DNA of 64,000 nt, from IMG/VR virus record IMGVR_UViG_3300036979_001044, positions 32,811 through 96,810 of that record; one strand, given 5' to 3'. Position 1 is the stretch's first letter. Each line of letters begins with the position of its first letter. A program made the position numbers and the translations under genes. Below the pieces are notes generated by a model. It saw only the letters and a program-made list of their open reading frames with translations. It was not told the DNA's origin and searched no databases. This stretch comes from a virus. This document shows, piece after piece, positions 1 to 64,000 of this stretch.

Positions 1-1194
1 GAAGTCCCAGTTGGCCGGAACCAACACGTCGGTGCTGTCTCCCTCGCCCAGTCGAAGGGTTTGGTTGAAGGTGGCCCGCACCCTATCTTTGGCCGTGGCT
101 ACGCAGGCGGTGAGTTGTGCTCGATCCAACTCCTGGGTGATGGAGTTGGTCTGCACCGCAACTGAATAGGTATGGTATGTGTCGTAGGAAAATATCGAAT
201 AGTAGTACAGCTCGGCTGGATCGAGATCGCTATCGAGGAATCCTTCATCCGTTCCCTGATACGCCAGATCACCTGATCCTGGAGAACCCGGGTAACCAAT
301 TTTGGAACGACGAACGATGACACTCACGAATTCTGGATTGACCGGATTGTCCCAGGAAAGAGTGATCTGCTTCTGGGCTGGCCCGGGAATCGCCACGAAA
401 TTGGTCACCGGCTCAAAGGTAGCGCTTAGCTCCATCTGCGCTAGGTTCTGGAAATCTTCTAACGCGCTCGCGCCGGTAAGCACAAGCGACTCCGCAAGTA
501 CCTCTTCGTACCGTAACGGATAACCGGTGTGGTAGAGATCGAGAACTTCAGCTGGCGTCCAGGCACGAGCGGAAATAGCGACCTCGTCCTGCCGACCATT
601 CAACTGATCTGCTCTACCAGTCCAAGGTGTAGCCCCGTCCGCCCTTGCTCCGATCACGCAAGGATAGGCCTTTGAGTGAATTGCCCCAGCACCGGCCACT
701 ACCTTGTTCAAGTACCCATTGAGGTAGATCCTCGCGTCGATGCCATCGTAGACGCACGCGACATGGTACCAAGTAGAAACAGCTAGCACTGAAGCCGAGA
801 GCAAAGTGACGCCAGTGCTGTCTGACAGTCCAACCTCAAACCGGATCTTCCGTGCGCTATCTATCGCCGCTGCCCACTGTAGATCTGCCCAGGTTGAGAA
901 CGCTGTTTGTTTGGTAATGATCGAGTACAGTCCAGAAGGGGTGCCTGCCAGGTACACCCAAGTCGAGATAGAAAGTACCGTTGGGTTGAAAAGCGCATCG
1001 GTTCCCAGGTTGATATACTGGGAAGACCCGTTGGTCTGAACTCCCTGTCTCAGTAGCGCCGTGGGCCAGGTGGGTGTTCCAATAGCGGTACCATGTAAAA
1101 GATTGGTGTGCGCGTCGTTGGCGTTGCCGTCCAACTTGTAATAAGCAATCAATCCATCGAGCAAGGTCAGATGTGTTTTGATCGAATTGCCCAT
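1..1194 (-). CDS. LamG/concanavalin A-like plus FN3-like domain virion protein (3' truncated by window edge)
   Basis: Missing from the ORF track because there is no stop in the window. My translation from ATG at 1194 gives MGNSIKTHLTLLDGLIAYYKLDGNANDAHTN...WYHVACVYDG...YLNG...QITLSWDNP...YYYSIFSYD, open to base 1. Paralog of 1196..2182. Confidence 0.8.
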   Translation of the reverse strand, partial: MGNSIKTHLTLLDGLIAYYKLDGNANDAHTNLLHGTAIGTPTWPTALLRQGVQTNGSSQYINLGTDALFNPTVLSISTWVYLAGTPSGLYSIITKQTAFSTWADLQWAAAIDSARKIRFEVGLSDSTGVTLLSASVLAVSTWYHVACVYDGIDARIYLNGYLNKVVAGAGAIHSKAYPCVIGARADGATPWTGRADQLNGRQDEVAISARAWTPAEVLDLYHTGYPLRYEEVLAESLVLTGASALEDFQNLAQMELSATFEPVTNFVAIPGPAQKQITLSWDNPVNPEFVSVIVRRSKIGYPGSPGSGDLAYQGTDEGFLDSDLDPAELYYYSIFSYDTYHTYSVAVQTNSITQELDRAQLTACVATAKDRVRATFNQTLRLGEGDSTDVLVPANWDF

Positions 1195-2176
1195 ATCAAC
1201 CTCTCTTGCCCTTACGATGGAATCCACTACCGACCCCTGCTTCGCGGGGCCAGATAGGGTGTGGTTGATGGGTCAGTTCATTAACATCGGGGTTGGTCCT
1301 AAGCAACGACGGGAACGCCAGCACTCCAGCAGTATCATCGAGCGTTCTTGCGAGGGCAAAGGACCAACTTGTTTTGTCAATTGCATATTGACTTGGATGC
1401 GGATTGCGGATCAACGCCCGCACCTCTGAACTTGCTCCTTGAACGGGTTGAGGTAGGTTGATGATCGATGCGCCTTGCAGGGAGTCTACATATTGCTCCT
1501 CATAGCGGAGCGGATATCCGGTGTGGAACAGGTCGATCACTTCGGCCACTGTCCAAGCACGACCTGCAATGGCAACCTCGTCCATCCTCCCATTCAGATA
1601 GCTTGCCCTGCCAGTCCAAGGGGTAGATCCATTTGCTCGCGCACCGATAACGCAGGGATAGGTCTTCGAGTGAATGGTGCCAGCACCGGTCGCAGTGTTA
1701 TTCAAATAGCCGTTTAGATATACTCTCGCATCCGTGCCGTCGTAGACACACGCGACATGATACCAGGTAGAAAGAGTCAGCGCCGAAGCAGAAAGAACCG
1801 TTACACCCGTGCTGTCTGATAGCCCCACCTCGAACCGGATCTTCCGTGCGCTATCCACCTCAGCCGTCCACTGAAGGTCTGCCCAAGTGGAGAATGCCGT
1901 GCGCTTGGTCACAAGCGAAAAGACGCCACTAGGTGTTGCCGCCAGATATACCCAAGCCGAGATAGAAATCGCCGTTGGGCTGAAGAGAGCATCAGTTCCC
2001 AGATCGATGTACTGGGAAGATCCGTTGGCCTGAAATCCCGTCTTGAGCATGGCCGTGGGCCAGGTCGGAGTGCCTATCGCTGTTCCATTGAGGACGTTGG
2101 TGTGCGAATCGTTCGCGTTCCCATCCAGCTTGTAGTAGGCCAGCAAACCACTCAGCAAGGTCGGGTGCGTTTTGAT
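503..2176. repeat. Diverged tandem duplication of a ~0.68 kb LamG-coding unit (~503-1178 and ~1496-2176)
   Basis: Shared DNA blocks such as cgtagac.cacgcgacatg.tacca.gtagaaa, aaccggatcttccgtgcgctat and gccgtgggccaggt. Boundaries are approximate. Confidence 0.8.
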
Positions 2177-2182
2177 GTCCAT
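1196..2182 (-). CDS. LamG/concanavalin A-like domain virion protein
   Basis: LamG motifs LLAYYKLDG, ISAWV, WYHVACVYDG, VYLNG, GRMDEVAI. Confidence 0.85.
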   Translation of the reverse strand: MDIKTHPTLLSGLLAYYKLDGNANDSHTNVLNGTAIGTPTWPTAMLKTGFQANGSSQYIDLGTDALFSPTAISISAWVYLAATPSGVFSLVTKRTAFSTWADLQWTAEVDSARKIRFEVGLSDSTGVTVLSASALTLSTWYHVACVYDGTDARVYLNGYLNNTATGAGTIHSKTYPCVIGARANGSTPWTGRASYLNGRMDEVAIAGRAWTVAEVIDLFHTGYPLRYEEQYVDSLQGASIINLPQPVQGASSEVRALIRNPHPSQYAIDKTSWSFALARTLDDTAGVLAFPSLLRTNPDVNELTHQPHPIWPREAGVGSGFHRKGKRG

Positions 2183-2214
2183 TGTTTCAGCGCCTTTCTA
2201 GCAACCATCCAACG

Positions 2215-4098
2215 TCAATCGGTCTCAGGCCCCATCGCCACCCATTGTCCGCTGTCGGTGCAGTAGAACAGGCGGAAGGTTTGGTAGACTCCTTGAAAGC
2301 GGACCTTGATGGTATCCTCGTTGACTGCGTTCCAGACGTTGGAAACTGAGCGGACGTGCGGGATGTAGCCAGGTCGCTTTTGATGGTCCTGCCCCATGCC
2401 TCTGTAGTCTGAGTCGCTATAGGTCTTCATGCGCCATGGAACAAGGAACAGTGCGCCCGTGGCTGCTTCTGGATGCAGGTCAACGCAGTTGAGGAAGTCA
2501 GTTTGTTTGTCGGAGACAACCCACTGGGCGTATTGAAAGTCGGCTTGCCATGGTTTGACGGACCCAAGTGGCTGGAAGCTGCTTACACCTGCGGAGCAGC
2601 GCCACTTGATGCGGTGGACCGGCATGAAGGGGGAGATGAAGACTCTGTCGTTGCGGGCTGAGTGCCACACGGTGGCGTTTCCGTACCCTACGCCCCCAAA
2701 TTGAACCGACTCCTCTCCACCAGAGGCGCCCTGTTGCGGTCCGACGTGGCATCGGATGGCCTCTCCGATTAAGGCGCCGGCCATGTAAGAGTAAGCTGTG
2801 CCGAAGTGAAGAGTCAGGACGTTGGTGACTTCGTTGACGTCTGTCACTAGCACGGGCTCGAAGATCGCCTCATCTGCGTCCAGTTGAGGCCAGGAGTTGG
2901 ACCCCCCTCCACCCGGGGCGCCCTGGTAGGTGTTGCTGACTTGGTTGCGGTTATTGTGCCAATCGGTACCCGGGTTGCAGGAGAGCAGCATGTACCGCCC
3001 ACCCTTGGTGAACAGGTTGGCGTCTGCTACTTTGATCTGTGTGGCTCCAGCGGCTATGTTGCCGTCTCCCGTTGAGGTGGCGGTAGTCATGTCTGTGCTG
3101 CCGAAGGGGGTGTAAAGGCCGACGTAGTTGACTAGGTAGTTGTTGTTGCCCATCATGCAGATGATGGCTACACCGTCTTTGGAGCCATAGAACCAGCAGT
3201 CTCTTGGCGAGGAGATCAGGTTGTAGCGCAGGCCTGGACATCTGCGGTTGGATACCCCGGCAAGGGTCTGGTGTCTGCTGGCCTGCGGGTGCATGGCGGG
3301 GGAGAGGATTTGGATGTGCTGCGCTCCAGGTGAGGTGAAGAAGGGTGTGTAGGAGGTAAGGCGTAGTTTGCCGGTTGTCTCGACTGTTTGCCCGGTAATC
3401 CAGCGCATCTTGCCGTCTGCTGTCTTCAGCAGGGAGCAGTAGTTGAGTTTGTTGTCGTCGTAGGTGGTGTTGAGGTCGCTGGAGTCCATCACGATGTCGT
3501 CGGTGCAGGCTGTGTCTCCAAGGGACCAGAGTACGGTGCCCGTGCTTGACATGAGCGGGTTGACCAGCTCTCTCAGGCCTGAGATGGTCGTTGTGGGGTA
3601 GCTGTTGGTGATGCGGACAGCTACGTCCTTTACGTCGTGTACGGCGGCGGTGGTGCCGTACATGCCTCTAACGCATGAGGTGAGCGTTGTGCCTATGACC
3701 CCTACCTGGATCAGCTCGTCGCCTATTTGGATGATTTCTCCGTTGGCCAGGTTGGGGATGGCGGCTTTGAGCGTGATTGAGGTGTCGGTTGCCAGGATGC
3801 CGGCGGCCAGGTAGGCAAGGTCTGGGCACCACCCTTGTGGTGACTGGATGCTCATGGTGCCAAGGTGGAGGGGGATGTTCTGGTTGCCGTCCTCCCCGTT
3901 GGACTTCAGGAACCAGCCCAGTATGTGGGCGTGTTTGTCGTCTTGGGCGATTCTGAGGGAGTCATCCCCACCGGGACCGTCGCGTGTCGGACTTGCTGGA
4001 TCGTGAATCCAGCCGCAGTCGGTGACGAGAAAATCTTTCAGCTTCTTTGCGAAATCAGCTGTCGAGTTGCACAGGACATGCTTGCCCTTGAAGGCCAT
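2215..4098 (-). CDS. Putative tail fibre / receptor-binding virion protein
   Basis: 627 aa downstream of the baseplate genes. Contains the beta-rich unit TSITL...GEIIQIGDELI...CVRGMYGTTAAVH common in virion appendage proteins. Confidence 0.55.
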   Translation of the reverse strand: MAFKGKHVLCNSTADFAKKLKDFLVTDCGWIHDPASPTRDGPGGDDSLRIAQDDKHAHILGWFLKSNGEDGNQNIPLHLGTMSIQSPQGWCPDLAYLAAGILATDTSITLKAAIPNLANGEIIQIGDELIQVGVIGTTLTSCVRGMYGTTAAVHDVKDVAVRITNSYPTTTISGLRELVNPLMSSTGTVLWSLGDTACTDDIVMDSSDLNTTYDDNKLNYCSLLKTADGKMRWITGQTVETTGKLRLTSYTPFFTSPGAQHIQILSPAMHPQASRHQTLAGVSNRRCPGLRYNLISSPRDCWFYGSKDGVAIICMMGNNNYLVNYVGLYTPFGSTDMTTATSTGDGNIAAGATQIKVADANLFTKGGRYMLLSCNPGTDWHNNRNQVSNTYQGAPGGGGSNSWPQLDADEAIFEPVLVTDVNEVTNVLTLHFGTAYSYMAGALIGEAIRCHVGPQQGASGGEESVQFGGVGYGNATVWHSARNDRVFISPFMPVHRIKWRCSAGVSSFQPLGSVKPWQADFQYAQWVVSDKQTDFLNCVDLHPEAATGALFLVPWRMKTYSDSDYRGMGQDHQKRPGYIPHVRSVSNVWNAVNEDTIKVRFQGVYQTFRLFYCTDSGQWVAMGPETD

Positions 4099-4101
4099 GG
4101 C

Positions 4102-4338
4102 TCACTCCTCCACGGATGCAATATGGTCGTTGATTTGGGTAATGATGTCGAAGAGAAGTTCTCCATCGACGTTCTCGACTTGAAGTGGCTTGGCCAGCAT
4201 CTCCGCCGTGAGCGGAATCGAAAAAACGGTAGTTCCCTTGGAAGTCTCCAAGCTCGCATTGACGTGCGAAAGTCGCTCGGGAGGCGCAGTCGTAATTCTG
4301 GGAAGATTGAGAGTGATGGAGTGAATTTGGATTGGCAT
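4102..4338 (-). CDS. Hypothetical protein
   Basis: 78 aa ORF tightly packed in the minus-strand operon. Confidence 0.55.
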   Translation of the reverse strand: MPIQIHSITLNLPRITTAPPERLSHVNASLETSKGTTVFSIPLTAEMLAKPLQVENVDGELLFDIITQINDHIASVEE

Positions 4339-4401
4339 GCCCTGGTCCTTTCAAAAAATTTACTTTACCCAATTCAATATGGCCGACACGAATTCCCTTT
4401 C

Positions 4402-4821
4402 TCAACCAACAGATTTTTCTAGATCAACATCTCGGGCTCCGGTCAGATAATGCAACGGCAAAACTTTGCGCATCAAATAGGTCGCATCGGCGTACAGTCG
4501 TGGCCAGACATTAATCGACTCCATTAGCAGTTCCTGCTCCAGCGTCTCCAGATCGCTCACCACCAAAGAATAGGGAGTCCCAGAACCAGCCGAAGGGCGC
4601 AGATAAGGTGAATATGCTCGAATGATGCCCGCAGTAAAAGGGTAAAGGATATTTGTGCTACCCGGAATCCCGCTGTAGAGGGCTGGATCAAATGGCATCA
4701 TAGTATTCCCGATCCGAGCCCGGTAGCGGTGGTTGATCACAAACGTGCCGTAGACCTCCACCAGCACCCCTCCAGCTCCGGATAGGTTTGGATGAGAGAA
4801 TCCAGTCAACGTAAGTGCCAT
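4402..4821 (-). CDS. Baseplate-associated hypothetical protein (Ig/IPT-like)
   Basis: 139 aa directly after baseplate J, with a GGAG RBS. N-terminus LTGFSHP...GGVLVEVYGTF resembles an IPT/TIG strand. Confidence 0.6.
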   Translation of the reverse strand: MALTLTGFSHPNLSGAGGVLVEVYGTFVINHRYRARIGNTMMPFDPALYSGIPGSTNILYPFTAGIIRAYSPYLRPSAGSGTPYSLVVSDLETLEQELLMESINVWPRLYADATYLMRKVLPLHYLTGARDVDLEKSVG

Positions 4822-4830
4822 ATCCGTCTC

Positions 4831-6243
4831 CTAGCTAATCACGATGTTTTCATCCGTAGTCCGTGCGATCTGATCGTCAAGCAGGATGATGTCAGTGCTG
4901 GGTGTTACCAGGTTCACGTTGTAGACCCCAGCAACGCTCATCACCTTCTTGATCAACATCGCCCGCAGCACGTCCCCGGAAATGCCCAGTGTATTGATGT
5001 AGTCGCGGATAGCGGTCTTGATTGTCGCACGTACCTCCGCATTATCGTAACCGTCAAGCACGGTAATGATTGCGTTTACCGTCTGGATAAGGACCTGGGG
5101 AGTTGTCACAATCACTAGCACTCCAGCTGCCCGGTACCCTGGATAATTCACGCGATCCGCGGCAACCCCGTCAATGATCTTCTGGGCCAACGCAATCAAC
5201 CCAGTGTACCGGGTATAATTCGCCGTGATGATCTCGCCAGTGACCAATGCTGGGTAAAAGACGATCTGACCCGAAGCAGGATTCAGCCAGAAATCTACCC
5301 CTCGATCCAGCATCCCACGATTGTTGCTCTCCAAAGTGAAAGTCACCGTCCCTTTGATTGCTATGTAGTTCAGGTTCAGCCGTGTTTCACCCCCAACCGC
5401 TGATCCGGCTGGAGGGCCAGAGAGCCCCTCGGTCACAATCTCGTCGACCACTTCCGCGGTAGACTCCGCCGCCCCAGTACCGTCGTCGATATAGACGGTA
5501 ACGAGCCCCGGATTCACGATGTCCTCTACCGCCTTTATGAACATGATGGTTGCGCCGGTATCCAGATCGACTGCCCCGCGCACCGCCTCTTCAATGGCTT
5601 CGATGGTCGAACGCCCCAGCGAAGAAACAAATCGCTTGATCCGATTTCGGAAACTGTCGTCGGTTTCCTTATCCGATCCCCAGGAGAAGGAGCTTGGGTT
5701 GGTGACACTGTCGACTCCCGCCGGGCGGGACACAAAGCGGATGATGGTCGAAGCTACCACGTTTCCAGAAATTCCAGGAAGCACCGCCTGGGTGGCGATC
5801 TGCCCGCTATCCTTCCCGACCCCATGCCCGCTGATCTGTTCTGGACTGGTGGGGGTGATGGTTCCAGAAACTGTGGTGATGAACTCAGTTCCTACCGATG
5901 TGCGAACCTTGGTCCCAAGCGGGATGGTCACCGTTCCGACCGTCGTATTTCTGGAAAATACCAAGAGCCCAGTCGACTTTGCCGCCGCATTTCTGGAAAT
6001 GAGTCCGGGTTGGATCTCTCGCGACCGCTCGTCCAGGTCCTCCCCAGTCGCGGTGTCGATGGAGAACACCTGGCGCAGCAGGTACATCTGGTAGGAGATC
6101 TCATCGAGCTGGCGCGCAGTAGCGGCAATGATGTGCTTGACGACCGAGGTGTCGGAGATATCCGAGAGTTTGGTGCGGGTGACTATCTTTGCAATCATCT
6201 GAGCCAGAAACTGCTCATAGCGCTTGGTGGTGAAAACCGGCAT
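4831..6243 (-). CDS. Baseplate J-like wedge protein
   Basis: IDTATGEDLD, TIPLGTKV, GISGNV, GSDKETDDSFRNRI and YRAAGV are typical baseplate J motifs. Confidence 0.92.
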   Translation of the reverse strand: MPVFTTKRYEQFLAQMIAKIVTRTKLSDISDTSVVKHIIAATARQLDEISYQMYLLRQVFSIDTATGEDLDERSREIQPGLISRNAAAKSTGLLVFSRNTTVGTVTIPLGTKVRTSVGTEFITTVSGTITPTSPEQISGHGVGKDSGQIATQAVLPGISGNVVASTIIRFVSRPAGVDSVTNPSSFSWGSDKETDDSFRNRIKRFVSSLGRSTIEAIEEAVRGAVDLDTGATIMFIKAVEDIVNPGLVTVYIDDGTGAAESTAEVVDEIVTEGLSGPPAGSAVGGETRLNLNYIAIKGTVTFTLESNNRGMLDRGVDFWLNPASGQIVFYPALVTGEIITANYTRYTGLIALAQKIIDGVAADRVNYPGYRAAGVLVIVTTPQVLIQTVNAIITVLDGYDNAEVRATIKTAIRDYINTLGISGDVLRAMLIKKVMSVAGVYNVNLVTPSTDIILLDDQIARTTDENIVIS

Positions 6244-6254
6244 CGCTCTCTCCT

Positions 6255-8243
6255 TTAGACCGCAGCCTTCAGCATGAATATATCCGCAGATCCACGTACC
6301 GCCACCGTAAGGTCGGCGGACAAGGTATCGTCGGTTTGATCGAACGTTACATCCTCTATGGAACTGATCCGTGGATCAGCCCGTATCGCTTCGACGATCC
6401 GAAATCGAGCCAACTCGATATCGACTTCCGTGAATCCGAGTCCGACCACTCTCTGGAGTCCGACGTTCTTGTACAACGTATCAGTGCCTTTGTCGGTTAC
6501 CAAGCGTTGGAGTACAGCCTGCGTGATGTTGGCCTTGCCCTCAACGATCTTGGCGTCAACCGAACCCATCTCGGTGTTTACGGGGATATCGTAGCGCGCT
6601 CCATGTTCCCCGGTATAGCCTACCGCTACCTCCAGAGCCAGGTCTACCCCCAGGAGTTGATTCTCAGCTGGTTCGTCGAGTTGTACCCCAGCGACTGGAA
6701 GAATCGGAAGATCCAGGGTGGAGACCTGATTCGAGGGAATGAGAATCTTGGACCCGATCCCGAGCGCCTGGGGAAAGGGGCTGCTGTCCGCGCCACTAGC
6801 TGTTCCAGAAATACGGCTTCCCACCAGCGGGGCCGATGCCTGATCGTTGATGAAGGGCGGTTGCAGCCCATTCATCGTGGCAATGTGCTGCCAGAGCCGT
6901 GCATCCCCCAGGTGCTGGGCAGACAGCGACATGAGCGTGTCCCCCTGCCCGATGATCACCTGTTTGGCCGAGCGAAATTTGAATACCTGGCCGCCATTGA
7001 CAATCTCGCCGTCGATGGCGATTTCCTCCCCGGGAGTGAGCTTGCTGCCCCAGTTGCGCAGATCGGAGAAAGTCGAAGGCGCCGTCGACTGCCGCGCCTC
7101 CTCCCGGCGGTCCGCACTCACCCGACGGCGCATCTCCTGATAGCTGCGGATATCGTCCATGACCTTGTCGTGGCCGCGCTCCCACTTCGCGGGCGCAGTG
7201 CCCAGCCGCTCCAACCCATCTTGCACCTGGCGGAGCTTCTGCCGAGGGATCTCGGGAAAATCGAGAGTCGCATTGGTAGCATCCCGAAGATCTTTCGCGG
7301 AGCTTTCGATGGCCAGCGCGTTCTCCAGCATCTCGATAGTGGTTTCCAGAAAAGCGTAAGGGGCCTGGATGAGCGCGGTAGCTCCGTCCAGAAAATCCTT
7401 GGTCGCCTCCATGATGGTGTTGACGTTGTCCAGAATGGTGTTGATGTTGGCGATGAACAGCCGCACCTCATTGATCATCGAGGTCAGATCGTTTATCGCC
7501 CCCTGCACCCAGCTCACCGCTGATTGAATCCAAGCCATGATGTCCTTGAGCTTGTCGTAGAGGCTCTGGTCTTCGGAGAAGTCCGCCTTGGCGTCGGTGG
7601 CCGGGCCTACAGCGAGCAGCTCGATGTCGTAGCGGTAGAGCAGCGGCTGGCCGGAATCGCGGGTGAGCGTGAATCTCTGGGGCACTACTTCCCAATCCTC
7701 TTGGTCCCGCGGGTTGTGGAAAAAAAGTTTGGTGTCGGCGGAGGTCTCCGGGTTCTTCTTCAAATCTGCGTAGGTCCGGAAGACCGAATCCTGGAGGTAC
7801 TGGAAGTGGCGCTGTCCAGAAAGAGCGCCTATCCAGGTTTTTTGAAGCTCGCGAGAGTAGCTCCGGTCGGGAAGTTTCATCGAAGGGACCACGGTCTTCT
7901 TCAGCGGTAGGGTCCTCGGCCTCCAGCCGGTGTGCCCGGAGATCCGGATGGTGCGCTGGACGATGCCGTTCTCTTCGACATAAAGCCCGCCCCCTTGAGT
8001 CGGGGTCACCTCGACGGTAAAGGGTTCCTCCATGCTGTAGCTCTGCGGGGGCAGAACCAGGGGAAAAATGAAAACGGTATCCCCGGCGTTCATGGCCGTA
8101 GCGACCTTCGCAGGGATTCGAAGTTCGAAGTAGTAGAGGAGTTTCTTGATGAAGAAGTCGTCTTTGTTCTGGATCTGCCGGGTCATCTCCTTGAAGACCG
8201 CGATCGCTCCCCCCGCAGCCGCAGGAATATTAGGCAGTGCCAT
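6255..8243 (-). CDS. Fused baseplate protein: tube-initiator-like, LysM and gp25-like domains
   Basis: N-terminal PQSYSMEEP...TPTQGG...ISGHTG; central LysM GQGDTLMSLSAQHLGDARLWQHIATMNGL; C-terminal NITQAV..RL.T.KG...DPRISSI (gp25-like). Confidence 0.75.
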   Translation of the reverse strand: MALPNIPAAAGGAIAVFKEMTRQIQNKDDFFIKKLLYYFELRIPAKVATAMNAGDTVFIFPLVLPPQSYSMEEPFTVEVTPTQGGGLYVEENGIVQRTIRISGHTGWRPRTLPLKKTVVPSMKLPDRSYSRELQKTWIGALSGQRHFQYLQDSVFRTYADLKKNPETSADTKLFFHNPRDQEDWEVVPQRFTLTRDSGQPLLYRYDIELLAVGPATDAKADFSEDQSLYDKLKDIMAWIQSAVSWVQGAINDLTSMINEVRLFIANINTILDNVNTIMEATKDFLDGATALIQAPYAFLETTIEMLENALAIESSAKDLRDATNATLDFPEIPRQKLRQVQDGLERLGTAPAKWERGHDKVMDDIRSYQEMRRRVSADRREEARQSTAPSTFSDLRNWGSKLTPGEEIAIDGEIVNGGQVFKFRSAKQVIIGQGDTLMSLSAQHLGDARLWQHIATMNGLQPPFINDQASAPLVGSRISGTASGADSSPFPQALGIGSKILIPSNQVSTLDLPILPVAGVQLDEPAENQLLGVDLALEVAVGYTGEHGARYDIPVNTEMGSVDAKIVEGKANITQAVLQRLVTDKGTDTLYKNVGLQRVVGLGFTEVDIELARFRIVEAIRADPRISSIEDVTFDQTDDTLSADLTVAVRGSADIFMLKAAV

Positions 8244-8269
8244 GGCGCCTCCTCATGATGCCCGTCGAC

Positions 8270-8303
8270 CCCCTGGTGCTGCCGTGGACAACAGCACCAG
8301 GGG
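8270..8303. other. Perfect 12-bp inverted repeat (hairpin) in the 5' leader of 6255..8243
   Basis: CCCCTGGTGCTG-N10-CAGCACCAGGGG, with no U tract. Confidence 0.7.
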
Positions 8304-8364
8304 ATCGAACACTCAAAATCGCGGGAGACTCGGCTGGCAATAGCCGATGACCAAAGGCCACTCC

Positions 8365-8392
8365 AGTATACCGCCCGCAATGAAGGTGTAAA
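8365..8392 (-). promoter_or_regulatory. Putative sigma70-like promoter
   Basis: Minus strand TTTACA-N16-TATACT in the intergenic gap 8244-8412. Confidence 0.55.
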
Positions 8393-8412
8393 GATCCCAT
8401 CCGCGCACTCTC

Positions 8413-9465
8413 CTAACCATCTGGAAAGAGTAACTTACTGGACTCGATGCCGCTATCCCAGGCCGGGGCACCCACTGGAACCGACGGCGGAGCAGTCGGC
8501 CCGCTGTGGGTGTGCAAGTCGGCCGCATCCAGTTTTGTTTTCAATGAGTTATAGAGGGTCTTGAGGTGCCCAGCGATGGCCGCCTTCACCGCTCCGTTGC
8601 CCAGGGTGAGCTTCGCCGTGGCAGCTTTTCCCTCTACCAGCAGCTCGGTCTCTTCCGCCAGGGTCACCTTGAATCCCGTTTTCTGGAACGATAACCTAGC
8701 GATTTCCGTAGGGGTATCCGGAGCCGCCATGTCGTAGATGACCACCTGGAGCTTGGCCTCCTTGGGTAGGTTCAGGGTCTGGTTCCCCTTGGCCGCATCC
8801 GTCGGGTAGAGCTTCTCCTGGCCGGTGCTCTCCAGCTTTCCATCGTTCCCCCGGCGGGTATCGATCAGGAAGTTCCCCAGCCCGTCCACTCCCCAGTGCA
8901 CCCCGTTGTGCCGGCGGAGGTCGGGGTTCCCGTCGGCGACCTTCAGCCCCATCCGCACCCCGAGGTCCCCTTGCGCTCGGCCCAAATCCAGAACTGGGTG
9001 GGGCAGAGAACCCAGAATGATGGGCATCTCCGGGGAATCATTCATGAATCCTATGAGTACATGGTCTCCATCGACGTAGGCAGGATCGGACTTCGAGGAC
9101 AGCTCTTGGTTGATGTCCATGGTCGTGGCCCGTGGAATCCAGATCCTTCCCGCATGAATCCCAGTCCCCCCTTCCTGGAGAACCATCACGTTCTTGAGCC
9201 CATGCCAGCGTTCTCCAGGGATCGAAGGGTAGACCAGCACGTCGCAGTAGACCCCCACCGGAGTGGCAGCCTTGGTACCGCTCTGTAGGGCCCCTTCTGG
9301 GCCATAGGGATGCTGGGGGGCATCCTGGGTATAGCTCGCGACCACCACGCCCCGCAGGAGCAGCCCGTTTGCTCGGAGCGAGGGTCCAGCGCTCTTGGGC
9401 GTAGCCGACTGGAGGAGGGTGCCCGCGCGGGTGCGATGGGGCCGGAAGTTTTCGTCTACGCTCAT
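8413..9465 (-). CDS. Baseplate spike protein (gpV/gp5-like)
   Basis: OB-fold-like GDHVLIGFMNDSPEMPIILGSL and a C-terminal HTH(SG) metal-binding tip motif. Located after the hub gene. Confidence 0.75.
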   Translation of the reverse strand: MSVDENFRPHRTRAGTLLQSATPKSAGPSLRANGLLLRGVVVASYTQDAPQHPYGPEGALQSGTKAATPVGVYCDVLVYPSIPGERWHGLKNVMVLQEGGTGIHAGRIWIPRATTMDINQELSSKSDPAYVDGDHVLIGFMNDSPEMPIILGSLPHPVLDLGRAQGDLGVRMGLKVADGNPDLRRHNGVHWGVDGLGNFLIDTRRGNDGKLESTGQEKLYPTDAAKGNQTLNLPKEAKLQVVIYDMAAPDTPTEIARLSFQKTGFKVTLAEETELLVEGKAATAKLTLGNGAVKAAIAGHLKTLYNSLKTKLDAADLHTHSGPTAPPSVPVGAPAWDSGIESSKLLFPDG

Positions 9466-9476
9466 CGGTCCCTCAC

Positions 9477-10970
9477 CTACGCCCAGTCATATTGTGGCAT
9501 TTCCGGCTCTTTGAACCGGCTAGAGATTTTCTGGAGGGCCTCCAGCATCGACCAGTCTGAGCCAATCCAGCCCCGGGTGATCCCGAGGTTGGTGCGTGTG
9601 CCCTGGCCGAAGCTCCAGCTGTGCCCGACCGACTCCAGGTAATAGGTCTCCTGGTCCTCCTCGCCGCGAGATCCAGGGATACGAACCTTGCATCCAATCT
9701 TGAGGTCCGGGCGGCCCACCCCGAGCCCCAGCGTTCCAGAAAGGAAGTAGGGATTGAGGGCGTGCCAGTCCTTGGCGATGAGCCTCTGCTGGTAGCAGAG
9801 CTTCGAGAAATCGAGATTGGATTCGTCGGGGGCGATTGAACTCTGAATATCGAATCGACGCAACCCATGCTGGTGGATCGACTCAGCGTCAATAAGGGGA
9901 ACGATGATGTTGAGCGAGTTTCCGCCAAACGCCTCCTGGTGCAGCATGCTCGCGGTGTAGAAGGCGTTGAAGCGCTCCAGTCCTGAGCGGCCCACGTTGG
10001 CCGTGATGATCTGCTGGCGGGGCACGATGAACATGGGCAAGTTATCCCAGTCCTGGTTATAGGCGTCGATGTTCTTGTCCACGATCGGGAAGGGCCTATC
10101 GCGGATAACCACAGTCATCTGGGTGTCCTTGGGCTCCAGAGCTGAACCAGCTTCCAACTTGGGACTGAATGGGTCGCCGTCGGGGAACAGATCGGTGTAC
10201 AGCTCCACAAACGCCGGATCGGAATGCTGTTGCGCCGTGGCCCAAAGCGTTCCGTTCATCTCCATGTAGTTGGCGTTGAAGCATTTACGTTTGGGCACGT
10301 TCTGGAAATGGTCCTCGCTATATTTCACCCAGCCGAGGAAATTCCCGCCCCCATTGGGCATTGATAGAGGCATGCTCCAATCTATCCCCGCATGGGTGGT
10401 GATGGCGTTCATGAAGCTCCACAGGTAAGCCTTCACCGCGACGTTGGGCGCCCCTTGGATTTTTGGCAGAGCGTTGAATACTGCCGAAGCCGTAGCATCC
10501 GAGATGAGGTCGTTGGTCATGTACGGCGAAAACCAGATCGGGGTGATTTCCCAGATCTTGCCGAAATCCTTACCCACGATGGTATAGGATTCGACCGTTG
10601 CTCCGGTACCGCCCACCGCCTGATTTCTGCGGATCTCGTCAACCAACCCGCGCATCACATGCCAAGGCTGATCCTTGCGGTAGAAGGTGATGTCGATCCA
10701 GTCATCATCGCAGACATGCTTGAACAACTCGAAGGCCGACCGCGACGGTTTGAGATCGATCTGGAAGGAACCACTCGCCGCCCCGAGCAGCTTTTGGGTG
10801 GACACCGCTACCAACGAAGGGCTCTTTGCATCGGCGCGTTTTCCAGAAAATGGGTAGGCGCTGGCATTCCCTGGGGTCATGATGATCGGATCATCTCCGC
10901 GCGAGTAAAGAGTCACCGCAACCCAACTGGTCTCGCTACCCTGAAAACCTGGTTTGTACCCAGTGTCCAT
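9477..10970 (-). CDS. Baseplate hub protein (gp27/gp44-like)
   Basis: GSFQIDL, MRGLVDEI, GKDFGK, HGLRRF, GRPDLKIG, YYLESVGHSW. The start MDTGYK overlaps the tape measure stop (TAATG). Confidence 0.75.
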   Translation of the reverse strand: MDTGYKPGFQGSETSWVAVTLYSRGDDPIIMTPGNASAYPFSGKRADAKSPSLVAVSTQKLLGAASGSFQIDLKPSRSAFELFKHVCDDDWIDITFYRKDQPWHVMRGLVDEIRRNQAVGGTGATVESYTIVGKDFGKIWEITPIWFSPYMTNDLISDATASAVFNALPKIQGAPNVAVKAYLWSFMNAITTHAGIDWSMPLSMPNGGGNFLGWVKYSEDHFQNVPKRKCFNANYMEMNGTLWATAQQHSDPAFVELYTDLFPDGDPFSPKLEAGSALEPKDTQMTVVIRDRPFPIVDKNIDAYNQDWDNLPMFIVPRQQIITANVGRSGLERFNAFYTASMLHQEAFGGNSLNIIVPLIDAESIHQHGLRRFDIQSSIAPDESNLDFSKLCYQQRLIAKDWHALNPYFLSGTLGLGVGRPDLKIGCKVRIPGSRGEEDQETYYLESVGHSWSFGQGTRTNLGITRGWIGSDWSMLEALQKISSRFKEPEMPQYDWA

Positions 10971-13348
10971 TAACCACCCAATCCAGTCTGTACTTTTATC
11001 AGACCCCAAAGATCTTTAAGAGACGCTCCCTCTTTCCCGCTCAGTACTTCGATAGCGCCAGCCAGCTCCTTAAATTTATTAGTCAGACTCACCACTGCGC
11101 CGGCGTCGCCGGTCAAGTTGGCGAAGGACTTGACCAGTGTAGCCGCGGCCATGTCCATGGTGTTGACCACCCCGATCATCTTCTCCCCGGCGGCAATCTG
11201 CTTGTTCTGGATGGCGGCTTGTGTCTTCAATTCTTCAGGTACCATCCCCTTGGCTTCTCCTATCAATCCCCCTGGAGTGCCAACCTTCCCCGCCTCTATT
11301 GCCCCCGACTTTCGTCGAGCAGCTTCCTGATCCACCATCGTCTGTTCTTCTGGCGTGAGCTTTTCTCCCGAAAGTTGCTTGTCCAGCATCACCATCTCTT
11401 GCTGGCTCATGCTCACGTTCATCTGGTTCTGCATCAAATTTCGCAGCATGAGGCGACCCGCGGCCTTATCTCCGCCAGTCATGCTCATGATGCGTTGCAT
11501 TACCCCACCCATCGGGCCGGACATAGCCCCGCCTACGCCCTGATCTCGCATCTGCTGACCAGCAGCCTCCATCTTGATGAGTGTCTGCTCGTACTCTGCG
11601 GCTCCTCCCTTGCCGGTGAAGCCAAAGGCCTGGAGGGTCATATAGTCCATCCCCGTCGCGGGCCCTCCTTTCGCGCCCATGCCTTGCACGTACTGCCCAA
11701 CCCCCTTAGCCATTTGCACCGCGCGGGTTCCAGCGATACCTGCTTTCGAGAAGCTCTCAGCCATGCCCTTGATCGCGTCGGGCGCGATCGGAATTCCAGT
11801 CGTCTCCCACTGCTTGATCCCTTCAGCCATCGACTGCATGTAATCGACTAGCTCGCTCCCTTCCAACCCCAGCTTGAGCCCATCGCCTATCGCCCGAGTC
11901 ATCATGGTATCGGCTTTTCCAGGGCCCCCGACTATCCCGCCCCGCCGGCCGGCTTGCAGGAAGGCACCCGAAGTTTCAGGACCAACACCGTAGAGCGTCT
12001 TGGCTGCAAAACCAGTTCCCAGCATTCCCTGCTTCATCATTTCTCGCGCGCCACCCCCGCCCGCCTGGATAATTCCGGTCATGGCCTGGAGCGCTTGGTC
12101 CTTGGCCATGCCGTACTGAACGCCCTCGCGGGTGGCTGCGTAAACCGGTTCGTTCATTTTTCTACGAGCAGCAGCAACGGCACGTTGCCGGGATTCTTTT
12201 GCTTGCTGTTCCGATGCGCGATTGTCGGCCGCCCCCATCGCCTGCCAGTTGCCTTGTTGCTGGACGGTAAATTGGGTGAATTCTTTCTCGTCGATCATCT
12301 TCCTAGCATTTTGGGCCCATTTATATTTTTCATAGCCGCGGGGGATACGAGTCGCGTAGCCCCCACCCTCGGGGTTAGCGCGGGCCGCGCGTTCAGCGGC
12401 TTCCGGGTTGTTGGCGTTGAAGCGATTGCGCATCCCTGGAATCATTTTCTGGAATTCTGCATCCGAGTAGATTGCTGCATTTTGCTTGCGGGACCGAGAT
12501 ACTTCCGCCTGGTACCGAGTACCTGCGGCGCCTTGCGCCTGCATCATCCCAACCCCACCGCCCAGGAAGGGCAATGCTTCCAGTTGCTGCCGGCGCCACT
12601 CCATCGCCCGGCCGGCGTAGCCGACCGCGGTCCCCATCATCCCGCCGATGATTCCACCCCCGGGAAGCGCGCTGGCCATCTGGGCCAAGCCCTGGGCGCC
12701 CTGGAAAGGTGCTTGCGCCATAGCTCCAGCAACCCGGCCAGCCATGCGGAACGGCGCCGCCGCTGCTCCGCCGATCATCTGGCCGATCATCTGCCGGCGC
12801 ATCCCCGGGCCACGTTCCAGAAATAGCGGGGGCATGCCTGGAACCGCTCCCTGCGCCATGCCCTGGAGGAGCGCGCCCTTGGCTCGTTGCTCGTAATTCT
12901 TCTTCCTGTCTTCTTCCCGCCGGGCAGCATCCTCTGTTGCCTGCTTGCGCTTTTCATCGGTCTTGAGGAGTTGTTCGTTGGCCCGGTTCAGCTCCTGAGC
13001 GGCCTTGGCCTCTGACTGGTAGGCTTTCTCCAGGTTCTTGACCGCCCCCTCCAGCCCGGAGGATTCTTCCTGGGCGAGTTTCAGCGAGACGGCCATTGCC
13101 TTGTAGATGTTGGTGGACTTGTCCTTCATCCCCGACATGACTTCGAACAGCTGGGCCTGGGTCTTGGCGAGCTTGCTGATCTGGTTTTCGAGCCCCTGGA
13201 CCTTGGTCTGCGAGTCCTGATAGCTCTTGGCCTGTTCCTTCATCCCCCGCAGGGAGTTTTCATTGACCTTGAGGATTTTCTGGAGCGCCTCGTCAAAGCC
13301 CTTGGTATCCGCAGTGATGACTACGCCAGTTCGGACTTCGCCTGCCAT
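10970..13348 (-). CDS. Tape measure protein
   Basis: 792 aa, Ala/Gly/Met/Gln-rich helical protein with an N-terminal coiled coil, immediately after the tail chaperones. Confidence 0.85.
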   Translation of the reverse strand: MAGEVRTGVVITADTKGFDEALQKILKVNENSLRGMKEQAKSYQDSQTKVQGLENQISKLAKTQAQLFEVMSGMKDKSTNIYKAMAVSLKLAQEESSGLEGAVKNLEKAYQSEAKAAQELNRANEQLLKTDEKRKQATEDAARREEDRKKNYEQRAKGALLQGMAQGAVPGMPPLFLERGPGMRRQMIGQMIGGAAAAPFRMAGRVAGAMAQAPFQGAQGLAQMASALPGGGIIGGMMGTAVGYAGRAMEWRRQQLEALPFLGGGVGMMQAQGAAGTRYQAEVSRSRKQNAAIYSDAEFQKMIPGMRNRFNANNPEAAERAARANPEGGGYATRIPRGYEKYKWAQNARKMIDEKEFTQFTVQQQGNWQAMGAADNRASEQQAKESRQRAVAAARRKMNEPVYAATREGVQYGMAKDQALQAMTGIIQAGGGGAREMMKQGMLGTGFAAKTLYGVGPETSGAFLQAGRRGGIVGGPGKADTMMTRAIGDGLKLGLEGSELVDYMQSMAEGIKQWETTGIPIAPDAIKGMAESFSKAGIAGTRAVQMAKGVGQYVQGMGAKGGPATGMDYMTLQAFGFTGKGGAAEYEQTLIKMEAAGQQMRDQGVGGAMSGPMGGVMQRIMSMTGGDKAAGRLMLRNLMQNQMNVSMSQQEMVMLDKQLSGEKLTPEEQTMVDQEAARRKSGAIEAGKVGTPGGLIGEAKGMVPEELKTQAAIQNKQIAAGEKMIGVVNTMDMAAATLVKSFANLTGDAGAVVSLTNKFKELAGAIEVLSGKEGASLKDLWGLIKVQTGLGG

Positions 13349-13349
13349 T

Positions 13350-13706
13350 TCAGTCCTCCAGGTTGGGCACCCGCCCCTCCTCCAGGTCCTGCTCCCATTG
13401 ATCGATCAGATCGTCTTCTCTCTCCTGCGGATCTCCGAGCGCCTCGTTGAGCGACTTCAACTGCCGCGCCAGCACCTGCCTCTCCTGCATCCGGGTATCT
13501 TCGCTCTCCAGCTCGGCCACAACTTCCCGCTTCCGGATGAGGAGGTCCTCGATCATCTCCTGATTCAACTCCGCCACGGTCTGTTCCAGAAAAAGCGGGT
13601 GATTCGTCGGCAACTTGTACTTCTGGCTCCACCAACGTCGTAACCCGGTGAGCCCACTTGCGACTTCGCGCTCAGCTCGTCGCCGTACCCTTCCCGTATC
13701 CGAGAA
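13350..13706 (-). CDS. Tail assembly chaperone, C-terminal extension (probably reached by frameshift)
   Basis: Open frame LRRWWSQKYKLPTNHPLF...DLIDQWEQDL overlaps the end of 13672..14184 and has no good start codon. Confidence 0.65.
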   Translation of the reverse strand, partial: FSDTGRVRRRAEREVASGLTGLRRWWSQKYKLPTNHPLFLEQTVAELNQEMIEDLLIRKREVVAELESEDTRMQERQVLARQLKSLNEALGDPQEREDDLIDQWEQDLEEGRVPNLED

Positions 13707-14184
13707 AGGTGCTTTCGTGATTTGCCACCTCCATGTACAGCTCCTGGAGCAAACGCACGTCATCGAGCACCAATAGATCCTCGGCCCACTTCGGCCGCGC
13801 AGCGAGACTGAAAGAGAGATGCGCGATCATCAAGTTGATTTCGCAGGTGTAGGCGTCCAGATTCGACGGCGAGATCCCCGCAGCCAGGTTCGACCGCATG
13901 ATCCCAACCAGCTGCCGATCCCGGATGGAAAGCACCTTGTTGGTGAATTTCCCTTTCCAGATTTTGCCCCGCCCGTCTTTCCAGTTGAAATCGAAGGTGT
14001 ACTCGCGCTGAGATTTCAACGTATCGGATGGAGTTTCTGGAATTTCCTCCGCCACCAGGTCCTCGACCTTTTGGCTGATCGCTTCCTTCAGGCTCTCGAT
14101 TTCCTCGGGCACCAGCTTTCGCAGATGCGCTGGGTTGGTTAATTTTTCATAGGTCCCCGGGGGTATCCCGATTTTTTCGTTCAT
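13672..14184 (-). CDS. Tail assembly chaperone
   Basis: 170 aa between the tube and tape measure genes; GKFT.K.LSIRD...P.W motif pattern. Confidence 0.75.
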   Translation of the reverse strand: MNEKIGIPPGTYEKLTNPAHLRKLVPEEIESLKEAISQKVEDLVAEEIPETPSDTLKSQREYTFDFNWKDGRGKIWKGKFTNKVLSIRDRQLVGIMRSNLAAGISPSNLDAYTCEINLMIAHLSFSLAARPKWAEDLLVLDDVRLLQELYMEVANHESTFLGYGKGTATS

Positions 14185-14331
14185 GGCTCGCTCTCCTATC
14201 TTCTGGTTCTGGAGTCGAGAATACGGGATGGAGGAAGAGGAGGCAATATCTCAAAAAGAAAGGGCCGCCAGATGTGGGGGGGAACACCTGAGACCCTTTG
14301 CTAGCTCAGACTATCATGTCCAAGCATTCTA

Positions 14332-14781
14332 TCAGATCATTTCGCTCTCGTCTTTGACTCGAATGGCGACGAACTCCATCTCCTCGCCAACGATCCCGCG
14401 AGCGTCGATCGTCCAGTTGTGGCTGGCTATCTTGACCTGGTCGAGATAGCAAATCACCTTGTTGGTCTTGGTGTCCTCAACCTGCGCGTACAGAACGCCG
14501 GTGGTGAGGATGTTGCTGAGGTGGTCGTCGGTCGTCTTTCCCGTCGCAGGGAACCAGCCCTTGCTCTTGAGCGTCTCGCCGACGATGCGAAACATCGAAG
14601 CGGTGAACCGCACCCGGTAGGCAACCGGGACGTGCTCCTCCACCTCGATGTTGTCGAGCACCTCGACCGGCTGGTACTCGATCTCCTCGGTGATCGCGAC
14701 GTTCCTGGCGTAACCGACCTTGACGCCCTCGATGGAGAATCGAGCGCGCGCACCCGTCAAAAGGTTTCCTTTGGAAGCCAT
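14332..14781 (-). CDS. Tail tube protein
   Basis: 149 aa right after the sheath; LTGARARF...VGYARNV...PVEVLDNIEVEEHVPV.Y resembles SPO1/K-like tubes. Confidence 0.9.
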   Translation of the reverse strand: MASKGNLLTGARARFSIEGVKVGYARNVAITEEIEYQPVEVLDNIEVEEHVPVAYRVRFTASMFRIVGETLKSKGWFPATGKTTDDHLSNILTTGVLYAQVEDTKTNKVICYLDQVKIASHNWTIDARGIVGEEMEFVAIRVKDESEMI

Positions 14782-14791
14782 GGATCACTCC

Positions 14792-17098
14792 TTATGCCGT
14801 CTGGCGGATCGTCACCAGGTGAACGGTGTTTTTCACGAAGTTGACGGGAATTACCGGGGCCATCTCGACCTCTACGTCGAGCACATCGACCGCCAGCTCT
14901 ACCCCCAAGCTCCTCCAGGCCACCAGCACCAGAGAGTCCACCAGCAATCCAAGGGTGCTCAGCGCGATTCCCCTGGCGGCGTTGATGGTCCCAGCGAATC
15001 CTCGCTTGCCCACCGCAAACTCCATGTTGGTTCGGAAATTGAAGCAACTGAAGTTGACCGCGGCATTCACCGAGCCCTCGGTATAGGCCAGGTTGTTGGA
15101 GGATAGGTGAGTGGTCACGTTGCGGACGAACCGCCGGCCCACGCCCTCGACGTTTTCCAGAAAACAGAGCCCGCCCTGGATCATCTCCTCGGAGTCGTCG
15201 GTGGGGTTCCACGAAACATCCTGGCGAATGGCCAGCACGTTCGCGTACTTGAAGGTCAGCGAGGTACCGACCGGAGCGCCCGCTTGCATGCCCGCAGCGA
15301 TGGCCGCGGCGAAGGGCGGCAGGAACTCTTGGCGCTCGCCGGCAGTGTTGTAGCGCTCAATGGCCTGGGGGAACGCTCGGATGTGGCGGGTGTTCAGGTC
15401 AACCGCCTGCTCCTTGGCCTCGTCCTTGGTGGGGACATCGGTGAGCCCAGCGTTGAGCAACCCGACGAACCCATCGCGCTCCGAACGGCCGATGCCGCAC
15501 ATGTACGCGCAATGGGCGTCCAGCGCAGAGGCTACCGCCGGATCTCCGCTCAGCACCACGATCGAGTTGACCCCGATCTTCTTCAGCAGGTTGAGCGCAT
15601 TCTGCCAGTGGGTGAAGAGGGTTGTCCCCTCGCTCCCGCCGGAAAGGAAGGTCGCGGCCACGGTGTTGACCGGAGCGCCGCCCTTGGCCCCTGAAGCCTT
15701 CGCCGCAGAGATATACTGCGAGCTGGTGTTGATCCACTCGATGCAGGACCAGAGATTGGCGTAGAAGGCCGGATTGGCGGGAGAGAGGCAGTTTTGCACT
15801 CCCTGGGCTCCGGTGGTCACATCCAGATCGGCCGGAGAGAAAGTCGTCTTCCCGGTGACCAGGGTGAAGACGAACCCGGCCGCGGAAGCGTACCGGGCGT
15901 TGAAGTAGTCGGCGCATTTCTGGAGCGTCGACTGCACCGCTACTGTCGTGCGCCCGGCGTTGGCCGAGAAGGTGATGGTCTGGGCCGCTTCCACCTCTCC
16001 GAGCGCGAGGTATTGCAGCTCGGAAAAACTGCCCACGCCGACCGCGGGGGTGGTGCCAGTCAGCGTGATCTTCTCCAGCTGGGTTGCCCCGGCAGGGCTC
16101 AGGCCGATGAGCATCAGCCGCTTGGTACTTGCCCCGCTGGAGACCGAGGTCACTGCCAGGTTGCCCACGTAGCCGCAGGCGAACTTGGCCAGACCCTTGA
16201 CCGGATTCGCTCCAGCCGCCAGAGTGAGTATCGTGGTCCCGCCAGTGTTCTTGGTCACGGTCACCGTTCCGACGATGGTGCCGATGACGCGCGCCCCAAG
16301 AATCTTGGAGAAGGTCAGCACGCCATTGACCAGTGTGGTGCCGGCGAGGGTGATGGTCTCGCTGATAGCCGCCGCGGAGGCATCCAGTCCGTAGACGAGG
16401 AGCAAGAGCCCCGTGTCGGATGCGCTGGAGGATACCGCGTTGACCAGTCCGTCCACGGTGAGCTGGCTGGCGATATCTCCATCCAGGCCCAGATTCGCCC
16501 GGGTGGCCTTGGCCACGATCGCCCCGCTCGACTCGACCTCCGCGGTCATCGTGTCCCAGCCGTTGGTGGGCTTCACGTACTTCAGGTGGAAGAACACGTC
16601 CCCGCCCACGTCATCCCCGGCCTCGACCTGGTCCTCGAAGGCGATGGTGATGAGTTTGCCCTGCACCGTTCCGTCGGCGATTGAGATGTTGATCTGGGAG
16701 GTGAAGGCGCCGTAGTCGATGCTGGAGAGCGAGAGGGAATTGCCGTAGCTGTTGCCCAGCGAGGCGGCGGACTGGGTGGCTGGGTTGATCTTCATCGCCA
16801 CCACTTCCTGCGCCCCAGCTGTGATGTCCGGATCTTTGGAGGGGGCGAACAGCATGTCCGCCACCTCGCGCAGATCGCCGGAGCGGAACAGCTGCTTGCC
16901 TTTCTCGGGCTTGGTCAGCCGCAAGAACTCCTTGGGCTCGGTCATTGCCGATGCCGGTTTCCCGCCAACTGCCGTTCCGAGGACTGCTACGATTCCAGAA
17001 GCCCCTAGCCCTACTTGCTCCAGGCCCGAAGCATCGACCTGCGAGTAGCTTCCCGGCACGCTGATCAGCCGTCCGTTGAAAAAGATGCTGGTTGCCAT
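14792..17098 (-). CDS. Contractile tail sheath protein
   Basis: FNGRLISVPGSYS N-terminus, G.A.GGKP, DYGAFT, LSGGSEG, AHCAYM, and C-terminal PVIPVNFV. Confidence 0.93.
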   Translation of the reverse strand: MATSIFFNGRLISVPGSYSQVDASGLEQVGLGASGIVAVLGTAVGGKPASAMTEPKEFLRLTKPEKGKQLFRSGDLREVADMLFAPSKDPDITAGAQEVVAMKINPATQSAASLGNSYGNSLSLSSIDYGAFTSQINISIADGTVQGKLITIAFEDQVEAGDDVGGDVFFHLKYVKPTNGWDTMTAEVESSGAIVAKATRANLGLDGDIASQLTVDGLVNAVSSSASDTGLLLLVYGLDASAAAISETITLAGTTLVNGVLTFSKILGARVIGTIVGTVTVTKNTGGTTILTLAAGANPVKGLAKFACGYVGNLAVTSVSSGASTKRLMLIGLSPAGATQLEKITLTGTTPAVGVGSFSELQYLALGEVEAAQTITFSANAGRTTVAVQSTLQKCADYFNARYASAAGFVFTLVTGKTTFSPADLDVTTGAQGVQNCLSPANPAFYANLWSCIEWINTSSQYISAAKASGAKGGAPVNTVAATFLSGGSEGTTLFTHWQNALNLLKKIGVNSIVVLSGDPAVASALDAHCAYMCGIGRSERDGFVGLLNAGLTDVPTKDEAKEQAVDLNTRHIRAFPQAIERYNTAGERQEFLPPFAAAIAAGMQAGAPVGTSLTFKYANVLAIRQDVSWNPTDDSEEMIQGGLCFLENVEGVGRRFVRNVTTHLSSNNLAYTEGSVNAAVNFSCFNFRTNMEFAVGKRGFAGTINAARGIALSTLGLLVDSLVLVAWRSLGVELAVDVLDVEVEMAPVIPVNFVKNTVHLVTIRQTA

Positions 17099-17107
17099 GA
17101 TCGCTCC

Positions 17108-17377
17108 TTAGTTGGTGGGGGTCGCCATGAATTTCTGGAACGCCTCGCGCCACCCCAGGACGGTCAGCGGGCCTAGCTTCATGCGCTTGACGTGATTGCG
17201 GAACCCAGCCAATTGGTCGAAGCGCTTTCCTGAGAGCCGAGCCCAGACATCAAAGCTCACCGACACCTTGGGGCCAGGCTTCTCGGCTTCTGGAGCGGGT
17301 TGAGTAGCGGCGGCAGGCTCCTCAACCGGATCGGCGGGAGCATCGGCCTCGAAAATTTCAGGTTTGGTCTCCGGCAT
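17108..17377 (-). CDS. Hypothetical protein
   Basis: Small ORF from MPETKPE between the tail terminator and sheath genes. Confidence 0.55.
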   Translation of the reverse strand: MPETKPEIFEADAPADPVEEPAAATQPAPEAEKPGPKVSVSFDVWARLSGKRFDQLAGFRNHVKRMKLGPLTVLGWREAFQKFMATPTN

Positions 17378-18047
17378 CGGTTTCCTCTCCGTCGTAGTAT
17401 ATGGATACGTTGGTATTGACCTCCCCAACATCACTCGGGCTTCCGCTTTTGTCAACGGCAATGCCCGAAACCCTGAAGGCCTTAGTCAAGCGAGAATCCC
17501 GAGAGATCTGCTGCAACTCGCGCTCGCAGTAGAAGATGATCCGCCGCAAAAAAAGATGCTCGGGCATGTAAGCCGGATCGAGCATCAGCTCCTCTCCAGA
17601 AACCTTGATGCTGGCCAAGCCTTTCTCGGTGAGCTGCTCCAGTCCGGCGAGCAAGATGGCCTTGGCCATCTCGTAGTAGTAGGCGGTGGTGTCGGGATGC
17701 TCGGAGATGACGGTCAGAAAATAGGTGTGCTCCCAGATGGCTGTGTTGATGTCGCAATGATAGTATTTATCGCTCTCGTCCATCACCATGCCGCCGTCAT
17801 CGCCGAGGACGGTCTGGCTTTCGCCCTCACTGCCCAAGGTAACAGCAATGGCCGGGTACCTGTTATCCTGGCGGGAGTAGCCGTTGACCAGAACGATCGG
17901 GTGGGCCGCGAAAAAGATTTTTATCGCTGCGACCTCGGCGTCGGATAAACCGTAGTTTTCCAGAAAAATATCTTCCAGAATGAGCGGGTCAGCGACGATA
18001 GCGTCAAAGCCCTCTTGGAGCAGATCGATTAGGTACCGTTGAATCAT
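17358..18047 (-). CDS. Putative tail terminator / completion protein
   Basis: YPAIAVTLGSEGE motif; located just before the sheath. Confidence 0.6.
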   Translation of the reverse strand: MIQRYLIDLLQEGFDAIVADPLILEDIFLENYGLSDAEVAAIKIFFAAHPIVLVNGYSRQDNRYPAIAVTLGSEGESQTVLGDDGGMVMDESDKYYHCDINTAIWEHTYFLTVISEHPDTTAYYYEMAKAILLAGLEQLTEKGLASIKVSGEELMLDPAYMPEHLFLRRIIFYCERELQQISRDSRLTKAFRVSGIAVDKSGSPSDVGEVNTNVSIYYDGEETDAGDQT

Positions 18048-18862
18048 TTTGAACCCTCAAAATAAGCCGCAAAAGCCTCTGGAGCAATTTTTTGCACGTA
18101 ATCGGCTACCTGCTTCGCCAGGTGCTGGGCGGGGATAGCCTTGCGTATCCAGCCAGTAGTGACCCGGGTCGAGATGGTCCGAAAAGTCATGTAGGAATTC
18201 TGGGTTGCTTTCTCGTAGGTCTTCTCCATCTTCACCATGCCCGAGTAGATATCGGTCTTGTGGTGCGGCTTGAGCAACGGGATACCCATGTCCGCGGTAT
18301 CGAGTCGCGATCCCCAGTTGGTATTTCCGGAGGCCCCGCCGAAAGATCCGGTCAGCTGTTTCGCTGCTCCGTAGACCTCCTTGCCTAGCTTCTTGGCGTT
18401 GGCTACTGCCTGATTCCCGCCATAAGCCGATCCCATTGGTTGCCCGATTTGATTGGTCGAGCCAGGAGTGGTGTGGCGGAAGGGGATAGCCCGATAGTAG
18501 CCAGGCTTGCTCCCGCCCTGTGCCTTGGTCGCGCGCTTTCCCTTCTGCCCGAAGGGAGCAACCGGAACACTCGAACCCAACAGGATCTTGCGCAGATCAA
18601 CTTGTGGAGATCCGTCTTCCAGCATATGGGGGATCTCACCCACCAGCGCGATTACCGCCATTCCGGGCGAAGATTCTATCGGCTGGATGCCTCGGATGTA
18701 GTCATTGCGAAAACTAGATTTGAGCCCAGAAGCGAGTTTGATCCAATGGGCACGGGCAGCCCCGGCAATTCCCCCGATCACGCTATCGACGGCCTCCTTG
18801 GAGAGCCCAGCGGCCAAGTGAGGCGGGATCAATGCCCCCACCATTTCTACTTTGATGCTCAT
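18044..18862 (-). CDS. Putative neck / tail completion protein
   Basis: MLEDG...IPFRH...YMTFRTIS...GW pattern resembles SPO1/K-like neck genes; synteny fits. Confidence 0.6.
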   Translation of the reverse strand: MSIKVEMVGALIPPHLAAGLSKEAVDSVIGGIAGAARAHWIKLASGLKSSFRNDYIRGIQPIESSPGMAVIALVGEIPHMLEDGSPQVDLRKILLGSSVPVAPFGQKGKRATKAQGGSKPGYYRAIPFRHTTPGSTNQIGQPMGSAYGGNQAVANAKKLGKEVYGAAKQLTGSFGGASGNTNWGSRLDTADMGIPLLKPHHKTDIYSGMVKMEKTYEKATQNSYMTFRTISTRVTTGWIRKAIPAQHLAKQVADYVQKIAPEAFAAYFEGSK

Positions 18863-19683
18863 CCGTGCGCCTCCGGGATGAAGTCGTAACGCACCAGGGC
18901 CTGGATGGGCAATCCTTTGGGATCTCCACGCGGTGTTTTGGGATTCGACACTTTGAACTTCTTCGAGGTCTGCCGGATGATGTGCGGGTGCTCCACCACC
19001 AGGACCACGGGGTGGCAGAGGTAGTGGAGAGAAAGTTTGGTGCCGCTTTCTGGAATAGCAGCGGGACGGAACTTCACCTTGCCCAGCTCGATGAAAAAAT
19101 CCTGATCGGGTTTGTAGGTGCGCGAGAACGATCGAAAATAATTCACCCCAGCCACTGGATACCGACCAGTTACCGTGTCGGTACCATCGGAGTTGACCGT
19201 CTCCACGTAGACGACCTCGCTCTCCAGAATGGTCAGCTTGTCGTAGTAGCCTATCTTGTTTTCGTGGCGGGTGGTCAGCATCATCGACCCAGCCATCCAG
19301 TTGCCAATTTTGTCCCAGGGGCTGTACTCGTTCTGGATAGAAGTGATCACCCCGCGGATGGTCATCGCGTTGTTGGTCTCGATGATCTTCTTTTGCACCT
19401 CATCCATGTTGCCAATCTCATCGTAGTTCGGCGGGAGATCTCCCCCGAAGTAGTGCCAGCCCGATCCCTTGCACAGCGGGCAATTCGGGTCGGGTTGCTC
19501 GGTCTGGGTGACCACCGGGCGGCAAGGACAGATAGACGCCCGCTCCCAGGCCAGCAAGTACCCTTTGGTCTCGACCAAGAGGGCGAAGGCGTCGGGCAGG
19601 AAGTCCGCCCGGGACATCGACTCCTTCATCCCCACCGGGGTTCCAGAAACTGGAAAAGTCGGACGGGTCGGGGTGATGGTCAT
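18859..19683 (-). CDS. Head closure / neck protein with Zn-binding motif
   Basis: WERASICPC...PDPNCPLCKGSGW; position between adaptor and tail genes. Confidence 0.65.
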   Translation of the reverse strand: MTITPTRPTFPVSGTPVGMKESMSRADFLPDAFALLVETKGYLLAWERASICPCRPVVTQTEQPDPNCPLCKGSGWHYFGGDLPPNYDEIGNMDEVQKKIIETNNAMTIRGVITSIQNEYSPWDKIGNWMAGSMMLTTRHENKIGYYDKLTILESEVVYVETVNSDGTDTVTGRYPVAGVNYFRSFSRTYKPDQDFFIELGKVKFRPAAIPESGTKLSLHYLCHPVVLVVEHPHIIRQTSKKFKVSNPKTPRGDPKGLPIQALVRYDFIPEAHG

Positions 19684-20708
19684 GCCACCACCATCCGCAA
19701 ACCTTTGTAGTATTTCTCAAGGGTTGGGATTACTTGCTTGATTTCCTTCTCGTATTGGGCGAGCCGGGCGCCATAACCCGCGTACATCGCCGAAGAAGTT
19801 GTGGTATATCCTTGACTTAGCCCGTCGATGCTCAAATTCTGGGACGCAATACCCGCACCCCCTAGTAAATCGCCTAGGGGGTTTAATGGCCCGAAAGACG
19901 CCAGCTTAGCGATGGCGTCGCGCAACACCGGCGGGAGGGTCCCGCTCTCGAACCCGGCGGTGTAGTCGATCTGGAAAACCCCAGGGATGAAGCGCCGGGC
20001 GCCGTAGAGATAAGGCAACCACGGCCCCGTCGTCCCCATCACCACCACACCCGACCCCGCGACGCCCGGCACTACCTGAACGTGACCGGCCTCTCGTTCG
20101 ACCTGGAGGAACTCCCGCCCGAAGGTCTGGACGGTGTTGCCCCCCGCTCCGGGGATGACGATGCGAAGCTCATCCACGTCGATGATCGGATAGTCCTTGG
20201 TCTTGATGAACACGTACTCGCGGAAGTCCTCTGCGTAGTAGTCGTGCAGCTCGGAGGTGATTGGCTTGGGGCGCAGCGAGAGTTGCAGGCGGTGTTCAAA
20301 CCAGGAGACCGCTGACTTGATGAACCACTCGTAGAGCGAGTCGGGCATCGGTTCCCCGGCATCGTTGGTCAGATCGAGCCCAAAGAGGTAGTTATTCTTC
20401 AGTTCGGCCACCGAAACGATGTCGAGAGCGAAGTCCCCTTCACCTTGTTGCGCATCGGAAAGAGAGGATTCCAGGAGAGAGACCGAATGGAAGTAGCTAG
20501 ATTTGTAGTAGTATCCAGCAGCTCCAGCGCTGTCGGTGCATTCGTAGACCATCTTCCCCGATTCCAGCGCGATTCTCGTGCTGGGGTCGGTGACCTCAAC
20601 GTAAACGCCGTCGAGCCCAGTGATGGAGCGGTAGATCTTGATCCGGTTGAAGGTCCGTTGGACTACTTCCAGATTCGCGACCACGACTTTCAGGGTGATG
20701 ACTGCCAT
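19680..20708 (-). CDS. Head-tail adaptor protein
   Basis: YLFGLDL, DYTAGF, GAGIASQNLSIDGLSQ...SAMYAGYGAR. Confidence 0.7.
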   Translation of the reverse strand: MAVITLKVVVANLEVVQRTFNRIKIYRSITGLDGVYVEVTDPSTRIALESGKMVYECTDSAGAAGYYYKSSYFHSVSLLESSLSDAQQGEGDFALDIVSVAELKNNYLFGLDLTNDAGEPMPDSLYEWFIKSAVSWFEHRLQLSLRPKPITSELHDYYAEDFREYVFIKTKDYPIIDVDELRIVIPGAGGNTVQTFGREFLQVEREAGHVQVVPGVAGSGVVVMGTTGPWLPYLYGARRFIPGVFQIDYTAGFESGTLPPVLRDAIAKLASFGPLNPLGDLLGGAGIASQNLSIDGLSQGYTTTSSAMYAGYGARLAQYEKEIKQVIPTLEKYYKGLRMVVA

Positions 20709-21152
20709 CTAGTCCTCCTCGGACATCGAGGTGAAAAGGGTTGGTCGCTCCGACTGCGATACGATCACCGGGGACAGCTCGGCTTGCGCCGACAAGAAGG
20801 ATTCCAATTCCTCGCTGCCCAGCCCCGGGATGTCCTCTCCCGTTAGGGTGTCTGGTTGGATGATACGGGTCTCCGGGGCACTGGGGCAACCCCCATCCGC
20901 GCCGCCTCCAGTATGCACATTGGAGTGATACTCGATTTCCAGAGAATCTCCCGCGAGTGGAACCTCCTTCATCACCACCTTGCGGTTGCCCTGCACAAAA
21001 AATCCGTCATCCCAGGAACGGACCTTCAGCCGCCCATTGACGAACACCTGCACCGTCTCCGGCGTGAAGTCGAAGGAGACGTAGAACTCGGTATTGACCC
21101 CATCGACTGCGCCGATCAGCGTGTCTCCAGCGGTCTCCTTGAGCGTGATCAT
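20709..21152 (-). CDS. Small beta-rich virion protein
   Basis: DGVN..F...VQVFVNG...MKEVPLAGDSLEIEY; same domain as 21149..21391. Confidence 0.6.
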   Translation of the reverse strand: MITLKETAGDTLIGAVDGVNTEFYVSFDFTPETVQVFVNGRLKVRSWDDGFFVQGNRKVVMKEVPLAGDSLEIEYHSNVHTGGGADGGCPSAPETRIIQPDTLTGEDIPGLGSEELESFLSAQAELSPVIVSQSERPTLFTSMSEED

Positions 21153-21391
21153 GGGACCTCGTACTGGACGGATAGGCTATCCCCGGTGAGAGGTGCTTCC
21201 TTCATCTGGATCTGCCGGCTGCCCAGCTCTTCGTACCCGGTGTCCCAGCCAGGTACCAGCCGCACACCATTTTTCCAGACCGACACCGTTCCAGAAAAGT
21301 ATTCGGCACTCGTCCAGAAAATCCGATTCACCCCATCCGGCTCAGGGGTGACCAGTTCGCGCATCAAGTCCCTCGCGATCATAATGGCCAT
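21149..21391 (-). CDS. Small beta-rich virion protein
   Basis: DGVN..F...VSVWKNG...MKEAPLTGDSLSVQY. Confidence 0.6.
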   Translation of the reverse strand: MAIMIARDLMRELVTPEPDGVNRIFWTSAEYFSGTVSVWKNGVRLVPGWDTGYEELGSRQIQMKEAPLTGDSLSVQYEVP

Positions 21392-21609
21392 CGGCTAGCA
21401 TCCACCCTGGTGCTCGCGTACCAGTCCAAATCCAACCCGTCGCAGCTCAAACGAAGTCGCTGGATATCCCCGAGCAGGTCTTCCAGTACTCCGCACAGAT
21501 CATCCATGTGGCGGAAGGTCTCCGCGTGAAAGCGCAATGGACTGTACCGCTTTCCGGTCGTTTCCTCTAAAGAGATCTCGCGGGCGGTGTCATCCAGGTC
21601 GCCGCACAT
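21379..21609 (-). CDS. Hypothetical protein
   Basis: ORF from MCGDLDD fills the gap in the operon; start is uncertain. Confidence 0.4.
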   Translation of the reverse strand: MCGDLDDTAREISLEETTGKRYSPLRFHAETFRHMDDLCGVLEDLLGDIQRLRLSCDGLDLDWYASTRVDASRWPL

Positions 21610-22066
21610 CCCCGGTATTTTCAGACAATTCCCGCACATAATCGCGTAGCTCCTGGTGCAAGTCCGTCTTGCTCCGGTTGTGCAGATCTTCCAGGCGCTG
21701 GAGGAGCGCGGGGCGTAACTGGCGCATTTCGTCGCGGATGTGATCAACTACGTTGAACAACGCATCCACTTTACGTCCGCGCGTAGACTCCATCGCCGTG
21801 TCCTCACGCACAAACTGCTCCCAGCGATCGCGCAACTTCTCCATGGTCTCGTCAAGTCGCATCACCACCCGCAACTCGCGTTCTTCGCATTCCTTCCGCT
21901 GCACGATGAGCCCCGAGATAATATTGGCCAACTCCTGATATTTCTGTTCAGTTTTTTCGCGGTAGGTCTGAAGGAGTGAACGCATCAAGAACCCGACGAT
22001 CGAGAAGATCAATCCCACCGCGCCGCCTACGATCGCCAGGACGGTCTCAATGCTGATCGACGGCAT
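21590..22066 (-). CDS. Membrane-anchored coiled-coil protein (holin-like)
   Basis: One N-terminal TM segment (VLAIVGGAVGLIFSIVGFLM) followed by a charged coiled coil. Confidence 0.55.
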   Translation of the reverse strand: MPSISIETVLAIVGGAVGLIFSIVGFLMRSLLQTYREKTEQKYQELANIISGLIVQRKECEERELRVVMRLDETMEKLRDRWEQFVREDTAMESTRGRKVDALFNVVDHIRDEMRQLRPALLQRLEDLHNRSKTDLHQELRDYVRELSENTGDVRRPG

Positions 22067-22448
22067 CCGCTTGCCCTTTCTCCCCGAGGAGGGTCCAGAT
22101 TCGCGCCAACAATCGAGCCAATGGTTTGACCGGCTTGCCCAGCCAATCGTTGACATCATGGCGCAAATAATCCAACTGTATATCCACTCCTTCTACCGCG
22201 CTCAGCACAATGATGGGGAGATCTAGCGTACTGCGCTTCAACTCTTTTCTGGCGTATTCGATCACTTGCCAATTGCATGCCTTTGCCAGGCCGATGTCAA
22301 TCACCAGAACATCTACCTCGAAGCTCACCAGGTGCTCCAGCGCTCCTTCCACTGTTGCCGCTTCCAGAATCTGGAACCCATAACGACTCAGGTACTCTCG
22401 GTGCACGACCTGGGCTTGTGCATCCTCGTCCACAAGCAACACCCGCAT
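22047..22448 (-). CDS. Single-domain response regulator (receiver domain)
   Basis: MRVLLVDED (acidic pocket), VLVIDIGL (phospho-Asp), PIIVLSA (Ser/Thr), WLGKP (Lys-Pro), LLARI. GGAG RBS upstream. Confidence 0.85.
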   Translation of the reverse strand: MRVLLVDEDAQAQVVHREYLSRYGFQILEAATVEGALEHLVSFEVDVLVIDIGLAKACNWQVIEYARKELKRSTLDLPIIVLSAVEGVDIQLDYLRHDVNDWLGKPVKPLARLLARIWTLLGEKGQADAVDQH

Positions 22449-22461
22449 ATCGGCCTCCTGG

Positions 22462-22965
22462 CTAGACCGGCGCGTCCAACTCTTCGAAGAAGGTTTCCGA
22501 ATTCTTAAGGCAGATAGCCCATATAGCGCGGACATCGACATACTGCGGGTCCTCAAAATATTTTCCGATACCATTGAGCACCATCGCCAGGTACTCCGAG
22601 CAGAAAAGGCCCTTGTAAGTACGCAGCGGGTGGCGGACCTTGAGCTTCAGATAGCGCCAGCAGATCAGCAGCAGCCCGATGACCACCAGGCCCTGGTAGT
22701 CGTACTGCTCGCCAAAATGCGAAGACGTGGCACGCATCGCTTCCCAGATCTTCGGGTGCTCGATCCGGAAGCGCTTCCGCCAGATACGCTTCTTTTGCGG
22801 AATGGCGCGTACCCCTTTGGTCATTGCTTCAGCCACCCACAGCGCATCCCAGTCATTCGATTCGTAGACCAGAACCACATGGTTGAATTCGAATCCACTC
22901 ACCTTGCGCACCAGCCACGCAGGAAAACCTTTATCCCGCTCAAATGCGATCCATACCTTGTTCAC
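22462..22965 (-). CDS. Permuted papain-like NlpC/P60 (YiiX/YebB-like) amidase/peptidase
   Basis: FNHVVLV (His), GEQYDY and LFCSEY (Cys) in permuted order. Confidence 0.75.
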   Translation of the reverse strand: MNKVWIAFERDKGFPAWLVRKVSGFEFNHVVLVYESNDWDALWVAEAMTKGVRAIPQKKRIWRKRFRIEHPKIWEAMRATSSHFGEQYDYQGLVVIGLLLICWRYLKLKVRHPLRTYKGLFCSEYLAMVLNGIGKYFEDPQYVDVRAIWAICLKNSETFFEELDAPV

Positions 22966-23173
22966 GGATCTCCTTTAACGCCCGAACAGCGCTCGCCCCA
23001 CGTTGGTCGGAACAAAATTCCCGTTCTCATCCTTTCCTACCCATTTCAACTTCAGGCACTCCCGCATAGCCTCTTGGCAGATCACCGATTCAGGAGCAAC
23101 GGGCCCCGTGTTGACCACATTCTTCAGCTCCTCCATGACCTTCCGCATCCGTTCTTTTTTCTCTTCGGACATT

Positions 23174-24022
23174 TTACTCCTCGTCTTTCCGGCCAAAGAA
23201 CGAAGCCGCTCCCATCTCGCCCGCAAACGGAATGTCATTTTCCAGCCAGCAGCGAATCTCCATTGAATAGACACCCTGGAGGGCGTTCGCCGCCCGGGCA
23301 GTGTAGTCGTAGTAGAGGAACACCCGGGGCTGAGTTGGCATTCTCCAAGCATCGTAATCCCCGCCCCCACCACTCTCGATGGCATCTTCCCACTCGATAC
23401 GGGAAGCGTCCTTCTTCAGGTCATCAAGCGTCTGGTAAATCTCGGGACTGGATAACGGCATCATCCCGTAGCCAACATCTCCCCAGAGCTGAAAGAACAC
23501 GCTGTCCCGCATTCCGATATTCTTCGAGTACATGACCTTGACCGTGTTGCTGGTCCAGACGTATCCCGTGGGGGCCTGGGCCTTGAACAGGCTGGTCCGG
23601 ACGTAGGAGTAGTCGGCGGTCACCACCTCAGTTCCAGAAAGTGCGCTGTTGAAGGTCACCGCGCCGGTCACGTAGTTGATGGAAAAATCTCCACTGGTCC
23701 TGCCTGCCGGGTTCTCGGTCTTGATAGTGCCGTCTACCTTGACCACCGGGGCGTAGTTTTCCCGCAGTTCACACTCTCGGAAGATTTTCCCGTGCATCAC
23801 GTCAACCCAGTAGCGGGAGGTTGCTGGGGTGTAGATTGTGTGATTTCCAGAATCGGTCAAGGTCTCGCCAGTCACCCGAGCGGAGTCCTGCCACCACGTT
23901 TCTTTTTTACAGAAGTCCGAAGTGTAGCACTCGTGTCTCCGACCCTCCAACGGCATCTGGCGCACGTCGCCGAAAATCGGAATCTCTTCCCCTTCTGCGA
24001 TCCGGATCGGCATGATCGCCAT
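23174..24022 (-). CDS. Virion structural protein
   Basis: DFSINYVTGAVTF...VTADYSY beta unit; lies within the structural operon. Confidence 0.6.
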   Translation of the reverse strand: MAIMPIRIAEGEEIPIFGDVRQMPLEGRRHECYTSDFCKKETWWQDSARVTGETLTDSGNHTIYTPATSRYWVDVMHGKIFRECELRENYAPVVKVDGTIKTENPAGRTSGDFSINYVTGAVTFNSALSGTEVVTADYSYVRTSLFKAQAPTGYVWTSNTVKVMYSKNIGMRDSVFFQLWGDVGYGMMPLSSPEIYQTLDDLKKDASRIEWEDAIESGGGGDYDAWRMPTQPRVFLYYDYTARAANALQGVYSMEIRCWLENDIPFAGEMGAASFFGRKDEE

Positions 24023-24708
24023 TAGATGATCTCCTTGCCGCAGAACACCGCGCTCACATGATCCAGCCCAGAAATATTATCCCACACCGTGATCCGCACA
24101 TAGTCAGGAGTGGCGTAGGTCCCGGCCTTCATAAATTTGATCCCACCCAATCCAATCAACACTTTTGCCAAGTCGGGGGTTGCGCTGTACAACTCAAAAC
24201 CACCAGACGACGTGAACTGAACAACCTCACGGGTGCGCTTGAAATTGGCGATGTTGTATACTCGATCCTGGGCTTTCGCCTCGATCAATAACCCGTTGGT
24301 CAATAGAGTGACTCCAAAAAATGAATCCCCAAACGAGATCGTCGGCTCCTCGATTACCAAGTTCAGGCTGCTACCTTCAACGTCGTAGGACGCACCTGGA
24401 GACCAAGAAAAAACAACCGGAGTGACCGACCCATTGACATTCATGTTTCTGGAAGATCCGTTCAACAAATCAGCATAAAGGACTCCGACCCCGCTTGCGG
24501 AAATGGTCGCTTGCACCGAGAGCTTCCCGTCCGAGAGGATGTCTATCTCGTGACCAGAAGCATCAACAATCCGGACCTTGCCCAGCGTATTGGTGCCAGC
24601 CTCCAGCCGAGATTCGACCCGAAGCCTCCGAACTCCTGAGTCGTCGATAACGCTGATGGGTGTCACCCCATCTGGGCCGTACAAAATTGTTGCCGGAGAC
24701 AAACTCAT
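24022..24708 (-). CDS. Virion structural protein
   Basis: MNVNGSVTPVVF...FFG...LTNGL pattern; translationally coupled to its neighbours. Confidence 0.6.
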   Translation of the reverse strand: MSLSPATILYGPDGVTPISVIDDSGVRRLRVESRLEAGTNTLGKVRIVDASGHEIDILSDGKLSVQATISASGVGVLYADLLNGSSRNMNVNGSVTPVVFSWSPGASYDVEGSSLNLVIEEPTISFGDSFFGVTLLTNGLLIEAKAQDRVYNIANFKRTREVVQFTSSGGFELYSATPDLAKVLIGLGGIKFMKAGTYATPDYVRITVWDNISGLDHVSAVFCGKEII

Positions 24709-25269
24709 TTAACTCACCACAATCGCCCGAGACCGAGAGGTCTCGAAGATGCCCGAGTAGGTGATGGTGTCGGTGACCGTGGCTAGCACCGTCGATCCAT
24801 CAGTGTCATAGATTTTCCAGACAATGGTAGTCGGCGAGATGCCAGTCCAGGTAATCAGCCTCTCAACGATCTTCTTGAGCTTCTCGCTGCTCTCCCACCA
24901 GATGATGGCCGTCGGAAATACCCATGTGCCAGTAACCTCGCGATAGGCTCCGGTCGCAAATCCCTCGGCAGGCCCCTCGTCGATGAAATGGATAAGCTGA
25001 CGAAGCGCTTTATGGGTACTGGTGGTGATTCCCCCACCCAACTCGCTCAACTTCCAGCTCCCCGCGACTGGGTCGGTGAGTACCAGGTTGTCTTCGGCGT
25101 CGCGCTCGGAGGTCACTGCCTCATCATCGGAAGTTGCATTCTGGAAAGTCATTCCCCGAGCGTCAACGTAATCCTCATTCTGATCCATCGCAGTGGGGAA
25201 TTCGTCCGTCTCGACCCCACCACTGGCAGGGTCCTCGAATTTTAGGGGGTGGACGCGATCCTTGACCAT
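24709..25269 (-). CDS. Virion structural protein
   Basis: HKALRQLIHFIDEGP; lies in the structural operon. Confidence 0.55.
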   Translation of the reverse strand: MVKDRVHPLKFEDPASGGVETDEFPTAMDQNEDYVDARGMTFQNATSDDEAVTSERDAEDNLVLTDPVAGSWKLSELGGGITTSTHKALRQLIHFIDEGPAEGFATGAYREVTGTWVFPTAIIWWESSEKLKKIVERLITWTGISPTTIVWKIYDTDGSTVLATVTDTITYSGIFETSRSRAIVVS

Positions 25270-25419
25270 TGCCCCCAACCTAACTCAAATCGGCATTAGG
25301 GACAAGCCGCTGGAGAAGAAAGCAGTGGCCCCAATGCTCAGAAAAATCGGGGGCCACTGCTTCCAGAAAAAGCGGAGTCCCTCCAGAAAGGGGAAATCCA
25401 GAAAAACCCCGCTACTATC

Positions 25420-27024
25420 TTAGGCGGACTTCTTGCCCAGATCCGTGATTTGAACGAACAGATCGCTCGCGCTGGCCGCGTAGCCAATGCGGATGACTCG
25501 CTTCGCTCCCGTGGGAATTGCGGTGACCAGGCCACCGCCGTCTCCCAGGTAGTAGGGGGTGTTGACCAGCGCGGTGGTGAGCACGCCGGAGCACAGCCCG
25601 GAGAAGCACACCGGACCGCTGCCGCTGGGGATAGCGATACGGGCGATACCGACCGTCCGCGCTTCCACATCCACCCCAGCGTCGGCCTTGGAGACCGTGT
25701 CGTTGGCCGAGAAGTAGACCGGATCGCCCTTGGCGATGGCCTCGCCCACGGCGTAGTCTTTCTCCAGTCTCTCGGACTCCGCCACCGCGGCAACCAACTG
25801 GTTGGAGCCGTTGATGGTGATGGTCGACCCATCGACTTTCGCCCCGAGCCCACTGGCGGTCAGCTCCAGTCCTCCGAGCGTGATCAGATTGACCTGGAAC
25901 GCGCCCGACCCGTTGAACGCCAAACCGCCCGTTCCCACGCCCGCCGCGGCGAGCTTGGCCGAGACCACGCCCGCGGCGATTGCGAGACCCTTGTCGGTGT
26001 CGTAGGTAGCCTTGCCCTTGATGGTCCCACCGCCAGAGCCGCCATTCGCATCGGGGATGCTGTTCGGGCCCGTAAAAGCGGTCCAGGCCGAGGTGTCATA
26101 GACGAACCCGTAGTTTTCGTAGATGCCATTTTCACCCGCCACCAGAACAGCGTCTCCGTCGATCGGGGCGACAAACGACCAAGCGTTGGTGGTCGAGTTG
26201 TACGTCCCGAATTTGTTCTCCTGGCTGGCGAACGGGGCAGCCGCTCCGGTCCCGATGACCACCACCCGAGTCCCGTTGGGCGGCTCGGAGCCGGAGTTGG
26301 CGAGAACCACAACCCACGCCGTCCCGCTCCATTCCACGATGTCGCCGTTGGCGTAACCGGTGCCCCAGCCATTCACCAGCCAGGCTTCGCCAGCTGCGCC
26401 GGCGGTGGGCACGTCGTTGGTGCCAGCGTCGGTAGCATCGTCGATACCCAGCTCCAGCCAGTTCGCATGCGCCGACGTGATGGCAACGGTCGAACCCGTT
26501 CCTGTGGTGTTGCTCTGGATGTCGATCTGGTTGGCGGCGCCTTCTACCGCGATGGTTCCGCCGAGACCGCCACCGGTGCCGTACAGCGTGTTGATGGCCG
26601 TGATCGCTGCCGCGCGATCTACCGGGGCCGAAGCCAGGGTGATGACCACCGGGGTCTCGCCGTCGATCGCCACGGTGAAGGAGTTTCCGGTTGTCAAATT
26701 GACGATCCCAGTTCCACCCGACCCCACGACGAGCGCGCCGGTGGGCGTGCGCGCCGTACCGCTCTTCATCTTCAGGACCGAGACCGGGGACTTCCAGCTG
26801 TAGCCAGCGATGGCTGCATCGAGCTGGGCCTTGTTGACGGCGTCGCCAGCGTCGGCGCCATTGGCCAAGCCGATGACCTTGCCGGTCCCGGAAAGCTGGA
26901 TGTTGCCAGCCGACTCTGATCCGGCGCCGATCACCATGGAGGCGACCTTTACTCCATCGCTCGCTCCCTGCTCTTCGTTGTACCCGTCGGTACCGTTCAG
27001 AAATAGAAATTTCTTGATTGCCAT
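25420..27024 (-). CDS. Head fibre / decoration protein with capsid-cement-like C-terminus
   Basis: DAVNKAQLD fibre motif, Gly/Ala/Thr-rich, C-terminal AVGEAIAKGDPVY...KADA...YYL...G. Confidence 0.65.
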   Translation of the reverse strand: MAIKKFLFLNGTDGYNEEQGASDGVKVASMVIGAGSESAGNIQLSGTGKVIGLANGADAGDAVNKAQLDAAIAGYSWKSPVSVLKMKSGTARTPTGALVVGSGGTGIVNLTTGNSFTVAIDGETPVVITLASAPVDRAAAITAINTLYGTGGGLGGTIAVEGAANQIDIQSNTTGTGSTVAITSAHANWLELGIDDATDAGTNDVPTAGAAGEAWLVNGWGTGYANGDIVEWSGTAWVVVLANSGSEPPNGTRVVVIGTGAAAPFASQENKFGTYNSTTNAWSFVAPIDGDAVLVAGENGIYENYGFVYDTSAWTAFTGPNSIPDANGGSGGGTIKGKATYDTDKGLAIAAGVVSAKLAAAGVGTGGLAFNGSGAFQVNLITLGGLELTASGLGAKVDGSTITINGSNQLVAAVAESERLEKDYAVGEAIAKGDPVYFSANDTVSKADAGVDVEARTVGIARIAIPSGSGPVCFSGLCSGVLTTALVNTPYYLGDGGGLVTAIPTGAKRVIRIGYAASASDLFVQITDLGKKSA

Positions 27025-27138
27025 GCGGGTCTCCTTATTTCGGGTTGGATGTGCGGATGCTTAATGCAGTCTCCTGCATGTGAGCTAATGGTGGAACACT
27101 CAGCCGTCGAGACCAAGTGACAGCTAGATTGATGTGCC

Positions 27139-27555
27139 CTAACTGGGCAGCAGGCTCAAGGTCCCGGTGGCTTCATCGTATGAGTACAAGGATAGGTCTA
27201 TCCCGTGTTTCTGCGCCAGAAATTCCTTGACCATTTTTATTTCCGCAATGTTTTCTGATTCTTCCTGGCTCAGACGTTGCATGGCTTTGTTGCGATCAGC
27301 CTGCACTTGCTGGATGGCCTGGGCCACTCGCGCCTCGAACCAAGCTGGGCGGGTTTGCTTCTCGACCAGGATTCGTTTCATCCGTTCTTCCAGAAAAACC
27401 AAGCGCAACACCGTGGCCGGATCGTCGATGCGCGTCTTGGCTTCCACCCGCTTTTCCAGTTCCTCCAGATTTTCTGGAATGGCTTCCTCGTCATTTTCAT
27501 TTTCTGGAACATCCGCTGGGTCTAAACGACGTAGGGGGGTTCGCAGATCGTCCAT
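27139..27555 (-). CDS. Hypothetical coiled-coil protein
   Basis: 138 aa with a GGAG RBS. Confidence 0.6.
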   Translation of the reverse strand: MDDLRTPLRRLDPADVPENENDEEAIPENLEELEKRVEAKTRIDDPATVLRLVFLEERMKRILVEKQTRPAWFEARVAQAIQQVQADRNKAMQRLSQEESENIAEIKMVKEFLAQKHGIDLSLYSYDEATGTLSLLPS

Positions 27556-27583
27556 AGGTCTCCTCCGCGAAAAGGGTTACCAG

Positions 27584-28183
27584 CTAATCGGTACGGACCA
27601 ACTTGGTCAAATGCGGGGAAGGGGTCAGAGCGATAATGCTCTCACCAATGGCCGCGCCCATATGCTGAAGCCAAGCTGGGCGCCCGGTGTCCGCAGTCGG
27701 AACCGCATGAGTGAGGCCTCCGTCTGATCCCAGAAAGACGGGCAAGGGTCGCTCCAGCCCACCGTAAACCCCGCTCAAAACCCCGCCGTATTGCACCACG
27801 CAACTGGTCGCTGAAGCCTTGGATACGATGATCCCGATAGCAGGGAGAGTGGAATAGTCGTAGAGATCGCACTTGGTCACCTGGATGATTCCGCCCACCG
27901 GTGCCTCGCGCGAATAGATGCAGTCCCCTACCCGATCGGTCCCCAGGCATTGGGCCGGGAAGGCGTGCTGGGAAGCGAGTAGCTGCGAAATGCTGATCGG
28001 TACCGGATCGTACCACTTGTTGGTTCCGATGATCTGCCGGATCTGGGAGAGCATGTACTCCAGAAAATCCTGATGGGTCTGGGAGGCGCTCTCGGACAGC
28101 TCTATCTGCTCGGGGGTTTTCTGATCGTCGAAGGATTGCGATTTGCGCGTCTCATAGAGGCGTAGGAGCTGGCGCGGAGCCAA
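27584..28183 (-). CDS. Putative head decoration protein
   Basis: C-terminal VGDCIY...PAIGII...VFLG.DG resembles the C-terminus of 25420..27024. Confidence 0.55.
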   Translation of the reverse strand: MAPRQLLRLYETRKSQSFDDQKTPEQIELSESASQTHQDFLEYMLSQIRQIIGTNKWYDPVPISISQLLASQHAFPAQCLGTDRVGDCIYSREAPVGGIIQVTKCDLYDYSTLPAIGIIVSKASATSCVVQYGGVLSGVYGGLERPLPVFLGSDGGLTHAVPTADTGRPAWLQHMGAAIGESIIALTPSPHLTKLVRTD

Positions 28184-28218
28184 AAGGCACCTCCCGGAGA
28201 ATCGGGTGTAGGCCTAGT

Positions 28219-28530
28219 CTATCCGCGACGCTGAAAAGCTACCAGCTCTATCGCACTGCTGCCGCCACTTCCGCGCAACCAGATTTTGCTCCCTTCCACT
28301 GGCCCGTCCCATTCCCCGTTGGGAGTGGAAGTGCTGGCCACCGGAACAAGCACGTAATTGGCGTCGGCAGTGAAATCCTCGACGGTGAAGTACAGCTTGC
28401 AGGGGTTGCTTGTGGCGCGCACCTTCAGGTACTTCGACACGAACGGAAACTGGTGCACCCGTCCCGCCGAGTTGTCGATGGTATCGCGGAACACATGCGG
28501 TGCCCCGCCTCTGGATTCCATAAGGCTCAT
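28219..28530 (-). CDS. Small virion protein
   Basis: 103 aa, beta-rich, downstream of the capsid gene. Confidence 0.55.
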   Translation of the reverse strand: MSLMESRGGAPHVFRDTIDNSAGRVHQFPFVSKYLKVRATSNPCKLYFTVEDFTADANYVLVPVASTSTPNGEWDGPVEGSKIWLRGSGGSSAIELVAFQRRG

Positions 28531-28552
28531 GCCCCGCTCCTTTCAGGCGCGC

Positions 28553-28894
28553 TTAGGCCGTCTGCCCCTTCAGCTTGCCGAAGAGCACCACGTCCAGCAC
28601 CTCGGACGTGGCCGGACCGACGATGGTGATCTGGGTGGTCTTGCGGTCGGACAGCGCCACCTTGCCCTGCTTCGACTCGGTGGTGTGATTGTGAATCTGC
28701 ACCGCGTAGCTGGTGTCGGCCATGTCGCTCATCCCATGGGTCGCGAACACCACGATGCCGTCGGCGGGCATCTCCACCTGGTGGACCTGGATGGACACTC
28801 CGTTCTTGAAGGAGCCGACCAGGTTGGGAATCCCCTGATCCTTCAGATAGGGGATGTACTCCTGTGCTTTTTTCGGCATGGTACTCGTTGCCAT
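28553..28894 (-). CDS. Small virion protein
   Basis: 113 aa with an AGGAG RBS. Confidence 0.6.
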   Translation of the reverse strand: MATSTMPKKAQEYIPYLKDQGIPNLVGSFKNGVSIQVHQVEMPADGIVVFATHGMSDMADTSYAVQIHNHTTESKQGKVALSDRKTTQITIVGPATSEVLDVVLFGKLKGQTA

Positions 28895-28947
28895 TTCTCT
28901 CTCCTATCAGCCCCGGGGGCCGTCTGGATTTTATGTAGCTCTGGACA

Positions 28948-29283
28948 CTACCGCCGGCGAGGCTTCCCAACAGGCGGCCTGAACTCCGGCACCGGCAACG
29001 GATCAGGCGTGACCACCGGCTCGGGCCGTGGCTTGTCCGGAATCGTGATCGGCCGCTCCACCGGAAGTTCCACTGGTTTCTCCTCGGCTTTCTCGACCGG
29101 TTTTACCTCCGGCACCGCCTGGCGATCGATGTGCACCCTCCAGGCCGCCCGGTTGAGCAACATCTTCTGGGCGTCGGCGTCGGCGACATTTCGGACGATG
29201 CCCTGTGCATCGGTTTTGTACTCATGCCCGTTGACCAGCACCGAAGCGTTGGCCATGTGCGGGAGTACGTTTTGGATGTCCAT
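28948..29283 (-). CDS. Hypothetical protein with Pro/Glu-rich tail
   Basis: 111 aa with an AAGGAG RBS. Confidence 0.6.
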   Translation of the reverse strand: MDIQNVLPHMANASVLVNGHEYKTDAQGIVRNVADADAQKMLLNRAAWRVHIDRQAVPEVKPVEKAEEKPVELPVERPITIPDKPRPEPVVTPDPLPVPEFRPPVGKPRRR

Positions 29284-29303
29284 GCTCGCTCTCCTTCCCC
29301 GGG

Positions 29304-29918
29304 CTAGACCCGCGCCGTGGGCTGGATGATGGCGTGCAGCACCTTGGCCCCGTTGTACGTCCCAGCGCTCGCGTCGATGCCGCTGATGGAGGTACCGATG
29401 GCCACCGTCGGGGTGGCGATGCGCGTGCCTCCCAGATAGACGTGGCGCACAGCGTCCACGTCGGGCACGTCGTAGGGCACGCCGATGACGTTGCCCACGC
29501 CGACCACCAGCATGTCCACGTCGACCTCAGCGCCGCTTGCCCCACTGACCACCACCGAGTCGATCAGGGCGAAGATCTTGGTGCCGGTCAGCGTCTTGCC
29601 CGCGCCCTCGCCGTCGGGGGCCATGGTCTCGACGATCGTCCGGCCCATCATGTCCTTGCCCGTGATGGTCAGCAGACCCACCACGCTATCGTCGGCGTCG
29701 GTCAGGGTGGCGGTGATGTTGCGCGGGCAGTCGGGCTGCGCCGCAATGGTCTTGGTGCCGTTGTTGAACAGGATCGTGGTAACGATCCGATCGGCGTCGG
29801 CAAGGACCGGCTGGCCCATGAACAACGAGACCGAGCCGGCCAGGCTCTTGTGGATGAACTCTTCTTCCTCCTCGGAGGGGATGCGGGCTTTGACCGCATC
29901 GCTGATCGTGTTCTCCAT
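29304..29918 (-). CDS. Putative capsid decoration / minor capsid protein
   Basis: Directly after the capsid gene; start MENTIS. PDCPRNIT...ITGKD..G..I.ET...GTKIF pattern. The acidic leader ends in IHK|SL. Confidence 0.6.
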   Translation of the reverse strand: MENTISDAVKARIPSEEEEEFIHKSLAGSVSLFMGQPVLADADRIVTTILFNNGTKTIAAQPDCPRNITATLTDADDSVVGLLTITGKDMMGRTIVETMAPDGEGAGKTLTGTKIFALIDSVVVSGASGAEVDVDMLVVGVGNVIGVPYDVPDVDAVRHVYLGGTRIATPTVAIGTSISGIDASAGTYNGAKVLHAIIQPTARV

Positions 29919-30028
29919 GGCTTGCTCTCTTTCTGGAATCTGGAAAAGGCGCCGGAGAACGCGGAGGGTAGCCGGCACTACTCCGGCGTCTCTTCCAGAA
30001 ATGCTGTTTGTTCAGTCAACTCAACCGC

Positions 30029-31456
30029 TTAGGCGGCTCCCACGTACCCCGTCGCCCGGCCGATGTTCCTGTAGAGAACATTCTTGCCAGGTGTGTAAAG
30101 TACGGGAGTTCCGTACAGTAGCTGCATCCAGCGGATGCTGGAGTCGACGGTCGCGAGCGGGATCTTGATCATCGGGGCTAACTGCTTGAAACTCATCGAC
30201 TCCAGGTTGAGCTGCCAGAGGAAGGCGCTCGTGCACCCGGGCAGGTTCTCGTTGAAGTCGTTGATGATGGTCTCGCCCGCGCCGGCGGCGTTGGGCACCC
30301 GGAGGATGAGTCGCTCGGTGCCGGCCGCGCCGTTCTTCGCCGTCCGATAGATCTCGTACCACCCGGTCGAAGCCGAGGAAGGGGTCAGACCGAAAGTGAC
30401 CTTGTCACCCGCCTGCACGGTCACCGCGGCGGAGAGGGTCAGCGGAGCCGAGCGGCCGAAGCGATTCACCGCGACGACCTTGTAGCGGTAGTCGCCGGCA
30501 TCGTCGGAGGAGAACTTGCCCAGCGCCTCGGTCGGGGCAGTGGCGCCAATGGTGTTGCTCGGGATGCCCGGGCGCTTGGTCTGGTCGCCCAAGGCTGCGG
30601 CGTTGGGGCCACCACCGTCGGTGATGAACACGTCGGGTTCGAACAGCACATCACCGGCTGGGCTGGTGAAACCCTTGACATCGAGGCCGATGAAGCCGCC
30701 CTGTTTCTGGAAAGTGTCGTGGCGTTCCTTGGGGAAGAACGTCTTGACCAAGTCGGCCTTGGTCTTGGGATTGAGGTAGAGGTGAGTTGGTGTTCCGTAG
30801 TTCGGCGCGTCCTGGACCGTGAGCGCGCCGTCGGTGAGCAGATCCTCGCTCAGCGGCAGACCGCGGAGGTCGATGATGTTGGTCGCCGGGCACAGATCCT
30901 TCATCAGCTTCTCCATGCCGTCGAACTGGAGGGCGGACAGGGAGCTGTCCCCGTAGAACAGCGCCCGCTCCATGATCCGGAGCAGGTGCATGGTGCCGTT
31001 GACCGTTTCCTGGGCCACAACATTCCCATGGGCCGGTTTCACTAAGCTCATGACATGACTGACTTTTCTCGTCGTCCCGAGGTACTTCACGATGTGGTAC
31101 TTCCGGGTGTAGATCGCGTCGTCCTCTTCGGGGAGATCTCCTTCGGAAATGAAGCCAGCGTCGGGGTTCGCCCCGTACTGGCTCATTTCATTGTGTTCTT
31201 CAACCGTGTTGTAGGCCGGGAGCTTGGGAATGGCCTTCCAGAACCGGATGTGTTCCATCCGGTAGGTGGTGTTTTTCAGTGTTCTTTCAAGGCTTTCCAC
31301 GCGGAGCGCAAAGCCGTCTCCGGCCGTTCCGCCCGGGCCCGTGATGGCCTGGCCAGCCACCAGCGCCTTGTTCAGCGCGTCGACATCTTGCTGCGTTGCG
31401 GAACCGAATCCCTCGATGCCCTCGTAGTCTTTCCAGCTCACCATATTGGCTTCCAT
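30029..31456 (-). CDS. Major capsid protein (SPO1/A511/K-like, HK97 fold)
   Basis: LNKAL.AG...ALRVESLE, YNTVEE, KYLGTTRKV, ERALFYGDS, QFDG, IIDLRG, QLAPMIKIPLA, LLYG. Confidence 0.93.
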   Translation of the reverse strand: MEANMVSWKDYEGIEGFGSATQQDVDALNKALVAGQAITGPGGTAGDGFALRVESLERTLKNTTYRMEHIRFWKAIPKLPAYNTVEEHNEMSQYGANPDAGFISEGDLPEEDDAIYTRKYHIVKYLGTTRKVSHVMSLVKPAHGNVVAQETVNGTMHLLRIMERALFYGDSSLSALQFDGMEKLMKDLCPATNIIDLRGLPLSEDLLTDGALTVQDAPNYGTPTHLYLNPKTKADLVKTFFPKERHDTFQKQGGFIGLDVKGFTSPAGDVLFEPDVFITDGGGPNAAALGDQTKRPGIPSNTIGATAPTEALGKFSSDDAGDYRYKVVAVNRFGRSAPLTLSAAVTVQAGDKVTFGLTPSSASTGWYEIYRTAKNGAAGTERLILRVPNAAGAGETIINDFNENLPGCTSAFLWQLNLESMSFKQLAPMIKIPLATVDSSIRWMQLLYGTPVLYTPGKNVLYRNIGRATGYVGAA

Positions 31457-31515
31457 TACCAAATCCTCCTGCCCCCTCGGGGGCCAAAGTGTCTATCGTT
31501 CGCCGGCCCGACTAC

Positions 31516-32361
31516 TCAGCGGGCAGCCAATTTCCGATTCTGGACTCTCTGCTGAACCTGATCGAGCAGTCCCTGACTGATCAGGTTGAACTGCTCGTAC
31601 TTCGACGACGCCGTGACCAGGTCGACTCCATCTTCGGTGGCCCCGTTGAGGGACTTGGCCATGCTCTCCTGGACCATCAGCTCCAGCTCGTCGAGCACCG
31701 CGCTCTTGGAGAGCCCGGTCGAAGGTGTTGCGCCGGAAAAGGACTTCTCCAGCGGCTGAGCCCCGGTGACACCCTTGCTCTTGGGCCCGCGGGCCGGCTG
31801 GGTCTCGATGATCCCCACTCGCTCGCCCAGGCCCTTGGTCAGCTGGCCGATGCCCGAGACCGCCCGGGCCAGCACCAGGTTGAACTCGTGCTGCCGGCCA
31901 TCGGACTTCTCCAGCGCCTCGGCGAGGGTGGTCAGCGATTTGACCAGCTCGTTGTGCTGCTCCTGGAGGAAGTCGGACACGTCGAGAGCCTTCTGGAGGG
32001 TGTCGTTCTCGCGTAGCCCCTTGGTGATCTCGGAGCTGAGCGATGCCTTGGGCGTCTCGCTCTTGCCGAGCAGTTCGAACAGCTCCTCTCGCTCGCTCTT
32101 GCTCAGCTCGGCACTCTGGGCCTGCTCCAGGAGTACTTGCTTTCTGGAAGGGCCGTCGTTCTCGGTCAGCGCCTGGAGCTGCTCGATCGACTTCGCCAGA
32201 TCGTCTTCCGAAAGGTCTTCGGCCTTCTTGGTGCCGCAACCCTTCTTCGCGCCGCCGCACTTGTCCATTTCGGTGTCTCCCGCTCCGTCCTCGCCCGCGC
32301 CATCTTCGCCCGAGCCCGCCTCGTCCTGCCCTTCCTCGTCCAATTTCGTGTTCGTTGCCAT
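31516..32361 (-). CDS. Putative capsid scaffolding protein
   Basis: Acidic coiled-coil protein between protease and capsid; DVSDFL motif; about 10 (L/I/M)xK(S/A/G) sites. Confidence 0.75.
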   Translation of the reverse strand: MATNTKLDEEGQDEAGSGEDGAGEDGAGDTEMDKCGGAKKGCGTKKAEDLSEDDLAKSIEQLQALTENDGPSRKQVLLEQAQSAELSKSEREELFELLGKSETPKASLSSEITKGLRENDTLQKALDVSDFLQEQHNELVKSLTTLAEALEKSDGRQHEFNLVLARAVSGIGQLTKGLGERVGIIETQPARGPKSKGVTGAQPLEKSFSGATPSTGLSKSAVLDELELMVQESMAKSLNGATEDGVDLVTASSKYEQFNLISQGLLDQVQQRVQNRKLAAR

Positions 32362-32372
32362 GCCTCTCTCCT

Positions 32373-33200
32373 TCACTCGACCCGTCCCTTTCCGGTCCGG
32401 GTCAGAGTGATGATGCGCCCGAGTTGTTCCGGGGTGGCGTGCGGCAGCCGGGCGCGCAACCACACAAACGCCTCACCTTCTGTCATGGATTTCTTCATGC
32501 GCTTCTTGCGCTTCTTCTTCTCGTCTTCGTCCTCGATGGTATTGGCCTCATCGTGCTCCAAGCTCTGCGGGGCAATCACCCGGCCGGCGCCCATGCCGCT
32601 CTGCGGTCCGGTGATAGGCGCCCCGGGAGTCGCCGTACCCATGCCCAGCATCTTTTCCAGATCCTCGTCGAGCCCAGCCGCTTGCAGGCTCTTGGCCAGG
32701 ATCTCCATCCGCGCCCCGGAATTGACTGGGCAGTTGGTGATAGCCACGTTGCGGACGAGTGCTCGGGCAATGGTTTTCTGGAGCGGGCCGGTGCGCTTCT
32801 CGATCCGTCCCTCAACCGAGAACCCCAACCGCCGTTTGGTCTGGGCGAGCGCGCGTCCCAACTCCCAGACCTTGTCGGCCCCGGGGGTGTTGAGCAGGTA
32901 TCCCTCCACCCAATGCCCAGCCGCCGTGGATACTTCTCCGTTGGGCAGCTGTTCGTTCTTTCGGAAAAACTTGGCCTTCTCGGGGTAACCGAGAATGTCG
33001 GTGGTGTTCTTGGAATGGTTATCGTTGAACCAACCGTTTTGCACGAAATCCGAGAAATCTACCCCGCGGGCGAGAATGACTTCTCCCTGGCGGTCCTTGG
33101 TCTCCAGGGTCGCGATACCGCCGATGCGCCGCTCCTTGCCGGGCTCCGCGTCGGCTTTTTCAAAAAATGACACCGGGACATCGAAATCGAATGCCTGCAT
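32373..33200 (-). CDS. Prohead maturation protease
   Basis: IGGIAT...DRQGE, FNDNH (His), VEGYL, LGFSVEG (Ser), VAIT.CPVN. GAGG RBS before MQAFDF. Confidence 0.9.
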   Translation of the reverse strand: MQAFDFDVPVSFFEKADAEPGKERRIGGIATLETKDRQGEVILARGVDFSDFVQNGWFNDNHSKNTTDILGYPEKAKFFRKNEQLPNGEVSTAAGHWVEGYLLNTPGADKVWELGRALAQTKRRLGFSVEGRIEKRTGPLQKTIARALVRNVAITNCPVNSGARMEILAKSLQAAGLDEDLEKMLGMGTATPGAPITGPQSGMGAGRVIAPQSLEHDEANTIEDEDEKKKRKKRMKKSMTEGEAFVWLRARLPHATPEQLGRIITLTRTGKGRVE

Positions 33201-33210
33201 GGTTTCCTCA

Positions 33211-33256
33211 ACAAAAAAATAGGGCGGATCGCTTACAGCCAAAGCGTCCGCCCCTA
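33211..33256 (-). terminator. Intrinsic terminator-like hairpin directly upstream of the protease RBS
   Basis: Minus strand GGGCGGACGCTT-loop-AAGCGATCCGCCC followed by TATTTTTTTGTT. Confidence 0.7.
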
Positions 33257-33305
33257 CCGGCAACAACCGTATTGGGCCTATCGCCGCACATCTCCAATTG
33301 ATTTC

Positions 33306-33333
33306 AACGTATCCGATTCCAGAATTCTGTCAA
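33306..33333 (-). promoter_or_regulatory. Putative sigma70-like promoter with TTCTGGAA in the spacer
   Basis: Minus strand TTGACA-N16-TACGTT, spacer GAATTCTGGAATCGGA. Confidence 0.5.
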
Positions 33334-33536
33334 TCTCTTTTCCGGGGAAGGATGAATTGCTCACGGCTGATCGGGGTGCCTTCCAGAATCTGGATGGGCA
33401 ATTCGACGATGGAGGAACACCAGTAGCACTTCGCCCGGCAGCACTCGCCGTCGAAGTCGATCGGGCCCTGGGTGCGCAGCCGCACTCGGCTTCCAGATTT
33501 CTGGAGTAAATGGTTATCGCAATGCGGGCATCTCAT
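33330..33536 (-). CDS. Small zinc-ribbon protein
   Basis: CPHC...CYWC, 68 aa, ATGA-coupled to the upstream gene. Confidence 0.7.
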   Translation of the reverse strand: MRCPHCDNHLLQKSGSRVRLRTQGPIDFDGECCRAKCYWCSSIVELPIQILEGTPISREQFILPRKRD

Positions 33537-33877
33537 ATTGGGCCTAGCGCTTGCTTGTAGTATGCCTGCGCCGCGGCGTCGGTGTCGAATTCTATCGGAG
33601 CCCCTGGGCAGAAAGGAGACAACTCGGCCGCCGCTTCACGATCGAGGCGATTCAGGATAAAGCGACCCTTGGGGGTGTTGATCTCCAGGTGCCCATTCTG
33701 CCAGTCGTCGACAATCTGATCGTCGGGCTCCTCGATGGGCAATGTGAGATCCACCCCGCCGTCGGTCCGGAGTAACAACCCCCCGGGCATTCGTTGAACG
33801 CGGCCGAAACGACCGATGGGAGAATTGTGATCAGATACGCAGTGGGTTTCGTAAACCAGATCGGTGAACATGATCAC
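33533..33877 (-). CDS. Hypothetical protein
   Basis: 114 aa, coupled to the stop of the 2685-aa gene. Confidence 0.6.
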   Translation of the reverse strand: MIMFTDLVYETHCVSDHNSPIGRFGRVQRMPGGLLLRTDGGVDLTLPIEEPDDQIVDDWQNGHLEINTPKGRFILNRLDREAAAELSPFCPGAPIEFDTDAAAQAYYKQALGPI

Positions 33878-36800
33878 TCCACCGGCGCAATTTCCAGCGC
33901 CTTGGCAAAATCAGCCGCTGTACCAAAAGCAGAGACCCCCTTATGGACTTTGCCAACGATGAAATCCTCCAAGGACTTTCCATTGATCTCGGTCTTTCCG
34001 GCCTTCTTCAGAGCGGCAATCATCTGCTTGCGCTCATCGGAATCATCGACCACCACCGCGACAATGTCTTTCAGGCCCACGCCGCCTTCAAATAGGATCT
34101 CGTTGAGACCGTTCAGATCAGTTTCGTATCGCTTCTTTCCGTAGGTCACCGAAGATCCATGCGCCTGATGCGAGTTGGTGTTTCCGTAACCGTCGGCGTT
34201 GTACCGCCACCAGTCGACGCGTTTGAACAACCGCGGGCTAAAGATGATCTGGCAAGCGTAGGACTCGCTCACCACGGAATTTACGCCAGCCACTCGGCAG
34301 AAGACCCCCTTCGACCCGCCGCTCTGTATGTCCGGTCCGGGAGACTGCCCTGAGTGCCAGACTCCGTGCACCAAACAGTTCTTCCGACTCGCCCAACCCG
34401 AGCCTTGGATCAGCTGAAGGAAAGTTCCGCTGAGGCTCGCGCCGACATAGGGGAAAGACCATTTCTGGAACTTTTCGGCGTCGTCGGCAATCACCGAAAT
34501 ATGGTTGTCGAAGGTCTTTACCACCCGCAACCCTTCCACCTTCCCCTTGGCCCCCAGTTTGGATAGTTGCCCATCCAGCCATGCCTCATCGTGCATCGTC
34601 ATCGGAGAAAAACTGTCCTCGTTCCATCCTTTGGCCCCCATCAATCCACGCACCAGCATCGACTTCTTGAAGATGCGATCGCTATCCTCGTTTATCGGGG
34701 CGAGCATCTTGTCTGGGTCCTTGCCCATTTTCTGGAATGCTTCCCGCAACTCGCTCAACGGGTTCTCGGTTGCCGGGATGCGAACCCGGAAGGTGTTCTT
34801 GAAGGTGTCCTGGCTCGAACTGGGCGGAACAACCAGAATGGAGCTACCCGATTCAGTCTTTCCGCAAAATCCTCCAGGCGTCGGCGCACTGGAGATCTTG
34901 GGGGTGTACTCGGTGTGCGTACCGGTCTCCGGATCAAAAGTAGCAACATCCGTGGAACCACCGTCGGGTTCCGTGCCCTTGCTTCCCAAGATCGATCCGA
35001 ATTGCGCCGTGCCGGTGCTCAACTCGGATTTCCCCGAATTGAAGTTCACCAGGTCTCCGGTGAACTCGTAGTAGAGTTTCCCCTGCTTGTCTTTGACTCG
35101 ACGGAAGCGGATGCAGAAGTCGCGCAGTTCCCCGGGAGCACCCACTCGCATGACATGCCCGTAGAGCGAAGGTTTGATGGAAGCCACGTCCGCCAGATCC
35201 GCCGACCCGTCCCCGACTTCGGACCAATACTCCCCGGTATCGACAGAAGGCAGTCCGCTCTGGACGAACTCTTCCGGCTGCTCGGGAACGTCCACCGCGT
35301 AGGTCTCTTCGACGCTGAAGACCTTTTCCAGAGACTTCTTGAAGATCGAATGCACCACCGATCCGCTTCCCAGTTTGGGCTCCGGGTGCGGGCTCTCCAG
35401 ACCGTACTTCGCGATGATCGCTTTCATCTGCGCCATGGATTCTGGACTGGTGCCGACTACCTTGAGGAAAGCGAGATTCACCGGGTCGGTCGCGTGCTCC
35501 TTGATCTTGTAAAACCCTGGTTCAGAAGAAATCAGATCGGAAACCGTGTGCTTGAAGGTCTTTTTCTGGAACGTGGTCCCGTCCGGATACTCCTTCCCGT
35601 CGGGGCCAGTGATCATCTTGCCGATGCCCACTTTGAACTTCTGCTCCAGCGCCTTCTGGAGCCCAGCGACATCGAGTTTGACCGCCTCCCCCCAGGGCGT
35701 CTCAATCGTCTCCATCTGGAAGGGCGTAGCCTCGTGGAGAATCTTCAGATAGTAGGCGAACTGTTTCTGGTGGGTCTTGTGCGAGAGCACCAACTCCTCG
35801 CCCGCGGTCCGGGCGATAACTCCCACCGGGATCTGGTAGCTGGCGAAGTCCTTCTGCAAGTAGGCGAGCGTCTGGAGCTGGCCCTTGTCGACTACTGGCG
35901 GGTGCGTCGTCCCCCAGGCCTTGATCGCCACAGCCTTCTGCTTGGCCGCTTCGAACTTCGCGGCGGCCTCCTTCTCGGCGGCCAATTGAGCCTTGGTCTT
36001 CTTCTTGGGCTTGGCCTTGGCCTCGGGCATGGTCTGCCAGTTGGGATCGCTGGGGGCGTGCTTGACGCTGGAAGCCTCCAGCGCGGTGGTCTCCACCTCG
36101 ACCTGGGTGAACTGAAGCACCTGGCCGTCGATGGCTACGAAAGCGCCCTGGGCGTTGACCTTGGGTATCCCGCCTTTGTTCTTGATGTGATGCTCGACGT
36201 TCAGCTCCTTGAGCGCGTTGTAGAGCTTGGTGCTGGCGCCTTCCACCCCGTCCAGGCACACGTACATGGCCGTGCCCTTGGCCTTCTTGAATTTGAGCGT
36301 GCCCTCCTGGAGTAGCGGATGATTCTTGAGCGCGTCCACGAGATACATGGAGGTCTTGACCTTGGTGACCTTCTCCGCCGGAGTCATCTGGGCGACCGGC
36401 TTACCCGCCAGGGGACTCTGCGTTCCAGAAAGATTGTAGAAGTTCGATCCCACCGGGAAAGAGAGTTTGTTCAGTCCGAGCTGCTCCTTTACCTCCGTAA
36501 CCGATGTGCCGACATCCGTCGCACTCAGAGCGTAGGCCAGTGCATCGTCTGCATTCTCGTCTGATCCCCCTACATGAAAAACGCCGTCTTCCCCTACCAC
36601 AGCGAATTGAATCAGGACGTTTGGGTCATCCGTATTCTTGACGTAACCGTACTGGCCATTGAGCAGATAGAATTTCTTCCCCTGCCATTCTCCGGAGATC
36701 ACCACTCCAGGAGGCGGCACCCAAGCCGGCCACCCAGAAGGCTTCTCGATGGTCGAGTGATTCGCTCCGCCCGTAGGCTTCGATCCGGCAACGACGCCCT

Positions 36801-39800
36801 CTTTGATTTTTTCCAGAGTCTTTTGCACCGCCTCCGGGAACTTGCTGTAGTCGGTGTGCACGTTTTCTGGAAAACCCGGAACCCCTATCGGCTGCTGCCA
36901 GCTCAAGATGGTTTCTATCACGAGGTCGCCGAGCGCGTTTGCATCGGGCAGCTCATATATCTGCCCTCCCCCGCTAACGGCTTTCCAAGCATTTGCCGCA
37001 TGTTTGGTATAGGTATAGGTGTTGTTAGTCTTGGACTTGGTCTCGATTACCGTCCCCACCGGGAGCGCGCTAAATTTAGCATCGTCTTCCAGATATGGGG
37101 TGTAATCAGAAATGGTCACGGTCTGCTTTGCAAGGAAAGCGCCCTCCGCAAGTTTTTCAAACTCCTCCCAAGCAGCTGGGTTTTTTGACGCCGGCGGTGC
37201 CACTTCCAGCACCTTCTCGTAGAACAGCTCAGTCGCAAGTAGACTGGCAGGGTAGGAATTCGTCCCTTGCGATCCTTCTACTAGCCATTCCCCATCGGGC
37301 TTCTTGGTGTACTTGTAGAAACTCGTTCCAGCCTGGGCCTGGATAACCGTACCCACCGGGTAATCGTTCAGCGTGATCGTAGTGATACCCTTTGGGACCT
37401 CCGGTTTTTCTGGAACTTTACCGGAACCTGCTTTCCAGGCATCCAGGGTCTCTTCCTGGATATCCGAAAAAACCTTGCCATTGCTGCCCGAGGATAGGGT
37501 CACCCCGTCCGCTGTCAGCACCCAATTGTCCGATGAATCCTTGAGGTAAGTGTAGAAATGCCCGTACTTTCCCTTGGTCTGGATGAAGGTACCCACCGGC
37601 AACTTCGCAAATTCTTCTTCCGTAGTGGGCAAACCCTTCGGAGATTTTTTTGCAAAAATCGGAGCCCCGCCAGGCTTCGTCCAGCTTATGATGACTTCAT
37701 CTTTCAGCTCGGTTGCTACCACATCGCTAGTGAGTGATCCCACATTGGTGCCGTCTGAATATTTCTTCCAGTAATTGTCACTCTCCTTGACGTATTTATA
37801 CTCGATCGATCCGTTCTTGGACTGAGACTGAATGATCGTGTTCTTCGGTAGAAATGTAAAGTCTCCAGTTTTCTCCAACGCGGCAAGCTCGGCTTGAAAG
37901 TCTCCCGTGACTGGCAGTTCTGTGATCGGTGCCAGATTCAGCTTGCTCGGAGCCTTCAGCATCTTGATTATCGTATCTGGATAGGAGAGTACGGATTGCA
38001 TATAAGCAAGCTCATGCAACTCTTTCTTCTCATCCTCCCAAGTCACGTCCCAATCTCCCTTGGCAGTTTTAACCGCAGTGACTATCGGAGAATCCATCTT
38101 CTTTTCTATAGAATACTGGATCAATGTTCCTGCCGGTAGCTTGCCGAGTGCCTCGGGATCGTTCTTGATCGCCGCCTTTATCTTAGACGCGGCCTCAATC
38201 GGGTGGAACTTGAACCACTCCCAGTTCTCCGCGCTCGGCTCCCCCTCTTTTTCTGGAACTTTATCGACACCTTCTTTCCAAGCAAAACCCGGTAGCGCGT
38301 CGAATATCGACTCTTTTTCTGGAACTTCGATCTTGGTGATCTCATTGAACGGCTGTTTCCAAGAATTGGCTACCGTCAGATCCTTGTAGGTATTTCCCGA
38401 TTCCAAATTGCTCCAACCCGCCTCTGTCTTGACATACACATAAGTAGGATGGGAAGTCACATTCACATGAACCTTGGTGCCAAGCGGGTAAGCCTTTATC
38501 TGCTCCAGACTCGGCGGGGGAATTGGCCCCCCGGAAGTAGTCGCGGGTTTCTTGGGCGCCTGATAGTCGAACACGGGTAGAAGTACCTTGGGTTCCGACC
38601 CTATGATCACATGGTCAAGCAACTCGATTGAAGGGTGCGTACCGTAGGGGCCGGCTTCAGTGTTGGGCGCAACTGTGAAGGTCCACTGCCCGCCCTTGGT
38701 CTTCTCGGCCTGGTGCGATCCTTTCTCCCACGGACTTTTCCAGGAGATCGTCGTTCCTTCCGGAAGAGCATCAATCACAGCACCAGTCACGTCCTTGAGC
38801 GGATGCCAGTCGTACTCGTCCTTGGGCCCCAAAGCCCCGGCTAGTGCATCCACTGCGGAAGTAATCTGCACCATTTCTTCTGGAACCGGCGCGCCCGGTC
38901 CTTCCCACGACTCGATCTTCTCGTCCTGCATCATGTTGTAGGCTTCGGCAGTAGTTATTTCCGCCGTGTCTGCCGATGCGAATTTATTGATCAGCGTCAC
39001 CTTCCATTTGCCCCCAAAGAGCTTCTCGTAGACGGTCTTGTTGTCGTTACCGTCGTCGGTCTGAATCTTGGTTCCGTATGCAGCAGCTTCCAGAAATTCC
39101 AGAGTAGCCCCGCCTATCGTCGGAGCTAGGGATTCAGCTCCAGCGGGAGTAGCGGCTCCTGGTTCAGGAACTGAAGGAACAGGAAGAACAGGAGCAGGAA
39201 CAGCGCCAGCTCCAGTACCCAGTTCAGCTGCTGAAGCCGCCGGAGCTTCTTTTGGGCTGATTCCCCAAAACTTCCATCCACCACCAGAAGGGACTTTGTT
39301 GGTTTTGTTTTTGGCTTTGTAGTCCGCAGCATCGGAATATCCTTTCTGGACAATCCAGACATGATCCGACGCGGCGCTCAGTGTCTGGAAGGTCTGCGCG
39401 GTCTGCCCGGGGATTTCAACCAGCAACTGCCCATTCTGGAGAACGCTGAGAGTGACCTCCTGCTTCTTCTCGTAGCCAGGAACCTTCTTCTTCACCTTGA
39501 TGACCGTGCCCTTGGCGAGCGGGCCCTCGGTGAACTTGGGCGCATTTTCTGGAACCACCGCGGTCGGCGGCAGGATGGCCTCTGGCGGCGGACCTGCCGG
39601 GAACTTGGCCAGCGTCTCCTTGTCCTTCTCGGCGAGGGCCGCAGTAGCTTTGTAGCTACCCAGCTTATCCGCCAGGCTCTCGCCCGCCCATAGCTCGAAC
39701 TTGTGCGCGAGCACGTCGATCTGAAGTTTGCCCAGCACCCCGTTCTTCACCGTCCCGTCGAGCCCTTCCCACCAGCCCCACATTTCTGGTTTTCCCACCT

Positions 39801-41931
39801 TCGATACCCGGGCGGTCAAGATCAACGTGCCTACCTCGCTATCGCTCACCTTCACCGCGACCCCCGGAGGCAGCGGCAAATCCCACGCGGTCGTGTAGTG
39901 CTCCTTGCCGCTATTGGCCACCAGCCACTCCTGAATCTCCAATGGCAAAAACTGACCAGTCACCACCTGGCCGTTGGTCCAATCGTGCAGCAACTGCATT
40001 GCCGCGACTACCGGCTGCTCGGGCGCGACGACCTTCTGCTCCTCCAGCTCGGCGACGGTCTGGGTCACTGGCGCCGGCGGCTCCTCGGCCTTGCCCGCGG
40101 CCTCAGCCAGCTCCTGCTCAAAGAGCTTGAGCTGGAAGACTTTCGAGCCCAGCGAGATGCCCTTGGCCTTCTTCTCGGTCGCCGACAAGGTCAGCGGCAA
40201 ACCCTGGTTGAACAGGTACAAGCTATCGCCGGCCGCGTTGAGCGAGGTAAACCCGACCATCTTTCCGTCCGGGTAAGTCACCACGAACGACGGCTTTTTC
40301 CCTTCCCAGTTCTCGCCGACTTCCAGCCCGTACTGCTTGCCCTTGTACGCAGTGGTCAGCTTCATCCCGGGTGCAGGCACTCCCGACGGCCACCAGCTAG
40401 CCGGAACCACGCCCGGGGTGTGGATAGTCACCTCCACCGACTTGCCGCCCTTCTTCGTGAGCGGCCAGCCGGCCTTGGGCTTCCCGGCAACCACCGGGGC
40501 GACTTCCACCGCCTTGAGCTTCGGGGGCGATCCTGGAACCACCGGGGTCACTGCCGCCACTGCCGTGAGAGGAATCTCCAGCTTGGTCGGGCCGTGCTTG
40601 GGCTTGGCCTTGGGCTTGGCGGCCGGCTCTCCCTCGGGGGGAGTCTCCCAGGCTACCTGGACCGTCTCAGGCTTGGGCAGGACCACCTTCTTCCCCAACT
40701 CCGTACTCAAGAACCCTTCAAAATCTGAACGCAAATTTTGAAGACGGGCGAGCATTTTCTGGAGCTGCGCTTGCGGGTCTGCGTGCGTCCAACCGGAGAC
40801 CGTCGACACGTAGGGAGCGACAATCAATTGAAATTGCTCAGGAGATATCTGGTCCGCACGGTTCACTACATCGGCCACCGCCTCGATGAGCCCAGCCGAA
40901 TCGATCTCCCCCGACTTGATCTTCTCCCAAAATTTGTTGTAAATCGGGTGGCTAGGGTTCGGAGAGTAGTCCGCCTCCAGCTTGTCCTTGCCCAGAAACT
41001 TCCAGCTCTGCCCCTTGTCGATGGCAGCCAACTGCCCGCCTTGACTCAGGAAGTTTCCAGCGTGACTGTCGTGGTTGGAGATGAGCCAATCCACCACCTG
41101 GTGTTTCATGATCAGTGCTTTGTACTTCTTGAGGTTTTCCATCTGAGGGTCGGAGTGCTGGCTCGAACTCTCCTGCCAGGTCTGCCCGTCCAGAATCTGG
41201 ATGAGCGCTCCACCCTTCCCCTGTACTTCCACGTACTTGACCGCAGGGATGAGGTTACCCAGAAGCAGTCTCCCCAGCCGGCAGGCGGCCTCTTCCGCTC
41301 GGGCGATGATCGGGTCAGCGGCCTTGAAGACCCACTTGTGCCCGCCCTTGCTCTCGAAGAGCTTGTTGCCATGCGAGCCAGAGAACTTCCCAGCCGGTAA
41401 CTCCTTCAGCTCCGAGAGTGCCGGGAATGACCCGTCCCCGTACTGCCCGCTGGCCATCTCCGCCGCCCACCCGGTTTCCTGCTCCTCTGAGGGCCGTAGA
41501 GGCTCTCCAAGGTGCGGGAGGAGAGAAGCCTTAGCCACCTTCCACTTCCCCCCGCCGAGAGGCTGGGGGGTCACAGAGAACGCTTCCTGGAGGAGGCTAG
41601 CTCCCTCCTTGCTGAGATGCACCTGCTCTGCGTCTACCGCCCCCTGGAGCCCCAGCTCCATGAGCCACTTGACCAGGGCCACGTCTTGCTGTGCGGGAGT
41701 GTAGGTGTGCTTGGCCTGAAGAATGGCGACCAACTGCTGCGCTGCGGCGCTACCGGCGTAGATCGGCTTGCCGTTTGACTTATACCCGACGATCTTCCCG
41801 TTCCGCGGACCGATGGCTATAATCGACAGTCCCTGCCAACTCCCCAGATTTATCTTTACTTTCGCGGTCTTGACCAGCGCCTTGATCAACGGTCGCGGTT
41901 CCAGAAAATGGAAAGCTGGTAGTGAATTCAT
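33874..41931 (-). CDS. Giant polyvalent protein: HipA/PI3K-like kinase, RAMA-like domains, 8 internal repeats, putative ADP-ribosyltransferase
   Basis: Kinase motifs WVFK...AEEAA...DWLISNHDSHAGN...AIDKG; FTSLNAAG and FQTLSAAS...GGWKFW units; LPxGTxI repeats; C-terminal SPGPD..SGGSKGVFCR...NEILF. Confidence 0.75.
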   Translation of the reverse strand: MNSLPAFHFLEPRPLIKALVKTAKVKINLGSWQGLSIIAIGPRNGKIVGYKSNGKPIYAGSAAAQQLVAILQAKHTYTPAQQDVALVKWLMELGLQGAVDAEQVHLSKEGASLLQEAFSVTPQPLGGGKWKVAKASLLPHLGEPLRPSEEQETGWAAEMASGQYGDGSFPALSELKELPAGKFSGSHGNKLFESKGGHKWVFKAADPIIARAEEAACRLGRLLLGNLIPAVKYVEVQGKGGALIQILDGQTWQESSSQHSDPQMENLKKYKALIMKHQVVDWLISNHDSHAGNFLSQGGQLAAIDKGQSWKFLGKDKLEADYSPNPSHPIYNKFWEKIKSGEIDSAGLIEAVADVVNRADQISPEQFQLIVAPYVSTVSGWTHADPQAQLQKMLARLQNLRSDFEGFLSTELGKKVVLPKPETVQVAWETPPEGEPAAKPKAKPKHGPTKLEIPLTAVAAVTPVVPGSPPKLKAVEVAPVVAGKPKAGWPLTKKGGKSVEVTIHTPGVVPASWWPSGVPAPGMKLTTAYKGKQYGLEVGENWEGKKPSFVVTYPDGKMVGFTSLNAAGDSLYLFNQGLPLTLSATEKKAKGISLGSKVFQLKLFEQELAEAAGKAEEPPAPVTQTVAELEEQKVVAPEQPVVAAMQLLHDWTNGQVVTGQFLPLEIQEWLVANSGKEHYTTAWDLPLPPGVAVKVSDSEVGTLILTARVSKVGKPEMWGWWEGLDGTVKNGVLGKLQIDVLAHKFELWAGESLADKLGSYKATAALAEKDKETLAKFPAGPPPEAILPPTAVVPENAPKFTEGPLAKGTVIKVKKKVPGYEKKQEVTLSVLQNGQLLVEIPGQTAQTFQTLSAASDHVWIVQKGYSDAADYKAKNKTNKVPSGGGWKFWGISPKEAPAASAAELGTGAGAVPAPVLPVPSVPEPGAATPAGAESLAPTIGGATLEFLEAAAYGTKIQTDDGNDNKTVYEKLFGGKWKVTLINKFASADTAEITTAEAYNMMQDEKIESWEGPGAPVPEEMVQITSAVDALAGALGPKDEYDWHPLKDVTGAVIDALPEGTTISWKSPWEKGSHQAEKTKGGQWTFTVAPNTEAGPYGTHPSIELLDHVIIGSEPKVLLPVFDYQAPKKPATTSGGPIPPPSLEQIKAYPLGTKVHVNVTSHPTYVYVKTEAGWSNLESGNTYKDLTVANSWKQPFNEITKIEVPEKESIFDALPGFAWKEGVDKVPEKEGEPSAENWEWFKFHPIEAASKIKAAIKNDPEALGKLPAGTLIQYSIEKKMDSPIVTAVKTAKGDWDVTWEDEKKELHELAYMQSVLSYPDTIIKMLKAPSKLNLAPITELPVTGDFQAELAALEKTGDFTFLPKNTIIQSQSKNGSIEYKYVKESDNYWKKYSDGTNVGSLTSDVVATELKDEVIISWTKPGGAPIFAKKSPKGLPTTEEEFAKLPVGTFIQTKGKYGHFYTYLKDSSDNWVLTADGVTLSSGSNGKVFSDIQEETLDAWKAGSGKVPEKPEVPKGITTITLNDYPVGTVIQAQAGTSFYKYTKKPDGEWLVEGSQGTNSYPASLLATELFYEKVLEVAPPASKNPAAWEEFEKLAEGAFLAKQTVTISDYTPYLEDDAKFSALPVGTVIETKSKTNNTYTYTKHAANAWKAVSGGGQIYELPDANALGDLVIETILSWQQPIGVPGFPENVHTDYSKFPEAVQKTLEKIKEGVVAGSKPTGGANHSTIEKPSGWPAWVPPPGVVISGEWQGKKFYLLNGQYGYVKNTDDPNVLIQFAVVGEDGVFHVGGSDENADDALAYALSATDVGTSVTEVKEQLGLNKLSFPVGSNFYNLSGTQSPLAGKPVAQMTPAEKVTKVKTSMYLVDALKNHPLLQEGTLKFKKAKGTAMYVCLDGVEGASTKLYNALKELNVEHHIKNKGGIPKVNAQGAFVAIDGQVLQFTQVEVETTALEASSVKHAPSDPNWQTMPEAKAKPKKKTKAQLAAEKEAAAKFEAAKQKAVAIKAWGTTHPPVVDKGQLQTLAYLQKDFASYQIPVGVIARTAGEELVLSHKTHQKQFAYYLKILHEATPFQMETIETPWGEAVKLDVAGLQKALEQKFKVGIGKMITGPDGKEYPDGTTFQKKTFKHTVSDLISSEPGFYKIKEHATDPVNLAFLKVVGTSPESMAQMKAIIAKYGLESPHPEPKLGSGSVVHSIFKKSLEKVFSVEETYAVDVPEQPEEFVQSGLPSVDTGEYWSEVGDGSADLADVASIKPSLYGHVMRVGAPGELRDFCIRFRRVKDKQGKLYYEFTGDLVNFNSGKSELSTGTAQFGSILGSKGTEPDGGSTDVATFDPETGTHTEYTPKISSAPTPGGFCGKTESGSSILVVPPSSSQDTFKNTFRVRIPATENPLSELREAFQKMGKDPDKMLAPINEDSDRIFKKSMLVRGLMGAKGWNEDSFSPMTMHDEAWLDGQLSKLGAKGKVEGLRVVKTFDNHISVIADDAEKFQKWSFPYVGASLSGTFLQLIQGSGWASRKNCLVHGVWHSGQSPGPDIQSGGSKGVFCRVAGVNSVVSESYACQIIFSPRLFKRVDWWRYNADGYGNTNSHQAHGSSVTYGKKRYETDLNGLNEILFEGGVGLKDIVAVVVDDSDERKQMIAALKKAGKTEINGKSLEDFIVGKVHKGVSAFGTAADFAKALEIAPVE

Positions 41932-42142
41932 TTACTTAGCTCCCAAGCAGTTTGCCCCGCTGGCTAAAATACCGTTGGCTGCAACCGATCACGTAAGGCG
42001 TTGGACACGCCGTACCTAGAAACTTTACCATCCCGGGAAAAACTCGTTCCAGAACAACATACCGAGCCGTGCACATCGGTTTCTGGAAAACCTTCCGTAC
42101 TTCCACAGCTCGCCGAATCTCACTCGACGGTGTTGTACACGT

Positions 42143-42361
42143 TCAGGCTGCATGCGTCCGAGCCAGTTCCAGGTCCATCCGCACATCCCAGAACAACCCA
42201 GCCAGCTCGGGGTACTGGCGCTCGATGTCGAGATTGCGTTGCCCTTCGACCCAAGCCACGGCGTAGCGGTGCGCGACCTCCAGCCCGAAAGCAGTCAACA
42301 GCCCATCAGAATCCTCGGTGGGTTTACCGAGGGCCTTGCTTAGCGGCATCACGTACTTCAT
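42143..42361 (-). CDS. Hypothetical protein
   Basis: 72 aa, MKYVMPLSKAL, with a GGAGG RBS. Confidence 0.5.
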   Translation of the reverse strand: MKYVMPLSKALGKPTEDSDGLLTAFGLEVAHRYAVAWVEGQRNLDIERQYPELAGLFWDVRMDLELARTHAA

Positions 42362-42617
42362 GGATGAACCTCCAGGCGTCGCTCGCGCGGATGTAGACGA
42401 TCCCGTCCAGCACCTTGCTCTGCTCCAGAATGGCTGGGAGCTTTTTCACTTTCCCCTCCCAGTAGACCGAGACTTCCAGCTCCTTGGGGTTCATGATCTC
42501 CTCGGTCCACATGATGTCGTCCTTGAGCGTCGCTCCAGAAAGACGCGGCTCGTAGGTCCCGTCGGCCCGCTTCAAAAGAAAAAGCACCTGCTCGTTAGTC
42601 TCTGTCAGATTCGCCAT
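42324..42617 (-). CDS. Hypothetical protein
   Basis: ORF from MANLTE, directly after the MuF polyprotein. Confidence 0.55.
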   Translation of the reverse strand: MANLTETNEQVLFLLKRADGTYEPRLSGATLKDDIMWTEEIMNPKELEVSVYWEGKVKKLPAILEQSKVLDGIVYIRASDAWRFIHEVRDAAKQGPR

Positions 42618-42625
42618 GGCTACCC

Positions 42626-45600
42626 TCACTTGTTCTTGTCCGATTTCAGCTTCTCGCTGATCCAGGCAACGATCTTATGCTGATCCACCGCGATGTACTC
42701 ATTGTAGAGGTGCCCGACTCCATCGCTCTCCATGATCTTGCGCAACTTGGCCAAGTTCTCCTCGGGCGTCCCGCCCTTCTTGCACACGGTACGATAGAGG
42801 ATAGCGGCACGATGGGACGTATCGAGCTTTTTGAACGTCGCCTCGAAATGCGCGATGCACTGGTCGTGGGTGTCTTTGTCTGGAATCCAATCACGCATCC
42901 GGAACTTGTAGTAGCGGCAGGAAAGAGAATCGTTTTGCGGCATGTCCTTGATCGGGATGGGCAGCCGCAGCACCTTGGCCTGGGCGTCGGCGATACCGCG
43001 ACCGGTCGGATCGACAATGACCTTGTTCTTCGGGTCGTAGTAGATGCTGTTGCAGGTGAAGTCGCGGCGCTCGAAATCCTTGCGCATCTCGTGGTCCACC
43101 CGAATGTCCGGCCACCACTTGCCGTTGACCGGGTTGGCGCACTGCTCGCCGTCCGCGGTCGTATAGGACACCATGCCTGTCAGGTCAATGCCCGGGCCAC
43201 TCTTGGTGGCACAAACAGTCATCCAGGCCTCGTCTCCAGGGGCCTTGCTAGTGATCCGCCTGTCCCCGGGCAAATCCGCACCAACTTTGTTGAAGCAAGT
43301 TTTCATCACCGTCGCGTCGGCCGTGGTCACCATATCGAAGTCCTTGAGCTTGGAGATCACCTTCTCATCGGTGATCTCACTTCCCTCTTGGACCAGATTG
43401 AGCAGATCGCGCACCGCGCCGCCAACCAGATAGGTCTCGCGGCCTCGTTCCCAGAGCCAATCGACGTACTCGGTTGGGGTGTGCGTACCCACCGCAGCGG
43501 TGGCCATCAACTCGTCCAGAATCTTCTGGTGCCGTTCATTGGGGCGGACGAAAGACTTTTCTGGAAGATCATGCACCGCTGACTTGTAGTGCTCGGGGCC
43601 CGCCTCATTGGACTTGAATCCCTTCCAGTCCTCGAAGTGCAGTTGCGTCGAGTGGTTCTTGTCGTGCGGGCCCTGGTAGTCCGGCCCAAAATCAACGATC
43701 GGATGCCCCGCTTGATCCGTGCCGATATACGTCCCCGGAATCTCCTGGCCCTTTACGATCGCAGTGAGCTTGGCGCCGTTTCTCATGTACCCCTTCAGCA
43801 CCTTCGGAACTTTCAGCTCGCTCTTGGGTACGAGCTGGATCTCGCCCACCCGCTCGACTTTCGATGGAGCAAAAACGGTATCCGCCTTCACCTTCAGCGC
43901 GGGCGCCTGGGCGGGTTTGGGCTTTCCCGGCTTCTCCGCCTTTTCTGGAAAGACCGCCAGCGGATCGGCGTTCTCAATTTTCTGGAATAGATCGCGACTC
44001 ACCGTGATCCGGTTGTAGGTCGGGCCGGGCTCAATGGATGCCTCAATCTGGAAATGCTTCCGCAGCTGCTCGATGACCCCCTTGTGCCCGGGAGCGAACT
44101 TCAGCACCACCAGATCAGGATCGGTGTGGTGCGGGCGCAAATGCCCATCCAGGTACGTCATGAGTCGCGCGGTCCAGCCCGGTTCCTTGGTCTGTCCACC
44201 GTTGCGGAAGTAGATGGGCGTGTTGCCATCCCAGGCGACGATCTTACCTCCGCGGGGCCCAGTCGCGATGATGGCGGCCATCGACTTCTCCAGGTCAGCT
44301 TTGTCCTGGGGGCGGAGCGCTACCTTGGCGGTGTTGCCGATGACGTAGCGCCTACGCTCTTCGGTGCCCTCCCTCGCTGAGTCCTGCCCGGTCACCGCCG
44401 CGTCGGGCAAAACGATCGGGTAGACGTTACGCAGAGGCTCGGTGACCGTGTAGATCTCCTTGTCCCGCTTCAGTCCCTCGGCGACCTCTTCCTCCTCATC
44501 CTTCCAGTCGCGGAGCAAGTCAGCCGGATCGATGTGAGGATTGGGACCTTTTTCTGGAACGCGCCGCTTGGGGGTCTCGACCAGGTAATTGGCCGCGGTG
44601 CCATGGCCGCCCGCGCGATTGCCCGCCTGGCTGGTGGCCGCGCCGATGTCCGCCGATACCTGCCCGCCCTTGCCCAGCCCGGATAGCGGGATGACCAATC
44701 GGAGCTTGGGCGACTCCTCGGCGCTCTGCACCCGGGTGAGCCCCACCCAGCGCTTGAAGGCCTCGATGTCCATGGGGTTGGTCTGGAGGAAGAACTTCTC
44801 CGGCCGGTCGTAGCTCAATCCGTAGGCGCGCTCGGCATCCTCCTGATTGGAGAAGCCCAGCATGCACTTCTGCTCGTCCCAGATGCCGGTCTCGGGATTC
44901 TGCTGCTCGATGACGTAGGCCATCTCGGAGTCGGGGTCAGGGCCGATGAACACGTCGAGAGGATCATCGTCGGCGCCGGTGGTGCCCAAGATCTCCCCGT
45001 AGGCGTGCAGCATCCAAGTCTTGTCGGTGCCCCCGTCCGGGGTGTGAAAGGTCCGCGAGGTGCCCTTTGGGTTCTCGATGTGGATGGGCAATCCCCAGAG
45101 ATGCACCAGCTGCTCGCCACTGGAGAGAGCCTTGCGCAGATCGTCTTCGCGCAGGAGCGCGCGCATGAGCGCCTCCTCGCTCTTGTAGACCTTGCCGCCC
45201 TTGCCCCCGGGCACCAACTCCCCCTCCTTGTTGAAGCCGTAACCGTCTGGAATCCTTAGTAATTGACAAGAACAATGCGGATGGATCGTGCCGATGACCG
45301 CTTGCCACTCGGCGGTCTTCTTGCCCACGTTGGTGCCGTTGGCTACCAGGGTCGAGAGCGGGAAGATGCGCGGGTTGCCGTCCGGGCCGTTGTAGAGCCG
45401 GTCGCAGTGCTTGCAGTTATGCACTGCTAACCCATTGGCAAAATAGCTCTCGTCTTCCTCCACTTCCAGATTGAACACTTCACCTGTGAAAGGAACCACA
45501 GCAATGCTGTTGACTCCTCTGGCATAGAACGATATAGGCTGCGCATGAACCGTAGACGCAATATTCCCAAATCCGAATTGATTCGACTCTGGAAAACCGG

Positions 45601-46954
45601 AAAACATACGATTGGGTCTTTGGGGCGGCACTTTCAAGCCGGCAGTACCACAATCAAACGCCGCTTCCGTGAATGGGATATCCCCATACCCAGCCGAACC
45701 GAAAGCCAGATCGCCAACTTGCGCAGAATGACCCCCGAACAAAGAAAAGCCCTCACCGAGAATGCGCGTAAAGCGCGTAAACTGGCATGCAGCCCAGCTG
45801 CGCAGCATGCCAAAGCTCTGACCAATCAGCGCACCCAGCGCTCGGTTACTCCCACCACCCAAGCCTTGGCCAAAAGACTCGCAGCGTTCCATCCCGTACT
45901 TGAATTCGCTTTCGATAAATTCAACATCGACATTGCTATCCCGCATCTGAAGATAGCGATAGAGGTAGACGGCGGGGGGTGGCATTACACGGGAGCCGTC
46001 CGTAGACGAGATCAAATCAAAGAGCTTCTCCTCTGGGAGCAAGGCTGGATCGTGTTGCGCGTTCCCGACAGTTGCGCAGACCAAGTAATCGCCGCAGTGA
46101 ATCGAATCAGCGCGCCGCCAGTTCATATTAACTAGGAATGGATGATTTTCTGTAGCATAGGGTTTCTGCCCATCAATCCCGATCAGTTTTCCAGAAAAAT
46201 GACGCTGAAAAGCGTGGGTCACCTTCCGCCAGCGCAGCTTATGGGTGAGCACCTCTTCCCCGATACGCACCTGCTCGATGGGAATTTCCCCGCTACGGGT
46301 GTGCACCAACGTGCCCGCGGTAAAACAAGCATCCGGCATTACCCGCTTTGCAACCAGGGCCTCCTCACCGTAGCGCTTGGCGATGTGGTCGGCGAGCCCG
46401 GTCTGCATGGCGGTCTGCTTCTCGGTGACCGCGATGCGATCCCAGTCGCGGGTCCAGTCCTCGCTCGCCCAGCCGAGGTCGCTCTTGAGCTGCTTCGCCG
46501 TCTCGCGCTTGGCGATATTCTGGGCGGTCTTGTCCCGCACAACGCGCTCCAGCTTGGCGCGGAGCTTGGCGTCGGCCTCGATGAGGATGTTGCCGGTCTG
46601 CTGGTTGACCTTGTTGCCCAGGCCCTTCAGGTAGCCAGCGGCGCTGAGCTGGGCGAACTTCACCGCCCGCTGCTCGGGGACCGAGAGCGGGATAGGGTTC
46701 TTGCGAACGTATTTCTGGAAAGCGTCGAAGCTCATGTTGGCCGTGGCCTTGTTCTGGAGAATTCCCAAGAGCTGGCCGTAGAGGTAGGCCTGCTCCACCG
46801 AATTCAAGTGCCCCTCGATGAGCCCAGCCTGCTCCAGCTCCGTCAAAACCCCGGGGTCAACCGCCTCCGGGCCGATGGCCGAGACGATGAAGGCGTTGTG
46901 GTGCTTCTCCACGATCTTCTGGACTTTCTGGAGTTGCTCGGGGGTCAATAGCAT
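42626..46954 (-). CDS. MuF-like head morphogenesis protein with intein, fused to inorganic pyrophosphatase and CCA-adding/poly(A) polymerase-type nucleotidyltransferase domains
   Basis: MuF: RDWDRIAVTE, DAC|..|CKHC, HPHCSC. iPPase: IENPKG.R...YG.I.GT.GADDDPLDVF...DEQK.MLGF. NTase: YLVGGAVRDLL, KDFD, DFERRDFTCN. Confidence 0.85.
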   Translation of the reverse strand: MLLTPEQLQKVQKIVEKHHNAFIVSAIGPEAVDPGVLTELEQAGLIEGHLNSVEQAYLYGQLLGILQNKATANMSFDAFQKYVRKNPIPLSVPEQRAVKFAQLSAAGYLKGLGNKVNQQTGNILIEADAKLRAKLERVVRDKTAQNIAKRETAKQLKSDLGWASEDWTRDWDRIAVTEKQTAMQTGLADHIAKRYGEEALVAKRVMPDACFTAGTLVHTRSGEIPIEQVRIGEEVLTHKLRWRKVTHAFQRHFSGKLIGIDGQKPYATENHPFLVNMNWRRADSIHCGDYLVCATVGNAQHDPALLPEEKLFDLISSTDGSRVMPPPAVYLYRYLQMRDSNVDVEFIESEFKYGMERCESFGQGLGGGSNRALGALIGQSFGMLRSWAACQFTRFTRILGEGFSLFGGHSAQVGDLAFGSAGYGDIPFTEAAFDCGTAGLKVPPQRPNRMFSGFPESNQFGFGNIASTVHAQPISFYARGVNSIAVVPFTGEVFNLEVEEDESYFANGLAVHNCKHCDRLYNGPDGNPRIFPLSTLVANGTNVGKKTAEWQAVIGTIHPHCSCQLLRIPDGYGFNKEGELVPGGKGGKVYKSEEALMRALLREDDLRKALSSGEQLVHLWGLPIHIENPKGTSRTFHTPDGGTDKTWMLHAYGEILGTTGADDDPLDVFIGPDPDSEMAYVIEQQNPETGIWDEQKCMLGFSNQEDAERAYGLSYDRPEKFFLQTNPMDIEAFKRWVGLTRVQSAEESPKLRLVIPLSGLGKGGQVSADIGAATSQAGNRAGGHGTAANYLVETPKRRVPEKGPNPHIDPADLLRDWKDEEEEVAEGLKRDKEIYTVTEPLRNVYPIVLPDAAVTGQDSAREGTEERRRYVIGNTAKVALRPQDKADLEKSMAAIIATGPRGGKIVAWDGNTPIYFRNGGQTKEPGWTARLMTYLDGHLRPHHTDPDLVVLKFAPGHKGVIEQLRKHFQIEASIEPGPTYNRITVSRDLFQKIENADPLAVFPEKAEKPGKPKPAQAPALKVKADTVFAPSKVERVGEIQLVPKSELKVPKVLKGYMRNGAKLTAIVKGQEIPGTYIGTDQAGHPIVDFGPDYQGPHDKNHSTQLHFEDWKGFKSNEAGPEHYKSAVHDLPEKSFVRPNERHQKILDELMATAAVGTHTPTEYVDWLWERGRETYLVGGAVRDLLNLVQEGSEITDEKVISKLKDFDMVTTADATVMKTCFNKVGADLPGDRRITSKAPGDEAWMTVCATKSGPGIDLTGMVSYTTADGEQCANPVNGKWWPDIRVDHEMRKDFERRDFTCNSIYYDPKNKVIVDPTGRGIADAQAKVLRLPIPIKDMPQNDSLSCRYYKFRMRDWIPDKDTHDQCIAHFEATFKKLDTSHRAAILYRTVCKKGGTPEENLAKLRKIMESDGVGHLYNEYIAVDQHKIVAWISEKLKSDKNK
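45416..46327 (-). mobile_element. Intein (class 1) in the MuF domain, 304 aa
   Basis: Block A CFTAGTLV, block B ATENHPF, block F VFNLEVEEDESYFANG, block G VHN followed by Cys+1. Splicing restores PDA-CKHC. Confidence 0.9.
45545..46135 (+). CDS. HTH plus DUF559/Vsr-like PD-(D/E)xK endonuclease, antisense inside the intein
   Basis: IDIAIPHLKIAIEVDGGGWH...RDQIKE..L..QGWIVLRV; N-terminal HTH-like TIGSLGRHFQAGSTTIKRRF. Confidence 0.85.
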   Translation: MNRRRNIPKSELIRLWKTGKHTIGSLGRHFQAGSTTIKRRFREWDIPIPSRTESQIANLRRMTPEQRKALTENARKARKLACSPAAQHAKALTNQRTQRSVTPTTQALAKRLAAFHPVLEFAFDKFNIDIAIPHLKIAIEVDGGGWHYTGAVRRRDQIKELLLWEQGWIVLRVPDSCADQVIAAVNRISAPPVHIN

Positions 46955-46958
46955 CGCC

Positions 46959-47282
46959 TCACCTCTTGTCTCGCGCCTCGTTGGCTAGCTCCAGGAGCTG
47001 ATTGGTCGAGAGCCCTTCCAGTTGTCCGCCTTCCAGAAAATCGCTCTCCTGGTAGCCCCGCCGGCAGAGCATCTTCTTCACCCGCTCGTAGAGCGCCCCA
47101 TCCTGCTCGGCAATGGGCTGGGTATAATCCTCGAATCCCTTGGCGAGCTTGGCTACCGGAAGGAATCCCTCATTGTCCGCCTCAGCCCCGGTCAGGATGG
47201 CTTCGGGGATGCCCCCGGGGTATCGGTCACAGGTGAGCTTCCCTCGGTATCGGGCGCAGTTGCCGCACTGGTTGGTTTGCAT
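46959..47282 (-). CDS. Small Cys-motif protein
   Basis: QCGNC...TCDRYPGGIPEAILTG. Confidence 0.65.
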   Translation of the reverse strand: MQTNQCGNCARYRGKLTCDRYPGGIPEAILTGAEADNEGFLPVAKLAKGFEDYTQPIAEQDGALYERVKKMLCRRGYQESDFLEGGQLEGLSTNQLLELANEARDKR

Positions 47283-47476
47283 GTCTCGCTCTCCTCGATT
47301 TCTGCGCGCAGATAAGTCAACACCGCTACGCCTTTTCCGATTAGCCCTAAAATCTTCTCCGCATCACAAACCGCGGCAGACCGGGATAGCAACGTATTCC
47401 AGAATGAGCACCCCGCCACGTAGCCGCCGGACAAAAACATCGGACAACCGTCGGCGCAGTGCACGGGCTTAGCCAT
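47192..47476 (-). CDS. Small Cys-rich hypothetical protein
   Basis: MAKPVHCADGCP...GC...C. Its start overlaps the upstream stop, but it also overlaps the next gene by about 90 bp. Confidence 0.4.
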   Translation of the reverse strand: MAKPVHCADGCPMFLSGGYVAGCSFWNTLLSRSAAVCDAEKILGLIGKGVAVLTYLRAEIEESETCKPTSAATAPDTEGSSPVTDTPGASPKPS

Positions 47477-48791
47477 GATACTGCTCACCCCACTGTGCGG
47501 TATCGATCTGCATCTCGGCAAGGGCTTTGCGCACCCAGAGGGGCAGCTGCTTCCCCTCTCGGCGCGCGGCCGAGACCTCCGCGTAGCACTCGTGGGGGTT
47601 GGTCGCCGCGTAGTCGGAGATCTGGGACATGATCTCGTTCTTGTGCTGCTTCAGCTGGGGTACGCAGTGCTTCTTCCAGATCTCCCAACAGGAGAGCTTC
47701 GATCCCTTCGCAAACAGGTGCCGGAGCACAAACCCCTCGACGTGCCCGCACTCGTGGCGGATGGTCGAGATAAGCCCATGGCCAGTCGTGAAGTGGCTGT
47801 CCCCTTGAGTCGCCTTGGCGTAGCCCTCGTTGAAGTAGTCCGGGCCGACTACCATCACCGATCGCTGGTAAGGCTTCTGGTCGTAGGGATGCGCGACCGC
47901 AATGGCCGATCCCCCAAGCGGGCACTGCTGGGTGAGATCGATCGGATGCTTTCCAGAAAGTGCGATGTGGTTCTCCTCCGGATGCGCCTTGGCCCACTTC
48001 TTCAGCTGCTCGGGCGTGCCCAAGAAGTGCAGATGAGCAACCACCAACGGATGCTGCTCGCTCAGGGCCTTGTTGGCGGCGTTCGCTGTCGCCAGGTCCG
48101 GATAGCGGACTGCCAGGTGCGGCAGATGCTTCGCAGCCCAGCCGTGAGCTTCTTCCAAAGACTCAGCAGCTCCGGTGAAGTGGTCGACAAGCTGATGCTT
48201 GGGCCTAGCGGTACCGGGGACAGATCCCGATACCGGGTCTGGTTCAGCTGGTGCCGGGGGCGCCACTTTGGGCGATGCCACTTCTGGCGTCTGATTTTTC
48301 GCCGCTGCTTTGAATTCATGTCCCGCTCCTGGAGTGAAACTCTTCGGCAGCATGAGCAACAGGTACTTCCCGCCGGGGATGATCGGCGCCTCGATGTGCT
48401 CGCTCTGCTTGAAGGCGGCGAGTGCCGCGGCCTGGGCGTGAGGGATCTTCACCACCACGAGTCCGGGGTTCGACTTGTGCGGCACCACCTTCCCGCCCAA
48501 CTGCGCCGCCCAGCTGTCGAGCGCCCCGCTCAGCCGCTCAGGGCTCCAGTGCTGGGTGTGCTCGGGGTCCGCCCAGAGCCCGCCCTTGGGGCCAACGAAG
48601 GGACCGGACTTCTCCAGCTTCAGCGACTCGTAGGGCGGGGTTTTGTCTTCACGTAGCCGCTGCTCCTCCCAGTACTTCTCGGGGTTCTTCTGGGACTCGT
48701 CGAACCCCTGCCCGAACAGCTCGCGGATTCGCTTTTCGTCTTTGGGGTCGACCTTCAGATCCACCCCGGTCCTGACCGGCTTCTCGCTCAT
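47469..48791 (-). CDS. Zincin-like metallopeptidase with GPxGG module
   Basis: RHECGH (HExxH) plus ISDYAATNPHECYAE; N-terminal LEK|SGPFVGPKGGLWADPEH. Confidence 0.8.
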   Translation of the reverse strand: MSEKPVRTGVDLKVDPKDEKRIRELFGQGFDESQKNPEKYWEEQRLREDKTPPYESLKLEKSGPFVGPKGGLWADPEHTQHWSPERLSGALDSWAAQLGGKVVPHKSNPGLVVVKIPHAQAAALAAFKQSEHIEAPIIPGGKYLLLMLPKSFTPGAGHEFKAAAKNQTPEVASPKVAPPAPAEPDPVSGSVPGTARPKHQLVDHFTGAAESLEEAHGWAAKHLPHLAVRYPDLATANAANKALSEQHPLVVAHLHFLGTPEQLKKWAKAHPEENHIALSGKHPIDLTQQCPLGGSAIAVAHPYDQKPYQRSVMVVGPDYFNEGYAKATQGDSHFTTGHGLISTIRHECGHVEGFVLRHLFAKGSKLSCWEIWKKHCVPQLKQHKNEIMSQISDYAATNPHECYAEVSAARREGKQLPLWVRKALAEMQIDTAQWGEQYHG

Positions 48792-51700
48792 GCTCCACCC
48801 CAAATTCTGGAACCGGCCGTGGCTCCAGACACGATGTGCGGCGGCAGCTCAGCCGCCTTGCTCTGGATGTACTGCATGGCCTGGCCGTAGAGCGCGTCGG
48901 CGTCTACCGAAAGCGCCTCTGGGGGCATCTGGTCCAGGAATTGCACCGGGTCGCCCTTCTTGGCCTTGGCGAAGACGAACGTCGCCTTGTCCTTGTTCTT
49001 GCTATGAAAAGCGGAGAAGTTCTTGGCCCCGTGGGCGTAGCTGTCGGCGAACAGCCGGGCGTCGACCATGCGCCCGATGCTCTTTGCTCGATCCACCGCC
49101 CCGGGCCAAGTGGTCATCGGATCAGCGGACACAAACAGAAAAACTGGTTTGATTCCGCGCTTCTCGCACTCCTCCATCAACCAAGGATTCTCCGTCCCGT
49201 TTTGCTCGCCGGCCGCATCCCAAGTTGCCGCTACGCTCTGGGCCAGCTCGGGGCGCGCACCCAGCGCCGAGCCCTTCCCCCCAGCCACCCCACCGCTGGT
49301 GACCAGGATCTTCCGCTCGCCCTCGGGCATCTTGGCGATCTCGTCCAGCCGTTTCATGAAGGCGCGCTTGACCACCGCGTTAGCCGTCTGGTGGAGCGCG
49401 GTGTTGTACAACGCCCGGGCCTGGGCGCGATCGGGATGGATGGGCTTGCCCTTCTCGTCCGGGGGCAGATCGGGCCGGGTCCACTCAGGCATCATGCTCT
49501 TGGCCGCGTCGGTCTCGAAAATGAAGTTGTTCTTCTTGACCACGTCGTAAAAGGCGGAGGCCATCCCATCGGAGTCCGCCTCGAAGGCATCGGCGAACTT
49601 GCCCTCCACCGCCCGCTCCTCCGCGGTCAGGTTGGGCAACCGGGGAATGGTGGGCGGCGGAGCGACGGTCTTGCCCGGCAGTCCCACCCTAGCCGCGTCG
49701 GCGACCCCATCCCCATCAGCGTCGACCATGGGATCAACCTGGTAGGCCAGCGGGTCTCCGCCCGCCGGCGGGGTGAGCCCGGCCTGCGGGGCCCGGGGAG
49801 CGCTCTGCATCTGGGGCGCGATCTGCGCCGCCGGAGTCGGGGCGCCCATCTGGGGCGGGGGTTGCGGGGTCTGCGCCTGGGGAGTTGGGGCCGGTTGCGC
49901 GCCAGCTCCGCCCCCAGTCCCTTCCTCGGTCCAAGGAATGGTGTGCTCCGGGTCCGCCCACTTGCCGCCCCGGGGCCCGATAAACATCCCGGCCTTGAAC
50001 AGCGAGAGCTGCGCGCTCTCGGATTCGTCCAGTTCCAGAAAATCGTCCAGAGACTTCTGGAACAGCAGATCCTTCACCTTCTGCTTGTCGACCGCGACCA
50101 GGTGGTATTGCCCACCCTCAAAGGTCGGCTCGGCGATTCCATATTTCTGGAGCTGGGCCAGCGCCTCGGTCGCATGCTTGGGGACCTTGACCATCACCTT
50201 GGTCGGGTCTCCGTAATGCTCCTTGATCTTGATACCATGCTCTTGGATGAATCCAGAAAATGCCTGGGCCGGCACAGACCCCTGCTCAGGCGTTAGCTTT
50301 GGTGCCGGCGCCGGCTCAGGCGTAGCAACCGCAGGTTTAGCCTCCGGGGCCTTCTCGGGCGCAGCTGTTGGCTCAGGAACATACGCAGGAGCCGGCGCGG
50401 GCTTCTTCCCCGCAGATACCGCAGTATCCACAGCTTTGGCCCCCATTTGCACATATGCTTCTTCCGATGCCAGGTAGCCCTTCTTCTTTCCGCCCTTCCC
50501 CTCCCAAGCCCAGAAGACATCGCCACCGATTTCAACTTTGGTGAACGACTGCCCGTACCCCAGATGGATTGTTGTTCCCGCTGCAAGCGAATTCAGCTTT
50601 CCAGAATATTCCGCCGTGATCGTGTCAGTATCTTTCTGCGCTTGCTCCAGCGAAGCTGCAATGCCGGCGGGGTCTACAACATAGGGAGTCGCAGACTCCT
50701 TCTTGACCTCCGCAGCTAGCTTGTCAAACATCTCCACGGTCAGCGGCTTGTCCACCCCGGAACTGGGCGAAGGAACTCCCTGCCAGGGCACCTCGACCAC
50801 CGTCGCCGAACCAGGCAAGATCTCGGTGCCAGCCGTTTGCGGCTCGGGCAGGTTGGGGGCTAGCTCGGGGTGATCCATGTCCGACAAAGCTGGGACCTGC
50901 GAAGTCGCAGCGCTCTCCGCGCCACCGCCCGCCGTGGGCCCGGCGACCTTGCCGTGGATCTGGGTGAGCAGTTCATCCACGGATATCGGCTTGCTCATCC
51001 ATTCCATCTCCGCCGCGGTGAGCTGCTTGCCTTGCGTGAGCTTCTGCCCCAGCTCGTACTTGCGCCGCAAAATGTCGTTCACGTTCTCGTCGAAGAGATT
51101 GCCCTCGGCGGTCATCCAGTAGACGTTGACCGCGTTCTTCTGCCCAATGCGATGGGCGCGATCCTCCGCCTGCCTGACATCGGCCGCCGTCCAGGGCATG
51201 TCATTGAAGACAACCTTATCGGCCGCTGTCAGCGTCGCACCAACGGCCATGGATTGACGGGTTGTCACAAAGACACGCTTCTCACCGATGAAGTTGCCAG
51301 CCTCATCCTTTTTCTGGAACTCCTTCTTGGCCGCTTCACGGGCGTCATCCTGCATCTGCCCGTGATGCAGGATAGCCAGGTCGCCGAACTTCTCGGCGAT
51401 AGCCTTGGCCGCCTCGACCGAATCGCTGAATACGATGACCTTGGAATCGGAGGTATCGAGGATTTCCTGCACCATCGACTCGGTGACCGGAACCTTGCCC
51501 TTGGCAATCTCAGCCTTGAGCTTAGAAAACGCCCCAATCGTATTCTGCTCTCCCATGTCGGGTAGACCAGGGACTGGGTGCTTGACGATCGACGTGGTCT
51601 TTTCTGGAAGGTCTTTGAGCACCGCGGTCTTCTGCCGGGCGATGTAGACCTCGTGCATGTCCATCCAGAGCCCGCCGATGGGTGCGGTCTTGATCGCGTT

Positions 51701-54580
51701 CTTGGTGAACTTCCCTGGCGCCACCATTTCCAGCTGGGTGAATAGCTCCTCCTTCTTGTTCTTCACCGCCGTTCCAGAAAGCAGGATGTGGTGCTTCATC
51801 CCCGCGCCTATTTTCTGAACTGTTTGAGTTTGTTGTGCTTTTTGAGATTTAATTCTGTGGCTCTCGTCGATCACGATGGTGTCGAACCCGGCCGCGGCGA
51901 TAGTCGCCTCGAACTTGGCCAGCGACTCGTAGTTGACCGCCGCGATGTTGATTCCAGAAAGGTCGGGAACCTTGCCCTTCTTTAGATCAGCGGCGACCAG
52001 CTCCACCCCATGAAAGTAGTTGGGAAAGAACTTCTCGGCCTCCTCCAGCCAGTTGCGCCGAACGACCTTAGGACAGACAACGAGCACGCGCTTGTCGTTC
52101 TTCGCCGCCCAGGCAAGGGTCTGAATGGTGTTGTGGGTGACCACATGCCCTTGCACAATGAACGTGCTCTGGAGCGACTCGACCGCGATGCAACGCATCT
52201 CCTCCTCGCGCTCGCTCGGGCAGATATCCACGATGGCCCGGGCCAAGCTCGACGCCTCCCAGTGCTCGGCCTTGCGCTCTAACGAGTAGGGGTTGAACGC
52301 CGCGCGGATGTTAACCCGGTAGCTCGGTAGCCCGATGCGAGTCTCGCCGTTATGCTGATAGCGCGGAGCGCGCTTGATCGAGAGCGAAGCGATCGCCCCC
52401 AGCGATCGGGCAAGAAAGATGACATCGTTTGCCAAACGCCTGGACGAGGTGCTGTAAATGCAGCAAGATCCAATCGGAGTATCCCCATCAGTGTCCATGA
52501 GCCCGGCAAGCAACTGCTCACGTTCCTCAATCGAAGCGTAGAGGTATCTTTCTGGAATGAACTTTTCTGGAGAGAGACAACCTTGCAAGCCCAACTCACG
52601 CAAGCTGTCGAGCACCGGATTCTTTCCGTTGATTCCAGAAATTCCCCACGTCGGACAATCGCCCTCCCCAACCTTGCGGGGAACCACAACGCAACCGGCG
52701 GGCAGTAACGCCGCCACCCGCTCAGTGATCTCCATGTCCGGTTTCGTCCAACTCACCGAAGTACCCCCGATTGCCCCATCACCGATGAGCACACCCAACA
52801 CGTAGGGGTCGATCGGCAACTCGCCGCGATACTCAAACTCCTGGGGCAACGCCACCGGTAGATACCAACGGTATTGGCCCTTGCCGTGCCCAGTACGCAT
52901 CCCTTCTTCCAGAAGCTGGGCGGTGGTGCGGACCTTGCCTTCGTTCTCCCGAAAGCGATCCATCGCAGTGTAGACATGCCAGAGGTGCTCGGCGTCGCAC
53001 TCGACTACTTCCCCGTCGCGGGTCTTGACCGCCCAAACCTTGCGCTGGCCCTGGGGATAGACCCCGGATACCCGCACCGCAGCACCGGTCACCGGATCGA
53101 TGACCTCATCGCCCACCTGCAAGTCCCCGAACCGCCTCCAACCCTTTGGGGTCAACGTAAGTGTTTGATTTACTAGCGCTTTACCAAGACCCATTTCGTC
53201 GCCGATGAGCGCGTTGCCGTTGGCCTTGTCCAGAAAACGCACGCACTCGTTCTGGAAGGACATGAGCTTCAGGTCAGGGCCGAGCTTGGCCTGCACCTCG
53301 GGGATGGGCTTTTGCAATTCAGCGATATCCTGATCGCGCTTGATCCGCGCTTCCTTCACCCCGTGGGTCATGATCTGCCACTTGGGGAAGAGCACGGTGA
53401 GCTTGCCTATCGCCTCCTCGGTCAGCTCCAGATCGAAGGTCTCGCGGGCGTGCGTGACCGGGTTGTACTTGGTGATTCCAGAAATCTGCCCACCCTTGTT
53501 CGTGAAGAGGGTGTTGAAGGCTGGCGCGTAAGGCGCGTAGAACTCGAAGATCCCGTCGGGTCGCTGGCGCACCACGATCACGTCGGTGACCTGGTGAGCG
53601 TTGATGCCCTTGATGTACTCCTCGATCTTGTCCCCGGTGAGTGCCTCGCCCGCAGTGGGCCCAGTGGCCTTTGCCGGGGTGCCGAGGGGTTCCAAAACCT
53701 CGATGCCGAACTTGGCCATGTCCTTCTTGTAGGCGGCGAAGTCGAAGCTGGCCAACTTGAGCTTGCTGATCGCGAAAGCCTTCTTGTTGCCGTCGTAGAT
53801 GCCGCCATACTTTTTCTGGACCTCGCAGTACTCCTTGAAGTCGTTCTTGAGGAAACCGTTGAGCGGCAAGTAGAGCGAGCCGAAGGTGTCGTGGTACTGG
53901 GGCTGGATGCTGAAGCCAGAAGTCTTGGGCTTCTCGACCAGGTGCAGCCCGCACTTGAGGTAAGCCTCTGCCCCGAAGTGGGAAGCGATCTGCCCCTTGT
54001 ACTTCTTCAGCATGTTCTTCATTCCAGAAATGTTGCCGCGCACCGAATGCCAGTAGCCGAAGTCGTAGTGGTTAAAGCCGGTGTCGTCGATGACATTGTG
54101 CATCCCGTGCTGCATAGCGTAGAGCGCGTCGCCGATCTCGATGAGCTTGTCCTTCAGCTCGGCCTCGGGGTAGGGGACGATCTGGGGCGCCTCCGGCTCG
54201 GGTGCCTGGCGACTGACCGGTTGATCTCCAGTCCAGTGGATGGTGTGAGCCGAATCAGCCCACTTGCCCCCGTGCGGCCCGATGAAGAGCGCCTTGCCGA
54301 ACGGTTCCCCCTCCTCCTCCGCTGCTCCGATTCCTCCGATGACCACGTCTGCTATCTCCTGGAGCATGAGGTCCAGTTGGTGGGCGTACAGCTCGCGGGT
54401 TCGCGCGGCCAGCTCCTGGAGCACCGGATACTTCAGCTCCTGCTCCTTCTTGGGCAGAGCCTTCTCCAGCATCTCCGCTATTTCTGGAACTTCGCTGGAC
54501 AGCATCTCGCCCAGCCGTTCCAGGAGCTGCCCCGACTTCTCCCGGATTTCCTCCGGGCTTGCCTGAAGCTCCAACCGCAT
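48788..54580 (-). CDS. Polyvalent protein: intein-containing SNF2-family helicase plus C-terminal zeta-toxin-like P-loop kinase
   Basis: DEMGLGK|intein|TIQ, DESH, LSGT, GATLTAA, QAEDRAHRIGQ. C-terminal SGGVAGGKGS...R...GRMV. Confidence 0.88.
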   Translation of the reverse strand: MRLELQASPEEIREKSGQLLERLGEMLSSEVPEIAEMLEKALPKKEQELKYPVLQELAARTRELYAHQLDLMLQEIADVVIGGIGAAEEEGEPFGKALFIGPHGGKWADSAHTIHWTGDQPVSRQAPEPEAPQIVPYPEAELKDKLIEIGDALYAMQHGMHNVIDDTGFNHYDFGYWHSVRGNISGMKNMLKKYKGQIASHFGAEAYLKCGLHLVEKPKTSGFSIQPQYHDTFGSLYLPLNGFLKNDFKEYCEVQKKYGGIYDGNKKAFAISKLKLASFDFAAYKKDMAKFGIEVLEPLGTPAKATGPTAGEALTGDKIEEYIKGINAHQVTDVIVVRQRPDGIFEFYAPYAPAFNTLFTNKGGQISGITKYNPVTHARETFDLELTEEAIGKLTVLFPKWQIMTHGVKEARIKRDQDIAELQKPIPEVQAKLGPDLKLMSFQNECVRFLDKANGNALIGDEMGLGKALVNQTLTLTPKGWRRFGDLQVGDEVIDPVTGAAVRVSGVYPQGQRKVWAVKTRDGEVVECDAEHLWHVYTAMDRFRENEGKVRTTAQLLEEGMRTGHGKGQYRWYLPVALPQEFEYRGELPIDPYVLGVLIGDGAIGGTSVSWTKPDMEITERVAALLPAGCVVVPRKVGEGDCPTWGISGINGKNPVLDSLRELGLQGCLSPEKFIPERYLYASIEEREQLLAGLMDTDGDTPIGSCCIYSTSSRRLANDVIFLARSLGAIASLSIKRAPRYQHNGETRIGLPSYRVNIRAAFNPYSLERKAEHWEASSLARAIVDICPSEREEEMRCIAVESLQSTFIVQGHVVTHNTIQTLAWAAKNDKRVLVVCPKVVRRNWLEEAEKFFPNYFHGVELVAADLKKGKVPDLSGINIAAVNYESLAKFEATIAAAGFDTIVIDESHRIKSQKAQQTQTVQKIGAGMKHHILLSGTAVKNKKEELFTQLEMVAPGKFTKNAIKTAPIGGLWMDMHEVYIARQKTAVLKDLPEKTTSIVKHPVPGLPDMGEQNTIGAFSKLKAEIAKGKVPVTESMVQEILDTSDSKVIVFSDSVEAAKAIAEKFGDLAILHHGQMQDDAREAAKKEFQKKDEAGNFIGEKRVFVTTRQSMAVGATLTAADKVVFNDMPWTAADVRQAEDRAHRIGQKNAVNVYWMTAEGNLFDENVNDILRRKYELGQKLTQGKQLTAAEMEWMSKPISVDELLTQIHGKVAGPTAGGGAESAATSQVPALSDMDHPELAPNLPEPQTAGTEILPGSATVVEVPWQGVPSPSSGVDKPLTVEMFDKLAAEVKKESATPYVVDPAGIAASLEQAQKDTDTITAEYSGKLNSLAAGTTIHLGYGQSFTKVEIGGDVFWAWEGKGGKKKGYLASEEAYVQMGAKAVDTAVSAGKKPAPAPAYVPEPTAAPEKAPEAKPAVATPEPAPAPKLTPEQGSVPAQAFSGFIQEHGIKIKEHYGDPTKVMVKVPKHATEALAQLQKYGIAEPTFEGGQYHLVAVDKQKVKDLLFQKSLDDFLELDESESAQLSLFKAGMFIGPRGGKWADPEHTIPWTEEGTGGGAGAQPAPTPQAQTPQPPPQMGAPTPAAQIAPQMQSAPRAPQAGLTPPAGGDPLAYQVDPMVDADGDGVADAARVGLPGKTVAPPPTIPRLPNLTAEERAVEGKFADAFEADSDGMASAFYDVVKKNNFIFETDAAKSMMPEWTRPDLPPDEKGKPIHPDRAQARALYNTALHQTANAVVKRAFMKRLDEIAKMPEGERKILVTSGGVAGGKGSALGARPELAQSVAATWDAAGEQNGTENPWLMEECEKRGIKPVFLFVSADPMTTWPGAVDRAKSIGRMVDARLFADSYAHGAKNFSAFHSKNKDKATFVFAKAKKGDPVQFLDQMPPEALSVDADALYGQAMQYIQSKAAELPPHIVSGATAGSRIWGGA
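52130..53179 (-). mobile_element. Class 3 (Ala1, WCT) intein with LAGLIDADG homing endonuclease, 350 aa
   Basis: Starts ALVNQT; EHLW (Trp), MRCIAV (Cys), VTHN (Thr) followed by Thr+1. LAGLIDADG motifs LGVLIGDG and LAGLMDTDG. Inserted in Walker A. Confidence 0.9.
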
Positions 54581-54602
54581 CGCTCGCTCTCCTCTCGATG
54601 AC

Positions 54603-54992
54603 CTATACGTCCACGCCCCAAACGCAGTAGAGCACCTCGGTGTCCTCGGTGGCTGGCGCGGCGACGTTGATCGCTGTGATGTCTGCTTCCAGAAATAGCT
54701 TGGCGAAGCAGCTGGTGAGCGTTCCCGATCTTTTCAGGGTGATGCCCGGAGTAACGGTGTTGAGTTTGACCACGCAGTCCTTGTTGGCCTTGAGGTAGAT
54801 CCCCTTCACCGCCCCGATGTCACCCAGCGAAAGATTCTCGTTGGTGTTCAACGCGACCGTGACCTTTCCAGAAAACACCTTGGTATAGGCGTCGATCACC
54901 ACCTCGGAGAGTTGTTCGTCCAGCGAGAACAACAGATCCTTCATGTCCGCGTCGTCGGCGATTTTCACGATTACCTTGTGCTTGATCCGCAT
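54603..54992 (-). CDS. Small virion-associated protein
   Basis: 129 aa, beta-rich, directly downstream of the portal, with an AAGGAG RBS. Confidence 0.6.
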   Translation of the reverse strand: MRIKHKVIVKIADDADMKDLLFSLDEQLSEVVIDAYTKVFSGKVTVALNTNENLSLGDIGAVKGIYLKANKDCVVKLNTVTPGITLKRSGTLTSCFAKLFLEADITAINVAAPATEDTEVLYCVWGVDV

Positions 54993-55004
54993 AGCTCACT
55001 CTCC

Positions 55005-56669
55005 TTAGAGATTCACGATCCACTTTTTCCGGGCCGACTTGGTCATGCTCGCATTTATATCCCCGCCGGTTTCGTCCTCCCCATCATACTGGCGGAGCAA
55101 GCTCTCAAAGTCGATAGGGTTGCCACCACCCGGCACGGTACCATCGGGCTGAGGCGGGTTGCCCATCTGCGATCCCGCCCCAGGCATCCCGCCCATGGCC
55201 GCGGCTTGCTTCTGCGCGTTGAACTGGAGCCAGGTGGGGTCCAGAATCACCTCGCCCTGTCCGTTAGGCAACGGTGAAAGATCATCCTCCGCGCGCAGCT
55301 CATCGACCGTGCAGAAAGACTTCACCCGCTTCATGTTGAGGTCGGCGATCTCGTCCTTGGTCTTGGCATCCAGCCCAACGAAGTCGAACTCGAATTCCTC
55401 GTTGATCGGCCAGATGATGTACTGGTTGATGGCCTGGGCGATGTGGCGGAGCAGGGGGCGCAGCCCGCGTTCCTTCGACTCGACCACCTTCTCCTTGTTG
55501 CTCGACTCCTGGAGCCCGCCCTTCTGCCCGACGTTGCCATATTTGAAATTGATCTCCGCCGGGTCAATCGTGTACATGGCGCAGGCGATCTTGATCAGGA
55601 AGTCCATGTAGCTGTTGAATTCCATGTCACGGGATGACTGCTGGAGGTTGATGTATTGCAGCTCGTCGGAGTTGGTGATCGGGGTCCGCCAGGCGTTCTC
55701 GACCCCGGAGAGCATCTGGTACCAGTGGCGGCGGAAGGCTTGCAGTTGTTTTTCTGGAACGGTGCCCTTGAAGTTGATGATGCCCTTGGCCGCGCTGCCC
55801 TGCGAGAAGAACTTCTGATTGTACTCCATCGCGTAGAGGATGCTGGTCACCGTGGGAATGAGCATCTCCAGCTCGCTCACCCCGTAGCCGTGCAGCCGGA
55901 TATCGGTCCTGGGGTTCCGGGTCATGAAACACAGCTCATCGCAGGTGTACTCGGCGATGATCATCCCATCATAGATCTGCACGTAGCGGATGGCCGTATC
56001 CAGATCCTCGTTCATGTACGTGCTCGCGCTGTCAGCGAGCCGGATGGTCGCCGCGTCGACCGCGTACCACTCCGCCGGCTGCCCGCGGCGGTTGGGCACC
56101 ACCTCGAAGCACATCTGATCGTAGATCAACGAATCCCAGGCGAGCTTGCGCAAAAACTTCTCGAACGAATCACGCCCACGCGGATTGTCCGTGATGCCCG
56201 TTCGAGTGAGCACGTTCTCCATCTGGGTCATCCATTGCCGCTCAGCCGGACTCGGCTCCTTCTCCTGCTGGCGCAGCTTCAGCCGGTACCCCAGCTGATA
56301 GCGATCGTGCTGCGGACGGCAGAAGGCGGCGATCTGCTGGATGCGAGTCTGGACGATCGCTTGGATGATCGGAACCCGCCAGGTAATCGCCTTCAGCGTT
56401 CCATACGTGACCTGACTGGGCCGATCTTTGAACCCCAACTGCTCGATGATGGAAAACGGATCGAAGAAAAGCGCCTTGGGGTCCTGGTCCGCCTTCTCGG
56501 TTGGGACCGGATTGGAGATCGCCGTATCCGCGTTCAAGTTGCCCGGCATGGTGTCAGCCCCATCGTCGAGCGGAACTGGGGCGAGCACCGTGGCGGCTTT
56601 CTGGAATCCGTCCGCGGCCAGTTGCGCCGCGGTCCAGCCTAGCCTTTGCAGGTTCTCGAAGATGCCCAT
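55005..56669 (-). CDS. Portal protein
   Basis: DSLIYDQ..FE, VDAATIR, YVQI, NPRTD...YGVSELE, FFSQG, DMEF, DPAEINF, KERGLRPLL, TVDELR. Confidence 0.93.
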   Translation of the reverse strand: MGIFENLQRLGWTAAQLAADGFQKAATVLAPVPLDDGADTMPGNLNADTAISNPVPTEKADQDPKALFFDPFSIIEQLGFKDRPSQVTYGTLKAITWRVPIIQAIVQTRIQQIAAFCRPQHDRYQLGYRLKLRQQEKEPSPAERQWMTQMENVLTRTGITDNPRGRDSFEKFLRKLAWDSLIYDQMCFEVVPNRRGQPAEWYAVDAATIRLADSASTYMNEDLDTAIRYVQIYDGMIIAEYTCDELCFMTRNPRTDIRLHGYGVSELEMLIPTVTSILYAMEYNQKFFSQGSAAKGIINFKGTVPEKQLQAFRRHWYQMLSGVENAWRTPITNSDELQYINLQQSSRDMEFNSYMDFLIKIACAMYTIDPAEINFKYGNVGQKGGLQESSNKEKVVESKERGLRPLLRHIAQAINQYIIWPINEEFEFDFVGLDAKTKDEIADLNMKRVKSFCTVDELRAEDDLSPLPNGQGEVILDPTWLQFNAQKQAAAMGGMPGAGSQMGNPPQPDGTVPGGGNPIDFESLLRQYDGEDETGGDINASMTKSARKKWIVNL

Positions 56670-56687
56670 CGGGCCCTCGCTTTCGGG

Positions 56688-59600
56688 TTACTTGTCGCCC
56701 GGGAAGTACACGTCGCCCTGGGTCCGCGCCGGGCGAAGCATCCCCGCCCTGGAACCCTGCACCAGTTGCTCGTGCTCAGAGGTGTTGACCACATCCTGGA
56801 GCGTGCGCTGGGCGCCGTCGCCGCAGCTCGGGCACACCGCCAGGCTCTTGGCCATGAGGTTGTGGCAGGAGGTGCAGCGCACCCGCTGGCTCAGGAACAG
56901 ACTGGTGGGCGCTACCTGCGGGCTCTCCCCGTGGTAGAAGCCCTCCGACTTGGCCAGCTCGCTCGCCGCGAGGTCGGCCTGGTTGCTGTAGCTCACCAAC
57001 GCGTCGGCGCCCTGGTTCCAGATGATCCCCTCGGGGCGCGGAGCGGGCGCACTGCGCTCGGGGGCGACTCCGCGGCCGAACTCCACATCCTGGCTCTTGC
57101 GCAACTCGCTCACCGCCTGGGCAACTTCCTTGCGGACCATGTCTCTTTGATTCTGATGGATGGCCATGGACTTGGCTGTCTCGATCGGCTTCTTGCCCGG
57201 CTTGAGCTGGTCGGACACCTTGTCGTCATCGTCCGAGAGCACGTCCTCGGGCACGCTCGGGGCGCCGGGCTGCTTGCTGTCCGAGTCGTCCTCCCCGCTG
57301 GTCTCCCCCACGCCGTCGACCTTGCCGCCCTGCTCCTCGCCGGTTCCGAGCTTCTCCTTCGGCCCGCCCTCGGGCATGCTCTGCGCCTTGGCCAGGTACT
57401 CGTCCAGTGCATCGATCCGGCTCATGGATTTTTTCCTTTCTTCTGGCTGGTACGGTACGCCCCCGTAAGTCTCACCTTCCTCTGGGGCGAACATATTTCC
57501 CGATGCCGCTGCATGATTTCTGGAAGCGTCATAAGCGGTCTTCGCGTACTCCTCGATCGCCTCCAACTTCTGGCGCAACTTCTCGGGGGCCTCGTCCCGA
57601 TACAAGCCTGTGTAATCGTCTTTGGTGAAAACATTTCCCCCGTACTGTTTAGCGATTTCGTCATGGAGCCGATCACTTAACTCCCTAGCCTGTTCCGCTT
57701 CCTTCTTGTGCGCAGCCGCCGCATCCCGATGATCGTACTTGTGGTAATCCGGACGCTGTTTCCGCATCTCGCCATCCGCCCGCCAACCGACGCTCGCAGC
57801 GGAATAATGCTCCCGGGACATGGCCGAATGGATTGGCTTCCCGTCCTTGGTTTTCCCAATCACCTTATCCTTTTTCAAGAACTCAGCGACCTGCTTTGTC
57901 GCCGGCGAGCCCTTGCCTTTCGCTGCCGCCATGGATGTCTGCTTCTGCATCCCCTGCCAGACCTTCCGATGCTGATCGGAAATTGCCATGTGGGCCCCGC
58001 TCATATCGGGATGATGGCTAAACTGCTCCGCAGCGGCCCAATGGGCCCGTTCCGCCCTTTGGTGCGCCAAGACAGACGCATTCCCAAGCTTAGCCGCCTC
58101 TGCCGCCTGGGAAGTATCGATCGCGCTTCGGTGTGCAACCGCCCACTTGTCCTTGACGCTGTCAGGATATTCATACCGCCATTTCCCGTTGGCGCCTCTC
58201 CATCTCCGAGCATAGTTCCCCCCGTAGACACCACCCGCTTTTTCCAGATACTCGTCCAGCTGCTCGATCGCCTCCATGGATTTCTTCACCTTCTCTTTTT
58301 TCTGGAATGGATTCTCCTTCTTTTCTGGAACCGGCTGGCCCGGCTTCGGGGGGCCGGACGGAGCCTGCCCGCCGCCCGGGTTGGTCGGCACGGTCTTCAT
58401 ACCCGGATCGGGCTGCGGGGCCTGGGGCGCTCCCGCGGCCGGCTGCATCTGGGCCGGGGGCATGCCCGGGGCCGGCTTGGGGGCCGGCGGGGCCATCTGT
58501 CCGGGCTGTGCCCCGAACTGTCCGGGGGGTGGCACCGGGAGTTTGGCTACTGGCGGCTGGCCGGGTTGCTGACCGGGCACCGGGGGCTGACCGGGGGGCA
58601 CCGGGCCCTTGGCCAGCGGGGGCTGGCCCGGCGGCACCGGGGGCTGCCCTGGCGCCGGGGGTTGGCCCGCGACCGGAGGCTGCCCTGGCGGAGGCATGGG
58701 CTGCCCAGGAGCCGGAGGCTGGCCGGGCTGCGCGCCAAAGGCTCCTTGCGCCTTATTGGCCATGTAGCTGGTGGTCACGATGGCCGCCGCCTTGGCATGG
58801 TCTGCCCCGACCTGATAGTGCTCGGCGGAGAGGGTGGGGTCGTCCTTGAGCGACTGGGCCGCCTTCATGTGCGCCTGGGTCGCGTTCTGGTGCGCCCCGA
58901 TGAGGTCGCCGGCCGTGCCCGGGTGGGTCTCGGCGGTGTTGCTCGCGTCGATGGCTTGCTTGTGGTCGGGGTGGTCGCTCTCGTAGAGCCACTTGCCCGC
59001 CGGCCCCTTCCAGCGCCGGGTGTACGCGCCACCGATCCCGCCCGGGGGAACTGGAGCCTGGCCCGGACCGATACCCGGAGTAGCCGGAGCGGCCGGAGGA
59101 GGGAAGGCCTTTTCCAGATAGTCGTCGAGCTGATCGATCGCATCCATGGATTTCTCTCCTTCTGCCTTTGCGGATTGATAACCTGTCGGCATGAGCATTC
59201 CAGAGTTACCCTGCATCCCCAGCGCGGTTTCTACATGATGCAATTGCTTCCGGATGCCCTCAAATTCCGTAGTTTCCTGGGGAGACCAGGGCCGCGCCTT
59301 GCGCTGGTCCATAAACTTCTCCGCCACCACCTTGAGTTGCTGGTGCATGTCGCGCAGCTTCCCCACCGCCGTATCGAAATCGTCGTAGTCCTTCGGGGAC
59401 AGAGCTTCAGGCTTCGCGCTCTGGTACCCCTTGATCTCCTCGATCAGCTTGTCCCCCTGGTCCACCAGCGCGTTCGCGCCCCCCTTTGCGCGCGGTGCCT
59501 CCTGCACCTCTTTGCCGGTCGCCACATCGATCACCCGGCCGGTAGGCACCATGCGAATTTTCCCGGTGGGATTGCCTTGCGCGTCCAGAATCGGGTCATG

Positions 59601-61055
59601 CCCTCGCTCCCCTTCTTTGTAGTAAGCGGGGACCTTCGGTTTTTGGGTGATGTCGATCCCACGCGACTCGTACATCAAGCGCTTCTGCCCCTCTCCTGTG
59701 CTGGTGTCGTAGTCCTTTTGCTCCTTCCAAGGGATCTTGTGCCCAGCATCCGCCCACTTTCCACCTCGGGGTCCGATGAAAGGGCCGCCAGCCTTTTCCA
59801 GATATTCTCCGAGGTCGTCGATTCCAGAAAGTGCTTTTTCCATATCAGTCTCCTCGTTCAGGGATTTTTTGACCTTGGGTTTGCGCCCAGAGACTGCGTA
59901 CAGCTTCTCGATGAACCCAGGACTCGTGGCCATCTTGTTGTGCCAGTCAGCGAGCTGATCATGGAGCAGCATGCGCTCCTTCCGCACGCCCTTGTGCGGT
60001 AGACTGGGGAGCTTGGTACCAGCCATCACCTCCGCGCCATAGTCGGAATGGAACTTCGCGGCCTCCATGTGATCATCGGCGGTCATCCCCTGCTCGTGTT
60101 GCTTGAGCAAGTAGTTGGCCGCCGTTTTCTGGAACGTAGCCGACGCCGGCTCGGGAGTGGTGTAGCCACTCGCCCAGCGCTGGTGCCAGGAGCTGGCCAT
60201 GCCGGTCGGCACCGCGGGGATGTCGACCTTGCCGGCTTTGCCGATGGGCGGGGTCGGAGTGGATTCGACCTTGGGCGCCTTCACGTCCGCCGCGACAACC
60301 TTGTGCCCATCTCCGCCGCCAGAGTAATCCCCGACGATAGGCTTGCCCTTGTCGGTAATCCGCCAGCGCGGCTGGCCGTTCCATACGCTCACCGTGGCCT
60401 CGAAGATCTTGTGCCCCGCGGGTCGCTTGAGCTTGACGTTGAAGTAGGGGATCTTGCTGCCCATCGCCCCGGTCATGTGCTCATCGATCTGCGGAGCGGT
60501 AACAGCCACGAACTTGTGGGTGCCGACGATGAGGTGGTCGCCAGTCTTGATCGGATCTCCGACCCAACCCTTCGGTGCCCCTGGTTGCGCTTCAGCGACC
60601 TGAGCGATTTGAGGTTTAGGCGGTTCAGGGGCCGGCGCACTTTCTGGAATGCTTGCCCCTTGGGCTGCCTCATGAAGTTTCTTGGCCCGCTCGCCAATGT
60701 ACTCCACCGCCTGGTGAGCGCGGTTGGCCATCTCGGGGTTGCCGCTTTCAGAAACTTTCGCAGCGTAGATCGCTGAAGCCCCACCATCCCCGCCGCCCTG
60801 GGCGTAGTGATGCGCTATCGCCGCGAGCCCATTCATGTGGCTGGCCATGTGCCCGGTGTTCTTGTCGGCCAAATTCTGGAAATGCTCCCCAGCCGTTGCC
60901 CACTGGCTGGCCGACAAGCCGTGCATGCCGGCTTTCTCGCCCTCGGGCTTCCAGGGCACCTTGTGCTCGGCGTCGGCCCACTTACCCCCGCGGGGGCCGA
61001 TGAAGGGGCCACCGGATTTCCAGAAATTCTCCCGAAGCAAAAACCGCGCTGGCAT
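56688..61055 (-). CDS. Modular putative internal head polyprotein with repeated linkers, Pro/Gln-rich region and C-terminal zinc ribbon
   Basis: Four K(S/A)(M/L)xxI(D/E)xL(D/G)(E/D)YL(E/A)KA linkers; two GPFIGPRGGKWAD modules; two GG.Y.RRW.G..GKW.YE modules; CTSC...CPSC. Confidence 0.75.
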   Translation of the reverse strand: MPARFLLRENFWKSGGPFIGPRGGKWADAEHKVPWKPEGEKAGMHGLSASQWATAGEHFQNLADKNTGHMASHMNGLAAIAHHYAQGGGDGGASAIYAAKVSESGNPEMANRAHQAVEYIGERAKKLHEAAQGASIPESAPAPEPPKPQIAQVAEAQPGAPKGWVGDPIKTGDHLIVGTHKFVAVTAPQIDEHMTGAMGSKIPYFNVKLKRPAGHKIFEATVSVWNGQPRWRITDKGKPIVGDYSGGGDGHKVVAADVKAPKVESTPTPPIGKAGKVDIPAVPTGMASSWHQRWASGYTTPEPASATFQKTAANYLLKQHEQGMTADDHMEAAKFHSDYGAEVMAGTKLPSLPHKGVRKERMLLHDQLADWHNKMATSPGFIEKLYAVSGRKPKVKKSLNEETDMEKALSGIDDLGEYLEKAGGPFIGPRGGKWADAGHKIPWKEQKDYDTSTGEGQKRLMYESRGIDITQKPKVPAYYKEGERGHDPILDAQGNPTGKIRMVPTGRVIDVATGKEVQEAPRAKGGANALVDQGDKLIEEIKGYQSAKPEALSPKDYDDFDTAVGKLRDMHQQLKVVAEKFMDQRKARPWSPQETTEFEGIRKQLHHVETALGMQGNSGMLMPTGYQSAKAEGEKSMDAIDQLDDYLEKAFPPPAAPATPGIGPGQAPVPPGGIGGAYTRRWKGPAGKWLYESDHPDHKQAIDASNTAETHPGTAGDLIGAHQNATQAHMKAAQSLKDDPTLSAEHYQVGADHAKAAAIVTTSYMANKAQGAFGAQPGQPPAPGQPMPPPGQPPVAGQPPAPGQPPVPPGQPPLAKGPVPPGQPPVPGQQPGQPPVAKLPVPPPGQFGAQPGQMAPPAPKPAPGMPPAQMQPAAGAPQAPQPDPGMKTVPTNPGGGQAPSGPPKPGQPVPEKKENPFQKKEKVKKSMEAIEQLDEYLEKAGGVYGGNYARRWRGANGKWRYEYPDSVKDKWAVAHRSAIDTSQAAEAAKLGNASVLAHQRAERAHWAAAEQFSHHPDMSGAHMAISDQHRKVWQGMQKQTSMAAAKGKGSPATKQVAEFLKKDKVIGKTKDGKPIHSAMSREHYSAASVGWRADGEMRKQRPDYHKYDHRDAAAAHKKEAEQARELSDRLHDEIAKQYGGNVFTKDDYTGLYRDEAPEKLRQKLEAIEEYAKTAYDASRNHAAASGNMFAPEEGETYGGVPYQPEERKKSMSRIDALDEYLAKAQSMPEGGPKEKLGTGEEQGGKVDGVGETSGEDDSDSKQPGAPSVPEDVLSDDDDKVSDQLKPGKKPIETAKSMAIHQNQRDMVRKEVAQAVSELRKSQDVEFGRGVAPERSAPAPRPEGIIWNQGADALVSYSNQADLAASELAKSEGFYHGESPQVAPTSLFLSQRVRCTSCHNLMAKSLAVCPSCGDGAQRTLQDVVNTSEHEQLVQGSRAGMLRPARTQGDVYFPGDK
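58330..58745 (-). repeat. Low-complexity PGQPP peptide repeats
   Basis: About 10 imperfect (P)PGQPP units in the translation; very GC-rich DNA. Confidence 0.75.
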
Positions 61056-61057
61056 CG

Positions 61058-61993
61058 TTATCTCCTCACGATGAACTTCGGTTGAAGGGACTTCTCAGCG
61101 CCTTCCGTGGCACCTGTCCTAAGATAGAACCGACCCTTGCGGAATTCCAGCTTTCCCCCCGCGCATCCCTTCAGCGCCTCCTCAACCTCGTCCGGGTGGA
61201 AGCGCTCAGCCATCTCGTCTCGAAGCTCGCGTAGGTGTGCTCCTTGATCCCCGCGCTCGCCGACCGCCTTGCAGATCTTCCCGTGCAGGTACTGGCGGCG
61301 CGCCTCCCGCCCATCCACATGAGCGTCGGGGCGCGATTGGTACTTCTCGGGATCGTAGATGTAGCGGTAGCCGTCTCCCTGGGGCACCCTTTTATGGTAA
61401 GCACCTCCCCGCGGCTCGGCCTTTTGCAAGTCCGCATTTGCGGAGGGTACGCCCTTTTGCAGCTCGTCGACCGTGACCACCTGGACCATCGACTTGCGCG
61501 CCGTCCTCCAGAAAGAAAGCGCCCGTTCCAGAATCGCCTGGCGCAGCTCGGGCTGGAGTCGGGCTTCCCGGGTCTGGGAGATGACTGCCTGCCGCAGCAC
61601 CAGCTCGTTGGTCGCCGAGGCTACCGCCTTTTCCAGAAAAGTCTCCCAGCTCTGCGAGGCCCTCGCATCGAAGCCCATCCCCCGAACCACGCTCGCCGCA
61701 CTTCCCATGGGGTCGGTGTTCTGGAGGAGTTGGGCAATCTCGGGCTGCCGCGGCATGCGCTCCAGATCACGCTGATCACGCATATCCGCCATTCGCTCCC
61801 GACTGGGGACCTGCCCGGGAATGCGCTGCAAACGGTACTGCACGGGTACCAGGCTTTTCCCAAGCCCGCCCATGCGCTTGAAGATACCCATGACATACCG
61901 CCAATCCTTAGCCCGACCTTGCGCTTCCGCCCTGGCCTTGGCCTTGCTCCAGAGACGTTCCTGCTCAGGGGAATGGACCACGTTCGCCGGCAT
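61058..61993 (-). CDS. Putative internal head protein
   Basis: Start MPANVV with an AGGAG RBS; LGK|SL, LEK|A, LQK|G and LQK|AEPRGGAYHKRVP...YRYIY. Confidence 0.65.
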   Translation of the reverse strand: MPANVVHSPEQERLWSKAKARAEAQGRAKDWRYVMGIFKRMGGLGKSLVPVQYRLQRIPGQVPSRERMADMRDQRDLERMPRQPEIAQLLQNTDPMGSAASVVRGMGFDARASQSWETFLEKAVASATNELVLRQAVISQTREARLQPELRQAILERALSFWRTARKSMVQVVTVDELQKGVPSANADLQKAEPRGGAYHKRVPQGDGYRYIYDPEKYQSRPDAHVDGREARRQYLHGKICKAVGERGDQGAHLRELRDEMAERFHPDEVEEALKGCAGGKLEFRKGRFYLRTGATEGAEKSLQPKFIVRR

Positions 61994-62066
61994 GCTGACT
62001 CTCCTTCCCATGGCTGGTTCTGGGGTCAGTATCAGCGCGGAACGCTGAAAAGACAACCCCCACCAA

Positions 62067-62480
62067 TCACGCGCTTACCCCATGACGCATGATCCCAATT
62101 CGGACCCGATTCTGTTCATGTTCAAAACCACAATTACAAGGTACCCCAAAACAAGGCAATCGGTGTGTAGCGTAGGTCATGAACGATCCGCGCAAATGAC
62201 CTAACTCGTAACGCAGCTTTCCCTCCTCACTCGAAGTTTTCTGGAGTGCCTCGCGTAGCGCCTCCAACTCTCGCTCCGCCATGGCCAACTCAAGTTCCGA
62301 TTCCCTCGCCAGACTATTCCGACCCTGTAGCTGGAAGATCAACTCATGCAACCGCTGCAACTCGTAGGTGAGCAACGCCGCAAGCGTTGCACTCGGATCT
62401 TGCCAAAGCGCCGAGTTGCCGGACTGCTCAACCGCAGCGGCGATAAGATTCTGCACCATGCTGTCAGGGGATGCGGCCAT
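62067..62480 (-). CDS. Hypothetical coiled-coil protein
   Basis: From MAASPDS; heptad region followed by H..PC...C.CG. Confidence 0.5.
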   Translation of the reverse strand: MAASPDSMVQNLIAAAVEQSGNSALWQDPSATLAALLTYELQRLHELIFQLQGRNSLARESELELAMAERELEALREALQKTSSEEGKLRYELGHLRGSFMTYATHRLPCFGVPCNCGFEHEQNRVRIGIMRHGVSA

Positions 62481-62970
62481 GAGGCTCCACCGGATTTTCC
62501 AGATATTGGAGAGCCTCCAGAATTGCCTCCAGCAAGCTCGGCTTGGGCTGGGTGTGGTAGTGCCAACGGCGATGGGGCCAGAGCGTAACGGTAAAAGCCT
62601 CGTAGCTCTTCCGCCGCTCGTCCCAGTTCCAGACTCGATGGATGCCCTGGAAGTCCGCGTGCGCGATGAGAGTGCCCAAGAGCACCGCAACGGTCGGCGG
62701 AGTGGACATCGCCGCATCAATCATGCGCTCGGCGTTGGTCTTCTTCTTGACCCAGCCGCGCCCTTCACAGCGCGGGCAGTCGAGCACCGCCGGAGCATGC
62801 GCTCCACCCCAGCCTCCCGCGCCCTCGCAGTTGGGGCAAAGCACCCGTTCAGTAAAACGCTCAGCCGCCTCGATCAAATTGGCGGGAATGCGATTGCGCT
62901 CCTCGATCTGCTGGTGCGGATATTCCGGAGGCAATGCCGGCGGCCATTCGTCTTCCCAGATCGATGTCAT
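62464..62970 (-). CDS. Protein with DnaJ-like CxxCxGxG zinc finger
   Basis: CPNCEGAG...CPRCEGRG; start MTSIW is ATGA-coupled. Confidence 0.6.
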   Translation of the reverse strand: MTSIWEDEWPPALPPEYPHQQIEERNRIPANLIEAAERFTERVLCPNCEGAGGWGGAHAPAVLDCPRCEGRGWVKKKTNAERMIDAAMSTPPTVAVLLGTLIAHADFQGIHRVWNWDERRKSYEAFTVTLWPHRRWHYHTQPKPSLLEAILEALQYLENPVEPHGRIP

Positions 62971-63071
62971 TTCCCACCTCGCTTCCACCAGTCGACTACC
63001 CACAACAGCGTCCAGACCAACAGCGTGAATGCCGCCACGACTGCCAGAGCTTCCCACAAATTGGATCGCAT
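62967..63071 (-). CDS. Small membrane peptide
   Basis: 34 aa MRSNLWEALAVVAAFTLLVWTLLWVVDWWKRGGK, with a GAGG RBS; its stop overlaps the next start. Confidence 0.45.
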   Translation of the reverse strand: MRSNLWEALAVVAAFTLLVWTLLWVVDWWKRGGK

Positions 63072-63220
63072 TCCGCCCTCAACCAAATAAACCCGATAGA
63101 TATCCATCGTACTGGAAAAACCAACGAGTCGCCGCAAGCGCTGCGCCCAGCAAAATGGCAATGATGGTCCAGAAAATTATGTCGGTATCCAGCACCCGAT
63201 CCAGCACCCGACCTATCCAC

Positions 63221-63430
63221 TCAAATCGCATCGTGCCTGTCCTCCCTCCCGCATACCGGGCACTGCTCCAGGGCGTGCAAATAACGAGTGTGCACCACGC
63301 AGTCGATTCCCTTTACCCGCAGGTAGTCAGCAAGCAAGCGCGCGTTGATCACATCATGAATAGCCAACTCGATCTCCTGGCGGAAACCGTGCTGAAAAAT
63401 CGTAATGTGGACTGTCTGAATATCAGGCAT
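63221..63430 (-). CDS. Hypothetical protein
   Basis: 69 aa with H...CPVCG. Confidence 0.45.
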   Translation of the reverse strand: MPDIQTVHITIFQHGFRQEIELAIHDVINARLLADYLRVKGIDCVVHTRYLHALEQCPVCGREDRHDAI

Positions 63431-63520
63431 CGCGTGCTCTCAATTCAAGGAGTCGGGCAGCTTCCAACGGGGAGAGCGAGCGCCACCGCCTTCCGCCGCC
63501 CGACTCCAACTTATACTACT

Positions 63521-64000
63521 CTACAACCAACCTCGCGGAGCCGGTAGCCAAGAGCTGTCAGACGGTGAATCGTTGCCAACTAGATCGGCCTGCACCTTGA
63601 CCTTGTCCTTTCCATTGCCTCCATCCTTTGCGCCAGTCAGCTCGCGCATCAAGTCGGCGATCTCTTCCCGACTGGGCGACTTGTTATACTCATCGCCAAA
63701 CGTGAATGCGAATCCGCCATGTCTGATAGCCTGATCGCATATCCAACAGCCCATCACCGTATCATCATGCCCACCAACACTTTGTAATTTACCTTCAGCC
63801 CATGTAAAGCTCCGCATCTCGTCAATCCACACCTCGGTCTCTTCAATCGATCGCCTGTCTCCACGCGGGATACGGAATTTCTTGTTCTCCAGAAGCACCC
63901 GCAAACTAGGCACTCCCTTGTCCAAACTGTTTTTCTGGACTCCAGTTGTAAACTCCTTGATCGGCAGATCAGTCAATCGAATCAGCTCATCGCCGAAGAT
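63521..64000 (-). CDS. terL: Terminase large subunit, C-terminal nuclease region (5' truncated)
   Basis: LLENKKFRIP...EMRSF...GGHDDTVM RNase H-like terminase C-terminus. The frame is open to the window edge and lies upstream of the portal. Confidence 0.85.
   Translation of the reverse strand: MFGDELIRLTDLPIKEFTTGVQKNSLDKGVPSLRVLLENKKFRIPRGDRRSIEETEVWIDEMRSFTWAEGKLQSVGGHDDTVMGCWICDQAIRHGGFAFTFGDEYNKSPSREEIADLMRELTGAKDGGNGKDKVKVQADLVGNDSPSDSSWLPAPRGWL

Follow-up and report, generated by a model that had tools for sequence, protein, structure and literature searches.

A class II nucleotidyltransferase module in a putative polyvalent head protein of a myovirus-like prophage and its candidate small protein partner

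The window analyzed here is a stretch of 64,000 nucleotides (positions 32,811 to 96,810 of the IMG/VR record IMGVR_UViG_3300036979_001044) from a 96.8-kb, myovirus-like provirus. In the head module of this provirus, the ORF list and translation reveal a single ORF of 1442 codons on the minus strand, spanning window positions 42626-46954 and encoding the protein P0001. The preliminary description of this DNA had taken the interval 42626-45110, which holds only the C-terminal 828 codons of the ORF, as a MuF protein carrying an inorganic pyrophosphatase (InPase) and a nucleotidyltransferase (NTase) of the CCA-adding type. The interval was too short, but the domains stand: by Pfam, translation and fold, the presence of the InPase and of the class II NTase, with its motifs A and B, is far beyond chance, and a MuF-type N-terminus is supported by transitive homology. 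Annotated from Pfam, NCBIfam and PHROG matches, the chain runs from a divergent MuF domain split by an intein, through the InPase, a linker, a GPRGG tag and an SH3-like barrel, to the class II NTase. The features of the locus are as follows.

42626-46954, minus strand: whole P0001 gene, MuF(intein)-InPase-linker-tag-barrel-NTase (ORF list and translation; same architecture in 19 clusters)
46328-46954, minus strand: MuF-like domain, N-extein part, residues 1-209 (homologues P0249, P0252 and P0253 match PF04233 over the aligned region)
45413-46327, minus strand: intein, residues 210-514, Cys1 ... His-Asn | Cys+1 (Hint_2, Intein_splicing, TIGR01443; intein-free P0002)
45155-45412, minus strand: MuF-like domain, C-extein part, residues 515-600, CxxC...HPHCxC (invariant residues in alignment A1; aligns to the C-terminal half of the PF04233 match of P0253)
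44744-45106, minus strand: InPase domain, residues 617-737 (PF18823)
44285-44743, minus strand: low-confidence linker, residues 738-890, ending in an invariant L-x-K|S at K890 (pLDDT)
43919-44284, minus strand: GPRGG hairpins and small alpha/beta "tag" domain, residues 891-1012 (pLDDT 92-97; local phmmer)
43595-43801, minus strand: SH3/Tudor/KOW-like beta-barrel, residues 1052-1120 (high pLDDT in both models; VIA)
42629-43561, minus strand: class II NTase, head and neck only, residues 1132-1442 (PF01743; Foldseek and VIA; motif conservation)
42324-42617, minus strand: g97, 97 aa, candidate inhibitor or immunity partner of the NTase (ATG 9 nt past the P0001 stop, GAGGG upstream; complex model)
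42143-42361, minus strand: g72, second small gene, conserved downstream (tblastn against related loci)

The P0001 gene is located between the portal (55005-56669) and major capsid (30029-31462) genes, amid giant multi-enzyme genes, with a 1930-aa SNF2 protein and a 2685-aa giant as neighbours. Its relatives in IMG/VR keep the synteny of the region, and the 19 protein clusters with the same architecture range from 793 to 2524 aa. Two effector-type domains, InPase and NTase, share one chain on a MuF anchor in the surroundings of virion genes, the combination that defines a polyvalent protein (at least two such domains, one chain, virion-gene surroundings), and we read P0001 from its sequence as such a protein, belonging to the head of a myovirus-like prophage. 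The polyvalent proteins described by Iyer and colleagues (PMC5512222) likewise combine a multi-enzyme chain among head genes with a MuF anchor, an InPase of the hairpin-less clade PF18823, and SNF2 and giant neighbours. P0001, by contrast, ends in a class II head-neck NTase as terminal module, and the text of Iyer, Burroughs, Anand, de Souza and Aravind (2017) mentions no CCA or class II tRNA-type NTase (PMC5512222).

The assignment of the N-terminus to MuF rests on transitive homology, because 42%-identical homologues match PF04233 while P0001 itself does not. Pfam returned no PF04233 match in P0001, in the intein-free P0002 or elsewhere in the provirus, and in an hhalign comparison of the family profile with SPP1 gp7 the probability was 0.75%, with an aligned patch of the NPIPL type only. 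The homologues P0249, P0252 and P0253 (E 1e-58 to 1e-68) match PF04233 over the aligned region, P0253 at 34.4 bits against a cut-off of 29.6, and P0253 bears an ART toxin domain as well. An ESM Atlas search with the N-terminus placed 20 of 30 matches in the PF04233 set. A stand-alone homologue in SP-10 adjoins the SP-10 portal gene; P0001 itself lies in the head module near the portal, with no second MuF in the phage. The MuF label is thus probable through these relatives rather than secured by a direct Pfam match. Within the MuF domain lies a 305-aa intein with intact splicing blocks, absent from the preliminary description, which is recognized by Hint_2, Intein_splicing and the TIGR01443 model of the intein C-terminal region and whose boundaries are set by the intein-free allele P0002 (1137 aa). 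Residues C514, H516, C517, H558, P559, C561 and C563 of the C-extein are invariant in alignment A1.

The InPase domain matches PF18823 with an E-value of 1.3e-33 (116 bits against a cut-off of 26.8), and its residues E627, R634, Y652, D662, D667, D693, E694 and K696 are invariant in A1. The same region matches the C-terminal InPase-like region of the portal gp19 (PDB 9b41), whose sequence was the only one returned by phmmer against the PDB; no canonical pyrophosphatase was found in that search. The gp19 model covers residues 94-528 only, and its InPase part is without structure (PMC11456595).

Residues 738-890 between the InPase and the tag domain are probably disordered, as the model has pLDDT values of 34-57 across most of this segment. 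K890 at its end is invariant in 18 relatives. Prohead protease might possibly cleave the chain at the invariant L-x-K|S/A sites K608, K762 and K890, an idea retained because of the position and invariance of the sites and not their count: L-x-K-S/A sites occur four times in P0001 against 4.0 expected, which is not above chance, and comparison of [LIMF]xK[SAG] with shuffled sequences showed no enrichment. The GPRGG tag module, matched by no Pfam family, recurs by local phmmer in neighbouring proteins of 444, 1930 and 2685 aa, and the stand-alone NTase proteins P0021 and P0023 begin at this module, giving NTase units of about 530-560 aa. The barrel that follows resembles Tudor, PWWP and KOW barrels in the wide VIA search (Z 5.6-6.8), a weak match to a common fold. 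Matches in the fold search with the middle region were all taken up by this small barrel, and none was informative on the tag domain.

The C-terminal module is recognized by the PolyA_pol head family PF01743 over residues 1174-1330 (E 1.9e-14, 54.6 bits against a cut-off of 23). The translation contains LVGGAVRD at 1176-1183, the D1205-x-D1207 pair and RRDFTCN at 1296-1302. Residues G1178, G1179, R1182 and D1183 are invariant together with the acidic triad D1205, D1207 and D1257; motif B (R1296 to N1302) and motif C (D1315, G1318, G1320 and D1323) are invariant in the 18 sequences of A1, with the triad and motifs A to C staying invariant in about 57 relatives at 22-38% identity. This conservation makes it very improbable that the domain has lost catalysis and serves as a structural or packaging appendage, a reading that has no specific support beyond the fact that MuF extensions are sometimes non-enzymatic.

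An AlphaFold2 model of residues 1030-1442 (pLDDT 93.9, pTM 0.92) supports the class II fold. Foldseek and VIA match the module to CCA-adding enzymes, PAP I and FAM46. The head and neck of CCA-adding enzymes and PAP I (3h38, 1miv, 3aql) are reproduced with Z-scores of 15-17, and the module shares with them motifs A, B and C as well as the iEvTT-strand acidic residue; the CCA enzyme of T. maritima (3h38) aligns with Z 17.0 and an rmsd of 3.5 over 240 residues, and E. coli PAP I (3aql) with Z 16.4. Similarity to FAM46/TENT5 (7cqz, 6jyj; Z 14.6-15.6 over 250-258 of about 330 residues) extends to the build of a compact NTase with a helical domain, lacking tRNA-binding domains of its own, with the two-domain poly(A) polymerase FAM46C reaching Z 15.6 over 258 of 331 residues. 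These proteins, however, are eukaryotic, are 12-14% identical to the phage module and show no common RRDFTxN signature, and the resemblance is structural only.

Several features nevertheless separate the module from the CCA-adding enzymes and PAP I. The chain stops after the neck, aligning to residues 1-280 of 424 in 3h38 and 1-273 of 395 in 1miv; the body and tail, which bind tRNA, are therefore absent. Motif D, placed by HMMER alignments to S. pombe Cca1 and the human mitochondrial CCA enzyme, has changed across the family from EDxxR to x-N-x-x-L, with N1341 and L1344 at the Asp and Arg positions and Leu or Ile at the Arg position in nearly all 57 relatives. A 13-residue insertion separates GGxVRD from DxD, and the SH3-like barrel precedes the head. 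NCBIfam equivalog models score far under their cut-offs (17-22 bits against 290-624 for the CCA models, 51.5 against 305.65 for pcnB TIGR01942, and overall 17-52 against 290-702). As judged by alignment and model, the module is an NTase without the parts that confer tRNA- and CCA-specificity.

Two small genes lie downstream of P0001, g97 directly. A small ORF stands at the position of g97 in loci L004-L013 and L024, and in each of the seven NTase-bearing loci with sequence beyond the gene end one lies directly downstream. Homology of the distant ORFs to g97 is weak, because they align poorly and share only 25-30% identity with it; tblastn with g97 recovered the close clade only, and neither g97 nor g72 matched a Pfam family. 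Downstream position alone is not NTase-specific, because small ORFs also follow some genes that encode MuF and InPase only. The same probably applies to g72, because it is also found beside L079, whose gene matches the query only up to residue 871. Cellular relatives in Myxococcota MAGs stand in tandem, without small neighbours.

Modeling of the NTase-g97 complex predicts that g97 docks in the catalytic cleft. The model reached an ipSAE of 0.74, whereas the best of three controls reached 0.00; one of the three runs of the pair itself also gave 0.00, with a partner pLDDT of 42, and across runs the contact agreement was at least 0% and the partner pLDDT at least 42. The mark for this score is attained by 58 of the 80 solved complexes as against 2 of the 110 mismatched pairs, a rough calibration since our own alignments were supplied. 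The predicted interface involves D1257, R1296-R1297 and the loop 1339-1343 equivalent to motif D on the NTase, and a conserved LKDDIMW segment on g97.

Taken as a whole, we put a probability of roughly 0.5 on P0001 being a polyvalent effector loaded into the capsid, with an NTase that modifies RNA 3' ends in toxin-like fashion and is restrained by an immunity-like partner, and not a CCA repair enzyme. By its gene context, the protein would be packed into the capsid through the MuF domain, the shared GPRGG tag or both, possibly cut by the prohead protease at the three conserved lysines, and would enter the next host alongside the DNA. There the NTase would add ribonucleotides to the 3' ends of host RNA, as a toxin-like or takeover activity. 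In the producing cell, the g97 product would occupy the catalytic cleft and hold the NTase off, in the manner of MuF toxin-immunity pairs, and the InPase would act as an independent, commonly MuF-linked module that may also clear PPi locally. A point against this reading is that the barrel could stand in for the missing body and tail in binding RNA or tRNA. More specifically, the NTase unit and g97 may form an undescribed toxin-immunity pair, in which a minimal class II NTase with a rewired base-selection pocket is packed into the capsid and caps or tails host RNA 3' ends, possibly blocking tRNA charging like MenT; this narrower proposal is tentative, and we think it has less than an even chance of being right.

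The preliminary description had offered two functions, a virion-delivered tRNA repair enzyme and an RNA-tailing toxin, and the second fits better. We prefer the toxin reading over repair because the small gene is positionally conserved and its product is predicted to block the catalytic cleft; cytotoxicity has also been reported for short class II-like NTases of phages (PMC7291057; bioRxiv 10.64898/2026.09.15.751885). For repair, the NTase would rebuild CCA on host tRNAs that defence nucleases or NTase toxins have damaged, while the InPase pulls the reaction. In its favour, no solved folds or sequence families lie closer than those of CCA-adding enzymes, and the rNTP motif B is preserved. Free-standing CCA enzymes are also common in phages, where they are interpreted as RNA repair, and delivery alongside the DNA would pre-empt abortive-infection tRNases. 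The anatomy speaks against this function: body and tail are missing, EDxxR is not kept, the equivalog scores are low, no tRNA genes were found in the provirus, and an enzyme for repair would have no use for a partner of the predicted kind that fills its active site. We regard repair as unlikely.

A similarly unlikely alternative is that the substrate is something other than RNA 3' ends, with the NTase acting in Gad2-like counter-defence or nucleotidylating host proteins, DNA ends or small-molecule signals, and the InPase degrading a nucleotide-derived messenger. Both the RRDFTxN signature and the head-neck fold in its entirety are hallmarks specific to the tRNA-NTase/PAP family; its characterized members, to our knowledge, extend RNA. 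In favour of other substrates, the change in motif D implies that nucleotides are handled in a non-canonical way, and Iyer and colleagues proposed that the InPase may act on nucleotide-like signals (PMC5512222). The phage NTase Gad2, toxic in its own right, blocks Gabija (bioRxiv 10.1101/2023.05.01.538930), and an ESM Atlas neighbour cluster with PolyA_pol (88%) and Gad2 (23%) provides a lead only; the NCBIfam scan of P0001, however, gave no Gad2 model. BFVD matches to short NTases of the gp22/LKD16 type have E-values of 1e-2, far weaker than those to full CCA enzymes. The truncated phage NTases fHe-Kpn01 Gp22 and Emajogi gp22 (annotated as Gad2 family) are toxic when expressed, and Gad2 acts in counter-defence; these are stand-alone proteins of the early-gene type with 180-400 aa, and are likened to the P0001 module through weak structural matches, without a sequence-family link.

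The preliminary description had also held that PPi hydrolysis by the InPase drives the NTase. This is chemically possible, but the pairing is not fixed. Were processive tailing to need PPi hydrolysis, the two domains would constitute an obligate coupled machine, and PF18823 is indeed present in 19 of 19 clusters of 793-2524 aa with a P0001-type NTase; P0057 joins InPase to NTase with the MuF missing, and inhibition of NTases by PPi is general chemistry (PMC5512222). Against this, some 80 clusters combine MuF and InPase without NTase, such forms of about 600 aa being the majority, the InPase is also fused to portals, and P0021, P0023, P0025, P0043 and P0050 carry NTase units without InPase. In P0001 the two domains are also set apart by some 150 residues of low confidence and by conserved sites of putative cleavage. 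The sequences indicate that the pairing is modular and not obligate, because each domain is found without the other, and an obligate machine is quite improbable.

The effector reading places P0001 near the MuF polymorphic toxins of temperate phages (PMC5576092), which share the N-terminal MuF, a variable enzymatic C-terminus and a small downstream ORF, and in which a small immunity ORF usually follows the toxin; the ART-bearing P0253 is a 42%-identical homologue of the P0001 N-terminus. P0001 differs from these toxins in being longer, multi-domain and intein-bearing, with a MuF below the Pfam threshold, and Jamet et al. (2017) mention neither nucleotidyltransferase nor pyrophosphatase (PMC5576092). 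The likeness to MenT/AbiEii is one of concept only: these NTase toxins add nucleotides to acceptor ends and block tRNA function, and a cognate small protein neutralizes them, but they belong to another NTase family (DUF1814), making this a possible likeness in working and not in membership.

Polyvalent effectors delivered by the capsid are thought to set up the opening minutes of an infection, and few of their modules have a defined chemistry. The P0001 family brings a class II RNA nucleotidyltransferase into this repertoire. If active, the module would be a compact natural template-independent RNA polymerase with a new specificity and a protein inhibitor, and a test case for the modification of RNA 3' ends by phages in takeover or counter-defence. 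Should the toxin-immunity reading be true, a family of tRNA-end repair enzymes would have been turned into a capsid-delivered weapon. For phage cargo labelled as CCA-adding enzyme, motif D and the body and tail should be checked before the label is read as repair.

The fused NTase occurs in none of 50,697 GenBank phage records searched, and a related-locus search of genome contigs with alignment A1 returned mainly MuF-InPase loci. The family counts some 19 clusters of full length, and 33 cluster representatives reach E<=1e-30 once shorter and cellular forms are included; all are metagenomic.

The nucleotidyltransferase (NTase) belongs to P0001, the product of a single 1442-codon open reading frame at 42626-46954 on the minus strand (ORF list and translation); the interval given in the preliminary description, 42626-45110, is real but covers only the 3' part of this frame. 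The window derives from a 96.8-kb IMG/VR provirus record of ~91% completeness; the phage is contractile-tailed, and the gene lies in a long late operon on its minus strand. The first seven lines follow operon order.

55005-56669, minus-strand late operon: portal
48788-54580, minus strand: 1930-aa SNF2 protein with a LAGLIDADG intein
47469-48803: 444-aa protein
42626-46954, minus strand: P0001 gene
33874-41931: 2685-aa giant protein
30029-31462: major capsid protein
beyond the major capsid protein: sheath and baseplate genes
31516-32463: scaffold-like protein
42327-42617: g97, 97 codons, starting 9 nt past the P0001 stop, GAGGG upstream
42143-42361, minus strand: g72, 72-aa ORF in another frame, 38-nt overlap with the end of g97
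43919-44284, minus strand: GPRGG hairpin and ~55-aa alpha/beta domain, also in the genes at 47469-48803, 48788-54580 and 33874-41931
P0001 residues 210-513: Hint/intein matches (Pfam), with an NCBIfam match to the intein C-terminal splicing region
P0001 residues 617-737: inorganic pyrophosphatase (InPase) PF18823, Pfam E 1.3e-33
P0001 residues 1174-1330: PolyA_pol head PF01743, Pfam E 1.9e-14

The translation contains the NTase motifs quoted in the preliminary description (GGAVRD at residues 1178-1183, D1205-x-D1207 and RRDFTCN at 1296-1302) together with the domains named there, and the underlying observation is therefore confirmed. NCBIfam matches of P0001 to the PcnB and CCA equivalogs are weak and far below threshold. 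An exhaustive HMMER search with residues 1100-1442 returned 566 cluster representatives at E<=1e-3, 33 of them at E<=1e-30. [quoted passage not shown] By fold and core motifs the C-terminus is a class II NTase, and the residues used for catalysis and ribose recognition show no variation within the family. It lacks, however, two features that define CCA-adding enzymes: the EDxxR template and the body and tail domains. In the CCA enzymes the alignment spans chain residues 1-280 of about 400-424, which are head and neck; the P0001 chain stops after these, and so the tRNA-holding body and tail are missing. In HMMER alignments with S. pombe Cca1 and the human mitochondrial enzyme, x-N-x-x-L stands opposite the E-D-x-x-R of motif D, and almost all 57 sequences have Leu or Ile at the Arg position. 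Selection between C and A is reportedly made by the Asp and Arg of EDxxR.

The best-supported reading of P0001 is a capsid-loaded polyvalent effector, whose terminal module would be a toxin-like, template-independent ribonucleotidyltransferase of non-canonical specificity, held inactive in the producer cell by g97. This reading is supported by precedents: cytotoxicity in E. coli and P. putida is reported for truncated class II-type NTases of phages (PMC7291057; bioRxiv 10.64898/2026.09.15.751885), and Gad2, a phage NTase, combines toxicity with a role in counter-defence (bioRxiv 10.1101/2023.05.01.538930). The RNA-tailing toxin proposed in the preliminary description comes close to it. A non-RNA substrate for the NTase is possible. 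The other original proposal, tRNA repair by a virion-delivered enzyme, is possible, since the small barrel preceding the NTase might stand in for body and tail, but it is less likely. Neither tRNA genes nor a second PolyA_pol domain were found in the provirus.

A small immunity ORF usually comes after the gene of a MuF toxin (PMC5576092), and for this reason the NTase unit was modelled in complex with g97. The complex scored 0.74, against 0.00 for the best of three controls, with individual runs at 0.74, 0.00 and 0.89; the score mark is reached by 58/80 solved complexes and 2/110 mismatched pairs, both rough counts (own alignments used). Contact agreement between the runs is at least 0%, with a partner pLDDT of at least 42. 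In the best run, the LKDDIMW segment of g97, its most conserved stretch with an invariant D34, touches D1257, R1296-R1297 and the motif-D-equivalent loop 1339-1343, all situated in the catalytic cleft. The model thus supports, but does not show, binding of g97 to the NTase. To our knowledge no such complex has been solved, which makes it unlikely that the prediction reproduces a known structure. Closest relatives carry g97 at 45-91% identity, and the more distant NTase-bearing loci L010, L012, L013 and L024 have a 73-103-aa ORF in its position with a weak common pattern. The second small gene, g72, is more widely conserved than g97: in loci L004-L013 it follows the MuF gene with 41-78% identity, forming the C-terminal part of 157-161-aa ORFs in L012 and L013. 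A further g72 match lies inside a 582-aa ORF beside L079; the match of the L079 gene to the query ends at residue 871 and does not reach the NTase.

The pyrophosphatase was originally proposed to drive nucleotidyl transfer. Pyrophosphate removal could assist any NTase (Iyer et al., PMC5512222), and InPase shows no variation at the residues expected to be catalytic, but each module is also found without the other. InPase is present in 19/19 long clusters with this NTase; about 80 MuF-InPase clusters (~600 aa) lack the NTase, PB1-like phages fuse InPase to portals, and five NTase units (P0021, P0023, P0025, P0043 and P0050) lack InPase. Judged from these architectures, the two enzymes are paired as modules and do not form a dedicated machine.

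The assignment of the N-terminus to MuF rests on homologues and not on a direct match: Pfam PF04233 has no match in P0001, in its intein-free allele or elsewhere in the provirus, and hhalign against SPP1 gp7 was not significant. Searching with the intein-free N-terminus for shorter homologues yielded 111 proteins, among them P0249, P0252 and P0253 (~42% identity, E 1e-58 to 1e-68), which match PF04233 at residues 137-261, aligned to P0001 138-209 and 515-567. In P0253, which carries a C-terminal ADP-ribosyltransferase toxin domain, the match is above cut-off (34.4 bits). ESM Atlas neighbours are mostly PF04233 clusters, a lead only, and in Bacillus phage SP-10 a stand-alone 286-aa homologue adjoins the portal gene. 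We accept, from these sequence relationships, a divergent MuF-family domain whose CxxC...HPxCxC zinc-type motif would be the intein insertion point.

The intein, absent from the preliminary description, spans residues 210-514, with Cys as first residue and a terminal His-Asn followed by Cys. The intein-free allele P0002 (1137 aa) lacks exactly these residues, is 100% identical to P0001 over the C-terminal region searched (1100-1442) and is nearly identical elsewhere. The coexistence of intein-free and intein-bearing alleles (P0001, P0002, P0003) identical in that region suggests recent intein mobility. In some relatives (P0007, P0008) the HPH|C site of the zinc-type motif is occupied by a second intein (columns 579-916 of the family alignment), and P0008 carries both. 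The intein itself (45413-46327, minus strand) has splicing blocks only and no endonuclease family. Antisense to its central region lies a 196-aa ORF (45545-46135, plus strand) with weak nuclease matches, one to REase_MTES_1575 that falls below its cut-off (E 6e-7) and one to DUF559 that just equals it (20.6 bits). It is consistent with a homing nuclease that may be encoded opposite the intein. The SNF2-type helicase gene (48788-54580, minus strand) is a second intein-bearing giant cargo gene of the operon, with LAGLIDADG/Hom_end Pfam matches at residues 675-759.

A second model covers residues 738-1135, mostly at low confidence from 738 to ~895. Residues ~897-1012 are well folded (pLDDT 92-97) into GPRGG beta-hairpins and a small alpha/beta domain, and a Pro/Lys-rich linker leads to a small barrel (~1052-1120) that weakly resembles barrels of the Tudor, PWWP and KOW types (Z 5.6-6.8). 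Local phmmer on a small database (E-values only indicative) also detected the GPRGG motif and the ~55-aa domain in the neighbouring 444-, 1930- and 2685-aa proteins. These two elements, which have no Pfam family and are common to four head-module proteins, are a candidate capsid-targeting or cargo tag. The stand-alone NTase proteins P0021 and P0023 (527-560 aa) start at this module, which suggests that the C-terminal ~550 residues of P0001 are a tagged cargo unit, complete in itself, that was joined to a MuF-InPase protein. P0001 has four [LIMF]-x-K-[SAG] sites, of which three fall at module boundaries (606, 760, 888), with L-x-K-(S/A/G) at 606-609 before InPase, 760-763 after it and 888-891 before the tag. 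Across 18 relatives K608 and K890 never change, within linkers that are variable elsewhere; 11 such sites occur in the scaffold-like protein (z 9.5), and the capsid protein contains LNK|A at residue 30. These sites make it plausible that a prohead protease would cut P0001 into MuF, InPase and NTase units.

The fused form was not found among 50,697 GenBank phage records, where the tRNA nucleotidyltransferases all stand alone and reach at most 33% identity. Iyer et al. 2017 (PMC5512222) and Jamet et al. 2017 (PMC5576092) do not mention the NTase module, and a literature text search for MuF with tRNA nucleotidyltransferase gave nothing relevant. Specific to P0001 is a truncated, EDxxR-less enzyme on a MuF-InPase chassis with a predicted inhibitor. 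Relatives with conserved synteny occur on IMG/VR contigs, and others in MAGs of Myxococcales, Gemmatimonadaceae, Lentisphaeria and Planctomycetota. Cellular versions of the NTase, ~500 aa with disordered N-termini, are found in Myxococcota and deltaproteobacterial MAGs. One Myxococcota MAG locus (L086, 1-3838) has three NTase paralogues in a row, the first truncated by the end of the contig, with low-complexity N-termini and an adjoining conflict-type GT4 glycosyltransferase; at another locus (L082, 2812-4317) one homologue lies between an M50 peptidase and an unknown gene. Seven separate stretches of the 7704-aa protein P0044 match the NTase query, and it may contain several NTase-like modules.
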